This document shows positions 1 to 64,000 of a stretch of 64,000 nt of DNA, piece by piece. The notes below the pieces were generated by a model. The model saw only the letters and a program-made list of their open reading frames with translations, was not told the DNA's origin and searched no databases. A program made the translations under genes and the position numbers. This stretch comes from an uncultured Desulfobacter sp. Lineage in GTDB: Bacteria; Desulfobacterota; Desulfobacteria; Desulfobacterales; Desulfobacteraceae. Numbering within the stretch: the first letter of the stretch is position 1; each line of letters starts with the position of its first letter. The stretch covers positions 3,456,001-3,520,000 of the forward strand of contig OY762069.1 in NCBI GenBank assembly GCA_963665095.1, read 5' to 3'.

Positions 1-534
1 TTCGGCGCCATTGTGGCCAAGGTCAAGGCAGATGCCCCGGATGCCATTTACGCCTCCGGTTACTATTTCACAGCAGGCCCCCTGGTCACCCAGCTTCGGG
101 CGGCCGGCGTTGATGTCCCTGTCATCGGCCAGGAAGGCTACGACTCCCAGAAATTCATCGAAATCGCCGGCAAAGCAGCAGAAGGTGTCATTATCACCAC
201 CTCCCTGGACCGGGATTCCGACGTACCTGAAACCAAAGATTTCATCAAGGCCTTTGAAGCCCTGGCCGGGTACCCGGCAGATATGGTGGCAGCCTCTGCC
301 CATACTGCAGTCAGGGCCGCAGTCCTGGCCATTAAAAATGCCGGTTCAACAGATCCCGCCAAAATCAGGGACGCCCTGGCTGACATCCACATGAAAGCCT
401 CCACCGGCACCATCCACTTCAATGCCCTGGGCGAGGTCATGAAAGCGGTCCAGAACCAGGTGGTCAGAGACGGACAGTGGCATCACCACTCCGTCATTGA
501 CGATCCGGCTCTGCTGGCGCCGCCTGAAAAATAG
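1..534 (+). CDS. Branched-chain amino acid ABC transporter substrate-binding protein (5'-truncated by window edge)
   Basis: LivJ/K-like C-terminal half (…GTIHFNALGE…), open from window start, upstream of permease and ATPase genes. Confidence 0.85.
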   Translation, partial: FGAIVAKVKADAPDAIYASGYYFTAGPLVTQLRAAGVDVPVIGQEGYDSQKFIEIAGKAAEGVIITTSLDRDSDVPETKDFIKAFEALAGYPADMVAASAHTAVRAAVLAIKNAGSTDPAKIRDALADIHMKASTGTIHFNALGEVMKAVQNQVVRDGQWHHHSVIDDPALLAPPEK

Positions 535-545
535 GGGCATCCCAG

Positions 546-1406
546 GTGCTGTTTTTTGAACTCATTGTCCAGGGACTGATCCAGGGGTCGACCTACGCCA
601 TTATTGCCGTGGGTCTGACCCTGGTCTACGGGCTGTTACGCATCCTGCATGTGGCCCATGCCGGCCTGTTCACCCTGGGGGCCTATCTCGGGGTGATCGT
701 GGCCAACCACACCGGCAGCCTGGGTCTTGGCATGGCTGCGGCCGCCACAGGCTCGGCCCTGGTGGGCATGGCCATTTACCGGCTGGTGTATGAACCCATT
801 CTATCCCGGCCCCCCTATGTGGCGCTCATTGCCTCCATCGGGCTTTACATCGGCATGGAAGAGCTCTTCCGCCTGATCTTCGGCCCCTTTGGCATGAGCT
901 TTACCGTCCCGCCCCTCCAGGATGTGGTCCAGGTGGCAGGCATCCATCTGCGCACCTGCCAGATCGCCACAGTTGTGATCAACCTGGTGCTCCTGGGCAT
1001 CCTTGCCTGGGTCTCCCAGGGCACAAGGGTGGGGACCGGCTGGCGGGCCACGGTGGATGATCCCAAGATGGCCGCCTGTTTCGGCATTGACCCCATAAAG
1101 GTCCGCTACCTGGTATTTGGCATGGGATCTGCCCTGGCCGCTGTGGCAGGGGTGATGGTGGCCCTGCTGAGCAACCTGGTGGAGCCCACCATGGGAGCGG
1201 TTCCCTCCTACAAATCCCTGGCCATTATCGTGTTAGGCGGCCTTGGCAATGTGGGCGGCACCCTGATAGCATCCCTGGTATTAGGCGTGGTGGAGGCATT
1301 CGGCACCATCTATCTGGGCAGTATTCTGGACCGGGATGCCATTGCCTTTGCCTTTTTAATTCTGGTGCTCATGATCCGGCCCAAGGGCCTGTTTACCTCG
1401 AGGTGA
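546..1406 (+). CDS. livH: Branched-chain amino acid ABC transporter permease (LivH-like)
   Basis: GSTYAIIAVGLTLVYG…HAGLF and IIVLGGLGNVGG motifs, hydrophobic, C-terminal RPKGLF. Confidence 0.9.
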   Translation: MLFFELIVQGLIQGSTYAIIAVGLTLVYGLLRILHVAHAGLFTLGAYLGVIVANHTGSLGLGMAAAATGSALVGMAIYRLVYEPILSRPPYVALIASIGLYIGMEELFRLIFGPFGMSFTVPPLQDVVQVAGIHLRTCQIATVVINLVLLGILAWVSQGTRVGTGWRATVDDPKMAACFGIDPIKVRYLVFGMGSALAAVAGVMVALLSNLVEPTMGAVPSYKSLAIIVLGGLGNVGGTLIASLVLGVVEAFGTIYLGSILDRDAIAFAFLILVLMIRPKGLFTSR

Positions 1407-1409
1407 GAT

Positions 1410-2264
1410 ATGGGACTTTATGAAATCAGCCTGGCGGTAAATGTCGGCATCAATATCATCCTGGCCATCGGCCTGAACCTGATCACGGGATACTGCGGCC
1501 AGATATCCCTGGGCCATGCCGCCTTTTTCGGCATCGGCGCTTACACTGCCGCCCTTCTGGCCAAGGCAGGCTTTCCCCTGGCAGCCACCCTTGGGGCCGG
1601 CTGCGTGCTGGCGGGGATGGTGGGCGCGCTCATCGGGCTGACCAGCCTGAGGGTCCGGGAGGACTTTCTGGCTATTGTCACCATGGGCGTGGCGTTTCTG
1701 TTTGTGGGGATTGTCCGGCAGCAGGATGTGCTGGGCGGTGAAATGGGGATCTCAGGCATTCCCTCCCACGGCCTTGGGCAGTGGGGATTTTTAGGTCTTG
1801 TCTGGGCCCTTGTGCTGGTCTGCATCCTCTACGCCTGGCATGTGAAGCGCTCCTGGATGGGGTTTGCCTTTGATGCCGTGGCAGACGATGAGGAGACCGC
1901 AAAGGTACTGGGCCTGGATGTAAAGGCCTATAAAATTGCCGCCTTTGCCATGGGCACGGCTATGGCAGGAATCGCCGGTGTGCTGTACACCTATTTCACC
2001 CGGTTCATTGTGCCGGATACCTTCGGGTTTATCCAGTCCATCACCATCTTATCCATTGTGGCGGTGGGGGGGATCGGGTCCATTGCCGGCTGTGTGGTAT
2101 CCGCCATTATCCTGGTGCTCATGCCGGAGTTCTTCCGGTTCATCAACGACTACAAACTGCTGCTCTACGGGGTGCTGCTCTTTTCCGTGATGCGCTTTGC
2201 TCCTGAAGGCCTGGCCGGTATTTTCAGGCAGATATTCAGCCGGAAGGAGGGGCAGAAGGCATGA
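1410..2264 (+). CDS. livM: Branched-chain amino acid ABC transporter permease (LivM-like)
   Basis: GLNLITGYCGQISLGHAAFFGIGAY motif. Confidence 0.9.
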   Translation: MGLYEISLAVNVGINIILAIGLNLITGYCGQISLGHAAFFGIGAYTAALLAKAGFPLAATLGAGCVLAGMVGALIGLTSLRVREDFLAIVTMGVAFLFVGIVRQQDVLGGEMGISGIPSHGLGQWGFLGLVWALVLVCILYAWHVKRSWMGFAFDAVADDEETAKVLGLDVKAYKIAAFAMGTAMAGIAGVLYTYFTRFIVPDTFGFIQSITILSIVAVGGIGSIAGCVVSAIILVLMPEFFRFINDYKLLLYGVLLFSVMRFAPEGLAGIFRQIFSRKEGQKA

Positions 2265-3004
2265 CAGATATACTATCCGTCTCCAATGTCACGGTACGGT
2301 TCGGCGGCCTTTTGGCCCTGGATGAGGTCAGTCTTGAGGTGGGCAGGGGAGAGCTGCTCAGTCTCATCGGTCCCAACGGCGCCGGCAAAACCACCCTGCT
2401 CAAGGCCATTACCGGCACAGTGGCCCCGGTATCCGCCCGGATCTGCCTGGCAGATACAGACATCACCACCCTGCCCACACATAAACGAGCCCGGCTGGGC
2501 CTGGCCATGACCCACCAGATTGTCCGGCCCTTCTCCTGCATGAATGTGCTGGAGAATGTCATGTTTGCAGCAGGCCACAAAAAAACAGGCAAAACCTTTA
2601 AAGCCCTGATGACCCTGGATCGCAAACCGGAGAAAGAGCTGGCCATGGCCTGCCTTGACCGGGTGGGCATTGGCTCTTTTTCCCGGCAGCAGGTAGTCAG
2701 CCAGCCCCTGGGCGTGCTGAAACGCCTGGAAGTGGCCAGGGCGCTGGCGCTCTCCCCCCGGGTGCTGCTGCTGGACGAACCCCTGGCAGGGCTCAACAGC
2801 AGGGAGGCAGCCATGCTGGCCGACACCATCCGGGATATTGCCGGCCAGGGCATGACCATCGTCATGATTGAACATAATTTAAGCGAGGTGCTTCGCATCA
2901 GCGACCGGCTCCACGTCCTGGACAACGGCAGAAACCTGGCCCGGGGCAACCCGGTGGCGGTTATGCAGCAGCCTGCCGTCCGGGCCGCCTATCTTGGAGG
3001 ATAA
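2261..3004 (+). CDS. livG: ABC transporter ATP-binding protein (LivG-like)
   Basis: FGGLLAL, Walker A GPNGAGKT, LLLDEP, AAYLG C-terminus. Confidence 0.9.
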   Translation: MTDILSVSNVTVRFGGLLALDEVSLEVGRGELLSLIGPNGAGKTTLLKAITGTVAPVSARICLADTDITTLPTHKRARLGLAMTHQIVRPFSCMNVLENVMFAAGHKKTGKTFKALMTLDRKPEKELAMACLDRVGIGSFSRQQVVSQPLGVLKRLEVARALALSPRVLLLDEPLAGLNSREAAMLADTIRDIAGQGMTIVMIEHNLSEVLRISDRLHVLDNGRNLARGNPVAVMQQPAVRAAYLGG

Positions 3005-3007
3005 ACC

Positions 3008-3730
3008 ATGTTATTAACCCTTGAAGAGGTCAGCTGCGGCTACGGAAATATGCAGGTGGTCACTGAGGTGAACCTGGCCGTGGAAAAAGGATCTGTCACC
3101 GCCATCCTCGGTGCCAACGGCGCCGGAAAATCCTCTTTGATCATGGCGCTGGCAGGCCATGTTACTGTGACTTCCGGCCACATGATCTACGACAAAACGC
3201 CCATCAATCACCTCTCCCCCATGGAACGGGTCAAACAGGGCATAGCCTTAAGCCCTGAAGGCCGCAGACTTTTCAAGGATTTAAGTGTTAAGGAAAATCT
3301 CGTGGTGGGCGGGTATACCACGGCAAAGGAGCGCTTTGAAAAAAACATGGACAAGGTTATGGCCATGTTTCCCCGGCTGGGCGAACGCCTGCCCCAGAAA
3401 GCCGGCTCTCTTTCCGGGGGCGAACAGCAGATGCTGGCCATTGGCCGGGCGCTTATGGCAGATCCCCGGCTGCTCATGGTGGATGAACTCTCTTTGGGGC
3501 TCATGCCCAAGGCCATCGACATCTGCTATGAGGCGATCCAGGACCTGAACAAAGCGGGTATGACCATTCTTCTGGTGGAACAGAGCACCCAGCGGGCAAT
3601 TGAGGCGTCAGATGCCGTTCTTGTCCTTGAATCCGGCAATACCGTGTGGCAGGGCACCGCGGAAGAGGCAGCCCAAAGCACGGAGATGATTGATTCCATT
3701 TTAGGGCTTCACAGCAGGGAAACTGCCTGA
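3008..3730 (+). CDS. livF: ABC transporter ATP-binding protein (LivF-like)
   Basis: GANGAGKS, LSGGEQQMLAIGRALM signature. Confidence 0.9.
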   Translation: MLLTLEEVSCGYGNMQVVTEVNLAVEKGSVTAILGANGAGKSSLIMALAGHVTVTSGHMIYDKTPINHLSPMERVKQGIALSPEGRRLFKDLSVKENLVVGGYTTAKERFEKNMDKVMAMFPRLGERLPQKAGSLSGGEQQMLAIGRALMADPRLLMVDELSLGLMPKAIDICYEAIQDLNKAGMTILLVEQSTQRAIEASDAVLVLESGNTVWQGTAEEAAQSTEMIDSILGLHSRETA

Positions 3731-3743
3731 CCCCATGTGAACA

Positions 3744-4214
3744 TCAGTTTCTCAGGGTGGCGATCAGCCGTTTGGGATCATCAAAAAAGGAAAATACATC
3801 CAGGATATGCCGGACCATAAGATCCGCAGAGGTGAGCGCAGCCATTGCCATGCCCTCCTCTCCCAGCACCGCGATTCCCAGGCCTGCGTGCTTGAGCATT
3901 AAAGAATCATTGACACCGTTACCCACCGCCATGGTGTTGTCCGCCCCAATGCGGTTCAGTACATCCAGCTTTTTCTGATCCTGATTCTGGTTTGAAATAA
4001 GGACAACATCTGCCTGAATGTCCTCAAGCTGGGCCTTGACCGAGCCAAAGGTATCTGCCGTCACCACATGAAAATCAAGACGGTCGGCCAACCGGTTCAT
4101 GGCCGCCCCCACCCCGTCAATAAGGCGCCCGTCAGTGGCAATGGTGCCGTTGTAGTCAAACATGACATCCGTGATAACGACAGGGCCGTTACCGGGAATA
4201 TCAATACGAATCAT
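3744..4214 (-). CDS. HAD-family hydrolase (soluble P-type ATPase-like)
   Basis: DYNGT motif I, TADTFG, VGNGVND; start moved to ATG 4214 after AGGAGG RBS. Confidence 0.85.
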   Translation of the reverse strand: MIRIDIPGNGPVVITDVMFDYNGTIATDGRLIDGVGAAMNRLADRLDFHVVTADTFGSVKAQLEDIQADVVLISNQNQDQKKLDVLNRIGADNTMAVGNGVNDSLMLKHAGLGIAVLGEEGMAMAALTSADLMVRHILDVFSFFDDPKRLIATLRN

Positions 4215-4529
4215 GTCGCCTCCTTTTTTGTAATGCGTTTTGCATGAACGCCGCCATCTGCAAAGCCTTCTTTTTAATACGTCTGCCATGCAGGTGTGGA
4301 CACATAACACAGCCCCCGGGAAATAACCAGAACAGATTTGCTGTACCGGAACGGGCCTGAATCAAGATGGATGTTATTGTTTGAAATCCGGTTTTTTATT
4401 GTCCTCCCCCTTTCGATAACAGCATATGGATTATCGCATACGAAATATAATGAAAAATACGGACGGCACCTTATCTGCGGCACAGCAGCCAGATCACAGC
4501 CCGCGATTTGTGGACCAATGCCTGATAAA

Positions 4530-5024
4530 ATGTCCTATGTTATATGCTTAATTGACATTGACCATTTCAAACAAATAAATGACACATACGGCCATGAATA
4601 CGGCGACTCAGTCCTCAAGGAGATGTGCGCCCGGATTAAAAAAACAGTCAGAAAACAGGATATCTGTATCCGCTGGGGAGGCGAAGAGTTCCTTATTATA
4701 CTAAGGAACATCAACGCCCTATCTATCCGGGAAGCCACTCAACGTATTCAGACAGCTGTCTCATCAACTTCATTCTCCATTGGAAACCATGATCTCAGGG
4801 TAACGATCTCAGGCGGCATCTATCCGATCCTGCCCTGCTCTGTCGCCAACTTCACCGAAGTTGACACCCTTATAAACATTGCCGACAAAGCCCTTTATTA
4901 TGCCAAAACCAACGGACGGGATCAGTTTATCATGGCCGAGTGTGCGGACGATCTGCCTTGTACCAAAGTTGAGCGGTTTCAATCCACGCCCCCGCATGGA
5001 GGGCGACAATACACAACAATTTAA
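4530..5024 (+). CDS. Stand-alone, probably N-terminally truncated GGDEF diguanylate cyclase domain whose 3' end runs into the CRISPR array
   Basis: DIDHFKQINDTYGH, RWGGEEF, ADKALYYAKTNGRD; no sensor domain; stop lies in the first spacer; start uncertain. Confidence 0.7.
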   Translation: MSYVICLIDIDHFKQINDTYGHEYGDSVLKEMCARIKKTVRKQDICIRWGGEEFLIILRNINALSIREATQRIQTAVSSTSFSIGNHDLRVTISGGIYPILPCSVANFTEVDTLINIADKALYYAKTNGRDQFIMAECADDLPCTKVERFQSTPPHGGRQYTTI

Positions 5025-8000
5025 CTATTGGCAGCTTCCGTGTTTCAATCCACGCCCCCGCATGGAGGGCGACAATCGAATCAAGACTGTCTTTACAAAT
5101 AGGAGATGTTTCAATCCACGCCCCCGCATGGAGGGCGACAACTGTTCGCGATTATATCAGGGCGCATTTACTAGTTTCAATCCACGCCCCCGCATGGAGG
5201 GCGACACATCGTATTGTCTCCGTTTGCCGGGATCGGTTCCGTTTCAATCCACGCCCCCGCATGGAGGGCGACCATAAGGCCGGAAAAAATGTAAGTTTCC
5301 AAGCCGGTTTCAATCCACGCCCCCGCATGGAGGGCGACGTACATCTTTTATTCAGCATTCAGTCAGAATGCTGTTTCAATCCACACCCCCGCATGGAGGG
5401 CGACGCCCCACTTCAACCAATTTTTAAGGAGCAAAAATGTTTCAATCCACGCCCCCGCATGGAGGGCGACCTTTGAGATCACCAAAATCGCACCACTCAC
5501 TGTGTTTCAATCCACGCCCCCGCATGGAGGGCGACCTGTCGTCTGCCGCTGCCTGGCCTGATAATCATTGTTTCAATCCACGCCCCCGCATGGAGGGCGA
5601 CCTGTCCGGGTTTGGTTATTTGGCAAAAAAACCGGTTTCAATCCACGCCCCCGCATGGAGGGCGACTGAAAATAGTACATTTTGCAGATGTCCATTATGA
5701 TGTTTCAATCCACGCCCCCGCATGGAGGGCGACAAATCTCACTGTACACAAGGACCGCAGCATAATGGTTTCAATCCACGCCCCCGCATGGAGGGCGACC
5801 CAGCACGTCTGCCCCATCCAAATTGATATCGTCGTTTCAATCCACGCCCCCGCATGGAGGGCGACACTGATCTTTCTCCCGTCACAACACACCTAACAGG
5901 TTTCAATCCACGCCCCCGCATGGAGGGCGACGCGCCTATGGATCAAAACCAAACACTTCGCCAGGTTTCAATCCACGCCCCCGCATGGAGGGCGACCACG
6001 GAGAAAACCCCAAAGCCAAACTGCGGGTTGTTTCAATCCACGCCCCCGCATGGAGGGCGACAACAGTTCTGGCGATTTCCTTGACACGATAAACGTTTCA
6101 ATCCACGCCCCCGCATGGAGGGCGACAGCAGGTGATGTGGTGGCTGGAAAAACAATTGTGTGTTTCAATCCACGCCCCCGCATGGAGGGCGACGACCACC
6201 ATGAAGGTCCCTTCCAGCGGTGCCCAGTTTCAATCCACGCCCCCGCATGGAGGGCGACGTCAGAGTCCCACACCCGCCAGATCATCAAAGAAGTTTCAAT
6301 CCACGCCCCCGCATGGAGGGCGACATGATTTGGAGTATGCGCTTGACTGGGGGGCAGGTGTTTCAATCCACGCCCCCGCATGGAGGGCGACCAGCGTACC
6401 CACTACCATAATCTGATGAAAGTTGATGTTTCAATCCACGCCCCCGCATGGAGGGCGACATTTACTCATTGTCGTCTCTCCTTGTAAAAAATCGTTTCAA
6501 TCCACGCCCCCGCATGGAGGGCGACAAAGCTGCATAAAATGTGTTATATTTAGAGGCTTGTTTCAATCCACGCCCCCGCATGGAGGGCGACTTACTACCA
6601 AGCAACAAAAAATGTAGTAAATATTGTTTCAATCCACGCCCCCGCATGGAGGGCGACAGGCACTTGGAGTAGGATTGCCTGTTTTTCGACGTGTTTCAAT
6701 CCACGCCCCCGCATGGAGGGCGACTTATTTCCCGGCCCGTGTATGTTCCAACGGATTCGTTTCAATCCACGCCCCCGCATGGAGGGCGACAAGGACACAA
6801 ATTTTGACCGGTTAGCTTTTAGCCGTTTCAATCCACGCCCCCGCATGGAGGGCGACATAATTTTATGTTTATTTAGCCCTATCAATTCCCCGTTTCAATC
6901 CACGCCCCCGCATGGAGGGCGACTTTCGAAATATAGATGTGTTGCAAGCCAGTGACGGTTTCAATCCACGCCCCCGCATGGAGGGCGACCAGATGTTAAA
7001 AAAGGCCTGTTCTAATCCGCTTTCGTTTCAATCCACGCCCCCGCATGGAGGGCGACGTCCGGATCACTGACCGGCCCGCAGTCCGCTTTTGTTTCAATCC
7101 ACGCCCCCGCATGGAGGGCGACAAGCACCGCCGTCGTTACTATGTCTTTTGTCGATGTTTCAATCCACGCCCCCGCATGGAGGGCGACTTTGCCGAAGTC
7201 CAGCAAAAAGGCCCGCAGGTTTGTTTCAATCCACGCCCCCGCATGGAGGGCGACTTCGTTTTGCCATATCCTGTGTTACCCTGGTTCGTTTCAATCCACG
7301 CCCCCGCATGGAGGGCGACCGGCAATGCTGCCATCGGAATTACGGATATTCATCCGTTTCAATCCACGCCCCCGCATGGAGGGCGACGCCCCTGACTTTC
7401 GTGCTTCCGTCGAATTTGTTCTGTTTCAATCCACGCCCCCGCATGGAGGGCGACCTTTTTCAAGGTCCGGATGCAGTGGGACATTGCGGTTTCAATCCAC
7501 GCCCCCGCATGGAGGGCGACCCTCCATGATGGCCATGTTCGTCACTCCCACAGACGTTTCAATCCACGCCCCCGCATGGAGGGCGACAGTCAACAGAGTC
7601 CGACGGCCCGGCCACATGGATGTTTCAATCCACGCCCCCGCATGGAGGGCGACCGATACCGGTAATTTTCTTTCAACGGTCCACCTGTTTCAATCCACGC
7701 CCCCGCATGGAGGGCGACGCGTCACCAGACGGGGTAATTCCCGCGCCAGCCAGTTTCAATCCACGCCCCCGCATGGAGGGCGACAACTTCATACATGTCT
7801 CCGTTCAAAAGGAACGAGTTTCAATCCACGCCCCCGCATGGAGGGCGACCTGCTGGTGCGCGTGCCGGCCCCTTCATATTTACGTTTCAATCCACGCCCC
7901 CGCATGGAGGGCGACCTGCCCTCGGGCAATTCGTGCCGGTTCTGAAGGGTTTCAATCCACGCCCCCGCATGGAGGGCGACACCATCTGCCGATTAGATGT

Positions 8001-8841
8001 GATTAATACCAGTAGTTTCAATCCACGCCCCCGCATGGAGGGCGACTTGAGTTGAGGATATGGCAGAATAAATAGCAAAGGTTTCAATCCACGCCCCCGC
8101 ATGGAGGGCGACTAGGGGTTTTAACCGGTCTTGAGATCGCTTTTTTTGTTTCAATCCACGCCCCCGCATGGAGGGCGACTCCGGCAAGGGCCCGGGCATG
8201 ATCAAGTTTATTTGTTTCAATCCACGCCCCCGCATGGAGGGCGACGTGAAATTTTGGTTCGGCTGATTTCCCCCTGGTCTGTTTCAATCCACGCCCCCGC
8301 ATGGAGGGCGACCTACCGCCTCAAAAAACCAGGCCTCCTCTTCAGGTTTCAATCCACGCCCCCGCATGGAGGGCGACTCTGGCTAAAACAGGCTTTTTAG
8401 CCAGATCAGCCTGTTTCAATCCACGCCCCCGCATGGAGGGCGACATCCGGCACTGCGTTTGTGGGCCGGTTTTTTCCGTTTCAATCCACGCCCCCGCATG
8501 GAGGGCGACTTGTCATCCGTTGTTGGCCGTTGTTGTCATTGACGTTTCAATCCACGCCCCCGCATGGAGGGCGACGCATGTGACCGGCACAAACTGGTTG
8601 GCGTCGTCGGTTTCAATCCACGCCCCCGCATGGAGGGCGACCTGCCTAAAAGTGATGCCATGTTAATGGCATTCACTGTTTCAATCCACGCCCCCGCATG
8701 GAGGGCGACATCGTTAGAGCAAGACAGCGCATACTGGGTAGACGTTTCAATCCACGCCCCCGCATGGAGGGCGACACTGTTCCGGTTGTGACAGTTACAG
8801 AGCGAATCCGTTTCAATCCACGCCCCCGCATGGAGGGCGAC
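4976..8841 (-). CRISPR. Type I-C CRISPR array, leader-distal segment (about 59 repeats, 58 spacers)
   Basis: 32-bp repeat GTCGCCCTCCATGCGGGGGCGTGGATTGAAAC (minus strand) with spacers of about 32-36 bp; one repeat SNP in the unit at about 5373; manual count. Confidence 0.98.
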
Positions 8842-8998
8842 CTGGGTAAAAGCCCGTTTTTGAGAATGATCACAAAAAATCATGGAAAAATTAAAGATAA
8901 TTTGCAAGATATGCCAGGGATGAGGCAGAAGCTCCCCCGTTTATCTCGCAAATAATCAATGGAACTTCTGCCCCTATTACCCTAACAGGGCAGGAGAT

Positions 8999-9574
8999 AT
9001 GCTATCAGAACTTATTAAAAACAAAAATCTTTTTTTCCATCTTTACGAAATCGATAAAAATACAGCAAAACAGTACAGACAGTTGCCTTGTCCGCATTGT
9101 GGAGGCCCCTTATATTTCAGCAATTACATGCGCAAGCCCCGGGGAGAGCCTGAGGGCGTGCCGGAGGAATTCTTTATTCAGTTCAGCCTATGTTGTGGAA
9201 CCGAAGGGTGTCGCAAAAGATTGATGCCGCCGTCCTGCCGTTTTCTGGGGAGAAAAGTCTACTGGTTTGCAGTTATTCTGTGTGTTTTAACAGACTGGCA
9301 AAATACCAATGAAAAAATCACCGTTTATGATTTGTCCATACGAACTGGCATTAGCCGGAACACAATAAACCGCTGGCTTGCCTTTTTTCAGGATACATTT
9401 CCAGTGAGCCGAACCTGGCGAAGGCTTCGGGGGCAGATATCCGCTGGTGTCAGTAACAGCCGTCTGCCGTCAAGTTTCATCAATTATTGCCGGGCGGTGA
9501 AATCCAACGCCGAAAACGCACTTGTATCAAGCCTGATAATCTTATCAGGCGGGTCCAAAATCAGGGCCGGATAA
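8999..9574 (+). CDS. Transposon accessory protein with Zn-ribbon (CPHCGG…CC…GC) and HTH-like segment
   Basis: Cys pattern; GISRNTINRW helix-turn-helix-like segment; AGGAG RBS. Confidence 0.75.
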   Translation: MLSELIKNKNLFFHLYEIDKNTAKQYRQLPCPHCGGPLYFSNYMRKPRGEPEGVPEEFFIQFSLCCGTEGCRKRLMPPSCRFLGRKVYWFAVILCVLTDWQNTNEKITVYDLSIRTGISRNTINRWLAFFQDTFPVSRTWRRLRGQISAGVSNSRLPSSFINYCRAVKSNAENALVSSLIILSGGSKIRAG

Positions 9575-9680
9575 TCTCGCGCAGAGGATGAACATAGACA
9601 AATATATGCAGGCTGTTTTACCACCTGATTTCAGACGTTGATCCGAAATTTTAACCTGAAATTAAAAAGGAGCCTGATTT

Positions 9681-11126
9681 ATGAGTGGTAAAACACAGCA
9701 CCCGGCAGACCTGTGGGCATTATTTCGCTTTTCGGTTATCGGCGGTTTACTGGCACGCCCTCCGGCAAAGGGAGAGTTGCAAAATGAACTGACCCGGCTC
9801 GCAGGTCAAATCTATTCTCATCCTGTGACGAACAAACCGACCTGTTTTCATTTTTCCACAATTGAGGCCTGGTATTACAGGGCAAAAAATTGCCAGGACC
9901 CAATTCTGGCTCTGGGCCGTAAAGTTCGTTCAGATATGGGCAAATCCACAGCATTGAATGCTGAATTGATCCGCCTTCTTGGTGTCCAGTACAACACTTA
10001 TCCGCAATGGAGCTATCAGCTTCATTGCGACAACCTGGCAGCTGAAATCGCTGAACAGGGCCTGTGTGAGAATCCGCCGTCCTATGCAAGTGTGAGAAGG
10101 CGTATGGTTGAACGGGGTTGGAGAAAAAAGGCTTCCAAGAACAAAAATCAAACATCCGGACAGAAATCAGCTTTTAAGCGATTAGAAACGTATGAAGTCC
10201 GTAGTTATGAAACCGAAAACATCCATGAATTATGGCATCTGGACTTTCACGAATGCAGCAGGCGCGTGGTGGACGAAAAAGGTCAGTGGCATACGCCCAA
10301 GGCATTGTGCATTCTTGATGATCGCTCCCGTCTGTGTTGTCATATTCAATGGTATTTGAATGAAACGGCAGAGGTTTTGATCCACGGCTTGTCCCAGGCG
10401 TTTTACAAAAGAGGGCTTCCCAGAGCCTTGATGACAGATAATGGTTCTGCCATGATTGCTCATGAAACCGGCAACGGACTTAAACGATTGGGCGTCAGTC
10501 ATGAGACCACGTTGCCATACTCGCCCTATCAAAATGGGAAGCAGGAAGCCTTTTGGGGTACACTTGAAGGCCGTTTGATCGCCATGCTGAGCCGGATGGA
10601 TTCTTTGACCCTGGTATATTTAAATCAGGTCTCCCAGGCCTGGATCGAGATGGAATACAACAAGTCAACCCATGATGAAATTCATATGTCGCCATTGCAA
10701 TGCGCCCTTGACGGCAAGGATGTGTCACGTCCTGCACCGGAACCTGAACAGCTTCAATTTTCGTTTACAGCCTGTGAATCCAGAAAACAGCGTCTGTCCG
10801 ATGGTACCATCTCTTTGATGGGCATCCGGTTTGAAATCCCTTCACGGTTTAATCATATCCAGCGTCTTCATGTCTGTTTTTGCTCCTGGGATAAATCGGT
10901 TGCCTGGCTGATAGATAAACGAACCGGAAATAAGCTTGCCGCAATTTATCCCCAGGACAAGACAAAGAATGCTTCAGCAATCCGTCGTATCAAATCCACT
11001 CCGGATGAAATTAACCCTGGCCATGAAACCCTGTCCGGATCAGAACCGGCCCTGCTTAAAAAGCTCTTGTCCGATTATGCAGCAACCGGAATGCCTTGTG
11101 CCTACTTGCCAATGGAGGAAAAGTGA
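9681..11126 (+). CDS. DDE-type integrase/transposase (rve core, Mu/TnsB-like C-terminus)
   Basis: WHLDFH, ILDDRSR, TDNGSA, PYSPYQNGKQEAFW motifs. Confidence 0.92.
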   Translation: MSGKTQHPADLWALFRFSVIGGLLARPPAKGELQNELTRLAGQIYSHPVTNKPTCFHFSTIEAWYYRAKNCQDPILALGRKVRSDMGKSTALNAELIRLLGVQYNTYPQWSYQLHCDNLAAEIAEQGLCENPPSYASVRRRMVERGWRKKASKNKNQTSGQKSAFKRLETYEVRSYETENIHELWHLDFHECSRRVVDEKGQWHTPKALCILDDRSRLCCHIQWYLNETAEVLIHGLSQAFYKRGLPRALMTDNGSAMIAHETGNGLKRLGVSHETTLPYSPYQNGKQEAFWGTLEGRLIAMLSRMDSLTLVYLNQVSQAWIEMEYNKSTHDEIHMSPLQCALDGKDVSRPAPEPEQLQFSFTACESRKQRLSDGTISLMGIRFEIPSRFNHIQRLHVCFCSWDKSVAWLIDKRTGNKLAAIYPQDKTKNASAIRRIKSTPDEINPGHETLSGSEPALLKKLLSDYAATGMPCAYLPMEEK

Positions 11127-11950
11127 TGAACAGCAAACGATTATTGGCTTATTATGGATTGAAGTACAATCCTTTTTTACCAAATATTCCTGTGGACTCA
11201 TTATGGCATCCACCCCGGATGGAGGCATTTATTACACGCCTTGAAAATATGACCATGAACGGTGGATTTGCATTAATCGCCGGTGAACCCGGTCTTGGCA
11301 AATCCAAGACACTACAGGCGATTGCCCATCAGCTTGGCAAGCTTGATGAAGTCGTTGTCGGCGTTATGGAGCGCCCCCAAAGCAGCGTGGCCGATTTCTA
11401 TCGGGAAATGGGGACACTGTTTGGTGTCAATTTGAGTCCGGCCAACCGTTACGGAGGGTTCAAAGATCTGCGGCAACGATGGAAAAATCATATTAAAACA
11501 ACCCTGTTCAGACCCGTCCTGCTCATTGATGAGGCTCAGGAAATGCTTACCGGATGCCTGAATGAGCTTCGGTTGCTCAACAGTATGGATTTTGACTCCC
11601 AGAATTTATTGACCACCATTATCTGTGGTGATACCCGGCTGCCGGAACGGTTCAGAACCAGTGCATTGGTAGCCCTGGGGAGTCGACTCCGGTTCCGGTT
11701 AAAATTGGATCCTTATACCCGGGAAGAATTGTTGGATTATATAGCGCATTGCCTAAATCAGGCCGGAGCTCCTCAACTCATGACAAAACCTTTAATCACC
11801 GCTTTGGTAGAGCACTGTACAGGAAACTTACGGGTCCTCAATAATATGTCGGCAGAACTGCTTGAAGTGGGCGTTCAAAGAGAGCTGCCGCAACTGGATG
11901 AGAAACTTTTCATAGAGCTTTTTTCACTGAAACCGTCGCCAACCAGATAA
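11126..11950 (+). CDS. ExeA/TnsC-like AAA ATPase (transposition helper)
   Basis: Walker A GEPGLGKS, Walker B LLIDEAQ, YYGLKYNPF N-terminus; start overlaps the transposase stop. Confidence 0.9.
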   Translation: MNSKRLLAYYGLKYNPFLPNIPVDSLWHPPRMEAFITRLENMTMNGGFALIAGEPGLGKSKTLQAIAHQLGKLDEVVVGVMERPQSSVADFYREMGTLFGVNLSPANRYGGFKDLRQRWKNHIKTTLFRPVLLIDEAQEMLTGCLNELRLLNSMDFDSQNLLTTIICGDTRLPERFRTSALVALGSRLRFRLKLDPYTREELLDYIAHCLNQAGAPQLMTKPLITALVEHCTGNLRVLNNMSAELLEVGVQRELPQLDEKLFIELFSLKPSPTR

Positions 11951-11961
11951 GAGGTATAAAA

Positions 11962-12204
11962 ATGACAATCAATGAAACACAACTTGAAAAAACAATGGCT
12001 GAAATTGTCGACGAGCTGGGCAATCTGGTCATGGAGTTGATCCTTGTCAGTTTAAAAAAAATAAACTCGGAAAATCATCTTTTGACAGAATTGCTGGAGA
12101 TCAAACAAGAGGAACAAAGAGAAAATGAATTTTATGGTTTTGGTGAAACGGAGCCGGGACATCCTGGGGAGGAAACCCGGCAAGGGATAGCCAAAAGCAG
12201 GTAG
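11962..12204 (+). CDS. Small acidic hypothetical protein within the transposon
   Basis: 80-aa ORF with GAGG RBS, same operon. Confidence 0.6.
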   Translation: MTINETQLEKTMAEIVDELGNLVMELILVSLKKINSENHLLTELLEIKQEEQRENEFYGFGETEPGHPGEETRQGIAKSR

Positions 12205-12220
12205 CATTGAATAATGCGCC

Positions 12221-12252
12221 GGGGGAAGCGGGGTTGACCTGCTTCCCCTTTC
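12221..12252 (+). terminator. Putative intrinsic terminator of the transposon operon
   Basis: GGGGAAGCGGG…CCTGCTTCCCC stem followed by TTT. Confidence 0.55.
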
Positions 12253-12419
12253 TGTATTATTCAAGCTTTCCTGCTCATGCCTTAAAAAACCCAATAAAAT
12301 CAGTCGGAGCGCAGCGACATCTGCTAATCATTGAAAATACAGTTATGCCTTTCCCTGATTTATCCTGATTGTCGCTCCATTGATTATCGTGCTTCCTCTC
12401 ATTTTACCCAGATCGACCT

Positions 12420-15400
12420 GTTTCAATCCACGCCCCCGCATGGAGGGCGACACATTTGGACAGTCAACGGTGTAGAGATGGTTTTTGTTTCAATCCACGC
12501 CCCCGCATGGAGGGCGACCTTAGCTTTTAAATACGTAGCGCAGTTGAACAAGTTTCAATCCACGCCCCCGCATGGAGGGCGACCGAGTTTTTGATACCAT
12601 AATCGTTTACAAGGAGTGTTTCAATCCACGCCCCCGCATAGAGGGCGACTGCCTAAAAGTGATGCCATGTTAATGGCATTCACTGTTTCAATCCACGCCC
12701 CCGCATGGAGGGCGACCAGCAGGGCATAGTCAAACGGCACGTTCAAGGGCTTGTTTCAATCCACGCCCCCGCATGGAGGGCGACTCTGTGGATGTTTTAA
12801 GGGTTTGTTGTCAGAGTTTGTTTCAATCCACGCCCCCGCATGGAGGGCGACCGTAAAGAGCGAATTGCAGTTGATGAACGGCAGCGTTTCAATCCACGCC
12901 CCCGCATGGAGGGCGACACGGTGACCTTGATGCCGCTGATGATGTATGTGCCGTTTCAATCCACGCCCCCGCATGGAGGGCGACAAGTAACAACCGCTGG
13001 GACAAGAGTTGTTACACTGTTTCAATCCACGCCCCCGCATGGAGGGCGACCATTGTGCCCAACTTTAGGGCCAACGTGTCCCGTGTTTCAATCCACGCCC
13101 CCGCATGGAGGGCGACTATTTTCCCTGCCGGTGTGGGGCAAAAGGTTGATGTTTCAATCCACGCCCCCGCATGGAGGGCGACCATTGTGCCAAATTTTAG
13201 GGCTAACGTGTCCCGTGTTTCAATCCACGCCCCCGCATGGAGGGCGACATTATTTTTCAATCAATTCAATGTTTGTGGCGGTGTTTCAATCCACGCCCCC
13301 GCATGGAGGGCGACCAGAGTCACCAAGGGAGACTTGTTTAAGGGCTTGTTTCAATCCACGCCCCCGCATGGAGGGCGACACAAAAATTGTTACACTGCAG
13401 AGGAGGCAATAACGTTTCAATCCACGCCCCCGCATGGAGGGCGACCATCTGCAGCTCTTTTTTACCAGGGTCCATATACGTTTCAATCCACGCCCCCGCA
13501 TGGAGGGCGACCGTCAGGCGTGTCTGTGGGACATTAAGTATCACATGTTTCAATCCACGCCCCCGCATGGAGGGCGACCCAGACCCAGACCCAGACCCAG
13601 ACCAATGCTAAGTTTCAATCCACGCCCCCGCATGGAGGGCGACCACAAACCAGACCAAATCTGAGACCAATGCTAAGTTTCAATCCACGCCCCCGCATGG
13701 AGGGCGACCGTCGAAAAACAGACAATCCCGCTCCAAGTGCCTGTTTCAATCCACGCCCCCGCATGGAGGGCGACCAAGAGCTGTTACACTGCAGAGGAGG
13801 CAGCAACGTTTCAATCCACGCCCCCGCATGGAGGGCGACCCCAATGTTTTCAGTGACTTAGGAGCAATACTGCGTTTCAATCCACGCCCCCGCATGGAGG
13901 GCGACGCAAGCACTTTAGGGGTTTGTTGGCGGAGTTTGAGTTTCAATCCACGCCCCCGCATGGAGGGCGACGCGCGAAGAGAGGCGCTGGATTCGTTTCC
14001 TTCCCGTTTCAATCCACGCCCCCGCATGGAGGGCGACCTGCAGCCTTTTCTTTGGGGGAAGTAGAGTCATTGTTTCAATCCACGCCCCCGCATGGAGGGC
14101 GACTCCCGTTTGGCGCTGAATTCAGCGCTGAGGTGTACGTTTCAATCCACGCCCCCGCATGGAGGGCGACGCCTAAAAGTGATGCCACGTTAATGGCATT
14201 CACTGTTTCAATCCACGCCCCCGCATGGAGGGCGACACTACTGGCCATTGTGCCAAATTTTAGGGCCAACGTTTCAATCCACGCCCCCGCATGGAGGGCG
14301 ACACCTTTTGCTGCTGGCGTTCCTGTCATAGTTATTCGTTTCAATCCACGCCCCCGCATGGAGGGCGACCCGCATGGCTTTCACTGCTTCCCATGTTCCA
14401 GGCGTTTCAATCCACGCCCCCGCATGGAGGGCGACCGCATGGCTTTCACTGCTTCCCATGTTCTATGCGTTTCAATCCACGCCCCCGCATGGAGGGCGAC
14501 ATAGGTGATCCCGATTTTCCAGACCTGCAATATGTTTCAATCCACGCCCCCGCATGGAGGGCGACACCCAACCAAACCGGGTTAAAAGCGGACAAAACCG
14601 TTTCAATCCACGCCCCCGCATGGAGGGCGACGACTATAGGCCGCTTAAATCAGGCGGGATCAGCTGTTTCAATCCACGCCCCCGCATGGAGGGCGACCCA
14701 AATGTTCCAGCTGTTCCGGCTGTTACAACGTGTTTCAATCCACGCCCCCGCATGGAGGGCGACGCGACTTTGATGCCGCCGAGGACGTATGTGCTGTTTC
14801 AATCCACGCCCCCGCATGGAGGGCGACCCCAATGTTTTCAGGGACTTAGGAGCAATACTGCGTTTCAATCCACGCCCCCGCATGGAGGGCGACTTTCTCT
14901 TTCAGCTACTCCGATGTCCCAGTCCACGTTTCAATCCACGCCCCCGCATGGAGGGCGACATTATTCAGCCTCCCCCATCACCCGGTACCGGCCGTTTCAA
15001 TCCACGCCCCCGCATGGAGGGCGACAGGGCGGGATTTGAACCCGCGATGTGCTGAGGGGTTTCAATCCACGCCCCCGCATGGAGGGCGACCTGGTTGTGA
15101 GCTGGTAAGCAAGCGCCAGCTCACGTTTCAATCCACGCCCCCGCATGGAGGGCGACAACTTGCTCCCATGCCCTACTACTCCAAGCCCGTGTTTCAATCC
15201 ACGCCCCCGCATGGAGGGCGACTCGCGGCAGCGGCCGTGATACCGCCCCTGTCACCGTTTCAATCCACGCCCCCGCATGGAGGGCGACCCAATGTTTTCA
15301 GGGACTTAGGAGCAATACTGCGTTTCAATCCACGCCCCCGCATGGAGGGCGACGCTCTAATTTGCAGTATAGATAACTATACCGCCGGTTTCAATCCACG

Positions 15401-16276
15401 CCCCCGCATGGAGGGCGACTTGTCATGAAGATAGACGCGCTTATAGACAAAATGTTTCAATCCACGCCCCCGCATGGAGGGCGACAAGACCCACGCCCCG
15501 CCTTTTGTCTCCACATCCTGTTTCAATCCACGCCCCCGCATGGAGGGCGACCGCCGGACTTGCGGAAATATTACCGGGTGGTCAGGTTTCAATCCACGCC
15601 CCCGCATGGAGGGCGACTGGGCGCGTTCAAAAAAGACAAACCACTTTTCAGGTTTCAATCCACGCCCCCGCATGGAGGGCGACTCGCGATTGCTATTTGA
15701 GGCTTTATATCGCGGTTGTTTCAATCCACGCCCCCGCATGGAGGGCGACCAGCCCGGTTAGTTGGTGCACCTACCTGCGTGGTCGTTTCAATCCACGCCC
15801 CCGCATGGAGGGCGACTCTTCAATCCCGTTCATAATGAGATTGTTTTAAGCGTTTCAATCCACGCCCCCGCATGGAGGGCGACGTAGAGCATAGTCAAAC
15901 GACCTGTTCAAAGCTTTGTTTCAATCCACGCCCCCGCATGGAGGGCGACCGCCAGGCATATGAAACGGATGAACAGTATGAAGTTTCAATCCACGCCCCC
16001 GCATGGAGGGCGACCAAGATTTTTTTCAAACAACTGTGCCTTCTCCCGTTTCAATCCACGCCCCCGCATGGAGGGCGACTGTCAGGCACCACAACATCCT
16101 CTGCAGGTGTCGTGTTTCAATCCACGCCCCCGCATGGAGGGCGACCCCAAAATACGCTATACAGATGGAAAAGCACTTGTTTCAATCCACGCCCCCGCAT
16201 GGAGGGCGACACCCGCAACCGGTCTATGGATGTTTTAAAGGCCCGTTTCAATCCACGCCCCCGCATGGAGGGCGAC
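12420..16276 (-). CRISPR. Type I-C CRISPR array, leader-proximal segment (about 59 repeats, 58 spacers)
   Basis: Same 32-bp repeat; one repeat SNP in the unit at about 12618; adjacent to leader and cas2. Confidence 0.98.
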
Positions 16277-16499
16277 AGTTACTATGTTAACCTGCTATAA
16301 TTTAACAAAAACAAATTGTCAAAGAGCGATCCTTCCCAAAGCTTTGGTTTTAAAAAGCATACGACCGGCCAAGGAGAAAAAAATGACATGATTTCAGATA
16401 GTTTTATAAATGCGAACCAATAAGTACCTACTCCCGTGATATCAATCTACAGCAACCTGATTTGACCTTTTAAGACAATTCGAACTTAGGGTTCGCAAG
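16277..16499 (-). promoter_or_regulatory. CRISPR leader
   Basis: AT-rich non-coding region between cas2 and the first repeat; contains an inverted TGCGAACC / GGTTCGCA pair like those in I-C leaders. Confidence 0.8.
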
Positions 16500-16787
16500 C
16501 TACAAGATCAATGGCTCATCAAAGTCAATGGACTTTTTGGCACCGATATGCTCAACCCGCCTTTTCCAGTTTGACCCGAGAAAATAGAATCTTAAACTAT
16601 CTATATCAGGATTTATTTCATCAATCAGCTTTTGTCTTAAAACCGTCCATTGAGCAGGATCGACCACACACTCAAAAACAGAATACTGAACTCTTTGGCC
16701 ATAATTCTGACATGCTTTTGCAACGCGCCGCAGACGCTTTGCCCCTTTTTTTTCTATGGAAACATCATAGCTTATCAATACCAGCAC
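16500..16787 (-). CDS. cas2: CRISPR-associated endonuclease Cas2
   Basis: LISYDV…RVQYSVFEC…DSLRFY. Confidence 0.97.
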   Translation of the reverse strand: MLVLISYDVSIEKKGAKRLRRVAKACQNYGQRVQYSVFECVVDPAQWTVLRQKLIDEINPDIDSLRFYFLGSNWKRRVEHIGAKKSIDFDEPLIL

Positions 16788-16801
16788 AATAACTCCTTGG
16801 T

Positions 16802-17833
16802 CTATTTCCAGATAAAAGGGGGATATCCATCCAGATCCCCGCGGATAAACCTTGCCAAAAGCAGAGCCTGAATAAAAAACAAGGTTCCGATCTGAATTTT
16901 TTCATTGAGAAATGGATGGAACAGGCTCTCCTGCTTTCTTTTCTGATAAGTGGTAAGAACTGTTTTCCGGGTGTCATCATCCATATGAACGGCTCCGGAC
17001 TCTTTGACGACAAACCCGTCAGGTCTGACCTGACCTCTGTTAATCATTGACAGTACAAGTCTGTCGGCAAGAAACGGTCTGAACTCCTCCATCATGTCCA
17101 GGGCGAGGCCGGGCCGACCTGGCCGATCCCTGTGAAGAAAACCTACTGAAGTATCCAGTCCCACCGATTCCAGGGCAGACCGGACATCATGAACCAGCAG
17201 TGTATAAACAAAAGATAGCAGGCAATTCACTCTGTCCGTAGGAGGCCGTCTGTTCCTTCCTGAAAAAGAGAAATCGTCCTTTTGCTGAAAAATCAACTCA
17301 TCAAAAACACTGAAGTATTGATGGGCCGCGTCGCCCTCAATGCCGCGAAGGATGTCCAGGTCCTCCTTCTGCAGTTCCTTGCGAATGTAAATTGACAGCC
17401 GGTTGGATACTTTTTTGACTAAGGCCTGGTCTACTTTTTCGGAATGATCCCGCAGGCATCGTTCAAGCACGGTCCGGCAGTTGGCCAGTTTCCCGGTTAG
17501 GACAAAGCCTGCCACCTGTGCGGAAACATCCGGCTTGTCCGCCATCCGGAACTGCTTTCTTCGCAATAAAACATTGCCGGATACCGGTCCTTTGACCATG
17601 GCCAGAAACTTTCCGTATTCAGTCAAAAAGCTTATTGCCACATCATTTTCCGCACAAAATCCCATCAGGTAGGGGCTGCACCCCACAGAACCAAAACAGA
17701 CAATGCCGTCAAGGGTGTGAATGGGAATCCGCAATACGGTTTTCTGTTCAATTTTTACCGCAACGGTTTCCCCGTCTTTAGACAGGTACGCCCCTTGGGT
17801 GGTGACAAACAATGTATTCAGATGCTTTTTCAT
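16802..17833 (-). CDS. cas1: Type I-C Cas1
   Basis: MKKHLNTLFVTTQGAYL, RGIEGDAA, GFLHRDRPGRPGLALDMMEEFR, YPPFIWK. Confidence 0.98.
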   Translation of the reverse strand: MKKHLNTLFVTTQGAYLSKDGETVAVKIEQKTVLRIPIHTLDGIVCFGSVGCSPYLMGFCAENDVAISFLTEYGKFLAMVKGPVSGNVLLRRKQFRMADKPDVSAQVAGFVLTGKLANCRTVLERCLRDHSEKVDQALVKKVSNRLSIYIRKELQKEDLDILRGIEGDAAHQYFSVFDELIFQQKDDFSFSGRNRRPPTDRVNCLLSFVYTLLVHDVRSALESVGLDTSVGFLHRDRPGRPGLALDMMEEFRPFLADRLVLSMINRGQVRPDGFVVKESGAVHMDDDTRKTVLTTYQKRKQESLFHPFLNEKIQIGTLFFIQALLLARFIRGDLDGYPPFIWK

Positions 17834-18481
17834 TTAATCTACATCTTCCTGAACCATTCGTTTCAACCAGGATGAAACGGTTCTTTTTTTTCCAATGGTT
17901 TTTGGCATACACAATGAATAGAATGAACAGGTATCGCATTTTTTAGCGTACCTGGGCGGCGGAGTAATCCCGGATTCAACCATCTTATGGAGTTGGTCTG
18001 CGGCGTCTATGGTCTTTTGTCTTAATTCCTCATCAAAAGCGACCTCCAGCCGACGCCTTGTTTTACCATAAAAAAGGGCGCCGGCCGAAATGCCAACATC
18101 CAGCATCTCCTCAAGGCACAGGGCCTGGGCGCAAAGCTGCACTTTGTCGGACAGGTCCTTTTTGGGCTTTCCCCGCTTGTATTCAACCGGAAAGGGAGAC
18201 CATTTATTAACACCGTCCTCTGTCCGGTGAAATTCAACCACATCCGCTTTTCCTGTTAACCCTAAGCGGGCAGATTTCAGGAGCAGCCCGTATTCAATCC
18301 TGACTTTCCCTTTGTCTGCCTGATCCCCTCTATCCACTCTTTCGTGCATAACCCTGCCCTGTGCTGTGAACAGATTCTCCTCCCACAACTGCTCCACATG
18401 AATCAAGGCGCACTGCCGTTCACAGAAAAGAATGTGCTGTAGTGCGGATAACTGCAGAAACTGCTTTTCCTGATACGCCAT
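17834..18481 (-). CDS. cas4: Cas4 exonuclease
   Basis: FCERQCAL, GKADVVEF, PVEYKRG, KCDTCSFYSLC Fe-S cysteines. Confidence 0.97.
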   Translation of the reverse strand: MAYQEKQFLQLSALQHILFCERQCALIHVEQLWEENLFTAQGRVMHERVDRGDQADKGKVRIEYGLLLKSARLGLTGKADVVEFHRTEDGVNKWSPFPVEYKRGKPKKDLSDKVQLCAQALCLEEMLDVGISAGALFYGKTRRRLEVAFDEELRQKTIDAADQLHKMVESGITPPPRYAKKCDTCSFYSLCMPKTIGKKRTVSSWLKRMVQEDVD

Positions 18482-18544
18482 ATTGCCCTTTCCCGACCAA
18501 AACCGTTTATATTCCCGCCGGTAGAATAAATATCAGCTGACATT

Positions 18545-19822
18545 TTAAAATCCGACCTCCCCAATATAAGGAAGGGCACCGTATCGTCCCTGAAGATACC
18601 CCTTTTCCAGCGCATCCCTTTTACAAGGATGAAAATCGGATAGCGAATAAAGCTGTGTGGCAGACGCGTTATCCTTTTCCACAAACCAGATCTGATCCCA
18701 TCTTAAAATTTTTAAATCCAGGATGGATGTATCATGGGTGGAAAAGACAAGCTGTCCATTGGCCTTATTAGAGACACGATTATGGATCATCCGAAGCAAA
18801 AACCGAATCATATGAGGATGAAAACTATTATTTAATTCATCAACAATCAATACCCGTCCATTTGTCAAAAGATCCAGCCAGGGACCGGCATAGGCAAAAA
18901 TTTTCTGCGTCCCAGCCGACTCATCCTCCAGTTTGAACGAGGTGGTCTGCTCCGAATCATTCATTTTATGGATGAATTCAACCTGCTTGAAACCTGTCCC
19001 GTTCAAATCCGTTGCTATTTTTTTCTTCAGCTCTCCGGGAACATTATCAGGCATTTTAATTTTATCTGTACTCAATTTGTCTGTTTTAATCCGGATGCCA
19101 TCCAGATTAACATCCGCACCTTTCATAAATGCCAGCACAGTGTTTCTGACAGTTTCTTCCTCACATTGTTCAATGGTAAACCCGGGATCAACATTCACCC
19201 CATGTCCGATAATCATCAATTTTTTAAACCAGGCAAACACTGGTTTTAACTGTTCACTGTTCAATTGCACAGCAACCGACAGGAAAAGGGCATTGGGGCG
19301 TGTATTCTCTTTCCATGTTTTTTTATTTCCGGCGAGTTTATTGCCCAAAGACCAGGCTTCTTCACCGGTTTTAGAATCAAATGAACGCTCAAACCATCGT
19401 TGAGGCCGGCTTTCCGGGTATGCCAGAAGCCACTCCCCGGTAACCCGTGCCTCATTACATGCAAATCCGTATTGGTACCGTACCTCGTCCTGGATAAAAA
19501 AAATCTCAAGTTCTGTTGACTCTGAAAGTCCCTGAGAATTCAGTCTGAATGGGAAACGATTGATAGTGTCTCCATCCTGTCCATGTCTGGAAGAGTCCAG
19601 GACAAAGCGCTGCATAAAGCCAAGCGCAGAAATCAAATTGCTTTTGCCCGCCCCATTGGGTCCCCAAATAACAGCAGACTTTAACAGTTTCAATAATCCC
19701 TTTATGGGGGTATCAAACACATTGCTGTCCTGCAGATCCTTAATGGCATTGCCTGCCGTCATGCTAAGGGTCTGCTGTTCCCACACAGATTTATAATTTT
19801 TTACACTGAATTCAATAAGCAT
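18545..19822 (-). CDS. AAA_21/AbiEii/RloA-like ABC-type ATPase inserted in the cas operon
   Basis: MLIEFSVKNYKS, GPNGAGKSN, ESAGT, LIVDEL…HP, FSTHD, GRYGALP. Confidence 0.85.
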   Translation of the reverse strand: MLIEFSVKNYKSVWEQQTLSMTAGNAIKDLQDSNVFDTPIKGLLKLLKSAVIWGPNGAGKSNLISALGFMQRFVLDSSRHGQDGDTINRFPFRLNSQGLSESTELEIFFIQDEVRYQYGFACNEARVTGEWLLAYPESRPQRWFERSFDSKTGEEAWSLGNKLAGNKKTWKENTRPNALFLSVAVQLNSEQLKPVFAWFKKLMIIGHGVNVDPGFTIEQCEEETVRNTVLAFMKGADVNLDGIRIKTDKLSTDKIKMPDNVPGELKKKIATDLNGTGFKQVEFIHKMNDSEQTTSFKLEDESAGTQKIFAYAGPWLDLLTNGRVLIVDELNNSFHPHMIRFLLRMIHNRVSNKANGQLVFSTHDTSILDLKILRWDQIWFVEKDNASATQLYSLSDFHPCKRDALEKGYLQGRYGALPYIGEVGF

Positions 19823-19886
19823 GATGCATTTTCCAAATTTGGAAAAAAACAAAAAAACTGCATTTTTTGCAATGAAAATATAATTT

Positions 19887-20702
19887 CTATTGTTTTAGGC
19901 TCCGGTTTCTTTGTTTTTCATGGACCTCATCCACAAGATCCATGGACACTTTCCAGACCTGTTCACAAAAGGCTGAAAACGCGTTTAACGCCTCCGGTTC
20001 CGGCAACAGTTCACCACCACCTTGAATCTGTCCGACAGCGTAATGATACTGGGACAGTGCATCAATATAGGTTTTGCGCGCTTCCTTTGGCACAATGACG
20101 GGCGGCAGGCCCGCCTTTAAGACCGGCAGGTTGGCAACAAGTCTTGCCATCCTGCCGTTACCATCAAAAAAGGGATGAATGTGAACAAAGGAGACATGAA
20201 GAGCAACATAAGCCTGCAATGCCGTTTCTCTATCCCCGGGCACAGTTGATGACATAAGCTTATGATAGAGCGTAAACCACTTTTCCATAAGTTGGGGGAC
20301 ATCTTCGGGCAATGCATACTCAAAGACCACCTGTTTCTCATCCACCACGCCCACAGTGGAGTTGGGCTCTTTTTTCCAGCCCCCCACAGGTTTGTATATA
20401 TCAACAACCACATGGGTCTGAACCGCTTTGTGAAGATTGAACAGCGCCTCTTCATCAAAAGATCCCCCCTGGTCCAGCAATCCATAAACCAGATCAATGG
20501 CCCTGGCATGACCCACCACCTCCTCATGGTCCTTGAGGGGCTTGCCCGAAACGGTCAAGCCCTCTTCAAGAACAAAGGCGGTTTCACCCAAAGTCAGGGA
20601 GTTGCCCTCAATGGCTGTGGAGGTGTGGGTCCACAGGTTGCGCAGCTGGGTTATCAGGGCTTTTTGGAGGTCTTTGTCAAGATCCTGTAAAAAATAAAGC
20701 AT
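19887..20702 (-). CDS. Fic-family protein inserted in the cas operon
   Basis: Canonical HPFFDGNGRMAR motif; N-terminal STAIEGN inhibitory-type motif. Confidence 0.92.
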   Translation of the reverse strand: MLYFLQDLDKDLQKALITQLRNLWTHTSTAIEGNSLTLGETAFVLEEGLTVSGKPLKDHEEVVGHARAIDLVYGLLDQGGSFDEEALFNLHKAVQTHVVVDIYKPVGGWKKEPNSTVGVVDEKQVVFEYALPEDVPQLMEKWFTLYHKLMSSTVPGDRETALQAYVALHVSFVHIHPFFDGNGRMARLVANLPVLKAGLPPVIVPKEARKTYIDALSQYHYAVGQIQGGGELLPEPEALNAFSAFCEQVWKVSMDLVDEVHEKQRNRSLKQ

Positions 20703-20732
20703 TTTTGCCTTCTTGATTTTATCTTCCTTTGT

Positions 20733-21596
20733 TTACATCAATTCCTGAAAGGTGACACCGCTGGGGATCTTGTCTTTATCTATAGAGACAGAATAATCAC
20801 TAAATTGACGAGCAGGTCTGGAAGAGTCTTCCCGTTCGATTTTTATCGTATCAAAAAGTGTATGCGCGTGGGCATTGCCCAGCTCGCTATCATGCTTGAA
20901 GACAATCAACTTACGGCTGCTCATAAATCCACGGGCGGCGGAGCGGTCATGTTCAAACATGTTGCTCAAAGCATTCCAAAGTAGCTCCAGGTCTTCACCG
21001 CTAAAACCTGTTTTAGAAGCTAAAGGAGCTGAGATAAATCCTTTTGACATATACAAACCATAGGGGACGATATGTTTCCGCCCCATGGTCCTTTCTTTTT
21101 CCAGATCTCTTAAATTTGTGACTGCCATGCGAGTAATACTGATTTCCTGGGAAAAAATCGGCTCTACGCTTTTAGCAAAAGCGAATTGGACAGGCCCCCT
21201 GACTTGACCACAATTAACTTCGGTGGTCATTACTGCCCCAAAGGCTCTCACATCGAAAAAATTACTGCACATCCAGCCGGTAACTTTTTTAGCATCTTCT
21301 TCTTTTTTAGGAAGCTTTTTTTTCTGAGGTTCAAGATCATATTCTTTATAGGCCAATTTGTTGGTTTCATTGAGTACAGCTTTTTCTTGAATATAAATAT
21401 TATATCCCGGTTTGCCGTCCATAAGAATTGAAACATGATTTCTTATTTTACGTTTGAGGCAGACATCGGTTACCAGGCCGTACCCGGTTTCAGGATCAAA
21501 CCGGGGCAAATTCCCTGCATCAGGGTCACCATTGGGGTTCCCGTTTTCAACATCAAACAGCAGCACAAATTCGTACCGGTTAGCAATCGCAGTCAT
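20733..21596 (-). CDS. cas7: Type I-C Cas7/Csd2
   Basis: [45 protein letters not shown]. Confidence 0.97.
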
Positions 21597-21599
21597 GAT

Positions 21600-23366
21600 T
21601 TAAACCTCCTCATTTTTTTTAGTAAAAAAGCTTTTACGCTGATGATAGTATCCAATCATAAAAAGCCCTTGCGCCTCTGCAGGAAGTGTTGCCGGGAAAG
21701 CGTCAAACTTATCCACGATTTCCTGAACCAGTCTTTCAAAATAGGTTGCCCGTCCCGTTTTTTCAGGATCTTTTCTAAGCTTAGCAATATGATTGGTTGA
21801 ATTCTTTAAAATCATGTGGAAAACAAGTCCCGGTGTAGCCGAAGCAGATGAAAGATAACGGTCTTTCATGGTTGCATTGGCACCGGGAATCGCCTCTTCC
21901 TGTGCTTTTTCCAAAACTGAAAAAAGACGACCCAATAGATACGATCCATCGGTTCTCTCAATGTCCAGCGTCATGGTTACCTCCTTTAAATTAGTCGCGG
22001 TTGAATTGCGCATAAGAAAAGCTTTAAGCATAGCAGCTCGAAAATAGGTTATATTGTGTTCACTGCGAATACGTTGAAGAACAAGCGGTAACAAATTCTG
22101 CGGAAAAGCAGAACCTGTTAAAATTGCGCGGGCCATGTTGCCTGCCAATACCGGTGAAACATTCTCACTTTTCCCTTGAGAAGCTGTTTGACAGAGCAGA
22201 CGCCAAAGCGGCGGGTATTCAGGCTCATTTTCGAACTGCCTTGCAATGGAAAGCTGGTCAAAGTAATTACTTATTCTTTTTAACAGGTTGCCGAAACTGT
22301 CCACTTCCCAAAAACGAATGGAAAGTCGGGCTGCATTGGGCGATAATCCTAAAATAAAAAACCGAATCGAATCATCCAGGTCCGGCATTATATCTGTTAC
22401 TCTACGGCCGTCTTTGACCGCACGTAAAAGCCCACGTATCTTTTCGGCTGTTTCCTGGTCATCCTGGTTCTTTTTCGAGGGATCTGTTTCTATTTCAGGA
22501 GGATCAAAAAGATCCGCAAAAAGGTCTTCAGCCGGACTGGGTTTTTCAGCCCAGAAAACCAGCGTCATGTCGCCGATGGTAATATGCTGGCGGCTATTAG
22601 ACGATAACAGTGAGTTTAAGGCTGTGGTATAGGCAAAGGCTGACATTTCACTTACAGCAGCTTTATCTTGCCCATAGGAGACAAATGCCGTTGCATTGTA
22701 TGAAACGATATACCCCCCTGATGTTTGCCCTCCCCTGACTCCTTTTATCGGGGTATGAACTCTGGCTTGGGGGACATCTTTTTCACCATTGACCATACAT
22801 TGGATACTGGGAGCGCTGTTTGACTGCTCAACGTATTTCAACCAGGCGTTGCGGACAAGGCTTCGCTCATGAATATAACCGGTGGTTCCATCCAGCCGAA
22901 ATACAAAATTAGCGTTACACAGGTCATCCCAGGAATGATATTCTATAAGCACAGATTCAGTTTCCTGGCTATTCCATTGCTGGAGAAAGGCTAACACGGC
23001 GTGAATAGCGTTATCTTCTATGCCTTGGCACACTTCGCTGATTAATCCTTGAAAAGCTTCAAACCGCGATCTATTATCATCTGTAGGCCCATCGGAATCA
23101 GCCCCCAGCACATAGGCCGCCTTATCCCACAAAAAATTGGCTTTTACACCAGATGTCCTGGTAACTGCGGCTGGCACAGGGATCATTCTGGGGATTAATT
23201 TCCTTCCACTTTGTTCCCTTAAATCATCCACGCCCTTGAGTGATCCTTTATCATCAATAATCAAGGCAAATGAGATCTTCTCAATACTTGTGCCAAACGG
23301 CGGCATCCCGGAGTCTGAGTCTGCAGCCACTCTTTCATAGTAACTGTTTAAGGCCTGGAGAATCAT
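21600..23366 (-). CDS. cas8c: Type I-C Cas8c/Csd1
   Basis: [43 protein letters not shown]. Confidence 0.96.
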
Positions 23367-24028
23367 GATTTTACCTCCGAAGATAAAGGAGAGGGCGGTC
23401 TGATAATTCCGTTTTCCATAACAGCTTTAAAAAAAAGAGGGGTTTGATTGTTATTAAAATCTATGTCCAGCAACATATACCCCAAATCCTTAGAGTATCC
23501 GTTATAGCAAGAGACCGGAATTTCATCTTCCAGCAGTTCGAAAGCGGCGGGGAACTCCCGGCATCCTAAGCACGGCTGATGAAAAAACTGCCCATTTTGT
23601 GCCCGTCTGTTAAAGATACTCAGATGCTTGCCTTCGTTATCATCACTACCGGCCTTATCCGTCATTTCAAAATGCGCCTCAATGATATAAGCGACGTCCC
23701 TGAGCAGGGTAGTCGCACGCTGCTGTCTGTTTTTACCGTCATCGACAAGATAATAAAGACGTTTTTCCTTGCTCATAACCGTGGAGGGATTAGGTTTAGG
23801 AATCTTAGACGCCACTTCATTGCGGCGGACATTATCGAATTTAATAGGATTTAAAACGTGTATTTTATCAATGACCCAACGAATAGCCGGCTTCCAATGA
23901 ATTGCTTCCAGAATACCTCGAGCGGCCGAGGGCGTCATAACATCATAAGATACACGTTCCACTTTCATCTCCGGGCGGGTAAAGCAGGCATAATCGCCCC
24001 AGACCTTCAACTTGATTCCAAATGCCAT
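23363..24028 (-). CDS. cas5: Type I-C Cas5c (crRNA-processing nuclease)
   Basis: [37 protein letters not shown] 24028 after AAGGAG RBS. Confidence 0.97.
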
Positions 24029-24050
24029 AAATTGTCTCCTTTTTAGAGAT

Positions 24051-24090
24051 TGCAGGCCATAAATATCATCTGTTTTATAAATGGCCTGCA
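24051..24090. repeat. 10-bp perfect inverted repeat (hairpin) closing the mini-guide RNA, just upstream of the cas5 RBS
   Basis: TGCAGGCCAT (24051-24060) / ATGGCCTGCA (24081-24090). Confidence 0.7.
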
Positions 24091-24146
24091 TGCCCTAGCT
24101 GCTTCTACCTAATGTTTCAATCCACATTCCCGTATTCGGAAACGAC
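24051..24146 (-). ncRNA. Candidate CRISPR-like regulatory RNA (CreA/CreR-like): solitary diverged repeat + 23-nt guide + hairpin
   Basis: Repeat GTCGTTTCCGAATACGGGAATGTGGATTGAAAC (24114-24146, minus) keeps the 3' handle and hairpin; guide ATTAGGTAGAAGCAGCTAGGGCA (24091-24113) matches the PAM-flanked site 24305-24324. Confidence 0.85.
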
Positions 24147-24154
24147 ATATCCTT

Positions 24155-24229
24155 TTATGGGGACTCCAAAACGAGTTCAACATCAAACAGTTCTTTTCCC
24201 CAAATGGCTATTTTAAGCTTTATCCGCAT
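24155..24229 (-). CDS. Unannotated 24-aa peptide MRIKLKIAIWGKELFDVELVLESP (candidate CRISPR-repressed toxin or leader peptide)
   Basis: Strong SD GAGGGGGG (24235-24242) 5 nt before ATG; stop 8 nt before the diverged repeat; lies directly downstream of the promoter. Confidence 0.6.
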   Translation of the reverse strand: MRIKLKIAIWGKELFDVELVLESP

Positions 24230-24262
24230 ATGATCCCCCCTCTTTAAATTAATTGCATATTA

Positions 24263-24291
24263 AAAATAGAAGGGAAAAAGTTAATAGTCAA
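24263..24291 (-). promoter_or_regulatory. Sigma70-type promoter for peptide ORF, mini-crRNA and cas5-cas8c-cas7
   Basis: TTGACT (24286-24291) - N17 - TATTTT (24263-24268) on the minus strand. Confidence 0.7.
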
Positions 24292-24301
24292 GAATAAATT
24301 A

Positions 24302-24324
24302 TTCATTAGTTAGAATAAGCTTGG
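24302..24324 (+). promoter_or_regulatory. Cascade target site of the mini-guide (TTC PAM + partial protospacer)
   Basis: TTC then ATTAGTTAGAATAAGCTTGG versus guide ATTAGGTAGAAGCAGCTAGG: 16/20, mismatches at 6, 12, 13, 18. Confidence 0.8.
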
Positions 24325-24331
24325 TAACTAA

Positions 24332-26521
24332 TCATTGAATTAAACTTCCAACGTCCCAAACATCTGCACGGTCAATCATCAAGCCCACATCACCGCTATA
24401 CGCCCCCTTATTTTGTAATATCGGGATCTCGTCATGAATTAGTTCAATTGCTCCTACAGTATACAACTTGGTGTATTCTCCGGCCCTAACAGCAACCAGA
24501 TAGGGTTGAAGTTTTCTAAGCAGAATCCCTGGAAATTCTGTGTACCTAAGCTGTTCAACCAATTGCTCTGCTTCTGGTTCCCCGGGCACCACAACGCCAA
24601 TCGTATCGTCTTCAATAAACCGAAAATCCCGGGCAACCTCCTTGAAAGGGAACAAAAGATCTTTATCAAGTATCTTGGGATTTAAACGGCGCATGATCTG
24701 TTTCTTATCCAGATCTTCGATGTCATAAAGCAGTTCAAAATAACGCCGCATCACCTGAGTACTCATAGGATCATATTCCGGCATACAGCGTATTGCCTCA
24801 GCGGTTTTCGAAATACACCTGTTAAGCCAGGGCATCCGAGGCTTTTTTTCCGGTTCAAAAATAAAAACCTGCCCAAGCCCTTTCATCTTGCCCTCTCGAT
24901 TACAACGACCGGCAGCCTGAGCAATGGAATCCAAACCAGAGATGGCCCTGAAAACAACCGGAAAATCCAAATCAACCCCAGCCTCCACAAGAGAAGTGGC
25001 AACCACCACACATTTTTTATTTTCACGCAAACGCCGCCTTATTCTCTTAAATATCTGCCTCCGATGCTGTGGATACATATTTGTGGATAAATGAAAAATC
25101 CCGACATTTTTTTTATTTAACAACTCGAATATTTTCCGGGCTTGTGATTTTGTGGCGGCAATACACAACGCCTGGTTCTCAAAATTCATAAGCTGCGCAA
25201 TTTCTTCATCCGTTTTTTTCCCGATAAAAGAGACATTGGTGCGCTTTAATTTTGAAAAAATTAGGTCTGGCTCATCAATTATTTCTTTAATTTGCGGCAA
25301 AGCTGACCGTAAACGACTGGTATCATCAAAGGCCGGTTGAGTTGCTGTGCATAAGACGACGGTACAACCGTAGTGAGCCACCAATTCCCGAAGGGCGGCA
25401 AGGCAAGGTTCTAGATAATCAGCCGGGACGGCCTGTGCTTCGTCTATCACAATAACACTTCGAGCAATATTGTGAAGTTTACGGCAACGGGAAGATTTAT
25501 TATTAAAAAGGGATTCAAAGAATTGTACATTGGTGGTGACTATAATCGGGCAATCCCAATTTTCTGTGGCCAATCCCCGTCGCCGGTTATAAGCAGCCTC
25601 TTCGGGTTCATCAGATTCTTTATAATTGCAATGATGTTCGAGAACTGAATTTCTCCCAAAAATATTTTGGAAAACTCCTGCATTCTGTTCAATGATTGAG
25701 GTGAAAGGAATCGTATAAATTATTCTGTCCATACCATTTTCGACCGCATGATCTAAAGCGAAACTCATGGAAGACAACGTTTTTCCGCCACCTGTCGGCA
25801 CTGTGAAAGAAAAAAACTGTGGCGGTAATTGGGCTTTTCCTTTGCATTGGCCGAATATAATCCTTCGAAGCTTGTTCACATGGGTCGGCTGAGCGCTTGC
25901 AAGAATATCATTCATGTAAATTTCCATCTTGCGTTGAAGCTCAGATATGTTTTTTTCTTGCTGGAATCGCCCCCTTTCTTTTGCAATTTCGGGGGCACAA
26001 AATTTTTCAGTATCTAAAAAGTCAGCGTCAACAAGGCAGGAAAAAATCATTCGAGTAAAAAATGACAAAGAAAAGCCCCCAGTTTCTCTTTCCAGTTTAA
26101 ATGGGAAGTCTAATTTTTTAAGATACGGGTTTATTAAATCAAGTTTTTCAGTTTCATGAGAATTGTTATGCTTTAACCGAAAATGCAACTGTGTCTCCTG
26201 CTCTCCACCGTCAGGAATCCCACCATGATGGCCCGCAATTGCATAAGATAAGAGCAGGCCAAGATTACCACTGCTTTCCTTTGCCAGGCAAGCACCAAAG
26301 GAGGAATGGTCCACTCGTTCTGGACTACCCTCCAATCTTCGTTGAAAAGCTAAAGTTGCTTTTCCGGCATCATGCAGTAATCCAGCCAAATTCCCCCATT
26401 TTTTTGCCTCGAAAGTTCCCGAAAAACAACCCGCCATATTGGCAACATTCGTCAGATGAGTTTCCAGAAGCTGCCATTCTTTTTTTGGTCTCTCTTGTAA
26501 ACTGTGTGCGTAGTATTTCAT
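24332..26521 (-). CDS. cas3: Cas3 HD nuclease-helicase
   Basis: YAHS…LLHDAGK, AGHHGG, LVDADFLDT, PTGGGKT, IDEAQ, QAAGRCNR; ATG 26521 after GGAGAGG. Confidence 0.97.
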   Translation of the reverse strand: MKYYAHSLQERPKKEWQLLETHLTNVANMAGCFSGTFEAKKWGNLAGLLHDAGKATLAFQRRLEGSPERVDHSSFGACLAKESSGNLGLLLSYAIAGHHGGIPDGGEQETQLHFRLKHNNSHETEKLDLINPYLKKLDFPFKLERETGGFSLSFFTRMIFSCLVDADFLDTEKFCAPEIAKERGRFQQEKNISELQRKMEIYMNDILASAQPTHVNKLRRIIFGQCKGKAQLPPQFFSFTVPTGGGKTLSSMSFALDHAVENGMDRIIYTIPFTSIIEQNAGVFQNIFGRNSVLEHHCNYKESDEPEEAAYNRRRGLATENWDCPIIVTTNVQFFESLFNNKSSRCRKLHNIARSVIVIDEAQAVPADYLEPCLAALRELVAHYGCTVVLCTATQPAFDDTSRLRSALPQIKEIIDEPDLIFSKLKRTNVSFIGKKTDEEIAQLMNFENQALCIAATKSQARKIFELLNKKNVGIFHLSTNMYPQHRRQIFKRIRRRLRENKKCVVVATSLVEAGVDLDFPVVFRAISGLDSIAQAAGRCNREGKMKGLGQVFIFEPEKKPRMPWLNRCISKTAEAIRCMPEYDPMSTQVMRRYFELLYDIEDLDKKQIMRRLNPKILDKDLLFPFKEVARDFRFIEDDTIGVVVPGEPEAEQLVEQLRYTEFPGILLRKLQPYLVAVRAGEYTKLYTVGAIELIHDEIPILQNKGAYSGDVGLMIDRADVWDVGSLIQ

Positions 26522-26869
26522 TCCTCTCCACAGACATTCCCTTTGTGGTAAGCAAACTGAGTTCAAGCCATTGGTAAATTAAATCATTTTAACTTACTGA
26601 AAGGGACATTTTTTATAACGTTAAAAAACAACCAGTTCAAAATTTCCAATAGACAATGCTGCACCTGCTTCTAAAATCCCTGCTCGTCTATCCGTTCCAT
26701 TTGACCTTCCAGAAACTTGCTCAACACAGGATCACGAGGCAAGCCCAAGTTTATCAACGGCAACTTTTCTTGTCAGAAAAGGTTTGATTGAGTTTAGCAG
26801 AGCCGGGGCTGTGACTACTCCCTCATCAAATTTTTAAAATGTGCTGGCTCATAAGGTTCCTTTAATGCA

Positions 26870-28006
26870 TTATATTTTTACAAGCTTTATCTCCTCGATC
26901 ATTGTGTTAATCTCTTTGATCTCCTGCTGGGCGGATTCGACCCCGGCGGCGGTGGTCAACAGGTCGAAAAACCGCCCATTGGCATTGAGTATCCGGCGGG
27001 AAGCGTCAGGTTCGCTATAATCGGTCCGGCTGTAGTGGGTTTCTATTTTCTGTTCAAAGTCATTGCGTAAATTTATTGTGATCAGGTCCAGCTCCACAAG
27101 CCGGTAAAGAAAGGCCTGGGTTGAAATACCGAATCTGTGTTTGATACGCAGCAGAAGCTCCCAGGTCCAGGTGGAAGGGCTTACGCCCAGCTGGGCCACG
27201 GTGGCTTTTACTGCGGTGTCAGGCATGAGAAAGGTGGCAGCGAAATGTTTGGCCGCCCGCATGGACTTAATGGGGCGCGGGTCGTCCGGTGTTGGGGCTT
27301 TTTCCGGGAAAAGCGTGTCTTTGCGATGGGTCATCTGGTTGAAAATCAGGATCTTTCCCAGTTCGGCAGCCAGGCTGAACAGCTGCTTTTCCGGGTTCTT
27401 GCGCGTGTTGATGAAAAAGAAGGCGTTTTGATGGGTGGGTTCATAAAAGGAAACCGACTCAAGATCCTGGGCGGACCGCATAAAAGGAAATAAAAGAACC
27501 CGCAATCCGAAATTTTCAAACAGCTCAAGGTAATCAAATACCACAGCATCGCCTGTGCCCATGGCGGTTCTGATCCGGGCGGCCAGGGCCTCCATGCCGG
27601 TGTATTCCGGGTCAAAGGGAAGAGATAAGGGAATGGTGGCGTGTTTCTGGACCCCGAGAATATCCTCCAGGGAATGGAATGCGGCCATGAGATCCCGGCA
27701 GGCAGACAACAGGGCTTTGGGTGGCACCGCCGCATCCGGTTCAATGGTTACCAGGGCGGCACTGGTATCCTGGGCGGCAGCTCCGGCACGGGACGTATCC
27801 GGGGCAAACAAAGCATTGGCAGGGACATCCAGTGCCTGGGTCAGGTTGAATATCACTGTGGCCGAAGGCAAATTCTCACCGCGTTCGATGCGGCCCAGGG
27901 GACCTTCCTGGATACCGATTTTGGAAGCTAACTGAGCCAGAGTCCAGTTGCGTGAGCAGCGGAAAAACCGGATATTTTTTCCAATGAATGTTAAGTCCTG
28001 TGACAT
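26870..28006 (-). CDS. XRE-family HTH regulator fused to ImmA/IrrE (DUF955)-like domain with degenerate HExxH
   Basis: N-terminal IGKNIRFFR…TLAQLASKIG…IERGE; FSLAAELGK in place of FTLAHELGH; AKHFAATFLMP. Confidence 0.8.
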   Translation of the reverse strand: MSQDLTFIGKNIRFFRCSRNWTLAQLASKIGIQEGPLGRIERGENLPSATVIFNLTQALDVPANALFAPDTSRAGAAAQDTSAALVTIEPDAAVPPKALLSACRDLMAAFHSLEDILGVQKHATIPLSLPFDPEYTGMEALAARIRTAMGTGDAVVFDYLELFENFGLRVLLFPFMRSAQDLESVSFYEPTHQNAFFFINTRKNPEKQLFSLAAELGKILIFNQMTHRKDTLFPEKAPTPDDPRPIKSMRAAKHFAATFLMPDTAVKATVAQLGVSPSTWTWELLLRIKHRFGISTQAFLYRLVELDLITINLRNDFEQKIETHYSRTDYSEPDASRRILNANGRFFDLLTTAAGVESAQQEIKEINTMIEEIKLVKI

Positions 28007-28117
28007 GACGCCATACAATCATAGCATTACTTCTATGTCAATAATTAATGATATTATTCATAAAAGTGATACTTATGTAAGATTTTATAGGAATTTCATA
28101 CCCGGCCTGATAACCGG

Positions 28118-30839
28118 TCAGCGTTGCCCTACCATGGGGGACGGCTCGGGCTTACCGTGATAATAGCCCTGCTGGTAGTCGATGCCCAGCTCCCTGGCCC
28201 TGGCGGACAGACTTTCATCTGAAATAAACTCGCCAATTGTCTTCATCTTGAGTTTATTGGCGTAGGAGACAATGGAATTCACCACATCAACGGCACGGTC
28301 GTCCTTTGTGATGAGCTTAATGATGCTGCCGTCTATCTTAATGAAGTCCGCCTTGATCTTAAGCAGATAGTCAAAGTTGGAATATCCGGTTCCAAAGTCA
28401 TCTATGGCGATCCTGGCCCCGGCTTTTTTAAATTTGGAAATAATTGACATGGCAGAGGAAGACGAAGAGAGCTGTTCTGACTCCACGATCTCCAGAATCA
28501 TGCGCGACATTGTTTCCGTTTCAAGGGCATATTCATAGATAAATGCCATGGTCTCTTCGTTTAGAATATCTTCAGTGGAGATATTGATGCTGAACTCCGT
28601 GTCACTGCCGGCAAAGGTGTCCATGGACTTTTGGGCAATAATCTTTGTCAGGGTCGGATAAAACCGGGTCTGTTTGCTGATATCAAGAAACTCTGCCGGA
28701 GAGATAATGCCGCCATCTGTATCCAGGATGCGCATAAGGCACTCATACTTTGGTTTTCCGGCGCCCATGATCAGCTGGAAAAACGGTGCAACCCGGTCTT
28801 CATCAATGGCACTGCTGATTATTTTAACAACCCGGGTATTCTGCTCATAGATTTTGCTGTTATCCAGTTCAAGGGGATCATAGGCATAATGACCGATATT
28901 GTTTGCCTTTGCAAATTGCAGGGCCGCATCGGCATGGGACAGGATGTTGTCTGATCCATGGGCATAGCCTGTGATGGTGCTGATCATCAGCTCCTTATCC
29001 CCGATGATGAACGTCTTCCTTGTGATATCCTTAACCGCTGTTTCGACATTGATTATAAACAGATTTTTATCGCTGTGGGTTGAAAATACGGCAAATACAT
29101 CGGAATGCAGCCGGTAAACAAAGTATCTGAACAGCCGAACAGTTTCGGCCAGCCTTAGGGCAAACACCTTCAGCAGCTCATCACCGAGCTTCATGCCGTA
29201 GGTTTCATTAATTTTATGAAAGTCGTCAATGTCAATGATCGCAAGGTCTGCTGAAGCGCAATTTTTTATCTCCATGATCAGGCTGTTTCGGTTATTCAGC
29301 TCCGTCAGATGGTCGAAATTCAAGTATTTCTGGAGTTGTGATTGATTTTCAAACACTTCGGTTACATCATGGCTGATGGAAAAATATTTAATCACCTCAC
29401 CGTCTTTATTCTTAAACGGTACAATGGTGGACTTCTGGAAATAGTATCCCCCGTCTTTTTTAAAATTTTTAATAATTCCCCGCCAGGTTTCGCCTCTGGT
29501 AATGGTTTCCCACAGTTCCTGGAAAGTAGCGGCAGGGTTGTCCGGGTGGCTCAGCTTACTGTATGTTGACGCCAGCAGTTCTTCTTTTCGGAACCCGGTG
29601 ACTTCACACATTTCATCATTCACATGGGTGACTTTCCCCCCCCAGATCTGTGATGCTGACGATGGCGCTTGTGTCAATTACAGTTCTGTACTGCAACAGA
29701 TCATTAACAAAAATTTCCTGCTCATACTCAATTTTCCGGATTCGTTTATAAATCATCAGAGATACCGCCAGAGTAGAGATAAAAAGAAGGAGAATAATCA
29801 GAATATTTTTTATGATCTCGTGTTTAAGAAGCTTACTGCCTATCTCCTCCTCAGCCTGCACAAGCTCATGAAAATTTTCAAAATAAAAGCCGGCCCCCAC
29901 GATCCAGTCCCAATCAGGAATATAGAGAAGATAAGATATCTTTTCAGCTGATTGTGCCTGCCCCGGGATGTTCCAGTAGTATGAACTGAACCCACTGCCT
30001 TTTGTTTTTGCGATATCAACGAAATCCTTGAAGACAAATTTATCCTTCGCGTCTTTATAGGTTCTTAAATCGATATTGTACAAAGAGGGGTCTATATGAA
30101 AAATCATTTTGTAGGAGGTTGTAACTACCCAGAAATAGCCGTAGTTCTGATAGCCGAACCGTTCATCCGTTATAAATCCCAAGACTTCCTGTTTAACCTT
30201 ATCTACCAGGGATTCCAGATAATATCCGGTGCCGATAATCATATCAAAGGTTTTATTGTATCTGGCATAGCCAAGCTTTTGGTAATGGTTATCCCCCCTG
30301 CCGGGTCTGTAGAAATCGTATTGCCCCGTGGCAGAACCATTGGCTTTGGTATTTTCAAGAAATTTAATCAAATCGGGAAACTGGGTTTCCAGGGAGTAGA
30401 TGTTTTTATCCACAAGTTCCGGGCGGGCCCCATGATATCTAATGGTGCCGTCACCTGACATGATGTAGAAATAGCCGGCCTTCCTGTTCCAGTTAAAGGA
30501 GTTGATCATATTCCTGATATGGTCTCCATACTGGGCTCCTTTATGGTTTACATGCACATTTTGAATAAAATCCTCCGCCGACCTTACCTGATCCTTCAGA
30601 CTCTCCATGGCGGATTTGGTCACGCTTGTTCTTATGGCGTATATGCGTTTGACCATTCTTTCAACTTCATTTTTAATCAGCTCCTTTTGCTGGTCAGTGT
30701 AGAATGCTCTGAGTGCGGCTTTATTTTTTTCGCTGAATTTCGTGAAGATACTTTGCATATTCCACAAAATAATCCCTGAAAATACGCATGCTATCGTAAG
30801 GGCTGTAAACAGGGTGATACTGGATATTTTTTGTTTCAT
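28118..30839 (-). pseudogene. Cache-Cache-PAS-degenerate GGDEF-EAL phosphodiesterase split by a +1 frameshift in a G8 tract
   Basis: ORF 29616-30839 (TM, Cache domains, start of PAS: IVSITDLGG) and ORF 28118-29677 (GGKVTHVND PAS, RLHSDVF, ECLMR, DDFGTGYS) join in frame if the C8 run at 29636-29643 is C7. Confidence 0.85.
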
Positions 30840-31183
30840 ATTGACAGCTCCTCCGTTTGAATGAAAACAATTGTTTCCCCCTGAAGTGACGATGAAAAAG
30901 TGAACTATTGATAAAAACCATGTTCAAGGGGAGCGGGAACCTCTTTATTGTTTAAGATGAGAGGTTGCTTTAAGTCAAGAAAAACAAAGACGTCTCCAAA
31001 GAGGTGATGATCGAAGCGGTGAATTTTAAACCAGAGGTTAAAGCCTGGTCTGCTTATTAACAGAAAAATTTAAATTTTCAGGCCCACTTCGCCCCGGACC
31101 GATGCCTGGCCTGAATCAGACATCCATGCAGGGATAGGCGGGCCGTGTTCTGGAAACGACCGTATTACCCAGAGGAGACGGAT

Positions 31184-31861
31184 TTATATCCCGCGCCAGG
31201 TCACCACGTTCTCAATGTCCTCCCTCTGGCTGGTCACCTGGTTGGCAGGAAAATTCCAGTCCGGGTACCCGATGGCAATGGCGGCCAGCAGGCGTTTGCT
31301 GTCAGGGATTTCGGCAATTTCTCTGACTGCATCGGAATAGGTGATCCCCTGGTTTTCGATACAGGTGCAAAGGCCGAAATCAAGGGCCGCCAGGCAGATA
31401 TTCTGCATGACAGCGCCGGCATCGAGAAAGGAACCCTCAATGGGAAGGGATTTATCGCCCACAATGATGATGGCTGCGGGCGCGTCAAAGTATCGAAACC
31501 CCCTTTCCATCCATTCTGCACGTTTGACTTTATCGTCTCTTTCGATCTCCATGCTGGCAAAAAGACGTTTTGCGATGTCTATCTGGCGCTGTCGGTAAAT
31601 ACTTCCTTTTTCCCGTTTTGCCATGACATGCGCCATCTCTTCGGGGGGTACTTTAAAATTGCGGATTTTTTCCACATTGGCGGCTCTAAGCCGGTCCAGG
31701 GTGTCGCCGGCAACAACGACAAACTCCCATGGCTGGGCATTTTCAGCGGAAGGCGCCCTGACAGCGATGGTAAGGATTTTGGCCAGAGTCTCTTTGGAAA
31801 CGGGCTTGTCTAAAAACTTACGAATACTTTTTCTTTGTTTAATGGCTATCTGTAGTTCCAT
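31184..31861 (-). CDS. Nitroreductase family protein
   Basis: RKSIRKF, APSAENAQPW, IGYPD. Confidence 0.9.
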   Translation of the reverse strand: MELQIAIKQRKSIRKFLDKPVSKETLAKILTIAVRAPSAENAQPWEFVVVAGDTLDRLRAANVEKIRNFKVPPEEMAHVMAKREKGSIYRQRQIDIAKRLFASMEIERDDKVKRAEWMERGFRYFDAPAAIIIVGDKSLPIEGSFLDAGAVMQNICLAALDFGLCTCIENQGITYSDAVREIAEIPDSKRLLAAIAIGYPDWNFPANQVTSQREDIENVVTWRGI

Positions 31862-32043
31862 GGTCCTCTCCTCCCCGAATCTGCTTGAAAGATCAAAACT
31901 TTTTAAAATTTGACGACAGCTGGTATTCTAAATTTAATTACCATCAATGTTCAACACTTTTTAGAAGGTCCGGTTTTAATACCGCAGATGGGATACATGA
32001 GGAAGGGGTGATGAGACGGCAGGATTTGGGTTTTTAATGGAAA

Positions 32044-32067
32044 CCGGCCGGGTGGTTGCCCGGCCGG
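32044..32067 (-). terminator. GC-rich hairpin, putative terminator of the corrinoid operon
   Basis: CCGGCCGGG…CCCGGCCGG flanked by A tracts. Confidence 0.5.
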
Positions 32068-32109
32068 AAATTGCTTCTGCTCAGGGGAACGAAAAACGGC
32101 AGGGCTTTT

Positions 32110-32754
32110 TCACGCGGCGCAGGTTTCAAACAGCTCCTTGACCAGTTGAGCCGCTGATGCGGCATCCGGGGCATATCCATCTGCACCGATCTGATTGGCA
32201 AAGTCCTGATTTACAGGGGCGCCACCCACCAGGACTGTCACTTTATCTCTGATACCGGCTTCTTCCAGTGCTGCCATAATTTTAACCATTGTGGGCATGG
32301 TGGTGGTCAGAAGGGTGGACAGGCAAAGCACATTGGCATTGTTCTCTATGAGTGCATTGATAAATGTCTCCGGGGCAATATCCACCCCGAGATCAATGGT
32401 GTCATACCCGTTGCTGGCCAGCATCAGGGTGACCAGGTTTTTTCCGATGTCGTGCAGATCGCCCTGGACCGTGCCCAGGACCACCGTGCCTTTGCTGATG
32501 TTATCCTGCCCCTTTAAATGGGGCTTGAGCATGTCGATGCAGCCTTTCATAGTGGTGGCTGCCATCATGACATCAGGCAGAAACATCTCTTCGTCTCTCA
32601 TTTTTTCGCCGATGACATCCATGCCGGGGGTCAGGCCTTTATCCAAAATTTCTCTGGGATCACAGTTCTGGCCGATGGCCTCCTCTACAAGTTTATAAAC
32701 AGTCGGCTGGTCCAGGTTAATAAATGCATTGGTAATTTGAGTATAGTCGCTCAT
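32110..32754 (-). CDS. Corrinoid (B12-binding) methyl-carrier protein, MtbC/MttC-like
   Basis: GDLHDIGKNLV, DLGVD, VGGAPV, GADGYAPDA. Confidence 0.92.
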   Translation of the reverse strand: MSDYTQITNAFINLDQPTVYKLVEEAIGQNCDPREILDKGLTPGMDVIGEKMRDEEMFLPDVMMAATTMKGCIDMLKPHLKGQDNISKGTVVLGTVQGDLHDIGKNLVTLMLASNGYDTIDLGVDIAPETFINALIENNANVLCLSTLLTTTMPTMVKIMAALEEAGIRDKVTVLVGGAPVNQDFANQIGADGYAPDAASAAQLVKELFETCAA

Positions 32755-32989
32755 GGTTCTGTCCTTATTTTAATTGGTTAATCACGTGCTTGATGTTCTT
32801 TTATATCTTAGTCAATCCGATCACAGGCAACTTCGGGCCAAAGTGCGGGATGAATCAGATAAATGGTGCGACTCTTTTTGTGTAACAGGATTTTCAGCAG
32901 GTCTGGTTTTCAGCAGGTATGGCTATTGGCAGGCTTACAGAAAAAACGCTCTAACAAACAAGATATTACGCAACTACTTAAAATACAGT

Positions 32990-34015
32990 TCAATTGTTCT
33001 GACTGTTAAAATCTTCCAGTGCGTTAAAATAGGCATCCAGATTTTCTATGGCGACTCCCGGTGCCAGATCGCATCCTGTGGATAATATAAAGTTCGGATA
33101 GGGTTTCATATCCTCTAAAAGCGCCAGGGTCTCTTTCCGGATCATCTCAGGGGTTCCCTGGGTCAGCACTGTTGCCGGGTCGATGTTGCCAAAGACCAGA
33201 TATTCTGCGGGAACCTGGGGCAGGATGTCGTTCATATCCACGGCATTGCCGAAATGATACCCCTTTGCACCTGTCCCCACCATGGAGGCAACCTGTTTTT
33301 TCGCTCTTCCGCAGTTGTGCAGGATGATAAAGAACGTGTCGTCCTGGACCGCATCCACCAGTTTTTTAACGTATTGGGAGGAAAATTCCTCACACTGGCC
33401 CGGGGAGACCAGGCCGGCGGTGGGCTCGGCAAGGAAAATCCCGTTGGCACCGGCCTCTTTATAGGCCTTTGCATATTCAATGCTGAACTGGGTACATTTG
33501 TCCAGTACAACGTGGACGGTTTCCGGATCAGTTAAAAGAAAATTCATTAGGGGTGCAATCCCCATAAGCACCGTGGCCAGAGAGATGGGACCCAGCATTC
33601 CGCCGAAGGTTGGGCGGTCTGTGATCTGCTCCGCTGCAAGTTTGGCTGCATCGAGGAATACGGATGTGCGTCCGGAGTTGACGGATGGAACCTGCAGACT
33701 CAAAGCAGATTCTTTGTCTTTAGCTATCTCACTGGTGATATAAGGGATTGCCTCTTCGGGGAAAGCCACTTCGCAGCCAAAGGCCTGGGCCTCTATGGTC
33801 AGGTCCATGCTTGTCATGGCAGCGATCATTGCGGGCCATCTCTCAATAACCCCTTTCATTGTTGCACACTGCGCTTCAGGGTTCTTGACCACGTCGTTCA
33901 TTTTTTTCCCGTTTACTGCAAGATAGGGGAAAAACAGAACCGGCAGATTTTTAACATCCCGGGCTGCGATGATCTCTTCCGCCCATTTCTGCATATTTAC
34001 TTTCATGTTTTGCAT
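32990..34015 (-). CDS. Uroporphyrinogen-decarboxylase-family methylcobamide methyltransferase (MtaA/MtbA-like)
   Basis: EAQAFG, ILHNCG, GNIDP, ILSTGCDL. Confidence 0.85.
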   Translation of the reverse strand: MQNMKVNMQKWAEEIIAARDVKNLPVLFFPYLAVNGKKMNDVVKNPEAQCATMKGVIERWPAMIAAMTSMDLTIEAQAFGCEVAFPEEAIPYITSEIAKDKESALSLQVPSVNSGRTSVFLDAAKLAAEQITDRPTFGGMLGPISLATVLMGIAPLMNFLLTDPETVHVVLDKCTQFSIEYAKAYKEAGANGIFLAEPTAGLVSPGQCEEFSSQYVKKLVDAVQDDTFFIILHNCGRAKKQVASMVGTGAKGYHFGNAVDMNDILPQVPAEYLVFGNIDPATVLTQGTPEMIRKETLALLEDMKPYPNFILSTGCDLAPGVAIENLDAYFNALEDFNSQNN

Positions 34016-34393
34016 CCTTATTTACTCTATCCATCTTCAAGCGCTGTTTCAATGCAACCCCAAACAGCAGCACGACAACTACAGGTATCTATGCTTACCA
34101 TGGTAAAGTTTAAAAATTTTATCAGGTATTGTCAATCAGAAATTGCTGAACAATCATCTTAATTACAATGGGGGCGTTTTTATACCTTCATCAGACAGAT
34201 GTCAAGATTTATGATACATTTTAATTTATTTCAAATACGTAACTAACCATCGTTTGAAATCACTCACATACGAAGAAAGAGGTATACAGCAAAGCCCAGG
34301 ATATGTATGGTAGCGTTTAAAATTACGGGAACGGTCTGGATTTCATGGGGAACTACATTAAATCCAGACCTGGACAGTCAATAGAGAAGCGCG

Positions 34394-35707
34394 GTGGAAC
34401 AGTCACTCATGGTTAAAAAAAAGGTATCTTCAGGTATTCCCGGGCTGGACAGCCTGCTTGACGGGCTGTTTATCGGAGACAATGTGGTCTGGTACGATGA
34501 CGCCGGCAGCCTGGCCCGTCCCTTCTGCATGAAATTCATCCGGGAGTCGCGGCAGCAGGGAAAACCCATTGTCTATGTATCCTTTGACCGATCCCCGAAA
34601 AACCTTATCCAGACACTGGGTCCGCTGGCGGAAAATCCCCTGCTGACCATCCTGGACTGTTTTACCAACGGCAAGGGTGACAAGGCCGAAGTGTTCAATA
34701 AATTTTATGAAAAAGACGGGGCCCAGTGGCCATACCAGGTGATCCGGGTGACGGAACCCTGGAAGCCGGATGCCGTGTTTGAGGCCATTGACGGCCTGCA
34801 CCGGAACCTTTCCGGGGATGTGCGGTTTGTCATGGAGAGCCTTACCGGCATGCAGGATCTGTGGGAAGGCGAGGATCAGATTTTGAAATTCTATTCCCAT
34901 TCCTGCCCCAGGCTCTATGAGATGGATACCATTGCCTACTGGATCATTGAAAAAAACGCCCATTCAGACCGGCTTAAGGCGCATATCAACCAGATTGCCC
35001 AGGTGGCGGTGGACCTTTCCATGAGTCAGGGCCGGTCCTGCATCAAGATCCTCAAGGCAGACAAGCGCCAGCCGCCGGGCCTGGGCATCTCGGTTTCTTA
35101 TTTCTGTGAAAATGGGCAGATCCTGCTCAAAGAAACAAGCGCAAAAGCTGACCCCATGGATTTAGGGCAGGCGGTCAAGAGTTTTCGCACGCACCAGGGC
35201 ATGTCCCAGAAAGAGCTGGCCCGCCTGGCAGGGGTCACACCCTCCACCATTTCGCAGATTGAGAGCAACCAGGTGTTTCCGTCCCTGCCGGCCCTTTACC
35301 GGATTGCCGATAACCTGTCTGTGGATGTGGCCTCGTTTTTCCGGCCCCGGATATCCGGGCCCAGGGATATCTTTTCCAGTGATGGCGCCGTGCGTATCAT
35401 CCGGCCGGACCTGGACAAAAACAGTATTGAGATCGCCCAGCTGACCCCCCAGGACCGGGACCTGCCCATGGCGGCATTTTTAATCACCCTGCTCCCGGGG
35501 AAACGGCTCAACACCCATTTCATGCACCACAAGGGACCGGAACTGGGCTACCTGGTTTCGGGCAGCCTGGAGCTGGTTCTGGCGAACAGGGAGCAGGCCA
35601 TGTCAGTGGGAGACACCATCTTCATCGGCAAGGAGTTTCCAAGCCTCTGGGTCAACCCCGGCACAGAGCCGGCCACCCTGTTCTGGATTAATATGGCCGC
35701 CGGTTAG
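34394..35707 (+). CDS. KaiC/RecA-like domain + XRE HTH + cupin transcriptional regulator
   Basis: SSGIPGLDSLL N-terminus; MSQKELARLAGVTPSTISQIES HTH; HKGPELGYLVSGSL cupin; start may be 34409. Confidence 0.8.
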   Translation: MEQSLMVKKKVSSGIPGLDSLLDGLFIGDNVVWYDDAGSLARPFCMKFIRESRQQGKPIVYVSFDRSPKNLIQTLGPLAENPLLTILDCFTNGKGDKAEVFNKFYEKDGAQWPYQVIRVTEPWKPDAVFEAIDGLHRNLSGDVRFVMESLTGMQDLWEGEDQILKFYSHSCPRLYEMDTIAYWIIEKNAHSDRLKAHINQIAQVAVDLSMSQGRSCIKILKADKRQPPGLGISVSYFCENGQILLKETSAKADPMDLGQAVKSFRTHQGMSQKELARLAGVTPSTISQIESNQVFPSLPALYRIADNLSVDVASFFRPRISGPRDIFSSDGAVRIIRPDLDKNSIEIAQLTPQDRDLPMAAFLITLLPGKRLNTHFMHHKGPELGYLVSGSLELVLANREQAMSVGDTIFIGKEFPSLWVNPGTEPATLFWINMAAG

Positions 35708-35708
35708 G

Positions 35709-37367
35709 CTAAGAGTTCAGGATCTTTCTGGCGCTTTCATCGTTAACGTCTGCGACATGCGGGATACCTGTTTCCCTTGCTGTCTCCCGGTTTCCGGAAA
35801 AAATTTCATTCCTGGAAATTTTGTTCAAAGAGAACTTGCGGGCCCCTGCCATGAGCTGCTGCATACCGCAGCCAAGCTTGTCAGCCAGGGTATAGAAGGC
35901 AATGGCGCCATAGGGGATCTTGCTCATTTCATCCTTGCCCAGCTTGTCTGCAAGATCGTGATAGGACGCAAAGATTTCGTCTGCGGTCTTGCCCACTTCC
36001 AGCACGTTCTTGGGCAGTTCATTCCAGTTGCCGTTGACCTCGGCCCGGCGTTCCGGAAAAATGGCGCCTTCAATGTTGGCCCCGAGGAACCCCGGGATCA
36101 TGATGGCCCGGCCCATACAGACCAGTTTGGTATAAGGAGCGCCCAGGGCCAGGGCTTTGAAAATGTGGTCTTCCAGGGCAAAGCCACCGGCAAAGGACAT
36201 GTCCACTACGCTTTTGCCCTTGGCTGACAGAATGCTTGCATATTCATAGGCTTTTGAATGAAGGATTACCGAAGGAACCCCCCAGCTCTGCATCATGTTC
36301 CAGGGGCTCATGCCGGTGCCGCCGCCGGAACCGTCAATGGTGAGCAGATCCAGCTCCGCGTCCGTGGCAAACTTGATGGCCATGGCCAGCTCTTCCATGC
36401 CGTAGGAACCGGTTTTCAGGGTGATCCGCTCAAAACCGATGCTGCGCAGGTAGGCCACGCTGTTCATGAAGTCCTCCTGGACCTGGCCCACGGAGGAGAG
36501 GTTGGTGGCCCCCAGGCGGCTGTGACGGGCAAAGGATTTAATGGCGCCCAGCTCAAAGCCCTCACGGACATCTGCTTTGGTGGGATCCGGGTCCACCACA
36601 TATCCGCGGTTTTTCAGGAAAGTGGCATATTCCAGGGAGCGCACCTGAATTTCGCCGCCGATATTTTTGGCGCCCTGCCCCCATTTCAGCTCGATGATAC
36701 ATTTGTCGCCATACTTGTCCACCACGTATTCAGCTACGCCGTTGCGGGTGTCTTCCACGTTGAGCTGGACAATGATGGCGCCGAAGCCGTTATAGTAGCG
36801 CAGGTAGGTCTCTATGCGGCGGTCCAGTTCAGGCGCACTCTTGATCTTTCCCTGTTTGGTTTCGCTGTTCGAGATCTTGGAATCGAGGTCCACCCCCACC
36901 ACATTTTCACCGATGACCACGGGGATGCCCACAAGTGCGCCGCCAATGGCAAATGAATTCCAGTATTTCTGTGCGATAAAGGTGGATCCTAACGCACCGG
37001 TCATTAGAGGCATTTTTACTTTGGTTTTCTGTTTTTTGCCGAATTCGGTTTCCAGAGACACATTGGGGAAGATACAGTCATCCGCGCTGGAGGTGAGCCC
37101 GTTGGTGATGCCGTAGGCCCCATAGGCATATCCCTGGACCCTCAGGCTGTTGTAAGAGACCCCCACATGAGTGGTGTTGTTGGCCCCGGCCGTTACCAGG
37201 CCAAAGCTTCGGGGATACAGTAATTTTCTGCCCACCATACTGGACAGCCAGGTTTCGCATTTTCCCACACAATCCGCCCGACACAGGGTACACAAGCTTG
37301 ATTCACACGAATCCCCTCTGTTTTTGGTTCCCAATACATCATTGCCCTTTGAAAATCTCATCTCCAT
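35709..37367 (-). CDS. FMN-binding glutamate synthase family protein
   Basis: ELKWGQGAK, TIDGSGGGTG, AGG…FKALALGA; ATG 37367 after AGGAG. Confidence 0.85.
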   Translation of the reverse strand: MEMRFSKGNDVLGTKNRGDSCESSLCTLCRADCVGKCETWLSSMVGRKLLYPRSFGLVTAGANNTTHVGVSYNSLRVQGYAYGAYGITNGLTSSADDCIFPNVSLETEFGKKQKTKVKMPLMTGALGSTFIAQKYWNSFAIGGALVGIPVVIGENVVGVDLDSKISNSETKQGKIKSAPELDRRIETYLRYYNGFGAIIVQLNVEDTRNGVAEYVVDKYGDKCIIELKWGQGAKNIGGEIQVRSLEYATFLKNRGYVVDPDPTKADVREGFELGAIKSFARHSRLGATNLSSVGQVQEDFMNSVAYLRSIGFERITLKTGSYGMEELAMAIKFATDAELDLLTIDGSGGGTGMSPWNMMQSWGVPSVILHSKAYEYASILSAKGKSVVDMSFAGGFALEDHIFKALALGAPYTKLVCMGRAIMIPGFLGANIEGAIFPERRAEVNGNWNELPKNVLEVGKTADEIFASYHDLADKLGKDEMSKIPYGAIAFYTLADKLGCGMQQLMAGARKFSLNKISRNEIFSGNRETARETGIPHVADVNDESARKILNS

Positions 37368-37546
37368 GATCTGCAACTCCTCTCCCAATTATCGTTCTCA
37401 ATTTATGAATCACCTGCCAAAGACACAGGCCGTAAAAAGCAATAGAACTGAACTTATACTAAAATAAATCTACTAAAATAAATTATTGAGTGATTTATTA
37501 ACAAATATTTTTATTGTCAATATAGTAATCAAAAATATATTCATTT

Positions 37547-37604
37547 AAAATAATTGGGGTCAGAGTAAAATTAAATTTAATTTTACTCTGACCCCAATTA
37601 TTTT
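37547..37604. repeat. Perfect 58-bp palindrome (REP/MITE-like GGGGTCAGAGT ends)
   Basis: AAAATAATTGGGGTCAGAGTAAAATTAAA immediately followed by its exact reverse complement. Confidence 0.9.
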
Positions 37605-37649
37605 GGGGACTTTCAAGAATGTGTGATCCAGGGTATAAAGGGCGGTATT

Positions 37650-38084
37650 ATGAATGACACAAAACATATCATCAGCATGCATTCTGCGGATACGGACCGG
37701 GCTGTTCACCATTTTGAGGCCCGGGTTTATTATGAAGATACTGATCATTCCGGCGTGGTTTATCATGCCAATTATCTGAAGTATTTTGAGCGGGCCAGGG
37801 AGGATATCTTTGGGGTGCACACCCTGGCCCGGATGTGGCACGACCAGGGAGTGGGGTTTGCCGTGTATAAGGCGGATATCGGGTATCATGACGGGGCTGA
37901 ATTCGGGGATCTTTTAGATATCCGCACCACCTGGGAAAAGCAGGGGCCTTACCGGGTGGTGTTCCTGCACAGTGCCTGGCGGCCCGGCAAAGACCGGCCG
38001 GCTGTTACCTGTACGTTGGAGCTGGTTTGTCTGGGGCCTGGGAAGAAGCTGATGCCCATACCAGACATGGAATTCTTAACATAA
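37650..38084 (+). CDS. YbgC/4HBT-family acyl-CoA thioesterase
   Basis: VYYEDTDHSGVVYHANYLKYFERAR. Confidence 0.88.
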   Translation: MNDTKHIISMHSADTDRAVHHFEARVYYEDTDHSGVVYHANYLKYFERAREDIFGVHTLARMWHDQGVGFAVYKADIGYHDGAEFGDLLDIRTTWEKQGPYRVVFLHSAWRPGKDRPAVTCTLELVCLGPGKKLMPIPDMEFLT

Positions 38085-38249
38085 CCTCTATTTTACATCT
38101 TTTTTACAATCGTTTTACTGCGGTTTGACACATGGATTTTCCGGCCGGGTTATGCTTGGGCCATAAGTTAAAAACGCCGGATGTGAAAGATGCCGGCAGG
38201 GCTTGCGCTCAAGTAAAAAAACCGATACTTCAATGAAAGGAAAAACGCC

Positions 38250-39602
38250 ATGAACGCCACTTTAAACCAAAAGATAAAATCAGCCGCAATTTTTATTCTG
38301 GCCAGCCTTCTGATCACACAGAGTGCCGGGGCGGCCCCAGCGAAGGAGCGCGTCACCTGCCGGGTGGAAACAGACCGGTCCGTGCTTCCTGCCAATGATC
38401 CCCAGAACGTTATTCTGAAAGTGACCCTGGATGCTCCCCGAGTGCCTGAAAATACCAGCCGGCCCCGGGTTAATATCGCCCTGGTCATGGACCGGTCCGG
38501 CTCCATGACAGGAAATAAAATCGACATGGCCAAGGCAGCAGCTTTAGAGGCCCTGTCCAGGCTGGGGAAAGATGATGTTTTTTCCCTTATCGCATATGAT
38601 ACAGCGGTTAAAACCCTGGTTCCCGCCCGGAAGGTATGGAACACCAGCGACATTGTCCATGCCATCAGAAGCATTGAGGCCGGCGGCAACACCGCGCTTT
38701 TCGGCGGCGTCAGCCAGGGGGCGGCCGAAGTCCGAAAACACATTGAAGATGACTATATCCACCGGATCGTACTGCTCTCCGACGGTATTGCGAATGTCGG
38801 CCCGGGAAGCCCCCGGGATCTGGGTCGCCTGGGTGCCGGGTTATTTAAGGAGAATATCTCCGTGACAACTGTAGGTGTGGGCACGGACTATAATGAGGAT
38901 CTCATGGCCCAGCTGGCACAGAAGAGCGACGGCAACACCTATTTTGCCCAGTCAGGGTCAGACCTTCCCCGAATTTTTGCCGCGGAACTTGGCAATGTAC
39001 TCAATGTTGTGGCAAAACAGGTGGTGGTGACCATCACCCTGCCCCAGGGCGTGGAGCCGATTGAGATTATTGGTCGGGAAGGCCGGATCCGGGGCAACCG
39101 CATTGAACTCTCCATGAACCAGCTATACGGGGGCCAGGAAAAATTCGCTCTGATTAATGTCCGCCTGCCCGCATACAAAGATGGCCGTTCCGTGGAAGTG
39201 GCAACGGCTGATGTCTCCTATCAGGATCCCTTTTCCATGGAGAACCGATCCTCCCGGGCAAAGGCCATGGCAAGTTTCAGCAGGGACAAAGGCCGGGTGG
39301 AGGCCTCTACCAATGAAACCGTTGTCAAGGATTACCAGCTCAACCTCAATGCCCTGGCCCAGGAGAAGGCCATTGAACTGTCAGACAAGGGCAAAACAAA
39401 GGAAGCGGCCCGCCAGTTAAGGCAGTCAGCATCCGCTCTTAAGGCCTATGCCGGAAAATATGATGACCAGGAGCTGCTGAAAAAGGCGGAAGAGGCAGAA
39501 GTCCAGGCAGACACCATTGAAACCGAAGGCATGAGCAAAAAGAGCCGCAAGGTGCTGCGCACCAAATCCTATCAGATGAAAAACCAGCAGATACAGCAAT
39601 AG
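38250..39602 (+). CDS. Secreted von Willebrand factor A domain protein
   Basis: Signal peptide; DRSGSM MIDAS; LLSDGIANVG. Confidence 0.88.
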   Translation: MNATLNQKIKSAAIFILASLLITQSAGAAPAKERVTCRVETDRSVLPANDPQNVILKVTLDAPRVPENTSRPRVNIALVMDRSGSMTGNKIDMAKAAALEALSRLGKDDVFSLIAYDTAVKTLVPARKVWNTSDIVHAIRSIEAGGNTALFGGVSQGAAEVRKHIEDDYIHRIVLLSDGIANVGPGSPRDLGRLGAGLFKENISVTTVGVGTDYNEDLMAQLAQKSDGNTYFAQSGSDLPRIFAAELGNVLNVVAKQVVVTITLPQGVEPIEIIGREGRIRGNRIELSMNQLYGGQEKFALINVRLPAYKDGRSVEVATADVSYQDPFSMENRSSRAKAMASFSRDKGRVEASTNETVVKDYQLNLNALAQEKAIELSDKGKTKEAARQLRQSASALKAYAGKYDDQELLKKAEEAEVQADTIETEGMSKKSRKVLRTKSYQMKNQQIQQ

Positions 39603-39608
39603 GAAGCC

Positions 39609-41312
39609 ATGACCAGCCGCCGCGCCATCATCATATTCTGGACCCTGCTTTTAGTACCGGCACTGGTACTGGCAGGGTCCGCCTTCCGGCTGCTGATGCT
39701 TGAGCAGGACAGAATCCGCATGACCCATATCACCACGCTGGAAGACCAGGCCCGGCAGGTGGCCCTGAGTATTGATCAGGCTGTTTCCAGTATTGAGAGC
39801 AATCTGACCCGCTCCCTTCTAGATATCAATGCCTCAGCTTTACATCCAGGAATCCTTGAAAAACGTCTGCTGGTCTGGGAGTCATCCAATCCACTGATAC
39901 GCAACGTGTTTATTTTCCATCCCCGCCGCGGCCTGATCTATCCTGAACGTTCCCGGGCCGCCACCAGTGAGGAGCGGCAGTTTATCAGCCGGTTTAATCC
40001 TCTGATGAGCGGCAGGCTGACCTTTGACTTCAACCGGCCTGCAGACAGGGAGACCGCGCCTTCAGCCCCGGCCCCGACCAAAATCAACAGTCTGTATGCC
40101 CTATCCCGGCAGTCGGTTCCCCTTGCTGCAAAATCGACGGATATGCCAGCCGATGTGAACGGGCTGGTTGACGCAAAGGGTGGCGGGACAGCGCCGGCCG
40201 GGTGGATACCCTGGTTCAGTGACAATCAGCTATATATCCTGGGGTGGGTACAACCTTTGCCCGGGGAACTCATTTTTGGCGTGGAACTGGAGATGATGAC
40301 CCTTTTGTCCCGACTGGTGGCAGACATACCGGAAAACGAGCGGCCGGGTACGGCACTTGTGGTGGCAGACGGTGACGGCACCCCTATCCTCCATACCGGG
40401 CCGCTGGAATTTGCCGGAGAAATGCGCACAAAGGATGCGGCATTGCGTGTGGATATTTCCCCCCGCCTGCCCCACTGGTCTGTATGTGTGTTTATGGATA
40501 AGTCGGCGTTTTCCGGTGCCAGGTCTTTTCTGGTGGTGTCACTGATTTTAGTGGGGATTCTGATCACCGCCATTGTCTGTGCAGGCATTTTGATCACCCG
40601 GCTCACCCTTGCCCAGATGAAAGATGCCCGTCAGAAAACCTCTTTTGTGGCAGCCGTGTCCCATGAATTGAAAACCCCTTTAACCAGCATCCGCATGTAT
40701 GCGGAACTGCTGTTATCAAGACGGGTGTCAAACCCTGAAAAGCAGCAGAACTATCTTGAGGTGATGGTGGCTGAAAGCGAGCGGCTCACCCGCCTGATCA
40801 ACAATATCCTGGATTTCGGCAAACTGGAGCAGGGAAGAAAACAATACCGGATCAGCCGGTTTGATATGGCTGAGATACTTCTGGAATCCATCCATACCAG
40901 CCAGCTCAGGCTGAATAAAGCGGGATTTGAGGTGATCACCCGGATACCTGACCAGAAGTTTCCTGTGAAAACGGATCGGGATGCCATGGCCCAGGTGTTC
41001 CTCAACCTGTTTGATAATGCCATTAAATATGCGGTGAGCGGCAGATTTATTAAAATTATTTTAGACCGGACACCGGATCATGTAGTGATAAAAATCCAGG
41101 ATGACGGCCCCGGGATAGCACCGGCAGTCAGGGAAAAAATCTTTGACAAATTTTTCAGGGCAGACAATTCACTGACCACGGCCCAGCCGGGATCGGGCTT
41201 AGGGTTGAGCATTACCCGGCAGATGCTGGAAGATTTAGACGGCAGCATTGACGTGGACTCATCCGTCAATCAGGGCGCAGGCTTTATAATAAGGATACCC
41301 ATCCATGAATAA
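39609..41312 (+). CDS. Sensor histidine kinase
   Basis: SHELKTPL H-box, NAIKY, DDGPG, GSGLGL; two TM segments. Confidence 0.92.
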   Translation: MTSRRAIIIFWTLLLVPALVLAGSAFRLLMLEQDRIRMTHITTLEDQARQVALSIDQAVSSIESNLTRSLLDINASALHPGILEKRLLVWESSNPLIRNVFIFHPRRGLIYPERSRAATSEERQFISRFNPLMSGRLTFDFNRPADRETAPSAPAPTKINSLYALSRQSVPLAAKSTDMPADVNGLVDAKGGGTAPAGWIPWFSDNQLYILGWVQPLPGELIFGVELEMMTLLSRLVADIPENERPGTALVVADGDGTPILHTGPLEFAGEMRTKDAALRVDISPRLPHWSVCVFMDKSAFSGARSFLVVSLILVGILITAIVCAGILITRLTLAQMKDARQKTSFVAAVSHELKTPLTSIRMYAELLLSRRVSNPEKQQNYLEVMVAESERLTRLINNILDFGKLEQGRKQYRISRFDMAEILLESIHTSQLRLNKAGFEVITRIPDQKFPVKTDRDAMAQVFLNLFDNAIKYAVSGRFIKIILDRTPDHVVIKIQDDGPGIAPAVREKIFDKFFRADNSLTTAQPGSGLGLSITRQMLEDLDGSIDVDSSVNQGAGFIIRIPIHE

Positions 41313-42024
41313 TACAACCATACTGGTGGCAGAGGACGATATCCATATCCGGACCGGACTGACCGACACCCTGGAAAGCGAGGGGTATTCGGTGATTGAG
41401 GCGGGTGACGGCAATGAGGCGCTTGATGCCTTTGACAGGACAACACCGGACCTGGTGCTCCTGGATGTCATGATGCCGGGCAAAAGTGGTTATGATGTAT
41501 GCCAGACCATCCGGACCAAAGATGCGCAAGTGCCGGTGATCATGCTCACGGCCAAGGGAGAGGAGATCGACAAAGTGGTGGGGCTGAAACTGGGCGCAGA
41601 TGACTATATTACCAAACCCTTTGGCATCCACGAACTTCTGGCAAGGATTGATGCGGTACTGCGGCGGTCCAGGCTTGGCAGAGAAACGGCAGAATCCAAA
41701 AATGAAAATAAGAGGAAAACCCCGTTCACATTTGCCGGTTTTACCGTGGATCCCAAACGGTTCAAGCTCTTAAAAAAAGACAAAAGCAATGATCTGTCAA
41801 AAAGAGAAATTGACCTTTTGCTGCTTTTTGCCAGCCACCCGGGGGAGGTGCTGGACAGGGACACTATCCTGAACACTGTCTGGGGAATGGAATACGGCGG
41901 CACCACCCGGACCCTGGACCAGCACATAGCCATGTTGCGGAAAAAAATTGAGAAAAACCCGGCTACCCCCGCGGTCATCACAACCGTCCACGGCGTTGGA
42001 TACCGGTACGAACATAAGGATTAA
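41305..42024 (+). CDS. OmpR-family response regulator
   Basis: LLDVMMP, GADDYITKPF, TVHGVGYR. Confidence 0.93.
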   Translation: MNNTTILVAEDDIHIRTGLTDTLESEGYSVIEAGDGNEALDAFDRTTPDLVLLDVMMPGKSGYDVCQTIRTKDAQVPVIMLTAKGEEIDKVVGLKLGADDYITKPFGIHELLARIDAVLRRSRLGRETAESKNENKRKTPFTFAGFTVDPKRFKLLKKDKSNDLSKREIDLLLLFASHPGEVLDRDTILNTVWGMEYGGTTRTLDQHIAMLRKKIEKNPATPAVITTVHGVGYRYEHKD

Positions 42025-42027
42025 GGT

Positions 42028-42375
42028 TTAAACCGGTTCCTTTTCCAGGATGCTTAATCCCACAATTTTATGTCCAGGGTGACGCCCCTGCTCCGGGTCG
42101 GAGATGTGACGGATTTCCACCCGAACCGCCTCTGTTTCCCGGCGTCCTCCCCAGTGAAGCAGCGCTGAAAGAGTCTGTCCGGCTTCAAGGTGCTTCAGAA
42201 GTCTGGAGTCCTGCCTTGCAAGAATGCCTAAACCAGACTCGGACCAGTCCCGCAAAGGGAACTGATAGGCAAGCATATTCCCCTGGGGTTGAAACTCAAC
42301 AATAGCATTCTGGGTATCCTCATTTCGAATCTGGTTACGAAGCTCATTGCCCTCTGATTTATTTTCTTTTTCCAT
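42028..42375 (-). CDS. Hypothetical PilZ-like protein
   Basis: RNQIR…RDWSESGLG resembles the PilZ RxxxR and DxSxxG motifs. Confidence 0.55.
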   Translation of the reverse strand: MEKENKSEGNELRNQIRNEDTQNAIVEFQPQGNMLAYQFPLRDWSESGLGILARQDSRLLKHLEAGQTLSALLHWGGRRETEAVRVEIRHISDPEQGRHPGHKIVGLSILEKEPV

Positions 42376-42808
42376 GACCTGCCTGATTTTTTTAAGTAAA
42401 AAACGAACCGGTTTGTATTCTAAGACTATTTAGATAGTAAAATCAACAAATTGTTCTAGAAACCGGCTCAAAATATTCTTTTGTTTCAACCCTCCGCGTT
42501 GAATCAGGAAAATAAACCCTCCGTTCGGAAAGGCATATATGCTCACAATACTTATTTTTCTCCAGGTTATTACTAATCAATTCAGATCAAAACCACGCTT
42601 TGTATCTATTATTTTTATAAGCTTCCACTTATATATTTAATTTACCTATATCAATATTGACATCAGCTATCCTGAATCTATATAGTAATCGAATTATCGA
42701 ATAATCCTTTGAGGAAATTCGCAGGAGCGGTTTTCCACGAAATTACTAAGGGGTTGGATTAATTGATTATAGTGCCAGTAGTTTTTAAACAGCATCAAGG
42801 AGGTGCCC

Positions 42809-43765
42809 GTGAAAGACGAACACATGTTGCCTGAAACGCAACAAAAAAAATCAGGAGTTACCCGCCGTAGCTTCCTGAAGACTGTTGCCGGTGCGGCGGC
42901 CGGCATCGGTGTATCACAGGTGGTGAATCCTGCGCTTGTAAAGGCCCTCGAAAAAGGGCTGAAACGGCATCCGGTTCTCTGGATTCAGGGACAGGGATGC
43001 ACAGGCTGCTCTGTGAGCCTGCTCAACAGCGTTGATCCCAAAATCGCAGATGTCCTTCTCAAGGTGATCAGTCTCCAGTACCATCCCACGGTCATGGCCA
43101 GTGAAGGTGAAACCGCCATGGAAAATCTGTTTGCCGTTGCCAAAGAATACCAGGGGAGATTCTCACTTGTCGTAGAGGGCGCCATTCCCACGGCAGCCGA
43201 CGGCAAGTACTGCGTTGTTGGGGATTACAACCACAAAGAGTACACCATGGTTGACCTGGTCAAGGAGATCGCTCCCATGGCAGGCTCCTGTCTTGCTGTC
43301 GGCACCTGTGCCGCATACGGCGGCATTCCGGCTGCCAAAGGCAATGTTACCGGAGCCACCGGCTGTAAGGATTTTTTCGCAGATAACGGTATCAAAACGC
43401 CTCTTGTCAATATTCCGGGTTGCCCGCCCCATCCGGACTGGATTGTCCTTTCCGTTGTGCATCTTCTGGAAAAGGGCATTCCTGAACTCGATGACTACGG
43501 CCGTCCCACGCTGTTTTTCGGTGAGAACATCCATGACAACTGCCCACGGCTTGAAATGTATGAAAATGACGAGCTGGCCAAAACCCTGTCCGACCCCAAG
43601 GGCTGCCGCATGGATATCGGCTGCAAGGGACCGTCCACCTATGCGGACTGCTACAAGAGAAAATGGAACAGCGGCCTGAACTGGTGCGTGGATAATGCCG
43701 TGTGTATCGGTTGCGTTGAACCCGGATTCCCGGATGAATCATCACCCTTTTACGAACCCGCATAA
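42809..43765 (+). CDS. hysB: [NiFeSe] hydrogenase small subunit
   Basis: Tat TRRSFLK; GCTGCS, GTCAAYGG, PGCPPHP, HDNC, CIGC. Confidence 0.92.
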   Translation: MKDEHMLPETQQKKSGVTRRSFLKTVAGAAAGIGVSQVVNPALVKALEKGLKRHPVLWIQGQGCTGCSVSLLNSVDPKIADVLLKVISLQYHPTVMASEGETAMENLFAVAKEYQGRFSLVVEGAIPTAADGKYCVVGDYNHKEYTMVDLVKEIAPMAGSCLAVGTCAAYGGIPAAKGNVTGATGCKDFFADNGIKTPLVNIPGCPPHPDWIVLSVVHLLEKGIPELDDYGRPTLFFGENIHDNCPRLEMYENDELAKTLSDPKGCRMDIGCKGPSTYADCYKRKWNSGLNWCVDNAVCIGCVEPGFPDESSPFYEPA

Positions 43766-43794
43766 TTCACCGGAACTGATTAGGAGGAATACTT

Positions 43795-45306
43795 ATGTCA
43801 GGCAGTAAACCAGCTACCGAGCCCGTCGGCAGCTCCAAAAAACTTAAGGTCAGTATTGATCCGGTCACCAGGATCGAAGGCCATCTCAAGGCAGAGGTGG
43901 AAGTTAAGAACGGCGTTGTTGTAGACGCCCATTTATCCGGCGGCATGTACCGGGGGTTTGAACAGATCCTGGTGGGCCGTGATCCCAGGGATGCGGTTCA
44001 GATCACCCAGAGAATCTGCGGGGTGTGCCCCACAGCCCATGCCACGGCATCGTCCCTGGCACTGGATGACGCCTTTGGTGTCACCCTTACAGACAACGGA
44101 CGGATTGCCAGGAACCTGATTCTGGGTGCCAACTTCATCCAGTCTCATATCCTTCATTTTTACCATCTGGCGGCCCTGGATTATGTCAAAGGTCCGGACA
44201 CCGCCCCCTTTATTCCCAGATATAAAAATCATGATCTGCGCCTGCCCAAAGATATCAATGATGTGGGCGTGGGCCAGTACCTTGAAGCCCTTGAGATGCG
44301 TAAAATCTGCCATGAGATGGTGGCGCTTCTCGGCGGCAAAATGCCCCATGTCCAGGGTATTGTGGTGGGCGGCACCACGGAGATTCCCACCCGGGAAGCC
44401 CTGAACGCCTATGCGGAGCGGTTCAAGAAAGTCCGTAAATTCGTCATGGAAAAATATATCCCTGTGATCTACACCCTGGCAGGCCCTTACGGCGATCTGC
44501 TTAAAACCGGTGTGGGTCATAAGAACCTGGTCTCCTGGGGCGTTTTCCCCATAGACAACAAGGGAAACACGCTGTTGAAACCAGGTGTCTACACCGACGG
44601 AAAAGACTATACAGTGGATCCGGCCCAGATTAAGGAATATGTTAAATACTCCTGGTTTGAAGACGGCACCACAGGGCTGAACCCCACCGTGGGTAAAACC
44701 CGTCCCCAGCCGGGGAAAGCCGGTGCCTACTCTTTTATCAAGGCCCCGAGATACAATGACAAACCCCATGAAGGCGGTCCCCTTGCCAGAATGTGGGCCA
44801 CCAACCCGGAACTGTCCAAAGCCGGCCAGGACGCATTGGGCGTTAAAAAACTGCGCGACATCGGTGATGCCTGCTTCTCCATTCTGGGCCGTCATCTGGC
44901 AAGGGCTGAAGAGACCGGTCTGGTTTGCGCGGCTGTGGAACAGTGGCTGGCCGAAGCCACCCCGGGCAAAGAGACCTTTGTACCGGCAGACATTCCTGAA
45001 AACGCAGAAGGCCTTGGCATGACAGAGGCCCCACGAGGTGCGCTGCTGCACTATGTGGACATCAAGGACTCGGTTATTTCCAATTACCAGATCACCTCAG
45101 CCACCATCTGGAACGCCAACCCCAGGGATGACATGGGCCAAAGAGGCCCCATTGAAGAGGCCCTGATCGGCGTGCCCGTACCTGATGTGGACAATCCGGT
45201 GAATGTCGGGCGCCTGATACGCGCCTACGACCCCTGACTGGGCTGCGCCGTCCACGTGCTGGACGCAGATACCGGCAAGGAAATTAAAGTGGAACTTCCC
45301 CTGTAA
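43795..45306 (+). CDS. hysA: [NiFeSe] hydrogenase large subunit, selenocysteine at in-frame UGA 45235-45237
   Basis: RICGVC L1 motif; YDP-U-LGCAVH L2 motif continues past TGA to TAA at 45304-45306. Confidence 0.95.
45243..45268 (+). promoter_or_regulatory. Putative bacterial SECIS hairpin
   Basis: CTGC…GTCCA-CGTGC-TGGAC-GCAG stem-loop just 3' of the UGA. Confidence 0.6.
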
Positions 45307-45336
45307 CGGATTCCCTTTATAAAAAATCACAATACC

Positions 45337-45372
45337 ATGGGGAGGCAGGAATTCCAGCCTCCCCATTTTTTT
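45337..45372 (+). terminator. Intrinsic terminator after hysA
   Basis: ATGGGGAGGC…GCCTCCCCAT followed by a T run. Confidence 0.85.
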
Positions 45373-45456
45373 AACCATTACTTCACGACTTGAAAACCGT
45401 TGAGATTCCGGTTAAAAATAAGGCGTTGAAAGCGTTTAACAAAACAGGTCTAATAT

Positions 45457-45939
45457 ATGAAAAAATTACTGGTTCTGGGTGTGGGCAATATCTTAATGCA
45501 GGATGAGGGCATCGGCGTCCATGCCATCAACGCCTTCTGGGAAGAGTTGGATGACTGGAAAGAGGCGGATGTGGATTTCATTGACGGCGGCACCTTTACC
45601 CAGGATATCTTCTACCTGTTTGAAGAGTACGAAAACATCCTGGTCCTGGATATTGTCCGGGCGGGCCAGGAGCCCGGCACCATCTTCACCCTGGAAGAGG
45701 ACCAGCTTCGAAAAGATGAAAAGCAGATGCTCTCTTTGCATGACATCGACCTTCTGGACTCCCTGGGCATGGCTGAAATGCGCGGTCACAGGCCCTATCT
45801 TCGGGTGGTGGGCATTGAGCCGGATACCATTGACTGGGGAACGGAACTTACCCCACCTTTAGCTGAAGCTTTTACCGGTTATTTAAAGGTGATCCGCAAA
45901 CATATCAAACAGATACTTACTACATCCGGAACATCCTGA
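45457..45939 (+). CDS. Hydrogenase maturation endopeptidase
   Basis: LGVGNILMQDEGIG, IDGGT, SLH. Confidence 0.92.
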   Translation: MKKLLVLGVGNILMQDEGIGVHAINAFWEELDDWKEADVDFIDGGTFTQDIFYLFEEYENILVLDIVRAGQEPGTIFTLEEDQLRKDEKQMLSLHDIDLLDSLGMAEMRGHRPYLRVVGIEPDTIDWGTELTPPLAEAFTGYLKVIRKHIKQILTTSGTS

Positions 45940-46065
45940 TCTCATTGTTTTTTTTCACTGCGCGGCTTGGCAAAAATTCCGGATCTTTCATAGTGATAAA
46001 TGCATGCAGATTTTATGATCTGTATGCATCCTTTCTTACCCCTTTAGTTTTAAGGAGGCCTTCGT

Positions 46066-46470
46066 ATGGTTACATTAAAAATCGCAAAGAAACTGCTTGA
46101 TGCCGCCGAGAAAAAGGCAACGGAAATCAAGGTGCCCATGGTGATCACCATCATGGATGCCGGTGCCCGCCTTGTGGCCCAGCACCGCATGGACGGAGCG
46201 CTTTTAGCAAGCCTTGAGATCTCCAAACAAAAAGCATACACCGCCATTGCGCTGCAGGGGCCCACCCATGCCTTTGCCGAGGCAGCCGCCCCGGGCGGCT
46301 CCCTTTACGGATTGATCACAACCGACCAGAGCCGTCTGGTTGTATTTGGCGGTGGATTTCCCCTGAAAGATAAAAAGGGAAATATCGTTGGATCAATTGG
46401 CGTGAGCGGTGGCTCCGTTGAAGAGGACATGACCTGTGCTGAAGCAGGCGTCGCAGCGTTTAAAGGTTGA
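46066..46470 (+). CDS. GlcG/HbpS-family heme-binding protein
   Basis: RMDGA…KAYTA…GGGFPL…GSIGVSGG. Confidence 0.88.
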   Translation: MVTLKIAKKLLDAAEKKATEIKVPMVITIMDAGARLVAQHRMDGALLASLEISKQKAYTAIALQGPTHAFAEAAAPGGSLYGLITTDQSRLVVFGGGFPLKDKKGNIVGSIGVSGGSVEEDMTCAEAGVAAFKG

Positions 46471-46473
46471 TTA

Positions 46474-46785
46474 TTACTGATTTCCGCCATCCTGGAGGCC
46501 GCAAGCCTTGCCAGGATGGTTTTTTTTGTTGTTTGCCCACAGGGATTTACGATAGTCAGAAGGACGGACTCCGTACTCCTTAAAAAAAGAAGCGGCAAAA
46601 TGGCTTGAACTGCAAAATCCCGATTCATACGCGATCCACGTCAGATCCACCGGGTTTTCTTCCATGAGCATCCGGGCATAGGACAGCCACTCTTTTCGCA
46701 GGTATTCAAATACCGTGTATCCAAACACCGCTTTGAACCCTTTATTCAGCTGGGTGTGGCTCAGGCCGGATTTGACCGGATAGAT
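46474..46785 (-). pseudogene. AraC-family regulator C-terminal remnant
   Basis: GLSHTQLNKGFKAVFG…IAYESGFCSSSHFAASFFKEYGVRP; upstream in-frame stop, no N-terminal domain. Confidence 0.7.
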
Positions 46786-46911
46786 TCAAAGATGGTCCAT
46801 CTGCCCAGCGGTGGTTAAATAAACATAGAGATGCCACAATTTTGGGATTAATCCGGCCTGACCGGTTGACATTTAAATCCATCGGGTATATTTACGCACC
46901 ATTCATTATTG

Positions 46912-46924
46912 ACCGACGGTCGGT
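46912..46924. promoter_or_regulatory. Putative TetR operator
   Basis: Palindrome ACCGAC-G-GTCGGT about 40 bp upstream of the tetR-family start. Confidence 0.6.
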
Positions 46925-46964
46925 TTATAGATTGCCATTACTATCCAATGGAGCTGCAATTGAA

Positions 46965-47588
46965 ATGGTTAGAGTTGTAAAAAAACCAGATGAACGGCGC
47001 AGGGAAATTATTCAAGCTGCCAGAACACTTTTCGAGACCCAGGCATATCACAAGACAACCATGCAGGAAATCATGAAGACCCTCAATATCGCCAAGGGGA
47101 CCATCTACCACTACTTTTCTTCCAAGGATGATCTGTTGGAAGCGGTTGTTGAAGACCTTATTGACGAAGAGCTTGAACGAAAAAAGAACCTGCTGGACAG
47201 CAAGGCATGCCGGAATCTCAACGCTTTGGAAAAAATAAAAATTATGGTGACAACAGATACCATGGCAGAAAAAAATGAACAGATTCTGGAAAACATTCAT
47301 GCCCAGGAAAACACGCGCATGCATTCAAGACAGCTTGGCCGTTACCTGGTAAAACTAGCGCCTCTTTTTGCAGAGGTAATTGAGCAGGGGTGCCATGAGG
47401 GTGTATTCAAAACCGGCCATCCTTTGGAGTGTGCCGAATTCATGCTGGCCGGGGTCCAGTTTTTAACGGATGTGGGATTTTACCCCTGGGAGAATGACCA
47501 GCTTGCACGTCGGGCCAGTGCCTTTCCCGCCTTAATTGAATCACAGCTTAACGCCCCCAAAGGCGCGTTTGGCTTTCTCATCGGATAA
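46965..47588 (+). CDS. TetR/AcrR family regulator
   Basis: RRREIIQAA…IAKGTIYHYFSSKDDL. Confidence 0.92.
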   Translation: MVRVVKKPDERRREIIQAARTLFETQAYHKTTMQEIMKTLNIAKGTIYHYFSSKDDLLEAVVEDLIDEELERKKNLLDSKACRNLNALEKIKIMVTTDTMAEKNEQILENIHAQENTRMHSRQLGRYLVKLAPLFAEVIEQGCHEGVFKTGHPLECAEFMLAGVQFLTDVGFYPWENDQLARRASAFPALIESQLNAPKGAFGFLIG

Positions 47589-47812
47589 AAGAACCGCTTT
47601 TAAACAGGAGCATATAATTAAGATGGTCTCCCAGAAAAACTATTTTCCAGGAATTAATTTTCCCCTGGTCCTTTTAACCACATCAATTTTCTGGATTCCC
47701 GGGGCATGTATGAGCTTTAATCATGCAGAACCTGGTTTGTTTTTTTCCACAACCCACCTTGTTTCCGATGAAACAAGATAATTTAAACTAGTTATTCAGG
47801 AATTATCACATC

Positions 47813-48772
47813 ATGAAATCTATTTATTACTGGCTGCCGGCTCTTTTTTTATTCATTTCGGTGACGGTGAATGCACAAGAACAGGAAAAGGAAAATTACG
47901 GATTCTCCGGGAGGATTCAGGCGGGCGCTCTTTTCTTTCAAACGGACAGCCAGCTGATCGCAACAGACAACAACCTTGTAAACCATGACCTTAAAGATTC
48001 TGCAGAGACCTATGATAATAGCATGTTCTTTGCCACGGGACAGGTGCAGTACCAGTTTAAAAGCGGGACCACCCTGTATGTGGGTAATCCTCTGGAGGTG
48101 GGACAGGATGTCACCCTTGCCGCAGGCGTTACGCACCCCATGGACACCACGACCCTGGACGTGGCTGTGACCTGGCTGCCCTTTGGTGAGGTCTGGAAGA
48201 ATCCCTATTTAACCGGAAAGAAAAGGCAGAAAAGCGATTTAGATTCCTATGGACTGCGCTTGAAACTGACCCAGATTCTGGGCAGCCCGTGGGAGGCGGA
48301 GTATAAGCTTTGCAGTATCAATGTCGAAGAAGATGACATAGGAGACCTGGAAGCCGATCTGCAACGGGACGGACGGGTCCACGAACTGGGAATCAAATAC
48401 ACCATTCCGGTGGGATCAGGCACCAGTATCCGCCCGGATCTCGGTCTTAGTTTCGGAGACATCAAAGGTAAAAGCAACCGCTATCACGGGGTCAGTGCCG
48501 GAGTATTGTGCCGGAAACAGGCTTTTCCCTGGATTTTTATCGGCCGGATCGGCGGTTCTTTTAAGCAGTATGACAGCACCCATCCGATTTTTAATGAAAC
48601 AAGAAATGAATGGGGCTTGAATGTATTCGGCCAGGTGATGAGACTCAACCTGTTTGGAGTAGAGCCCCTTTTTGCAAGCCTGATGGCGGGCTATGGACAC
48701 TCAGATGCCAATATTGATTTCTTTGACAGCCACTCTACAATCGCCATGATCAGTTCAGGGGTTAATTTCTAA
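47813..48772 (+). CDS. Outer-membrane beta-barrel protein (DUF2860-like)
   Basis: Signal peptide, VWKNPYLTG motif, C-terminal Phe. Confidence 0.65.
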   Translation: MKSIYYWLPALFLFISVTVNAQEQEKENYGFSGRIQAGALFFQTDSQLIATDNNLVNHDLKDSAETYDNSMFFATGQVQYQFKSGTTLYVGNPLEVGQDVTLAAGVTHPMDTTTLDVAVTWLPFGEVWKNPYLTGKKRQKSDLDSYGLRLKLTQILGSPWEAEYKLCSINVEEDDIGDLEADLQRDGRVHELGIKYTIPVGSGTSIRPDLGLSFGDIKGKSNRYHGVSAGVLCRKQAFPWIFIGRIGGSFKQYDSTHPIFNETRNEWGLNVFGQVMRLNLFGVEPLFASLMAGYGHSDANIDFFDSHSTIAMISSGVNF

Positions 48773-49155
48773 TGAATCAGTTCAATGGGAAACTGCGTCA
48801 GCATTTTGTCCATTGTGGCCAAAGGCATTTCTTCGAGTTTGGACTGGGCAGCCAGCATACGGTCAAACGGGTCTTTGTGGGGCACGTCCCACATCCCTGC
48901 CATCTGGGCATGTTCAGGTTTTATCGCCATGGAATGAAATCCTGCTTTGACAATCCACTTAGGGACATCGGCAGCCACAGCCTGGGCTTCCGGTAATTTG
49001 CCGATCCTGTATTTCGTTGCAATTTCCCAGACTGACGCGGCACTCACAAAGATCGTTGTATCCATATTTTGAATCTGTTTGCGCAGGCTGTCTGACAGAT
49101 GCGGGTCATCAAACAGCCACCAAAGGAAAATATGTGTATCAAGCAATATCACCAT
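48769..49155 (-). CDS. vapC: VapC/PIN toxin
   Basis: LLDTHIFLW, SAASVWEI, HKDPFDRML. Confidence 0.92.
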   Translation of the reverse strand: MVILLDTHIFLWWLFDDPHLSDSLRKQIQNMDTTIFVSAASVWEIATKYRIGKLPEAQAVAADVPKWIVKAGFHSMAIKPEHAQMAGMWDVPHKDPFDRMLAAQSKLEEMPLATMDKMLTQFPIELIH

Positions 49156-49377
49156 TTATTCCCAGGCTTGAAGTTCATCATCCGGTAAAGGGTCAAAAAA
49201 GGCGTCTGTCACTCGGCCGTTGGCGATGCCGGGCTTTCTGTGCGCCTGTTTTTTCAGTGGGACCAGTCTGGCATAGGGTTTTCCCGCTTTGGAAATAATA
49301 ATTTCCTCACCGGCATGAACCCGCAGCAGCAACTTTGAAAAATGAGTTTTTGCTTCATGAATATTTATTGATTCCAT
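49156..49377 (-). CDS. Phd/YefM antitoxin
   Basis: NIHEAKTHFSKL…IIISKAGKPYARL. Confidence 0.92.
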   Translation of the reverse strand: MESINIHEAKTHFSKLLLRVHAGEEIIISKAGKPYARLVPLKKQAHRKPGIANGRVTDAFFDPLPDDELQAWE

Positions 49378-49482
49378 TCTGTCAGCCCCCACCATAGGTT
49401 AGTCCATTTGCCTTAGTCTACCTCTTTAACGAGAATCATGTCAAGATATAGAGGCTTTTACTCGTTTCGAAGCTCAACCGTG

Positions 49483-50496
49483 TCAGCAGATCCGGGGCAG
49501 CTGCTCCCCGACCAGCATATCCACAATGCGGGTGCCGCCGATAAGGGTTTCGAGTATTACCCGGCCGGGATCCTGGTCTGTGACCTCTCCTACGATCACG
49601 GCCTCTTTGCCGAACTCATCTTTGTGGATGGTTTCAAGGACCTTTTGGGCATGGGCTTCGGGGACAATGGCGATGAGTTTTCCTTCATTGGCAAGATATA
49701 AGGGATCAAAGCCTAAAAGTTCGCAGATGCCCTGGACCGGACCGCGGACCGGCAGCTTTTCTTCAAAGAGCTTGATGCCCACTTTTGACTGAACGGCAAT
49801 TTCGTTCAATGTCGTACCAAGTCCACCGCGAGTGGGATCGCGCAGGACATGGACCGGGCATCCCAGGTCCAGAATAGCCTGAACCATATGGTTTAACGGG
49901 GCGGAGTCGCTTTTTACATCAGAGTCGAATTTCAATCCTTCCCGTTCGCTTAAGATGGTAACCCCGTGGTCGGCAATGGTGCCGGAGACAATCACTTTGT
50001 CTCCGGGCTGGGCACAGTCGCCGGAGACATTTACGCCTTCCCGAATTAGTCCGATCCCGGACGTATTAATGAAGATCTTGTCTACCTTGCCTTTGGGCAC
50101 TACTTTGGTATCGCCGGTGACGATCTGAACCCCTGCTTTTCTGGCCGCATCGGCCATGGAGTGAAGAATGCGTTTAAGATCTGCTGTCTTCATGCCCTCT
50201 TCAATGATCAGTCCCACGGAGAGGTACAAAGGTTTGGCCCCGCACATGGAGACATCGTTGACCGTGCCGTTAACCGCCAGCTCCCCGATATCCCCGCCGG
50301 GGAAAAAGATGGGATCCACGGTATAGGAGTCAGTTGAAAAGGCAAGTTTTCCCGCAGGCACATCAAATACGGCTCCGTCATCCTGCCTGGCCAGGTGGGC
50401 ATTTTCAAACAGGGGCAGAATCATTTCCGCAAACATGGCGTGGGAGGCTTTGCCCCCGGCGCCTTGGTCCAGAAGAACTGTATCATTATCGCTCAT
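49483..50496 (-). CDS. hypE: Hydrogenase maturation protein HypE
   Basis: TDSYTVDPIFFPGG, DPTRGG, C-terminal PRIC. Confidence 0.96.
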   Translation of the reverse strand: MSDNDTVLLDQGAGGKASHAMFAEMILPLFENAHLARQDDGAVFDVPAGKLAFSTDSYTVDPIFFPGGDIGELAVNGTVNDVSMCGAKPLYLSVGLIIEEGMKTADLKRILHSMADAARKAGVQIVTGDTKVVPKGKVDKIFINTSGIGLIREGVNVSGDCAQPGDKVIVSGTIADHGVTILSEREGLKFDSDVKSDSAPLNHMVQAILDLGCPVHVLRDPTRGGLGTTLNEIAVQSKVGIKLFEEKLPVRGPVQGICELLGFDPLYLANEGKLIAIVPEAHAQKVLETIHKDEFGKEAVIVGEVTDQDPGRVILETLIGGTRIVDMLVGEQLPRIC

Positions 50497-50584
50497 GTTA
50501 TTATCCTTGATTTTCCGGGATCCCAAAGCACCGGCCGAATCCGGCGCGGCAGTTACCTGATCCAGGATCAATTGTCCTTGTATC

Positions 50585-51673
50585 TTACCGGCTGTATTTA
50601 TAAAAGGCAGCACACGACCCTTCGCTTGACACCATGCAGGGCCCCACCGGATGCATGGGGGTGCAGGCCTTTTTATATAGTTTGCACTCATCCGGCCGTT
50701 TCAGACCCATTAAAATCTGTCCACAGGCGCATCCGGGCGGCTCTTTTGTTTCAGGGACGGACATCTTAAATTTTCCGGCGGCATCAAATTGACTGAACTC
50801 CTTTTTCAGGACCATACCGGAATCAGGAATGGGGCCAATCCCCCGCCACAGGGCATCTCCCTTTTCAAACGCCTGTTCCATGACGGCCCGGGCTTTGGGG
50901 TTTCCGGCATCTGCCACAGCCCTTGGATAGGCGTTAACCAGTTCGGGCCGGCTTCCTTCATTCATCTCCACCAGCATGAGGACGGACTGAAGGATATCTA
51001 CCGGTTCAAACCCTGTGACCACTGACGGGATCTGATACTTTTCAAAGGTATCATAGAAAGCATCCAGCCCGGTGATCACGGATACGTGTCCCGGCAGAAT
51101 AAATCCGTCAATTTTCACCCCATCGGTTTCCATGAGTGCGGCTAAGGCCGGCGGGGTCAGTTTGTTGGCGCTATAGATGCTGAAATTTTCCACCCCCTGG
51201 GCTTTCGCCGTAAGAACAGCGCCGGCAATGGTGGGAATGGTGGTTTCAAACCCCACGGCGCAGAAGACCACCTCTTTATCCGGGTTCTCTTTGGCCACGG
51301 CAAGGGCATCAAAAATAGAGTAAACCATGCGAACATCGGCACCTTTGGCCTTTTCTGCGGCCAGGCTGGATCCGGAGCCCGGCACCTTCATCAGATCTCC
51401 GAAGGTGGTCAGAATCACCTCGGGTCTTCGTGCCAGCATGACATAGGCATCAATGTCCTTCTGGGCGGTGACGCACACAGGACACCCCGGCCCTGAGAGC
51501 AGTGTGATGGTATCCGGCAGCACAGACCTGATGCCGTAACGAAAGATAGCCATGGTATGGGTGCCGCACACCTCCATCAGACGCAAGGGTTTGCGGCTTT
51601 TTTCACGAATCTGGGTCACCAGGGCCTTGGCAAGTTCCGGGTCCCTGAATTCCTTGCTGTATGTCAAGCTCAT
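50585..51673 (-). CDS. hypD: Hydrogenase maturation protein HypD
   Basis: MEVCGTHT, GPGCPVC, GFETT, PGHV, CMVSSEGSC. Confidence 0.97.
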   Translation of the reverse strand: MSLTYSKEFRDPELAKALVTQIREKSRKPLRLMEVCGTHTMAIFRYGIRSVLPDTITLLSGPGCPVCVTAQKDIDAYVMLARRPEVILTTFGDLMKVPGSGSSLAAEKAKGADVRMVYSIFDALAVAKENPDKEVVFCAVGFETTIPTIAGAVLTAKAQGVENFSIYSANKLTPPALAALMETDGVKIDGFILPGHVSVITGLDAFYDTFEKYQIPSVVTGFEPVDILQSVLMLVEMNEGSRPELVNAYPRAVADAGNPKARAVMEQAFEKGDALWRGIGPIPDSGMVLKKEFSQFDAAGKFKMSVPETKEPPGCACGQILMGLKRPDECKLYKKACTPMHPVGPCMVSSEGSCAAFYKYSR

Positions 51674-51701
51674 GGGCTGCCTTTATCTGCTTTATTATAT
51701 G

Positions 51702-54146
51702 TCAATGGATCCCGCCGGGTTCCGATTTAATCTTTGACCCCGGCCGAACCTGCTCCAGGGCTGCTGCGGCCATGACCTGGCCAAGGGCAATGCCTGCATC
51801 CCCGCAGGGGACAATGGTGTGGGTATACACCTTAAACCCTTTTGTTTCAAGCAAGCGGGAAATTAAAGAAAAAATGGTATCATTATTAAACACCCCGCCG
51901 GAAAGCACCACCCGGTCAAGGCCGGTCTGCTGCCGGACCTGGTCGGCTGCCGCCACCATCATCTCCGACAGGGTCAGATGAAACCGGGCCGAAATCAGGC
52001 CCGTGGAGACACCGTCTCTGATATCGGCCACCATCTGCTGCACACAGGGTGATAGATCCATGATCAGACACGGGGGCAACGTCGAATCCATTTCCGAATG
52101 CTGACCCGGAGCAGAATTCTGACCCGAACTCTGACCCGAACTCTGACCTGTCCGGATCTCAAAGGAATAGGCTGCCTGATCTTCCTGCTGTGGATCTGCC
52201 GCCGCCTCAAGGGCCATGGCCGCCTGGCTGTCGTAGGTGATGGTCCGGCAGATCATCAGAAGCGCGGCCACGGCATCAAAGAGCCGGCCCGTGCTGGAGG
52301 TCAAAGGAGAGTTCACCTGCCGGTCTATCATCTGGATCAAAAATGAAAGTTTTTTTTCATCCAGGCTCCGGATAAAGGGGATGGGAAGGGTTACTGTTTC
52401 CGGGCCGAACACCTTATATAACAGGGAGACCGCCATGCGCCAGGGTTCCAGAACTGCTGCATCCCCGCCGGGCATGGGCAGGTAATCCAGCCGGGCACAG
52501 CGGTCAAACCCCTCATAGGTACAGGCCAGAATCTCTCCCCCCCAGATATGGCCGTCCGTGCCAAGGCCGGTGCCGTCCAAGGTCAGGGCAAGGACCTTTC
52601 CATCCAGATGATTTTCCGCCATGCAGGAGAGCGCATGGGCATGGTGGTGCTGGACCCCTGCCAGGGGCAGGCCCTCTTTTTCCAGCATCCGGGCGTATTG
52701 GGTGGAAAAATATCCCGGGTGAAGATCGCCTGCCACACAGTCCGGCCGGATATCCATAATTTTTTGCATGTGCCCGATGGTCTCTTTGTAAAATCCCTGC
52801 ACCTGAAGGGATTCCAGATCCCCGATGTGGGGACTTAAAAACGCATATCTGCCCTTTGTCAGGCAGATGGTGGATTTCATCCCCGCCCCGCATCCAAGGA
52901 TATTGGGAAGGCCTTCCCCTGCCAGGGGGCCTAAATCCACAGGCAGCGGGGCATATCCCCTGGACCGCCTTAAAAAACGGACCTTTCCCTTTTGAATCCT
53001 GGCAATGGAATCATCTGCCCGGAAAAAGATCTCCCGGTTGTGGAGCAGAAAATAGTCGGCAATATGGGAGAAGGCATCCAGGGCATCGTCATTATCAATG
53101 GAGAGGGGTTCGCCGGAGCGGTTTCCCGAGGTCATGACCAGAATACCGGGCCCCTTGTCTAACAGAAGATAGTGCAGCGGGGTGTAGGGCAGCATGATCC
53201 CCAGACACAGGTTGTCCAAGGATAGGTTGGCCGCAAGGCCCGCCCCCTGAATCCGGGCCGAATCCTTTTTATTTAGTAGTACAATGGGCCGGTGATAGGA
53301 GCGTAGAAGCGCTTTTTCATCTTCATCCATATCCACATGGTCGAACAGCGGCGAATCCCAGGGCGCCATCAGGGCAAAGGGTTTATGGGGGCGCTTTTTT
53401 CTTTGGCGCAAAAGTCCCACCGCATGGGCATTGGCCGCATCCACAGCCAGATGAAACCCGCCAAGACCCTTGACTGCCACAATTTTCCCCTGGGCCAGGA
53501 ACTGTGCCGCAAGCGAGATGGCCTTTGCCGGATCCCCGCCATCCACGGGGTTCCCGCAGCTGTCCGTGAGAAACACCTTGGGTCCGCAAACCGGGCAGGC
53601 ATTGGGCTGGGCATGAAACCTTCGGTCATAGGGATCTTCATATTCCCTTTGGCAGTCCGGGCACATGGGAAAGGATTTCATGGAGGTTTTGGGCCGGTCG
53701 TAGGGGATGTCCTCGATGATGGTGTATCTGGGCCCGCAATTGGTGCAGTTGATAAAGGGATATTCAAACCGGCGGTCGCCCGGGTCCTGCATCTCTTTAA
53801 GACAGTCCGGACAGACCCCCACATCCGGGGAGATCAGGGTGGATCGGGTCTCAGCGCCCTGGCTTTTAATAATTTTAAAATCTGTAAAATCCCCGGGAGT
53901 GGTCTCCTGCGCCACAATATTTGAAATCTGCGACAGGACAGGTTTTTTTTTAAGGATATCTGAAAGAAAGGCATCCAGGTCACAAGTGCTGCCCTGGACA
54001 AAAAGCGTCACGCCGGAAGCGGTATTGGCCACATGGCCGCAAAGATGATGGACCCTGGCAAGGCCGAATAAAAAGGGGCGGAATCCAACACCCTGAACCA
54101 CCCCTGAAATCTCTACCTTTTTTGCCGAAAGGCCGGAATCACCCAT
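51702..54146 (-). CDS. hypF: Carbamoyltransferase HypF
   Basis: GVVQGVGFRPF, two zinc fingers, KGLGGFHL, QHHHAH, GDAGIALGQ. Confidence 0.96.
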   Translation of the reverse strand: MGDSGLSAKKVEISGVVQGVGFRPFLFGLARVHHLCGHVANTASGVTLFVQGSTCDLDAFLSDILKKKPVLSQISNIVAQETTPGDFTDFKIIKSQGAETRSTLISPDVGVCPDCLKEMQDPGDRRFEYPFINCTNCGPRYTIIEDIPYDRPKTSMKSFPMCPDCQREYEDPYDRRFHAQPNACPVCGPKVFLTDSCGNPVDGGDPAKAISLAAQFLAQGKIVAVKGLGGFHLAVDAANAHAVGLLRQRKKRPHKPFALMAPWDSPLFDHVDMDEDEKALLRSYHRPIVLLNKKDSARIQGAGLAANLSLDNLCLGIMLPYTPLHYLLLDKGPGILVMTSGNRSGEPLSIDNDDALDAFSHIADYFLLHNREIFFRADDSIARIQKGKVRFLRRSRGYAPLPVDLGPLAGEGLPNILGCGAGMKSTICLTKGRYAFLSPHIGDLESLQVQGFYKETIGHMQKIMDIRPDCVAGDLHPGYFSTQYARMLEKEGLPLAGVQHHHAHALSCMAENHLDGKVLALTLDGTGLGTDGHIWGGEILACTYEGFDRCARLDYLPMPGGDAAVLEPWRMAVSLLYKVFGPETVTLPIPFIRSLDEKKLSFLIQMIDRQVNSPLTSSTGRLFDAVAALLMICRTITYDSQAAMALEAAADPQQEDQAAYSFEIRTGQSSGQSSGQNSAPGQHSEMDSTLPPCLIMDLSPCVQQMVADIRDGVSTGLISARFHLTLSEMMVAAADQVRQQTGLDRVVLSGGVFNNDTIFSLISRLLETKGFKVYTHTIVPCGDAGIALGQVMAAAALEQVRPGSKIKSEPGGIH

Positions 54147-54156
54147 ACAGACAAAG

Positions 54157-54387
54157 TCAGGCCGGGCCGCCGCCCAGCTCAAGAATTTTGCGCATGTCTG
54201 CAATGGTCTGAAGTGCTGCTTCCTCATCCACTTTGGATATGGCAAATCCGGCATGAACAATGACATAATCACCGATACCGGCATCTTCGAGCAGCATCAG
54301 GCTTGCCTCTCGGACCACTCCGTCCACTTCCACCTTTGCCACTGCATTGTTGATTTCAATTATTTTTGAAGGTACGGCCAAACACAT
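54157..54387 (-). CDS. hypC: Hydrogenase chaperone HypC
   Basis: MCLAVP…GDYVIVHAGFAI. Confidence 0.96.
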   Translation of the reverse strand: MCLAVPSKIIEINNAVAKVEVDGVVREASLMLLEDAGIGDYVIVHAGFAISKVDEEAALQTIADMRKILELGGGPA

Positions 54388-54703
54388 AAGTCTTAACTTT
54401 CCATCCAGTCAGTTTAAATTTTCTGATACATATTTCACAGTATACCACAAGCACCTCTGTGAACAACCCCGAATTCGTGTCCTTCCCAATTACAAACCGG
54501 GAATCAGTCCGTCATCATTTTTTTATTTGATTCCTTTCAAGAAAGCCATGACATTGGTACTATCAGTGACAGCAGCCATGATAAAAAAGTCAGCAGTCCC
54601 GAACTGATATAAGAGGAATAACACTTGAGACAGGCTGCCCGATGAAACATTTGCGCCGGGATACCGGTAAAAAAGCCATGCCAGAAAAAGGACAGAAGCA
54701 CCC

Positions 54704-55588
54704 ATGAAAATCTATCTTGACTGTATACCATGTTTTATCCGGCAGGCGCTTGAGGCTGTCACAATGGTCACCAGTGACACCAAACAGCAGGAAACCGTCA
54801 TCAGGAAAGTTCTGGCCCTGGCCGCAGACATGGATATGGCACAGACACCGCCGGTAATGGCCCAGCAGATTCACCGCATGGTCCGGGAACTGGCACAGGA
54901 TAATGATCCCTATCGCGACGTCAAAAGGCAGTTTACGCAGCTGGCCTTGCAGCTTCTTCCCGGGATGGAAAAAGCTGTCCGGGAGGCTGACGATCCGTTG
55001 GGCGCAGCCGTACGCCTGGCCATTGCCGGAAATATTATTGATTTCGGCGTCACCGCAAATATAGCTGAAGATCAAGTGGAAAAAGAGTTAAACAACGCCT
55101 TGGCCTGCGATATTGACGAGCATCAGCTTGATCTGTTCAGAAAAGAGATAAATAAGGCGGATACCATTCTTTATCTGACTGACAATGCCGGAGAAATTGT
55201 TTTTGACCGCCTTCTCATTGAACAGATCGATCCGAAAAAAGTGACAGTGGCTGTGAAGGGGTTCCCCATCATAAACGATGCCACGCGTGAGGATGCGCAT
55301 TTGGCCGGGCTGGACACCATGGTCAGATTAATTGATAACGGCACCGACATCCCGGGAACCGACCTGAAGAACGGATCTGAGGCGCTTAAAGAGCTGTTTG
55401 ACCGGGCAGACCTGGTTATCTCCAAGGGCCAGGGAAACTATGAGACGCTCAGCGACATGAATAAAAACATCTTTTTCATTTTAAAAGCCAAGTGTACCGT
55501 TATCGCAAAGGATATAGGATGCTGTGTGGGAAGCATGATCCTGACCGGAAGTCATTCATACAAAAACGTTACGGCCCGGACAATCTGA
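54704..55588 (+). CDS. DUF89/ARMT1-like damage-control phosphatase
   Basis: DCIPC, AIAGNIIDF, TDNAGEIVFD, SKGQGNYETL. Confidence 0.9.
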   Translation: MKIYLDCIPCFIRQALEAVTMVTSDTKQQETVIRKVLALAADMDMAQTPPVMAQQIHRMVRELAQDNDPYRDVKRQFTQLALQLLPGMEKAVREADDPLGAAVRLAIAGNIIDFGVTANIAEDQVEKELNNALACDIDEHQLDLFRKEINKADTILYLTDNAGEIVFDRLLIEQIDPKKVTVAVKGFPIINDATREDAHLAGLDTMVRLIDNGTDIPGTDLKNGSEALKELFDRADLVISKGQGNYETLSDMNKNIFFILKAKCTVIAKDIGCCVGSMILTGSHSYKNVTARTI

Positions 55589-55701
55589 GGCCCAGCCGCC
55601 TTCCCCGACATCGAAACGCCTGATGACACCCTGGGGCCAGGGGTGAACACGGCTTGACAAAAACAACACCGGGGACTTGGCATCCCCAATGGAGAATCAG
55701 G

Positions 55702-57111
55702 ATGATTTACCGAATGTTAAAAACAGCACTCCTTTTTCTCCTGCTGCCCCATCTGGCGCTTCTGTCTTTCCATGCGGCCCTTCTGGTTACAAACCAGGCC
55801 GGCCCTTCCCTGGAAACAATTCTATACGGGGGCATGGTCCTTATCTGCCTGTTCTCCTTTATCCATGGTGTCTGGAAGGATCGTAAAAAAGGCCCGTCTG
55901 CTGTAACGCATCGCTTCATTATTTTGCCCCTGGTACTGGCAGGTACCCTGGTCTGGCTGGGGCAGGACGGCCCGTTGCCAGAAAACGACTATCAGGATAC
56001 GGATGTCGTCTGTGCTTCTGATTCCGGATACCTGCTGTTAAAACAATTGAGCGACATGGATGCCCAGACTATTCTGGCACCTGTCCCGGAAGGGCTGGAC
56101 GCTTTAAAGAATGATCCGGTTCAGTTCGAAGCCACCTGGAAAAAAATGAAGCCGTACAGACAGATTGTTGATGAGCTGTCAAAAACGGAAACCATTTGCG
56201 ATCTCTCACCGAACGCCCCCATTGACGGAAAAATTGTCTATCTGAATATCACTCATCTAAAAACCTTAACCCGGATTTATAACCAACATTTCTTATCCGG
56301 TGTCCAATTTGACGCCCGCGGACCCGAAGATGAATTTATCCGGCTGTTCACCCTCTGGACAACGGCGTTTAAAACCGCACGAATCTTTCTGCACAAAATA
56401 ATGTTTGCCTCTTTTCTGGAATCCCAGATTCAGACGGCGTTTCAGGCTGTCTCTTCGGGCAGATGTAATGGAAAGACCCGTGAACAGCTTGAAAATATGA
56501 CAAGGCAGTTCAATGCTTCCGCAATATCTTTGAAACTGCCGGCAATCACCGAATACCTGATCCTGAAAAACACCCTGCTTAACGTCAGCCCGGCACATCT
56601 GCTGGACTGGCAGGTGGTTTCCCCGGATCCTGTGGAAGCAGGGCATGACCAGAACCCCGGCCTTTCAAGGTGGGTCTGGTATTTCTGCTTTAAGCCCAAT
56701 CTGACAGTGACCGGAATAAAGCCATATTTTGATCACCTGATCAAAGGTTACGCCCACCCCCCGACAGATTTAAGCCGGGCAAAAGATTACATGGACAGAT
56801 ATTTAACTCGTCTTCCGGTCAAAAATCTGGTGGGATGGGTGTTAAATGCCATAGCTGCGCCTGATTTTTCCCGTTTCAGTTCACGGGTTGAATCGGTAAA
56901 AATCAAAAATGATCTTTTAACGGCAGCCATATGCCTGACCCTGAAAAAAGACCCGGAGGTAATTGATCTATATACGCAACACGCCCTGCGCTTTAAAGAA
57001 AAAAGAGGTCAGATGATCCATCCGGGGGCAGACGGTCAGTATGACACCAAAGATGATATCATCCTGGATTGCCAGCAGCCAGGCCCGATCCGCAACAAAA
57101 CAGGAAAGTAG
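55702..57111 (+). CDS. Hypothetical membrane protein
   Basis: Three N-terminal TM segments; C-terminal GADGQYDTKDD; start uncertain. Confidence 0.6.
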   Translation: MIYRMLKTALLFLLLPHLALLSFHAALLVTNQAGPSLETILYGGMVLICLFSFIHGVWKDRKKGPSAVTHRFIILPLVLAGTLVWLGQDGPLPENDYQDTDVVCASDSGYLLLKQLSDMDAQTILAPVPEGLDALKNDPVQFEATWKKMKPYRQIVDELSKTETICDLSPNAPIDGKIVYLNITHLKTLTRIYNQHFLSGVQFDARGPEDEFIRLFTLWTTAFKTARIFLHKIMFASFLESQIQTAFQAVSSGRCNGKTREQLENMTRQFNASAISLKLPAITEYLILKNTLLNVSPAHLLDWQVVSPDPVEAGHDQNPGLSRWVWYFCFKPNLTVTGIKPYFDHLIKGYAHPPTDLSRAKDYMDRYLTRLPVKNLVGWVLNAIAAPDFSRFSSRVESVKIKNDLLTAAICLTLKKDPEVIDLYTQHALRFKEKRGQMIHPGADGQYDTKDDIILDCQQPGPIRNKTGK

Positions 57112-57417
57112 TTTAAGAGCTTACAGCAGATCCAATCCCATGGCCCTTAAAAGTTTAATCCTTCTCTCTTTCCCTGCATTTAGAACGTGGTAAAGATCTT
57201 TTCATAAATTCCTTGGGGAGGTGGCGTTTTGGGCAGCATGCGGTATTTATCAATTTTCTGTACGGGTTTGGTGCCGGTAATGGCGGATGCAATACTATCC
57301 GGATGCGGGCCGGGGGCATATGTCCTGGACTGCAATCCCTTTGCGCCGGTCAATCCTATAACGGTTGTATCAAGGGTGAACATCCTGTGTTATGCCGTGG
57401 TCTTTTTCTGGTTCCGT

Positions 57418-58365
57418 ATGTTCGAGGCGGTCCCGGTGGCCCGGGGCCTGACCTACAAGGAGGCCGGGGCCAGGCTCTATATTTCCGAACGAACGGTCAA
57501 GTACCACATGGGAGAGATTGTGGAGCGCCTGCAGCTTGCCAACAAGCACCAGGAATCGACAACAACACGCCGGTCTTTTCTGAAGACCGCCGCTGCCTCG
57601 ACACTGCTGATGGCCAGCGGCAGCACCGGTTTAATCTCCGGGTGTGACCGCGATAAACCTTTTGTCGTAAGCGCTTATTCGAAAATCCTGCTCCATGATT
57701 TCCGCCTCTTTGACGGTATTCAGGGCCAATTGAGCAACAACCTGGTGATTCCGATAGCTGGTGACCGGATCGAGGGCATCGAACAGGCGGGAAGCCTTGA
57801 ACAGTACAGGGATTATCACCGTATCGACTTGAAGGGAATGACGCTCCTGCCGGGGCTCATCGACAATCATGTCCATATCACGGTTCCCTTTATGTACAAC
57901 GTAAACCTGCAGGCGGCCTGGCAGATGAACGAGCAGGTCGGGCGCAACTTTAAAAATTGCATCCTCAACGGTGTGACCACCGTCCGGGATGTGGGCGGCT
58001 TTCCCGGAAAAATCAACCGCTTTCGCGAGATGTGTGACCGCGGCGAAATCCCGGGACCCCGCGTTGTCAGCTCTCTCTCGCCTATTGCCGCACGGGATGG
58101 CAACCTGCTCGGGGCTCCCGAAGCGGCAGAGCAGATGTCATCCAGGCTGACGGCTTTTCTGGAGAACGAAAACCGGACCTTGGAAGGCGAAGCCTATGAG
58201 AACCTGCAGGGCCACCCGGTCTATGAACGAAAAATGTTTCCCAACGTTCTGGCCAATCTCAGGAAGCTTTACGATTCCGGCGCCAAAATCGGCGTCGGAA
58301 CGGATATCCGGGCCATGGACAGGTTGCGGTTCGTTATGAAAGGCGGTGTCGTATACCCTGTCTGA
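57418..58365 (+). pseudogene. Chimeric remnant: LuxR HTH fragment + Tat/lipoprotein signal + internally deleted amidohydrolase
   Basis: GLTYKEAGARLYISERTVKYH; TRRSFLK…LISGC; PGLIDNHVH, GVTTVRDVG, GTDI, VMKGG with large missing segments. Confidence 0.7.
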
Positions 58366-58473
58366 AACAGTCACAGCAGAAAAGGGGTCAGATCTTGAAA
58401 TATCACTTTTTTTTCTTATTAATGACTTTGCTGACAGTAATTCGAGGGCCGCTTTACCTAATTTCAACATCAA

Positions 58474-58580
58474 ATATGACTTAAATTTTTAAGCCGTATT
58501 CAAGGCGTGCTACTGGGAGCATATTCGAAGTATGTGCCCAGTGACGCAACGCAGAAGACGGCTTAAAAGGCAAGTCATAT
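58474..58580. repeat. About 107-bp imperfect palindromic element (MITE/REP-like)
   Basis: Nested arms ATATGACTT/AAGTCATAT, TTAAGCCGT/ACGGCTTAA, ACTGGG/CCCAGT. Confidence 0.7.
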
Positions 58581-58618
58581 GAATGGTTTTATTTTGATTG
58601 CGAGCCTGACCCAAAGGC

Positions 58619-58995
58619 TCAGGCATTGATAATTTTTATATCATATTTAGATATCATTTATCCCGGGTAATCAATGTCAGCTTTTCAATCATGGACTGGG
58701 CAACCAGCATTCGGTCAAAGGGATCTTGGTGAATATCAGGCAGTTTCCCGGCAAGTTGAGCATGTTCAAATCTCATGGGTAACTGGGTGAAACGATGGCG
58801 TCTGATCTCTTCAAGAAGGTTGTCCGGGGCTTCAAGTTTACCCAGGGCCATTTTTATGCTGATTTCCCAGACCGAGGCGGCACTTACAAATACTATATTT
58901 TTGGCGTCAACAATAGCGGTTACAGCCGATGGTGAAAGTGTTGGATTGTTTTCCAGTGCCCAGATAAGTACATGGGTATCAAGAAGAATATTCAT
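58619..58995 (-). pseudogene. vapC: VapC/PIN toxin with a 1-bp frameshift near the C-terminus
   Basis: LLDTHVLIW, HQDPFDRML; stops at LITRDK*, one extra A restores …RDKMISKYDIKIINA*. Confidence 0.75.
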
Positions 58996-59252
58996 TGTTG
59001 ATCCGGGAAAATAGTGGAATTGTAAAAATTGTCTGCGATCCTTTCGTCAATCTGGTTAAAATCATCAGATACTTTTACTTTACCTTCCCAATTCCCGCCT
59101 AATTTGCGTGGTGTGTGATCCTGTTTGTAAGCAGACAAAACAGCAATGGGTTTTCCTGCTTTTCCGATAATAACAGGTTCATCCGTTTCCTGGACCATTT
59201 TTATTAAATAGGACAAGTTGGCCTTTGCTTCTGAAATAGTTTTAATATGCAT
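58992..59252 (-). CDS. Phd/YefM antitoxin
   Basis: TISEAKANLS…VIIGKAGKPIAVL; AGGAGG RBS. Confidence 0.9.
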   Translation of the reverse strand: MHIKTISEAKANLSYLIKMVQETDEPVIIGKAGKPIAVLSAYKQDHTPRKLGGNWEGKVKVSDDFNQIDERIADNFYNSTIFPDQQ

Positions 59253-59524
59253 CAGCTGCCTCCTTTGGAAAAGATACAAATAAAAGTTAGTCTGGTCTGG
59301 TCTGGTCTGATTGTCAAGCGCATAATGGCTTGGCATGGATTGGGTTGAGACGCATAATTGTGCCGGGTTTTATAATTCTGCTGTATGTCCGGCAACCACA
59401 TAAACAGGATCAGACATGCGGATTTTGGCAAATGTCTGTCGTCCACCGGCCATGGGTAGCCCCGCAGAGACCGGGTTGAAATAGATAGTGTTTGGACGAA
59501 AAGTCACCCATCTGCGGCGTTGCA

Positions 59525-59935
59525 GAAAAATTTGGGTGGAATCTCGATCATGGCCTTGTTGATCAGCACGGCCACAGGGTTGAGATCGGAGGCATAACTC
59601 TCCAATCCCAGGCGCTGGGACTCCAGGGGAAGGGCAACTTCAATCAGCTTTTTTCCAGTTCCCGGTCAACCGGCTCAAAACCAAGCTCCTTTTCAACGGA
59701 CATGACAACGGCTCTGGCCCTGGCAGCGGCGGCCTGGGTATTCAGGGGCGGGTATATGCCTGTCACGTCTGCAGTCTGTGTGTCCGCATCCCCGGCCATG
59801 GTGCTGACAAGTCCTTTGGGCACAATCAGTATCCCGCTGATCACCACCGGCGGCAGGGGGGAGATCCGGGCCTCCAGATCAAGCGCTTCAAGGCGTTTCT
59901 GCAAACGGCCCTGGAGCAGGTCCGCCCACTTCCCG
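59525..59935 (-). pseudogene. Fused remnants of a SNF2/DUF3883 helicase C-terminus and a DUF1156-type adenine methyltransferase
   Basis: ISPLPPVVISGILIVP…[13 protein letters not shown] then, in another frame, [42 protein letters not shown]. Confidence 0.7.
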
Positions 59936-60098
59936 GCCACAATATTCCACAGGTGGCACACTTCGGTCTGGCCGATGCGGTGGTACTATTGAACTGACCG
60001 GTATAAAAAGAGTCCCTGTTGCAGATCAAACTCAACCCAGGGAGTTGAGGCCTGTCAAAGGGTAAATCCCGGGGGCTGTATCGCCCCCGAAGATCCAA

Positions 60099-60548
60099 CT
60101 ATTTTTTTTCGAGCCCGGCCAGATAGGCCTCAAATGCCTGTTTCCCTTCAGTTTCCCAAAATGCCTGGTAGTGGGTTTGGTCCGGCCCGGAAAGGTGGGT
60201 TGCGTCCGCTGTCGCCTCCTTGTCGCCGGCACGGTCATGCCACTTTGTTCGATGGCTGAAACAGCTCAACCTGTCATTTTTCTCCTTTAATCCGTGGGGC
60301 CTGTGGCCAAAGCCTCCGAACACCAGCCGGGCAAGGATAATGATCCCCACAGCCTGCCAGTAGGTGATTTCAGGTAGATCGAATATGGGTGTAAGCGTGG
60401 CAGCCCAAAGGTATTTCACGGCCATGCCGAAAATCAGGGTGAACAAGGTGGCCAATGCCAGCCCCGTACAAACCCAGAAAATGATCCTGTGAAAATTTCC
60501 GGCCATTCGTCTGCCGTTTGATTGATTATCGTTGGTTTTCATGTTCAA
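60099..60548 (-). CDS. Conserved membrane protein coupled to an ECF sigma factor
   Basis: LPEITYWQAVGIIILARLVFGG; overlaps the sigma factor stop. Confidence 0.7.
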   Translation of the reverse strand: MNMKTNDNQSNGRRMAGNFHRIIFWVCTGLALATLFTLIFGMAVKYLWAATLTPIFDLPEITYWQAVGIIILARLVFGGFGHRPHGLKEKNDRLSCFSHRTKWHDRAGDKEATADATHLSGPDQTHYQAFWETEGKQAFEAYLAGLEKK

Positions 60549-61099
60549 TACTCCATAGACTTATGTTTATTTTTTTTAACTTCACCAAGCAGTTTTTTCA
60601 TTGCCCGGGATTTTTTGGACAGTAAGGTGTTAATGGGGATCTTCCATCTTGAAGAGAGCTCTTTGAATGTCCGGCCTTCAATTTCCGTTGCGATGACAAG
60701 GGCCCGCTCCTCTTGGGAAAGGCGGTTCAGATGTTCATAAAGCTCTTCAATCGTTTCTTTTCTTTGGATGTCGGGGCTGCCGCCGGCCTCTTTTAAAATA
60801 TCGGCAAAGCAGATCTCTTCGGTTCTGTTCACAGGTGCATCAAGGGAGACGGTGTTTCGTTTCAACCTGAAATAATCAACGATCTCGTTGCGCAGGGATC
60901 TGTATACGTATGCAGACAGATTTTCCACAGGGGCTGAAATATCCGCACGGGAGAACAGGTTGGCCGCCACTTCCTGGACAAAATCCTCCGCATCCTGGGC
61001 AGCCAGGTCGTCCACCTTTTTACGGACAAAGCCGACCATCCTCTTATACTCCGAGGCAAAGAATTCGGTCAGACGATTTCGTTGTGTTTGAATAGTCAT
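60545..61099 (-). CDS. ECF-family RNA polymerase sigma factor
   Basis: DAEDFVQE, RNEIVDYFR, region 4 TFKELS…INTLLSKKSRA. Confidence 0.9.
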   Translation of the reverse strand: MTIQTQRNRLTEFFASEYKRMVGFVRKKVDDLAAQDAEDFVQEVAANLFSRADISAPVENLSAYVYRSLRNEIVDYFRLKRNTVSLDAPVNRTEEICFADILKEAGGSPDIQRKETIEELYEHLNRLSQEERALVIATEIEGRTFKELSSRWKIPINTLLSKKSRAMKKLLGEVKKNKHKSMEY

Positions 61100-61101
61100 C
61101 T

Positions 61102-61746
61102 TTAAGCGTTTTTAATTAACAGCGAAAACCAGAAATAGGGAAACGGGTTCTTAAAGGTAATCTCCTTTTCTCCAATCCCCATACTCATCAGCATCGAAAT
61201 GATTTCCACTTTAGTATATGCTGCCCGCACGGATTCAAACAAGCCGTTGCCCAACGGTAAATAATAGAGCCATGAAACCCGTTTCAAGTCATGAATAAAA
61301 AGGGTGCCGGTCTGGTTTAATCGACCCATCAGGTGGCGCAGGGCAAGTTCTGGATTGGCCCAGTGATGCAGGGAAAACGTAGAGTAAATAAAGTCGAACC
61401 GCCCTAACGATTCCACAACTTCCCGGTCCTCAATGCTCCCCTGAATAAATCGGACGTTATCTCCGACCCCTTTTTCCTGTAAATACGCTTCAGCAAAGTA
61501 AATCATTTCGGGGGATGGTTCCAGGGCTGTGATTTGGGCTAAAGGTTTTTTTTCTGCAATCTTTGCCGTAAGAAACCCCGGCCCTGGACCTATTTCCAGA
61601 AAATGCCCCTCTGGATTCAGTTGGTGAAAATCCTTTAAAAAAGCCTTGAACTGGGTGCCTGCTCCCTTTTCATGGCGGGCCAGATACTCGGCAGCGTTTT
61701 GGTCTTCTGAAAACGTCTCATCCTTATGCGGAACTCGCATGGTCAT
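61102..61746 (-). CDS. Class I SAM-dependent methyltransferase
   Basis: LEIGPGPG, FDFIYSTFSLHHW. Confidence 0.9.
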   Translation of the reverse strand: MTMRVPHKDETFSEDQNAAEYLARHEKGAGTQFKAFLKDFHQLNPEGHFLEIGPGPGFLTAKIAEKKPLAQITALEPSPEMIYFAEAYLQEKGVGDNVRFIQGSIEDREVVESLGRFDFIYSTFSLHHWANPELALRHLMGRLNQTGTLFIHDLKRVSWLYYLPLGNGLFESVRAAYTKVEIISMLMSMGIGEKEITFKNPFPYFWFSLLIKNA

Positions 61747-62333
61747 ATTATATATACTCCTGTAAAAATATTCTTATTAAGTGTCAAAAATCCGTTCGCG
61801 TTTAAACCGGTTCTATGTGTCTTAACGAATATTTTTCAGAATTTATTGCATTGTTGAAAAAAAAAGATCTGCTGTTGATTTTCAGAGAGGAAATATTATA
61901 ACGCACTGCCATGATAAAAGTTATCTCAAAATATTTATTTTGAGATGGCTCCTAATACGAATCAAGCAATGTCATAAACCGCAGTAAAGAGATGACGGTT
62001 ACATCACTGCTGACAGCGAATTCATCATCCCCCTGGACTTGTTAGGCACGAAGTGAAGCTTTAGCGCTCAACAGGCTCGGAAGCAACCATCTGAAACTAT
62101 GGCGTGAAGATGGGGATTGAAATTCAGAAAGTGGCCGTATGTCTGAACAGCAATACTGGCACCGGGAACAGCATCTCAATCCGGGACCGTAGATTTAAGG
62201 TACACTGTAATAACATTCCATGCGCATTTAGAAAGTTTTGCCAGTAAAGTGCGGTCATAGAAAAAATAAATCCGTAACCGTTTAGGGATGCTGAAAACCC
62301 ATTGTCGGTAGGAAACATCCTTTAAAACATTGG

Positions 62334-62575
62334 TCAGCAGCCATTCTCCATATTCGACAACCCTTTTCTGATGACAGGAGGGGCAAAAATGCCGGCGCTT
62401 GCAAGAAAATGCCAGGAGGTACTCATGGCCACATTCTTCACAACGGCCCCGGCACCCCCCCTATGAAGATCACCACAGTCGAGATATCTGTAAATCACAG
62501 TCATGACGTATGTTCGCCAATAGCCATATCGGGATTTATACATATCATCCCACACCCGTTCCAACTCTTTGGACA
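62334..62575 (-). pseudogene. IS91-family transposase zinc-binding-domain fragment
   Basis: YRYLDCGDLHRG then frameshifted RCEECGHEYLLAFSCKRRHFCPSCHQKR. Confidence 0.75.
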
Positions 62576-62857
62576 TCCGGATGCCTATTTCCCCGGGAGA
62601 GCGGGTCCCCGCCCCCATGATGATCCGTTGGACCTGCCGGATAAAACCACCAGGGAAAAATAAGCATCAATCACCTTGACAAGCCTTGTCTCATCAAGTA
62701 ATCCTGAAAAAAATTGCAATTGAAATTGCAACCCGGCAGGTGCCCATGTTGACAGACAAAATTTTGCCAGGAAGGCTGAATAGATGGATTTATCTATAAG
62801 GCTTTCCCGGCTTTTTTTGTTTAGAGGGGTAATGCACAGTTTTTACAGGATATAACC

Positions 62858-64000
62858 ATGAACAGCCAGAACGAGTTGATGCGCCGTGAACATGATGCTT
62901 TAGGAGAGATGGAAATCCCGGCCAATGCCTACTACGGCATCCATACCATGCGGGCAAAGCAGAATTTCCCTTTTTCAACCGCCACCATTCCTGCCCCGTT
63001 TATCCGGGCGTTGGGACAGGTGAAGCAGGCCTGTGCCCGGACCAGCATTGATATAGGCTTTCTTGATCCGGAACCGGGAGAGGCCATCATCAAGGCCTGT
63101 GAAGAACTTGAAACCGGACAGTTGTCTGCGCACATTGTGGTGGACCCCTTCCAGGGCGGGGCCGGTACCTCCACCAATATGAACGTCAATGAGGTCCTTG
63201 CCAATCGCGCCGAAGAGATCCTGGGCGGCAGTCCCGGCCAGTACCGGCTGGTTCACCCCATCCATCACGTCAATAAGTTTCAGTCCACCAATGATGTCTA
63301 TCCCACGGCCCTGAAAGTGGCGGCCCTGGGGCTATTAGTGACCCTTGAAAATGAAGTGGCGGTCCTCCAGCAGGTACTCCAGGAAAAGGAAGGGGAGCTG
63401 CGCAACATTGTGAAGGTGAGCCGTACGGAACTGGTGGATGCCGTTCCCATGACCCTGGGCATGACCTTTGGGGCCTTTGCCGAGGCTGTGGCCCGTGACC
63501 GCTGGCGCATTTTTAAAAGCCGGGAGCGGATCAAGCGGGTGAACCTTGGCGGCACCGCCATTGGCACAGGCCTGGGTGCGCCCAGGGATTATGTGCTGAA
63601 GGTAACGGAAAATTTGCGCCATATCTGCGGGCTGCCTGTATCCCGGGCCGAAAACCTCATGGACGCCACCCAGAATATGGACCCCTTTGTGGAGGTGTCG
63701 GGCATGCTGAAAGCGTATGCCGCCAACCTGCTGAAGATTTCATCGGATCTGCGCCTGCTTGCCAGCGGGCCTGACACAGGCATTGGTGAAATTACCCTTG
63801 AACCGCTACAGGCAGGATCCTCAATCATGGCCGGCAAGATCAATCCGGTCATGCCCGAAGCAGTCACCCAGGTGGCGCTGAAGGTGATGGGCAATGACCA
63901 GACCATCGGCCTGGCCGCAGGCATGGGACAGCTGGAGCTTAACCACCTGATGCCGCTTCTGGCACATACCTTCCTGGAGTCTTTAATGCTGCTCATCAAC
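62858..64000 (+). CDS. aspA: Aspartate ammonia-lyase / fumarase-family protein (3'-truncated by window edge)
   Basis: Not in the ORF track; reads MNSQNELMRREHDALGE…YYGIHT, QGGAGTSTNMNVNE, QSTNDVYP, GSSIMAGKINPV. Confidence 0.88.
   Translation, partial: MNSQNELMRREHDALGEMEIPANAYYGIHTMRAKQNFPFSTATIPAPFIRALGQVKQACARTSIDIGFLDPEPGEAIIKACEELETGQLSAHIVVDPFQGGAGTSTNMNVNEVLANRAEEILGGSPGQYRLVHPIHHVNKFQSTNDVYPTALKVAALGLLVTLENEVAVLQQVLQEKEGELRNIVKVSRTELVDAVPMTLGMTFGAFAEAVARDRWRIFKSRERIKRVNLGGTAIGTGLGAPRDYVLKVTENLRHICGLPVSRAENLMDATQNMDPFVEVSGMLKAYAANLLKISSDLRLLASGPDTGIGEITLEPLQAGSSIMAGKINPVMPEAVTQVALKVMGNDQTIGLAAGMGQLELNHLMPLLAHTFLESLMLLIN

Follow-up and report, generated by a model that had tools for sequence, protein, structure and literature searches.

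What does a complete type I-C CRISPR–Cas system keep in the gap between its cas3 and cas5c genes? In the window, a 64,000-nt stretch of the genome of an uncultured Desulfobacter sp., such a system lies on the minus strand in the order cas3, a 303-bp gap, cas5c, cas8c, cas7c, a Fic gene, an AAA ATPase gene, cas4, cas1, cas2 and the array, and the gap had been predicted to hold a hidden mini-crRNA that points Cascade at its own promoter. Two questions follow: whether such an RNA represses the effector genes, and what is carried along on the repressed transcript. The autorepression reading gained support from the analyses below; the peptide of the presumably repressed transcript, which the original prediction named in passing only, is the least-explained part of the locus.

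Anatomy of the cas3–cas5c gap

The features of the locus are as follows, in the direction of transcription of the cas genes.

24332..26566, minus strand: cas3 (HD nuclease plus helicase; TIGR01587 and TIGR01596 above cut-off), its stop 7 bp short of the target
24305..24324, plus strand: protospacer-like target (16/20; best TTC site in the genome)
24302..24304, plus strand: TTC PAM (TTC stands at the best unconstrained match in 40/51 related loci, compared with 116/2,550 cross pairs)
24263..24291, minus strand: predicted sigma-70 promoter TTGACT-N17-TATTTT (pattern scan; -35-like hexamer conserved in relatives)
24235..24242, minus strand: ribosome-binding site of the small ORF (from its sequence; GGAGG-type sites in the same place in relatives)
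24155..24229, minus strand: 24-codon ORF ending Glu-Ser-Pro-stop (15 loci, same length, pN/pS 0.38, no in-frame stops)
24114..24146, minus strand: diverged solitary repeat with an 8-bp stem and intact handle (handle count, fold)
24091..24113, minus strand: 23-nt guide, pairing limited to the first 20 nt
24051..24090, minus strand: 3' hairpin with a 10-bp stem, replacing a second repeat (z -3.7 for 24020-24092)
24035..24049, minus strand: short hairpin covering the cas5c ribosome-binding site (fold)
23363..24028, minus strand: cas5c, 221 aa (TIGR01876; relatives align across residues 1-221)
21600..23366, minus strand: cas8c (TIGR01863)
20733..21596, minus strand: cas7c (TIGR02589)
4976..16276, minus strand: CRISPR array of 118 repeats, split by an insertion element (repeat positions)

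The lone 33-nt minus-strand repeat of the original prediction is present at 24114-24146, 7.8 kb from the array, and its 3' handle is indeed intact: the exact 12-nt handle occurs 119 times in the window, as the 118 array repeats (4976-16276) and the solitary copy. The repeat stem is likewise preserved, with 8 bp running up to the last 11 nt as the 7 bp of the array repeat do, although the fold of the solitary repeat alone is only moderately unusual (z -1.6). Cas5c is predicted to cut between 24125 and 24124, and the RNA is predicted to end in the loop of the 3' hairpin, near 24075; related loci, too, have a hairpin after their guides. None of the 116 array spacers has the sequence of the window guide (best 12/20). 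Contigs of three public runs, which may include the source of the window, are near-identical over this stretch (0, 0 and 1 differences, none of them in the element), and the Rfam search gave two matches only, both at chance level (E 0.21 and 0.78). The start of cas5c is 24028, the 24091 of the ORF caller being incorrect, and the closest named Cas5c is that of Desulfobacter curvatus (L024, 91%). An anti-SD stem similar to the one over the cas5c ribosome-binding site is found in most loci that carry the small ORF and is weak or absent in a few.

The claimed guide match was recovered as described, with 16/20 positions at 24305-24324, mismatches at 6, 12, 13 and 18 and TTC at 24302-24304; here the RNA would base-pair to the minus strand, the sense strand of the cas genes. 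When positions 6, 12 and 18 are omitted the target matches at 16/17, while the next-best TTC-flanked site on both strands of the 6.9-Mb genome reaches 13/17, and 20,000 shuffles of the intergenic region gave no score of 14 of 17 or more. The TTGACT-N17-TATTTT promoter, claimed to lie about 10 bp from the target, was found at 24291-24263 with its -35 box 10 bp from the PAM; it matches the consensus at 9/12 positions, and its transcription start is inferred to be near 24256. By itself the promoter scan does no better than chance (3 found, 2.7 expected), and the call is supported instead because the spacing of 8-11 bp between PAM and -35 is conserved in relatives: a -35-like hexamer, chosen among pattern candidates, stands 8-11 bp from the PAM in 13/14 loci with the small ORF. 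A second, weak promoter candidate (24327-24298) overlaps the target. From the PAM to the start site, which is a predicted one here, there are 46 bp, compared with 37-46 bp in CRISIS.

Several further features of the surroundings were recorded. Within the array, a 3.6-kb insertion (8842-12419) carries three ORFs on the plus strand (191, 481 and 284 aa); their sequences resemble a transposase plus ATPase. The Fic-domain gene (19887-20702), 31 bp after cas7c, has an intact HPFFDGNGR motif and is PDC-S04-like in PADLOC, and an AbiLi-like AAA ATPase gene (18545-19852) also lies within the cas operon; both may share the repressed transcript. A fic gene is also found 3' of cas7 in close loci that have no solitary repeat with its guide and target (hereafter the module). 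Directly upstream of cas3 is a gene for an HTH plus IrrE/ImmA-type peptidase (26870-28018; RmrA- or CapP-like in PADLOC). Among the 116 array spacers there is no full-length self-targeting spacer; the best, s50, matches its own chromosome at 27/29 positions (G000:C1:2275774-2275802), possibly a partial self or prophage target.

Guide and target in related type I-C loci

Loci were gathered by Cas5c similarity from relatives, GTDB contigs and metagenomes (two sets, the best 80 of 548 and of 540), and 20 further loci were added from pattern matches. Removal of 31 without a Cas5c motif or upstream ORF from the resulting 203 left 172, of which 162 are distinct; its position was the basis for calling the upstream ORF cas3, with tblastn confirmation in the close set only. 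The gap before cas5c is short in 103 of these loci and long in 59, and 51/59 long gaps hold a handle on the same strand.

Alignment for guide/target co-variation, a check proposed with the original prediction, came out in favour of it: 38/51 loci (window included) have a TTC-flanked target with at least 12/15 matches in their own upstream DNA, compared with 27/2,550 pairs in the cross-locus control. The 38 co-varying loci have 36 distinct guides with a mean identity of 0.32, and because the guides differ among loci, simple shared descent of one match is ruled out; the loci are nevertheless kin, not independent, and were chosen by Cas5 similarity, and the counts are not p-values. When each of the 17 positions has the same weight and a PAM is not demanded, 41/50 loci reach 12/17, and 38 of these have TTC, against a looser PAM-free control in which 245/2,450 cross pairs reach 12/17. 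Mismatches across the 41 loci fall at position 6 in 31, position 12 in 27 and position 18 in 35, but in only 0-6 at each of the other positions from 1 to 11; every sixth guide base is described as unpaired (10.1101/2023.03.03.530964, 10.64898/2026.06.02.729485, 10.1101/2024.12.27.630466). The target is oriented as in the window in 33/38 loci and is direct rather than inverted in 5/38.

Among the 13 failing loci, five reach 14-15/16 when one guide base (5/6 or 12) is left unpaired, one has TTT, and two (L060 and L100) have the module on the opposite strand. The unpaired base is at position 6 in L129, L135 and L138, at 5/6 in L188 and at 12 in L074, a pattern which suggests that Cascade may tolerate target deletions at flipped-out guide positions; guide bulges at positions 6 or 12 were not found described in the literature, as covered by open texts without supplements.

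Could guide and target be functionless relics, left by a decayed piece of an array or by an ancient insertion element of which they were the inverted ends? The imperfect inverted repeat on DNA around 190 bp, the patchy occurrence of the module and a deletion between target and guide in L005 would fit such an origin, but we consider it highly improbable because TTC is conserved, the mismatches recur at 6, 12 and 18, 36 guides co-vary with their targets and the orientation is direct in 5/38 loci. Very little credence can likewise be given to a decoy that soaks up Cas5c and Cas7 and lowers immunity without targeting DNA: a solitary repeat, intact handle and short spacer recall Racrs, which published accounts describe as solitary repeat units, but the element is chromosomal, lies within the cas operon and has a selected, PAM-flanked target, and viral contigs gave no match to handle plus guide (nor to peptide end plus handle).

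The module is very probably a type I-C crRNA-like regulatory RNA in a negative feedback loop, with the small ORF as co-repressed cargo. Besides the co-variation, which shows the sequence requirements of targeting, the autorepression reading draws on an anatomy equal to that of I-C solitary-repeat RNAs whose processing and repression are among the tested results of bioRxiv 10.1101/2024.12.27.630466. Judging from the layout, one minus-strand promoter would yield a single transcript of the 24-codon ORF, the diverged repeat, the guide, the hairpin and cas5c-cas8c-cas7c. As in the tested I-C homologues, Cas5c would cut at the base of the repeat stem to leave an 11-nt handle on an RNA of about 50 nt, with its 3' end in the downstream hairpin. 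Cascade would then sit on the TTC-flanked target, 10 bp ahead of the -35 box, where pairing over about 17-20 nt would block RNA polymerase without licensing Cas3 to cleave; were crRNAs to titrate Cascade, or anti-CRISPRs to block it, the promoter would open, and Cascade and the small ORF would rise together. The repeat stem would stay on the ORF mRNA after the Cas5c cut and could serve there as a toxin hairpin. The regulatory mechanism is already known, and the new part is the peptide cargo.

The 24-codon ORF and other cargo

The small ORF is unannotated. Its family, mostly in Thermodesulfobacteriota, comprises 14 of the 51 handle loci together with L209, 15 loci in all, in each of which it lies between promoter and repeat and is 75 nt long, with no indels and no in-frame stops. 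Its pN/pS is 0.38 in frame, compared with 0.94 and 3.0 in the other forward frames and 0.48 in the reverse frame that shares codon positions, and conservation by codon position is 0.75, 0.86 and 0.60, third positions being the most variable. The small ORF is thereby shown to be a real coding sequence under purifying selection. The encoded peptide has a strict hydrophobic alternation, a basic first half, an invariant turn at Gly11 and an acidic second half, which suggests an amphipathic beta-hairpin. It ends in Glu-Pro-Pro-stop at 14/15 loci and in Glu-Ser-Pro-stop in the window; a Pro-Pro end is found in 4/4,643 long ORFs of the same genome. The last codon is CCA in 15/15, followed by TAG in 11 and TAA in 4, and CCA makes up 11% of Pro codons and 31% of terminal Pro codons in the long ORFs of that genome. 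The window peptide is the most divergent of the 15 (34 bits in leave-one-out scoring, 36-59 for the others), its Ser-Pro change is present in the contigs of the three public runs, and this copy may be attenuated.

Whole-genome profile searches found the peptide confined to cas3–cas5c gaps in the genomes searched, with one match in its own genome, three full-length and one weak internal match in 121 genomes, two in 251 and two in 401; L209 was the sole new locus. There was no match to the peptide in Pfam (three members), in PADLOC (window copy) or in a PDB profile search, and PHROGs (14 members) gave two weak single-member matches only (E 0.049 and 0.18). A tblastn search of plasmids and phages with one member returned nothing useful, 0/8 peptide sequences were present in a 15-billion-protein collection, and the parts inspected of three viral Cas5c loci held no such peptide. 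Open texts in the literature gave no description of this 24-aa peptide family, although supplementary tables could list such loci. A degenerate pattern of Pro-Pro-stop plus handle matched in 19/401 genomes, with a Cas5c motif at one locus only (L114); eight other matches that were inspected proved to be array spacers or unrelated sequence.

The slot between promoter and repeat has other contents elsewhere. By a longest-ORF heuristic, which misclassifies some loci, 47 module loci include nine without an ORF of at least 20 aa, 17 with unrelated membrane-type ORFs of 35-65 aa and seven others. The ORF-less versions (L029, L032, L035, L043 and L136) fit CreR. At least four groups of 50-65-aa ORFs, delimited by eye, have a strand-like N-terminus and one hydrophobic helix (L063, L074, L091 and L098; L138, L139, L144, L145 and L182; L156, L161 and L170; L085, L101, L181 and L184). 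Fifteen of the longer cargo ORFs had no Pfam match, and one compared with the Atlas gave weak matches only (0.83 or less); the 50-65-aa ORFs are candidate micro-toxins. At two alphaproteobacterial loci (L060:9806-9886(-) and L100:9794-9874(-)) the complete module runs opposite to the cas genes, and a 26-aa ORF has four Arg at its start and Leu-Glu-Pro-Ile at its end. This ORF is an uncertain homologue of the 24-aa family (HHalign probability 38%), and its profile matched 1/401 genomes, its own source. Since the module points away from cas5 at these loci, it is the ORF, and not cas5, that has stayed downstream of the repressed promoter.

The module is dispensable, because 103/162 loci are without it, including the closest relatives (L002-L004 and L124). 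Its occurrence on a 40-sequence Cas5 tree is patchy, with 10 changes for the 15 peptide loci, a number as low in 57/500 shuffles. In a genome of the same genus (G006, loci L005 and L213) the DNA between target and guide is deleted while the 3' hairpin remains, and cas5c is broken by an element of 131 bp that has terminal inverted repeats and is accompanied by a 10-bp target duplication; loss of the module together with a broken cas5c is as addiction would predict, in a single case. Broken Cascade genes were seen at 0/15 peptide loci, several of which are cut by contig ends, and at two module-less loci (L005 and L128), numbers too few to speak to addiction in a sample biased to intact Cas5.

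What the peptide ORF does can be read in several ways. Our leading guess, tentatively held, is a CreT-type toxin that would stall ribosomes at Pro-Pro-stop, its Ser-Pro copy in the window being possibly weakened. In E. coli, stalling and tmRNA tagging are favoured when Pro-Pro or Glu-Pro precedes the stop codon, and Ser-Pro is not among the dipeptides listed in the relevant text (PMC3985003, PMC13410324). A cis-acting leader, in which ribosomes pausing at Pro-stop upstream of the repeat stem tune Cas5c processing, transcript stability or cas5c read-through, is possible but doubtful; the module would then be a CreR autoregulator with translational tuning. The stop codon does lie 28-34 nt ahead of the handle in 12/14 loci, CCA is last in 15/15 while other four-fold sites vary (pointing to constraint at the RNA or tRNA level), the window tolerates Ser-Pro, and ORF-less versions exist. 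However, amino-acid conservation runs through the whole peptide, with its hydrophobic alternation and its basic and then acidic half, the same slot holds the unrelated 35-65-aa membrane-type ORFs at 17/47 loci and defence genes in CRISIS, and single-sequence folds reveal no shared long-range structure. Long-range pairing of the CCA-stop with start codons was considered and dropped, as the single-sequence folds disagree across loci.

That the peptide product itself is toxic in the manner of CreP, acting as an amphipathic beta-hairpin through oligomerisation or a binding partner, with the prolines as no more than its C-terminal cap, we consider unlikely. Purifying selection on residues 1-22, the invariant Gly11 turn and the complementary charges of the two halves would suit it, as would the similar-looking L060 and L100 peptides ending in Glu-Pro-Ile and the window copy, which keeps the pattern; but homology to those two peptides is uncertain, the databases named above gave no Pfam, PADLOC or PDB match and only the two weak PHROG matches, and the invariant CCA before TAG or TAA is left unexplained. 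Some other function, or none, is a still fainter prospect. In its fuller form, the guess of a ribosome-stalling toxin is that the ORFs may be an undescribed Cascade-repressed I-C toxin family that jams termination (rare CCA, mostly TAG), convergent with the I-F proline-codon toxin and with a nascent peptide under selection, a conjecture we offer with the same reserve. A single Cas5c cut on one transcript would then free both a hairpin-capped toxin mRNA and its own antitoxin guide, and the window would be a natural Pro-to-Ser variant, en route from a toxin–antitoxin pair to a plain autoregulator.

Significance and comparison with known systems

The regulatory RNA is a well-supported added example of a known mechanism, and the cargo matters more. 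Annotated genes were the starting point of searches for CRISPR-supervised genes, and gene calling usually passes over ORFs of such a size. If the peptide family is toxic, a gap of 300 bp conceals an anti-anti-CRISPR layer of type I-C systems, and two CRISPR subtypes make use of Pro-Pro-stop toxins. The 35-65-aa membrane-type ORFs found in the slot elsewhere may be a pool of overlooked micro-toxins, and the natural Pro-Pro, Ser-Pro and ORF-less variants make a ready series on how toxin–antitoxin guards become autoregulators.

The closest known systems are the I-C crlRNAs of bioRxiv 10.1101/2024.12.27.630466. There, a solitary repeat ahead of cas5c is processed by Cas5c to an RNA of 48-50 nt that carries an 11-nt handle and stops within a hairpin loop; cargo promoters are repressed 5- to 60-fold, with start sites 37-46 bp from the target; and the genes supervised are those of Nezha, Gabija and CRISIS. 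The window shares with them a repeat unit directly before cas5c, the stem, the 11-nt handle, a 3' hairpin in place of a second repeat, a TTC PAM, mismatches at 6 and 12 and a target by the -35 box of a cargo promoter, here a predicted one, between cas3 and cas5c. It differs in that their cargo consists of enzymes or membrane defence proteins whereas here it is a 24-codon ORF, and the words 'peptide' and 'small ORF' are absent from the main text of that report.

CreR was named, and creA-like I-C elements were found by manual search, in bioRxiv 10.1101/2023.03.10.532045, and mini-arrays were surveyed in bioRxiv 10.1101/2023.03.03.530964. In both, as probably here, a degenerate mini-CRISPR sends the effector to the promoter from which its own genes are expressed. 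CreR is, however, defined as lacking a toxin gene (10.1101/2023.03.10.532045), whereas a conserved ORF stands here behind the predicted repressed promoter, which sets this locus apart from a stand-alone CreR. The tests in the text of these two reports were made in I-B, I-E, V-A and I-F1 systems, and the mini-array is opposite to cas3 in the I-E and I-F1 examples but co-oriented with it here. Racrs are solitary repeats of mobile elements without a selected host target, in contrast to a chromosomal cas operon with a co-varying target and no viral match; phage RNAs are predicted to hijack I-C circuits (bioRxiv 10.1101/2024.10.29.618823).

Two type I-F systems bear on the cargo. In CrePA (bioRxiv 10.1101/2024.01.05.574328), as probably here, a gene between cas3 and the effector genes is under crlRNA control, and there it is a toxin that provides anti-anti-CRISPR defence; CreP, however, is a 103-aa KilA-C protein with no detected similarity to the 24-aa peptide. 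In P. aeruginosa, a Cascade-repressed SD plus mini-ORF ending in Pro-Pro-stop, followed by a hairpin, is a toxin, and a non-synonymous change of either Pro abolishes toxicity (bioRxiv 10.64898/2026.06.02.729485, whose open text does not mention type I-C). Common to that I-F CreT and the module described here are a repressed promoter (presumably so here), a strong SD, Pro-Pro-stop (in 14/15 members, the window being the exception), a downstream hairpin and the position between cas3 and the effector genes. The mini-ORF of CreT is, by contrast, 15 nt long and ends in CCT-CCG, and synonymous Pro codons work in it, whereas the type I-C ORF is 75 nt long in all 15 loci, with 24 conserved codons and an invariant CCA.

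Follow-up and report, generated by a model that had tools for sequence, protein, structure and literature searches.

In loci of the CRISIS (crlRNA) kind within CRISPR-Cas type I-C, a solitary repeat that precedes cas5c and is followed by a 3' hairpin gives rise to a guide of 48-50 nt, with which Cascade represses the promoter of a cargo between cas3 and cas5c. This cargo is unleashed by the anti-CRISPR AcrIC9 and consists of defence proteins of hundreds of residues (Shu et al., 10.1101/2024.12.27.630466). Related loops were described for other types. The CreT element of P. aeruginosa type I-F is built from a Shine-Dalgarno (SD) sequence, a mini-ORF of 15 nt ending in Pro-Pro-stop (CCT-CCG) and a hairpin; it kills, acts as an RNA, and needs both prolines (10.64898/2026.06.02.729485). 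The CreT RNAs of haloarchaeal type I-B combine a small ORF with a hairpin under a Cascade guide; they carry two consecutive AGA or AUA codons, tRNA sequestration was proposed for them, and the peptide is irrelevant (PMC8501985). In CrePA of Acinetobacter type I-F, a promoter repressed by a guide drives a protein cargo, the 103-aa phage-derived KilAC domain CreP, which is encoded between cas3 and the effector genes (10.1101/2024.01.05.574328). CreR mini-CRISPRs direct a guide to the promoter that drives the effector genes, without a co-occurring toxin ORF, and creA-like elements in type I-C are mentioned in the same paper (10.1101/2023.03.10.532045).

The stretch of DNA analysed here, referred to as the window, comprises 64,000 nucleotides of an uncultured Desulfobacter sp. 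(GenBank assembly GCA_963665095.1, contig OY762069.1, positions 3,456,001 to 3,520,000). Its minus strand carries a type I-C operon that opens with cas3, cas5c, cas8c (TIGR01863, 558 bits) and cas7, continues with two inserted genes and closes with cas4, cas1, cas2 and a long array. From the stop of cas3 to the ATG of cas5c the gap measures 303 nt and contains, from 5' to 3' on the minus strand, a putative promoter, an SD, an ORF of 24 codons, a diverged repeat, a spacer and a hairpin, after which cas5c begins (Table 1). The cas3 stop precedes the small ORF by 102 nt. The genes inserted between cas7 and cas4 (18545-20702) encode a Fic protein and an AAA_21 (AbiEii-type) ATPase and may share the repressed promoter of the ORF. 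The related genome G006 has the Fic gene only, without the ATPase, and no Fic or ATPase match was detected in the ORF carriers L018, L026 and L031.

Table 1. Coordinates of the cassette, its flanking genes and the look-alike ORFs of three rhizobial loci.
Feature	Position	Strand	Basis
cas3 (type I-C helicase-nuclease)	24332..26521	-	NCBIfam TIGR01587 and TIGR01596 above cut-off; ORF list
PAM and target of the crRNA-like spacer	24302..24321 (TTC PAM 24302-24304; target 24305-24321)	+	spacer pairing
Putative sigma-70 promoter, -35 TTGACT at 24291	24263..24291	-	consensus scan
Shine-Dalgarno GAGGGGGG	24235..24242	-	sequence; 5 nt before ATG 24229
24-codon ORF, predicted amphipathic beta-hairpin, ending Glu-Ser-Pro(CCA)-stop	24155..24229	-	translation and family alignment
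Solitary CRISPR repeat, diverged (psi-R), keeping its hairpin and 3' handle	24114..24146	-	repeat comparison, fold
Spacer of the crRNA-like RNA	24091..24113	-	target match; 3' end inferred from next hairpin
3' hairpin closing the crRNA-like RNA	24051..24090	-	fold; compensatory changes
cas5c, start ATG 24028, SD at 24040, first of cas5c-cas8c-cas7	23363..24028	-	TIGR01876, 203.6 bits
Rhizobial look-alike ORFs	L052:3806-3886, L086:2915-2995, L092:3794-3874	minus	inverted promoter-ORF-repeat cassette

Other features of the window were recorded along with the operon. A regulator with an HTH and an IrrE-like peptidase (M78) lies directly upstream of cas3 (26870-28018). The array of 118 repeats is split by a 3.6-kb insert (8820-12419) with three plus-strand ORFs of 191, 481 and 284 aa, which read like the transposase and ATPase of an insertion element. 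Between 13000 and 15350, several spacers recur with small changes or hold short internal tandem repeats, which suggests duplication or repeated acquisition from one element.

The solitary repeat keeps the hairpin and the 3' end of the array repeat; of the 119 occurrences of the repeat's 12-nt end in the genome, this one alone lies outside the array. A comparison of 18 homologues revealed compensatory changes in its hairpin and in the helix of the 3' hairpin, there in all nine of nine pairs. The spacer matches its target at 14 of 15 pairing positions behind the TTC PAM. Among the PAM-flanked sites of the 6.9-Mb genome, the target alone has a seed run of 12 nt, the others reaching 9 nt at most, and the 11-mer shared by spacer and target was found twice in the window against 0.02 matches expected. 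The target adjoins the TTGACT (-35) box. A consensus scan gave promoter hits no more numerous than chance; in each of the 22 homologues, a TTGA-type box, defined by a loose pattern, precedes the start by 52-74 nt. The layout corresponds to that of CRISIS loci, with the cargo between cas3 and cas5c followed by solitary repeat, spacer and 3' hairpin, and also agrees with them in the TTC-PAM target beside the -35 box and in mismatches at positions 6 and 12 (10.1101/2024.12.27.630466).

Scoring of spacers against promoters covered 20 loci, with L121 and L125 left unscored and L121 matching by eye. Each of the 20 spacers matched its own promoter at 13-15 of 15 positions behind a TTC or TTT PAM, and 26 of 380 cross pairs, in which a spacer was compared with the promoter of another locus, reached at least 12 of 15. 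Judged from these alignments, spacer and target co-vary across loci. Instead of a single repeat and spacer, the cas3-cas5 gaps of L125 and L064 hold mini-arrays in which degenerate repeats and spacers number at least two. At the level of sequence, the proposal that the promoter is targeted by Cascade was therefore borne out. We infer that the guide represses the ORF promoter in the window, because the anatomy of the locus closely matches that of characterised I-C solitary-repeat loci.

The ORF had been singled out in the original prediction as a candidate CRISPR-repressed toxin, filling the space between promoter and diverged repeat behind a strong SD. The SD (GAGGGGGG, 24242-24235), its distance of 5 nt to the ATG and the translation were reproduced exactly, and the ORF ends 8 nt before the repeat; this distance is 7-25 nt in 19 of 20 scored loci. 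The energy of the SD duplex is -12.9 kcal/mol in the window and -8 or stronger in 18 of the 22 homologues. Base shuffling of the 129-nt promoter-to-repeat stretch (n=20,000) produced an SD with an ATG ORF of at least 20 aa in 1.3% of cases, so that one copy taken by itself is modest evidence; it is the conservation in 22 distinct loci that shows the ORF to be real.

These 22 distinct homologous sequences remained after removal of duplicates. All are in I-C loci, and those with a named or ranked source belong to the Thermodesulfobacteriota. From 80 loci selected by Cas5c, the best 21 (Cas5c identity 73-91%) were classified for their insert: five have a homologous 24-codon ORF in the slot, four have the guide only (L021, L024, L027 and L035), nine have no insert, one has another insert and two are cut off. 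Lack of the ORF where the mini-crRNA is conserved was to count against the original prediction; 22 loci have both, and four close loci have a guide and no ORF, which make the ORF an optional cargo. A DNA pattern applied to metagenomes specified the end of the repeat, Gly11, Glu18, Glu22 and five hydrophobic positions together with their spacing; any codon could stand at positions 1-10, 23 and 24, and TGA was permitted. It found 11 stretches, all 11 between cas3 and cas5c; in ten of them Gly11 follows an ATG at a distance of exactly ten codons. Searches with a profile independent of the repeat gave strong matches in 2 of 401, 7 of 301, 3 of 251 and 2 of 251 genomes (overlapping samples). The carriers were 12 distinct genomes, all with the ORF beside I-C genes and 11 with it between cas3 and cas5c; the copy in G790 precedes the cas3 of a distant I-C system (29% Cas5 identity). 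Seven weak matches (E 0.008-0.047) below the 25-bit cut were left out. Two further records, covered as protein sequences, end like the family. A second copy was not found in the genome of the window, where the next tblastn match had an E value of 0.077.

Across the homologues, pN was 0.30 and pS 0.74, the latter near saturation, and pairwise identity at codon positions 1, 2 and 3 was 0.58, 0.81 and 0.41. In-frame stops are absent from all 22 sequences; the other two forward frames have stops in 20 and 18 of the 22. One reverse frame is mostly open too (pN 0.33, pS 0.66), as the mirror frame predicts, and neither an SD nor a start is argued for it. On this codon evidence the ORF is selected at the protein level. 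The core of 24 columns is free of indels, a property enforced by the search pattern from Gly11 on in 11 members; Gly11, Glu18, Glu22 and their spacing were likewise fixed by the pattern for 11 of the 22 and free for the six found through Cas5. The conserved C-terminal residues keep a fixed distance from the stop across the family. Two members probably start earlier, with basic N-terminal extensions that bring them to 29 and 30 aa. From the comparison of the loci, the ORF is regarded with high confidence as a real, conserved and selected micro-gene under a promoter addressed by a Cascade guide.

Hydrophobic and charged residues alternate strictly along the peptide. The basic N-terminal and acidic C-terminal halves noted for the window copy recur throughout the family, the first half having a charge of +2 to +4 and the second of -1 to -4 in 22 of 22 members. 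AlphaFold, supplied with the 34-residue open frame that contains the peptide, returned two strands of 10-11 residues with a turn at Trp10-Gly11 at moderate confidence (mean pLDDT 67.5), and the peptide is predicted to be an amphipathic beta-hairpin. An origin from a duplicated 5' end of cas5c was considered and rejected: the two share their register up to Gly11, with only 1-5 of 10 identities and an hhalign probability of 3%.

Database searches did not connect the peptide with any described family. Nothing was matched in Pfam (0 of 9, and 0 of 4 small members) or in PHROGs and NCBIfam (0 of 12), PDB sequences gave no match, and the ESM Atlas gave no usable one; Rfam returned two chance matches. 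By tblastn with queries of 24-26 aa, no match was obtained in 50,697 phages or 72,556 plasmids, and the DNA pattern was not found in viral contigs. The exact peptide is absent among 15 billion proteins. With queries as short as these, all such searches are insensitive. Against 1.84 billion proteins, the family profile recovered four small members and one 678-aa scallop gene model; membership in a larger protein was dismissed, since this model has a tandem repeat and was judged an artefact. No such peptide is described in the papers searched on CreTA, CrePA, CreR, CRISIS, Cracr and mini-arrays (including 10.1101/2024.10.29.618823, PMC10120712 and PMC12737573); this search covered openly available texts, and a prior listing elsewhere is possible. 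In the portion of the CRISIS paper covered, no cargo like the 24-codon ORF is described (10.1101/2024.12.27.630466). The regulatory loop is already known; within this scope the 24-codon cargo is not.

The strongest mechanistic clue is one that the original prediction did not name, the invariant Pro(CCA)-stop with which the ORF closes. All 22 homologues have CCA as codon 24. Codon 23 encodes proline in 20 of them, with all four Pro codons in use, serine in the window and histidine in L109, so that the family end Glu-Pro-Pro(CCA)-stop reads Glu-Ser-Pro(CCA)-stop here. The stop is TAG in 16 members, TAA in six and TGA in none (n=22). As background, the long ORFs of the flanking regions contain 1408 Pro codons, of which CCA makes up 12.6%; in the genome of the window its share is 10.8%, and 49 of 154 C-terminal Pro codons there are CCA. 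TGA is the stop of 1272 among 3700 long ORFs. At Gly11 all four codons occur, and other fourfold sites are fully mixed. Among the 11 metagenome matches, in which the last two codons were free in the pattern, ten end in Pro-Pro and one in His-Pro, all with CCA and none with TGA. No P value is attached to the 22 of 22, because the members are kin. Inspection of the ORF end as a -10 box or as a partner of its own SD revealed no consistent pattern. The two early ATA codons noted in the original prediction are present at codons 3 and 7 of the window ORF, which has no AGA or AGG; 15 of the 22 homologues have no ATA codon, so that the feature is regarded as incidental and a mechanism based on rare ATA codons was rejected.

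The toxicity of minigenes depends on their last sense codon. One tRNA-Pro(tgg) gene was found in the genome; the isoacceptor tRNA-Pro(UGG) is essential in E. coli, since CCA needs it (PMC5909439). Pro-stop is a recognised class of stalling sequence (PMC13410324). Overexpression of TnaC, a Pro-stop arrest peptide, stops growth through capture of tRNA-Pro, an effect abolished by P24A, and PepNL blocks termination by a hairpin inside the tunnel (PMC11890864). The ORF resembles TnaC in its shortness and in the Pro-stop at residue 24, and PepNL in the hairpin-forming nascent chain predicted here. Sequence homology to either was not detected, and neither type is known from CRISPR loci in the literature searched.

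The locus shows two features of a CreTA module, a degenerate-repeat crRNA-like RNA inside the cas locus and a partial, PAM-proximal match to the cargo promoter. With the CreT of P. aeruginosa it shares the strong SD, the ORF, the downstream hairpin (here the repeat itself) and the guide-targeted promoter, and 20 of the 22 homologues end in Pro-Pro-stop, the window copy in Ser-Pro. In contrast to the 15-nt type I-F RNA with CCT-CCG, the family ORF has 75 nt and 24 codons, is under amino-acid selection, always ends in CCA and belongs to type I-C (10.64898/2026.06.02.729485). The arrangement of small ORF and hairpin under a Cascade guide recalls the haloarchaeal CreT RNAs, but neither the paired AGA or AUA codons nor the irrelevance of the peptide holds for the family (PMC8501985). 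CrePA offers a protein-coding cargo in the equivalent position, between cas3 and the effector genes; the proposed CreT/CreP-type cargo is upheld in so far as a real, selected small gene occupies the CreT/CreP/CRISIS slot, and not as regards kinship with CreP, since neither a KilAC or other domain nor a phage homologue was found (10.1101/2024.01.05.574328). As in CreR, the guide targets a promoter driving effector genes, and L021, L024, L027 and L035 have exactly the CreR form; unlike CreR, the family has a conserved ORF (10.1101/2023.03.10.532045). In contrast to CRISIS cargo of hundreds of residues, the ORF has 24 codons, and no defence domain was found in it. The cassette would work like a CreTA module, yet it departs from every described class of CreT or CreP in features that define the class; toxicity is a candidate function.

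Small ORFs outside the family were found in the slot in at least 13 of the 80 Cas5c-selected loci. Three rhizobial I-C loci (L052, L086 and L092) contain a hairpin-like look-alike of 26 aa that always ends in Pro-Ile(ATA)-stop, in a cassette that is inverted and faces away from cas5. ATA accounts for 12 of 345 Ile codons nearby. Like CCA, AUA depends on one tRNA of its own, and a haloarchaeal CreT is directed at it (PMC8501985). The look-alike was linked to the family by hhalign with a probability of 58% (E 1e-4), or 32% with a smaller alignment, and no new members were found in 250 order-level and 250 family-level genomes. In the gaps of L055, L058, L064, L066, L077, L083, L090 and L093, ORFs of 46-62 aa combine a beta-like stretch with a hydrophobic helix, and some run into the repeat. 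They look like small membrane toxins; PHROGs and NCBIfam gave no match, and the nearest Atlas clusters are unnamed viral proteins (0.85-0.88, a lead only). Unrelated slot ORFs encode a basic hydrophobic helix of 35 aa (L047:3780-3884) and a beta-type peptide of 32 aa (L085:388-483). In L057, L075 and L089 the gap of about 860 nt holds a solitary repeat and then a HicA-family toxin gene (Pfam match for L075); an ORF on the opposite strand may be the HicA partner.

The ORF is rather probably a toxin of some kind. The leading explanation, held a little short of probable, is a CreT-like toxin repressed by Cascade, in which the nascent peptide would hold up termination and trap tRNA-Pro(UGG). By analogy with characterised I-C systems, Cas5c would cut the solitary repeat, the short guide would load Cascade, and the loaded Cascade would repress the promoter without cutting DNA; through the same cut, the repeat hairpin would come to form the 3' end of the mRNA of the ORF. 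The steps that follow are the least sure. Loss of a Cascade gene or an anti-CRISPR would lift repression, and the strongly initiated ORF would be heavily translated. A hairpin-forming nascent chain ending in (Pro)-Pro-stop would then block or slow termination. Such a stall would hold the tRNA of the last codon, so that ribosomes and peptidyl-tRNA-Pro(UGG), the sole tRNA reading CCA, would become trapped and growth would stop. This arrest would make Cascade addictive and abort anti-CRISPR phages. The window copy, with serine for the penultimate proline, may be a weaker allele.

Several observations speak against the tRNA-trapping toxin. The window copy lacks the Pro-Pro that P. aeruginosa CreT needs, and L109 has His-Pro; the known CreT RNA toxins are indifferent to the peptide, whereas the ORF here is under amino-acid selection; the cassette is often lost; the link to the rhizobial look-alikes is the 58% given by hhalign; and the Fic and AbiEii-type ATPase genes after cas7 could be the repressed toxic cargo instead. 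The CCA can also be explained without any tRNA, since CCA-stop is the reverse complement of the cas5 start: in 15 of 21 loci, among them that of the window, six Watson-Crick pairs could form, RNAalifold pairs CCAU with AUGG of cas5 in 18 of 18, and the stop codon tracks the start context (TAG with CTATGG in 13 of 16, TAA in 0 of 5). This pairing belongs to a somewhat unlikely alternative, in which the ORF is a cis-acting leader or arrest peptide: a pause at Pro-stop would set the output of guide RNA or Cas5c, for example when the ribosome melts the CCAUAG/CUAUGG helix between ORF end and cas5c start or shields the transcript, which adds a translational tuner to a CreR loop and involves no toxin. 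The position of the ORF on the same transcript close before the repeat agrees with such a role, as do its TnaC-like length (a 24-residue leader) and Pro-stop, and the G790 copy precedes a cas3 that also starts with ATGG. The helix probability exceeds 0.5 in five of 21 loci but is below 0.1 in 16, among them the window with 0; the four consensus pairs are invariant on both sides and hence without covariation; CTATGG is the start context of loci lacking the ORF as well, and loci whose stop is TAA tend towards a high AT content. Moreover, L125 keeps CCA although its cas5 starts with ATGA, L124 and L125 have an extra strong hairpin directly after the stop, the four sister loci run the guide loop without the ORF, and the rhizobial look-alikes face away from cas5. 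It is the weak evidence for pairing that keeps the leader at this level, and a neutral leader peptide, offered in the original prediction as the other possibility, is unlikely for the family.

It is unlikely that the released peptide is itself the effector, a CreP-like protein toxin in which the charge-balanced amphipathic beta-hairpin would assemble into sheets, form a small membrane pore or add a strand to a host or Cas protein. The strict alternation, the opposite charges of the halves in all 22 members, the AlphaFold hairpin, the two basic N-terminal extensions and the different small ORFs in the slot of other I-C loci, several of them beta-like with a hydrophobic helix, are consistent with it. 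It leaves the fixed synonymous codon and the absence of TGA unexplained, however, no family, structure or larger parent protein was matched, and similarity to the N-terminal strand of Cas5c and to the membrane-type cargo reached 3% by hhalign. Very unlikely is a functional family with a weakened or decaying copy in the window, where the cassette would do no more than brake, in the manner of CreR, the Cascade promoter or the downstream Fic and AbiEii-type genes. Serine in place of Pro23, the lack of the cassette in close relatives of the same genus, one of them with a deletion scar, and the Fic and AAA_21 genes in the same operon point in this direction; against it, the copy retains SD, start, frame, Gly11, Glu18, Glu22, final CCA and hairpin pattern undamaged, the family profile (which includes the copy) gives it 53 bits, the spacer-target match is preserved, and L018, L026 and L031 carry the ORF without a Fic or ATPase match.

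An extension of the tRNA-trapping toxin, held only tentatively, is that a nascent beta-hairpin jams termination and the last codon picks the one tRNA without backup, CCA here and ATA in the rhizobial look-alikes. The arrest peptide would then be an anti-anti-CRISPR suicide device. It would add a fourth class to the toxins repressed by CRISPR and, going by the papers found, be the first one for type I-C, and the slot would be a general nursery of unannotated micro-toxins.

The history of gain and loss was followed on a Cas5 tree of 62 rows, which omits the cas5 of G006 and distant Cas5 rows. The 21 carriers fall into one clade (support 100/99), mixed with empty and guide-only loci, and presence of the cassette needs 12 changes, at least five of them forced. 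A DNA search of 24 genomes of the same genus found a close operon in four (Cas5c 90-91% identical) and the cassette in none of the four; G006 has a 96-nt deletion scar where the cassette was. An interrupted cas5 was seen in 0 of 21 loci with the ORF and 1 of 19 without it, numbers without statistical weight from partial loci chosen by best match. The sole interrupted Cascade gene seen in these loci is the cas5c of G006 (L005:1766-2100), the relative that deleted the cassette; an insertion of about 141 bp near codon 11 carries stops and has flanking direct repeats. The combination of a broken cas5c and a lost cassette fits addiction and proves nothing.

If the ORF is a cis-acting leader, it would add to the autoregulation of Cascade a translational layer that is absent from the papers found. 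If it is toxic, CRISPR addiction and anti-anti-CRISPR defence would extend to type I-C by way of a gene too small for annotation, and CreT toxins would be linked to ribosome arrest peptides in a compact kill switch tied to Cascade.
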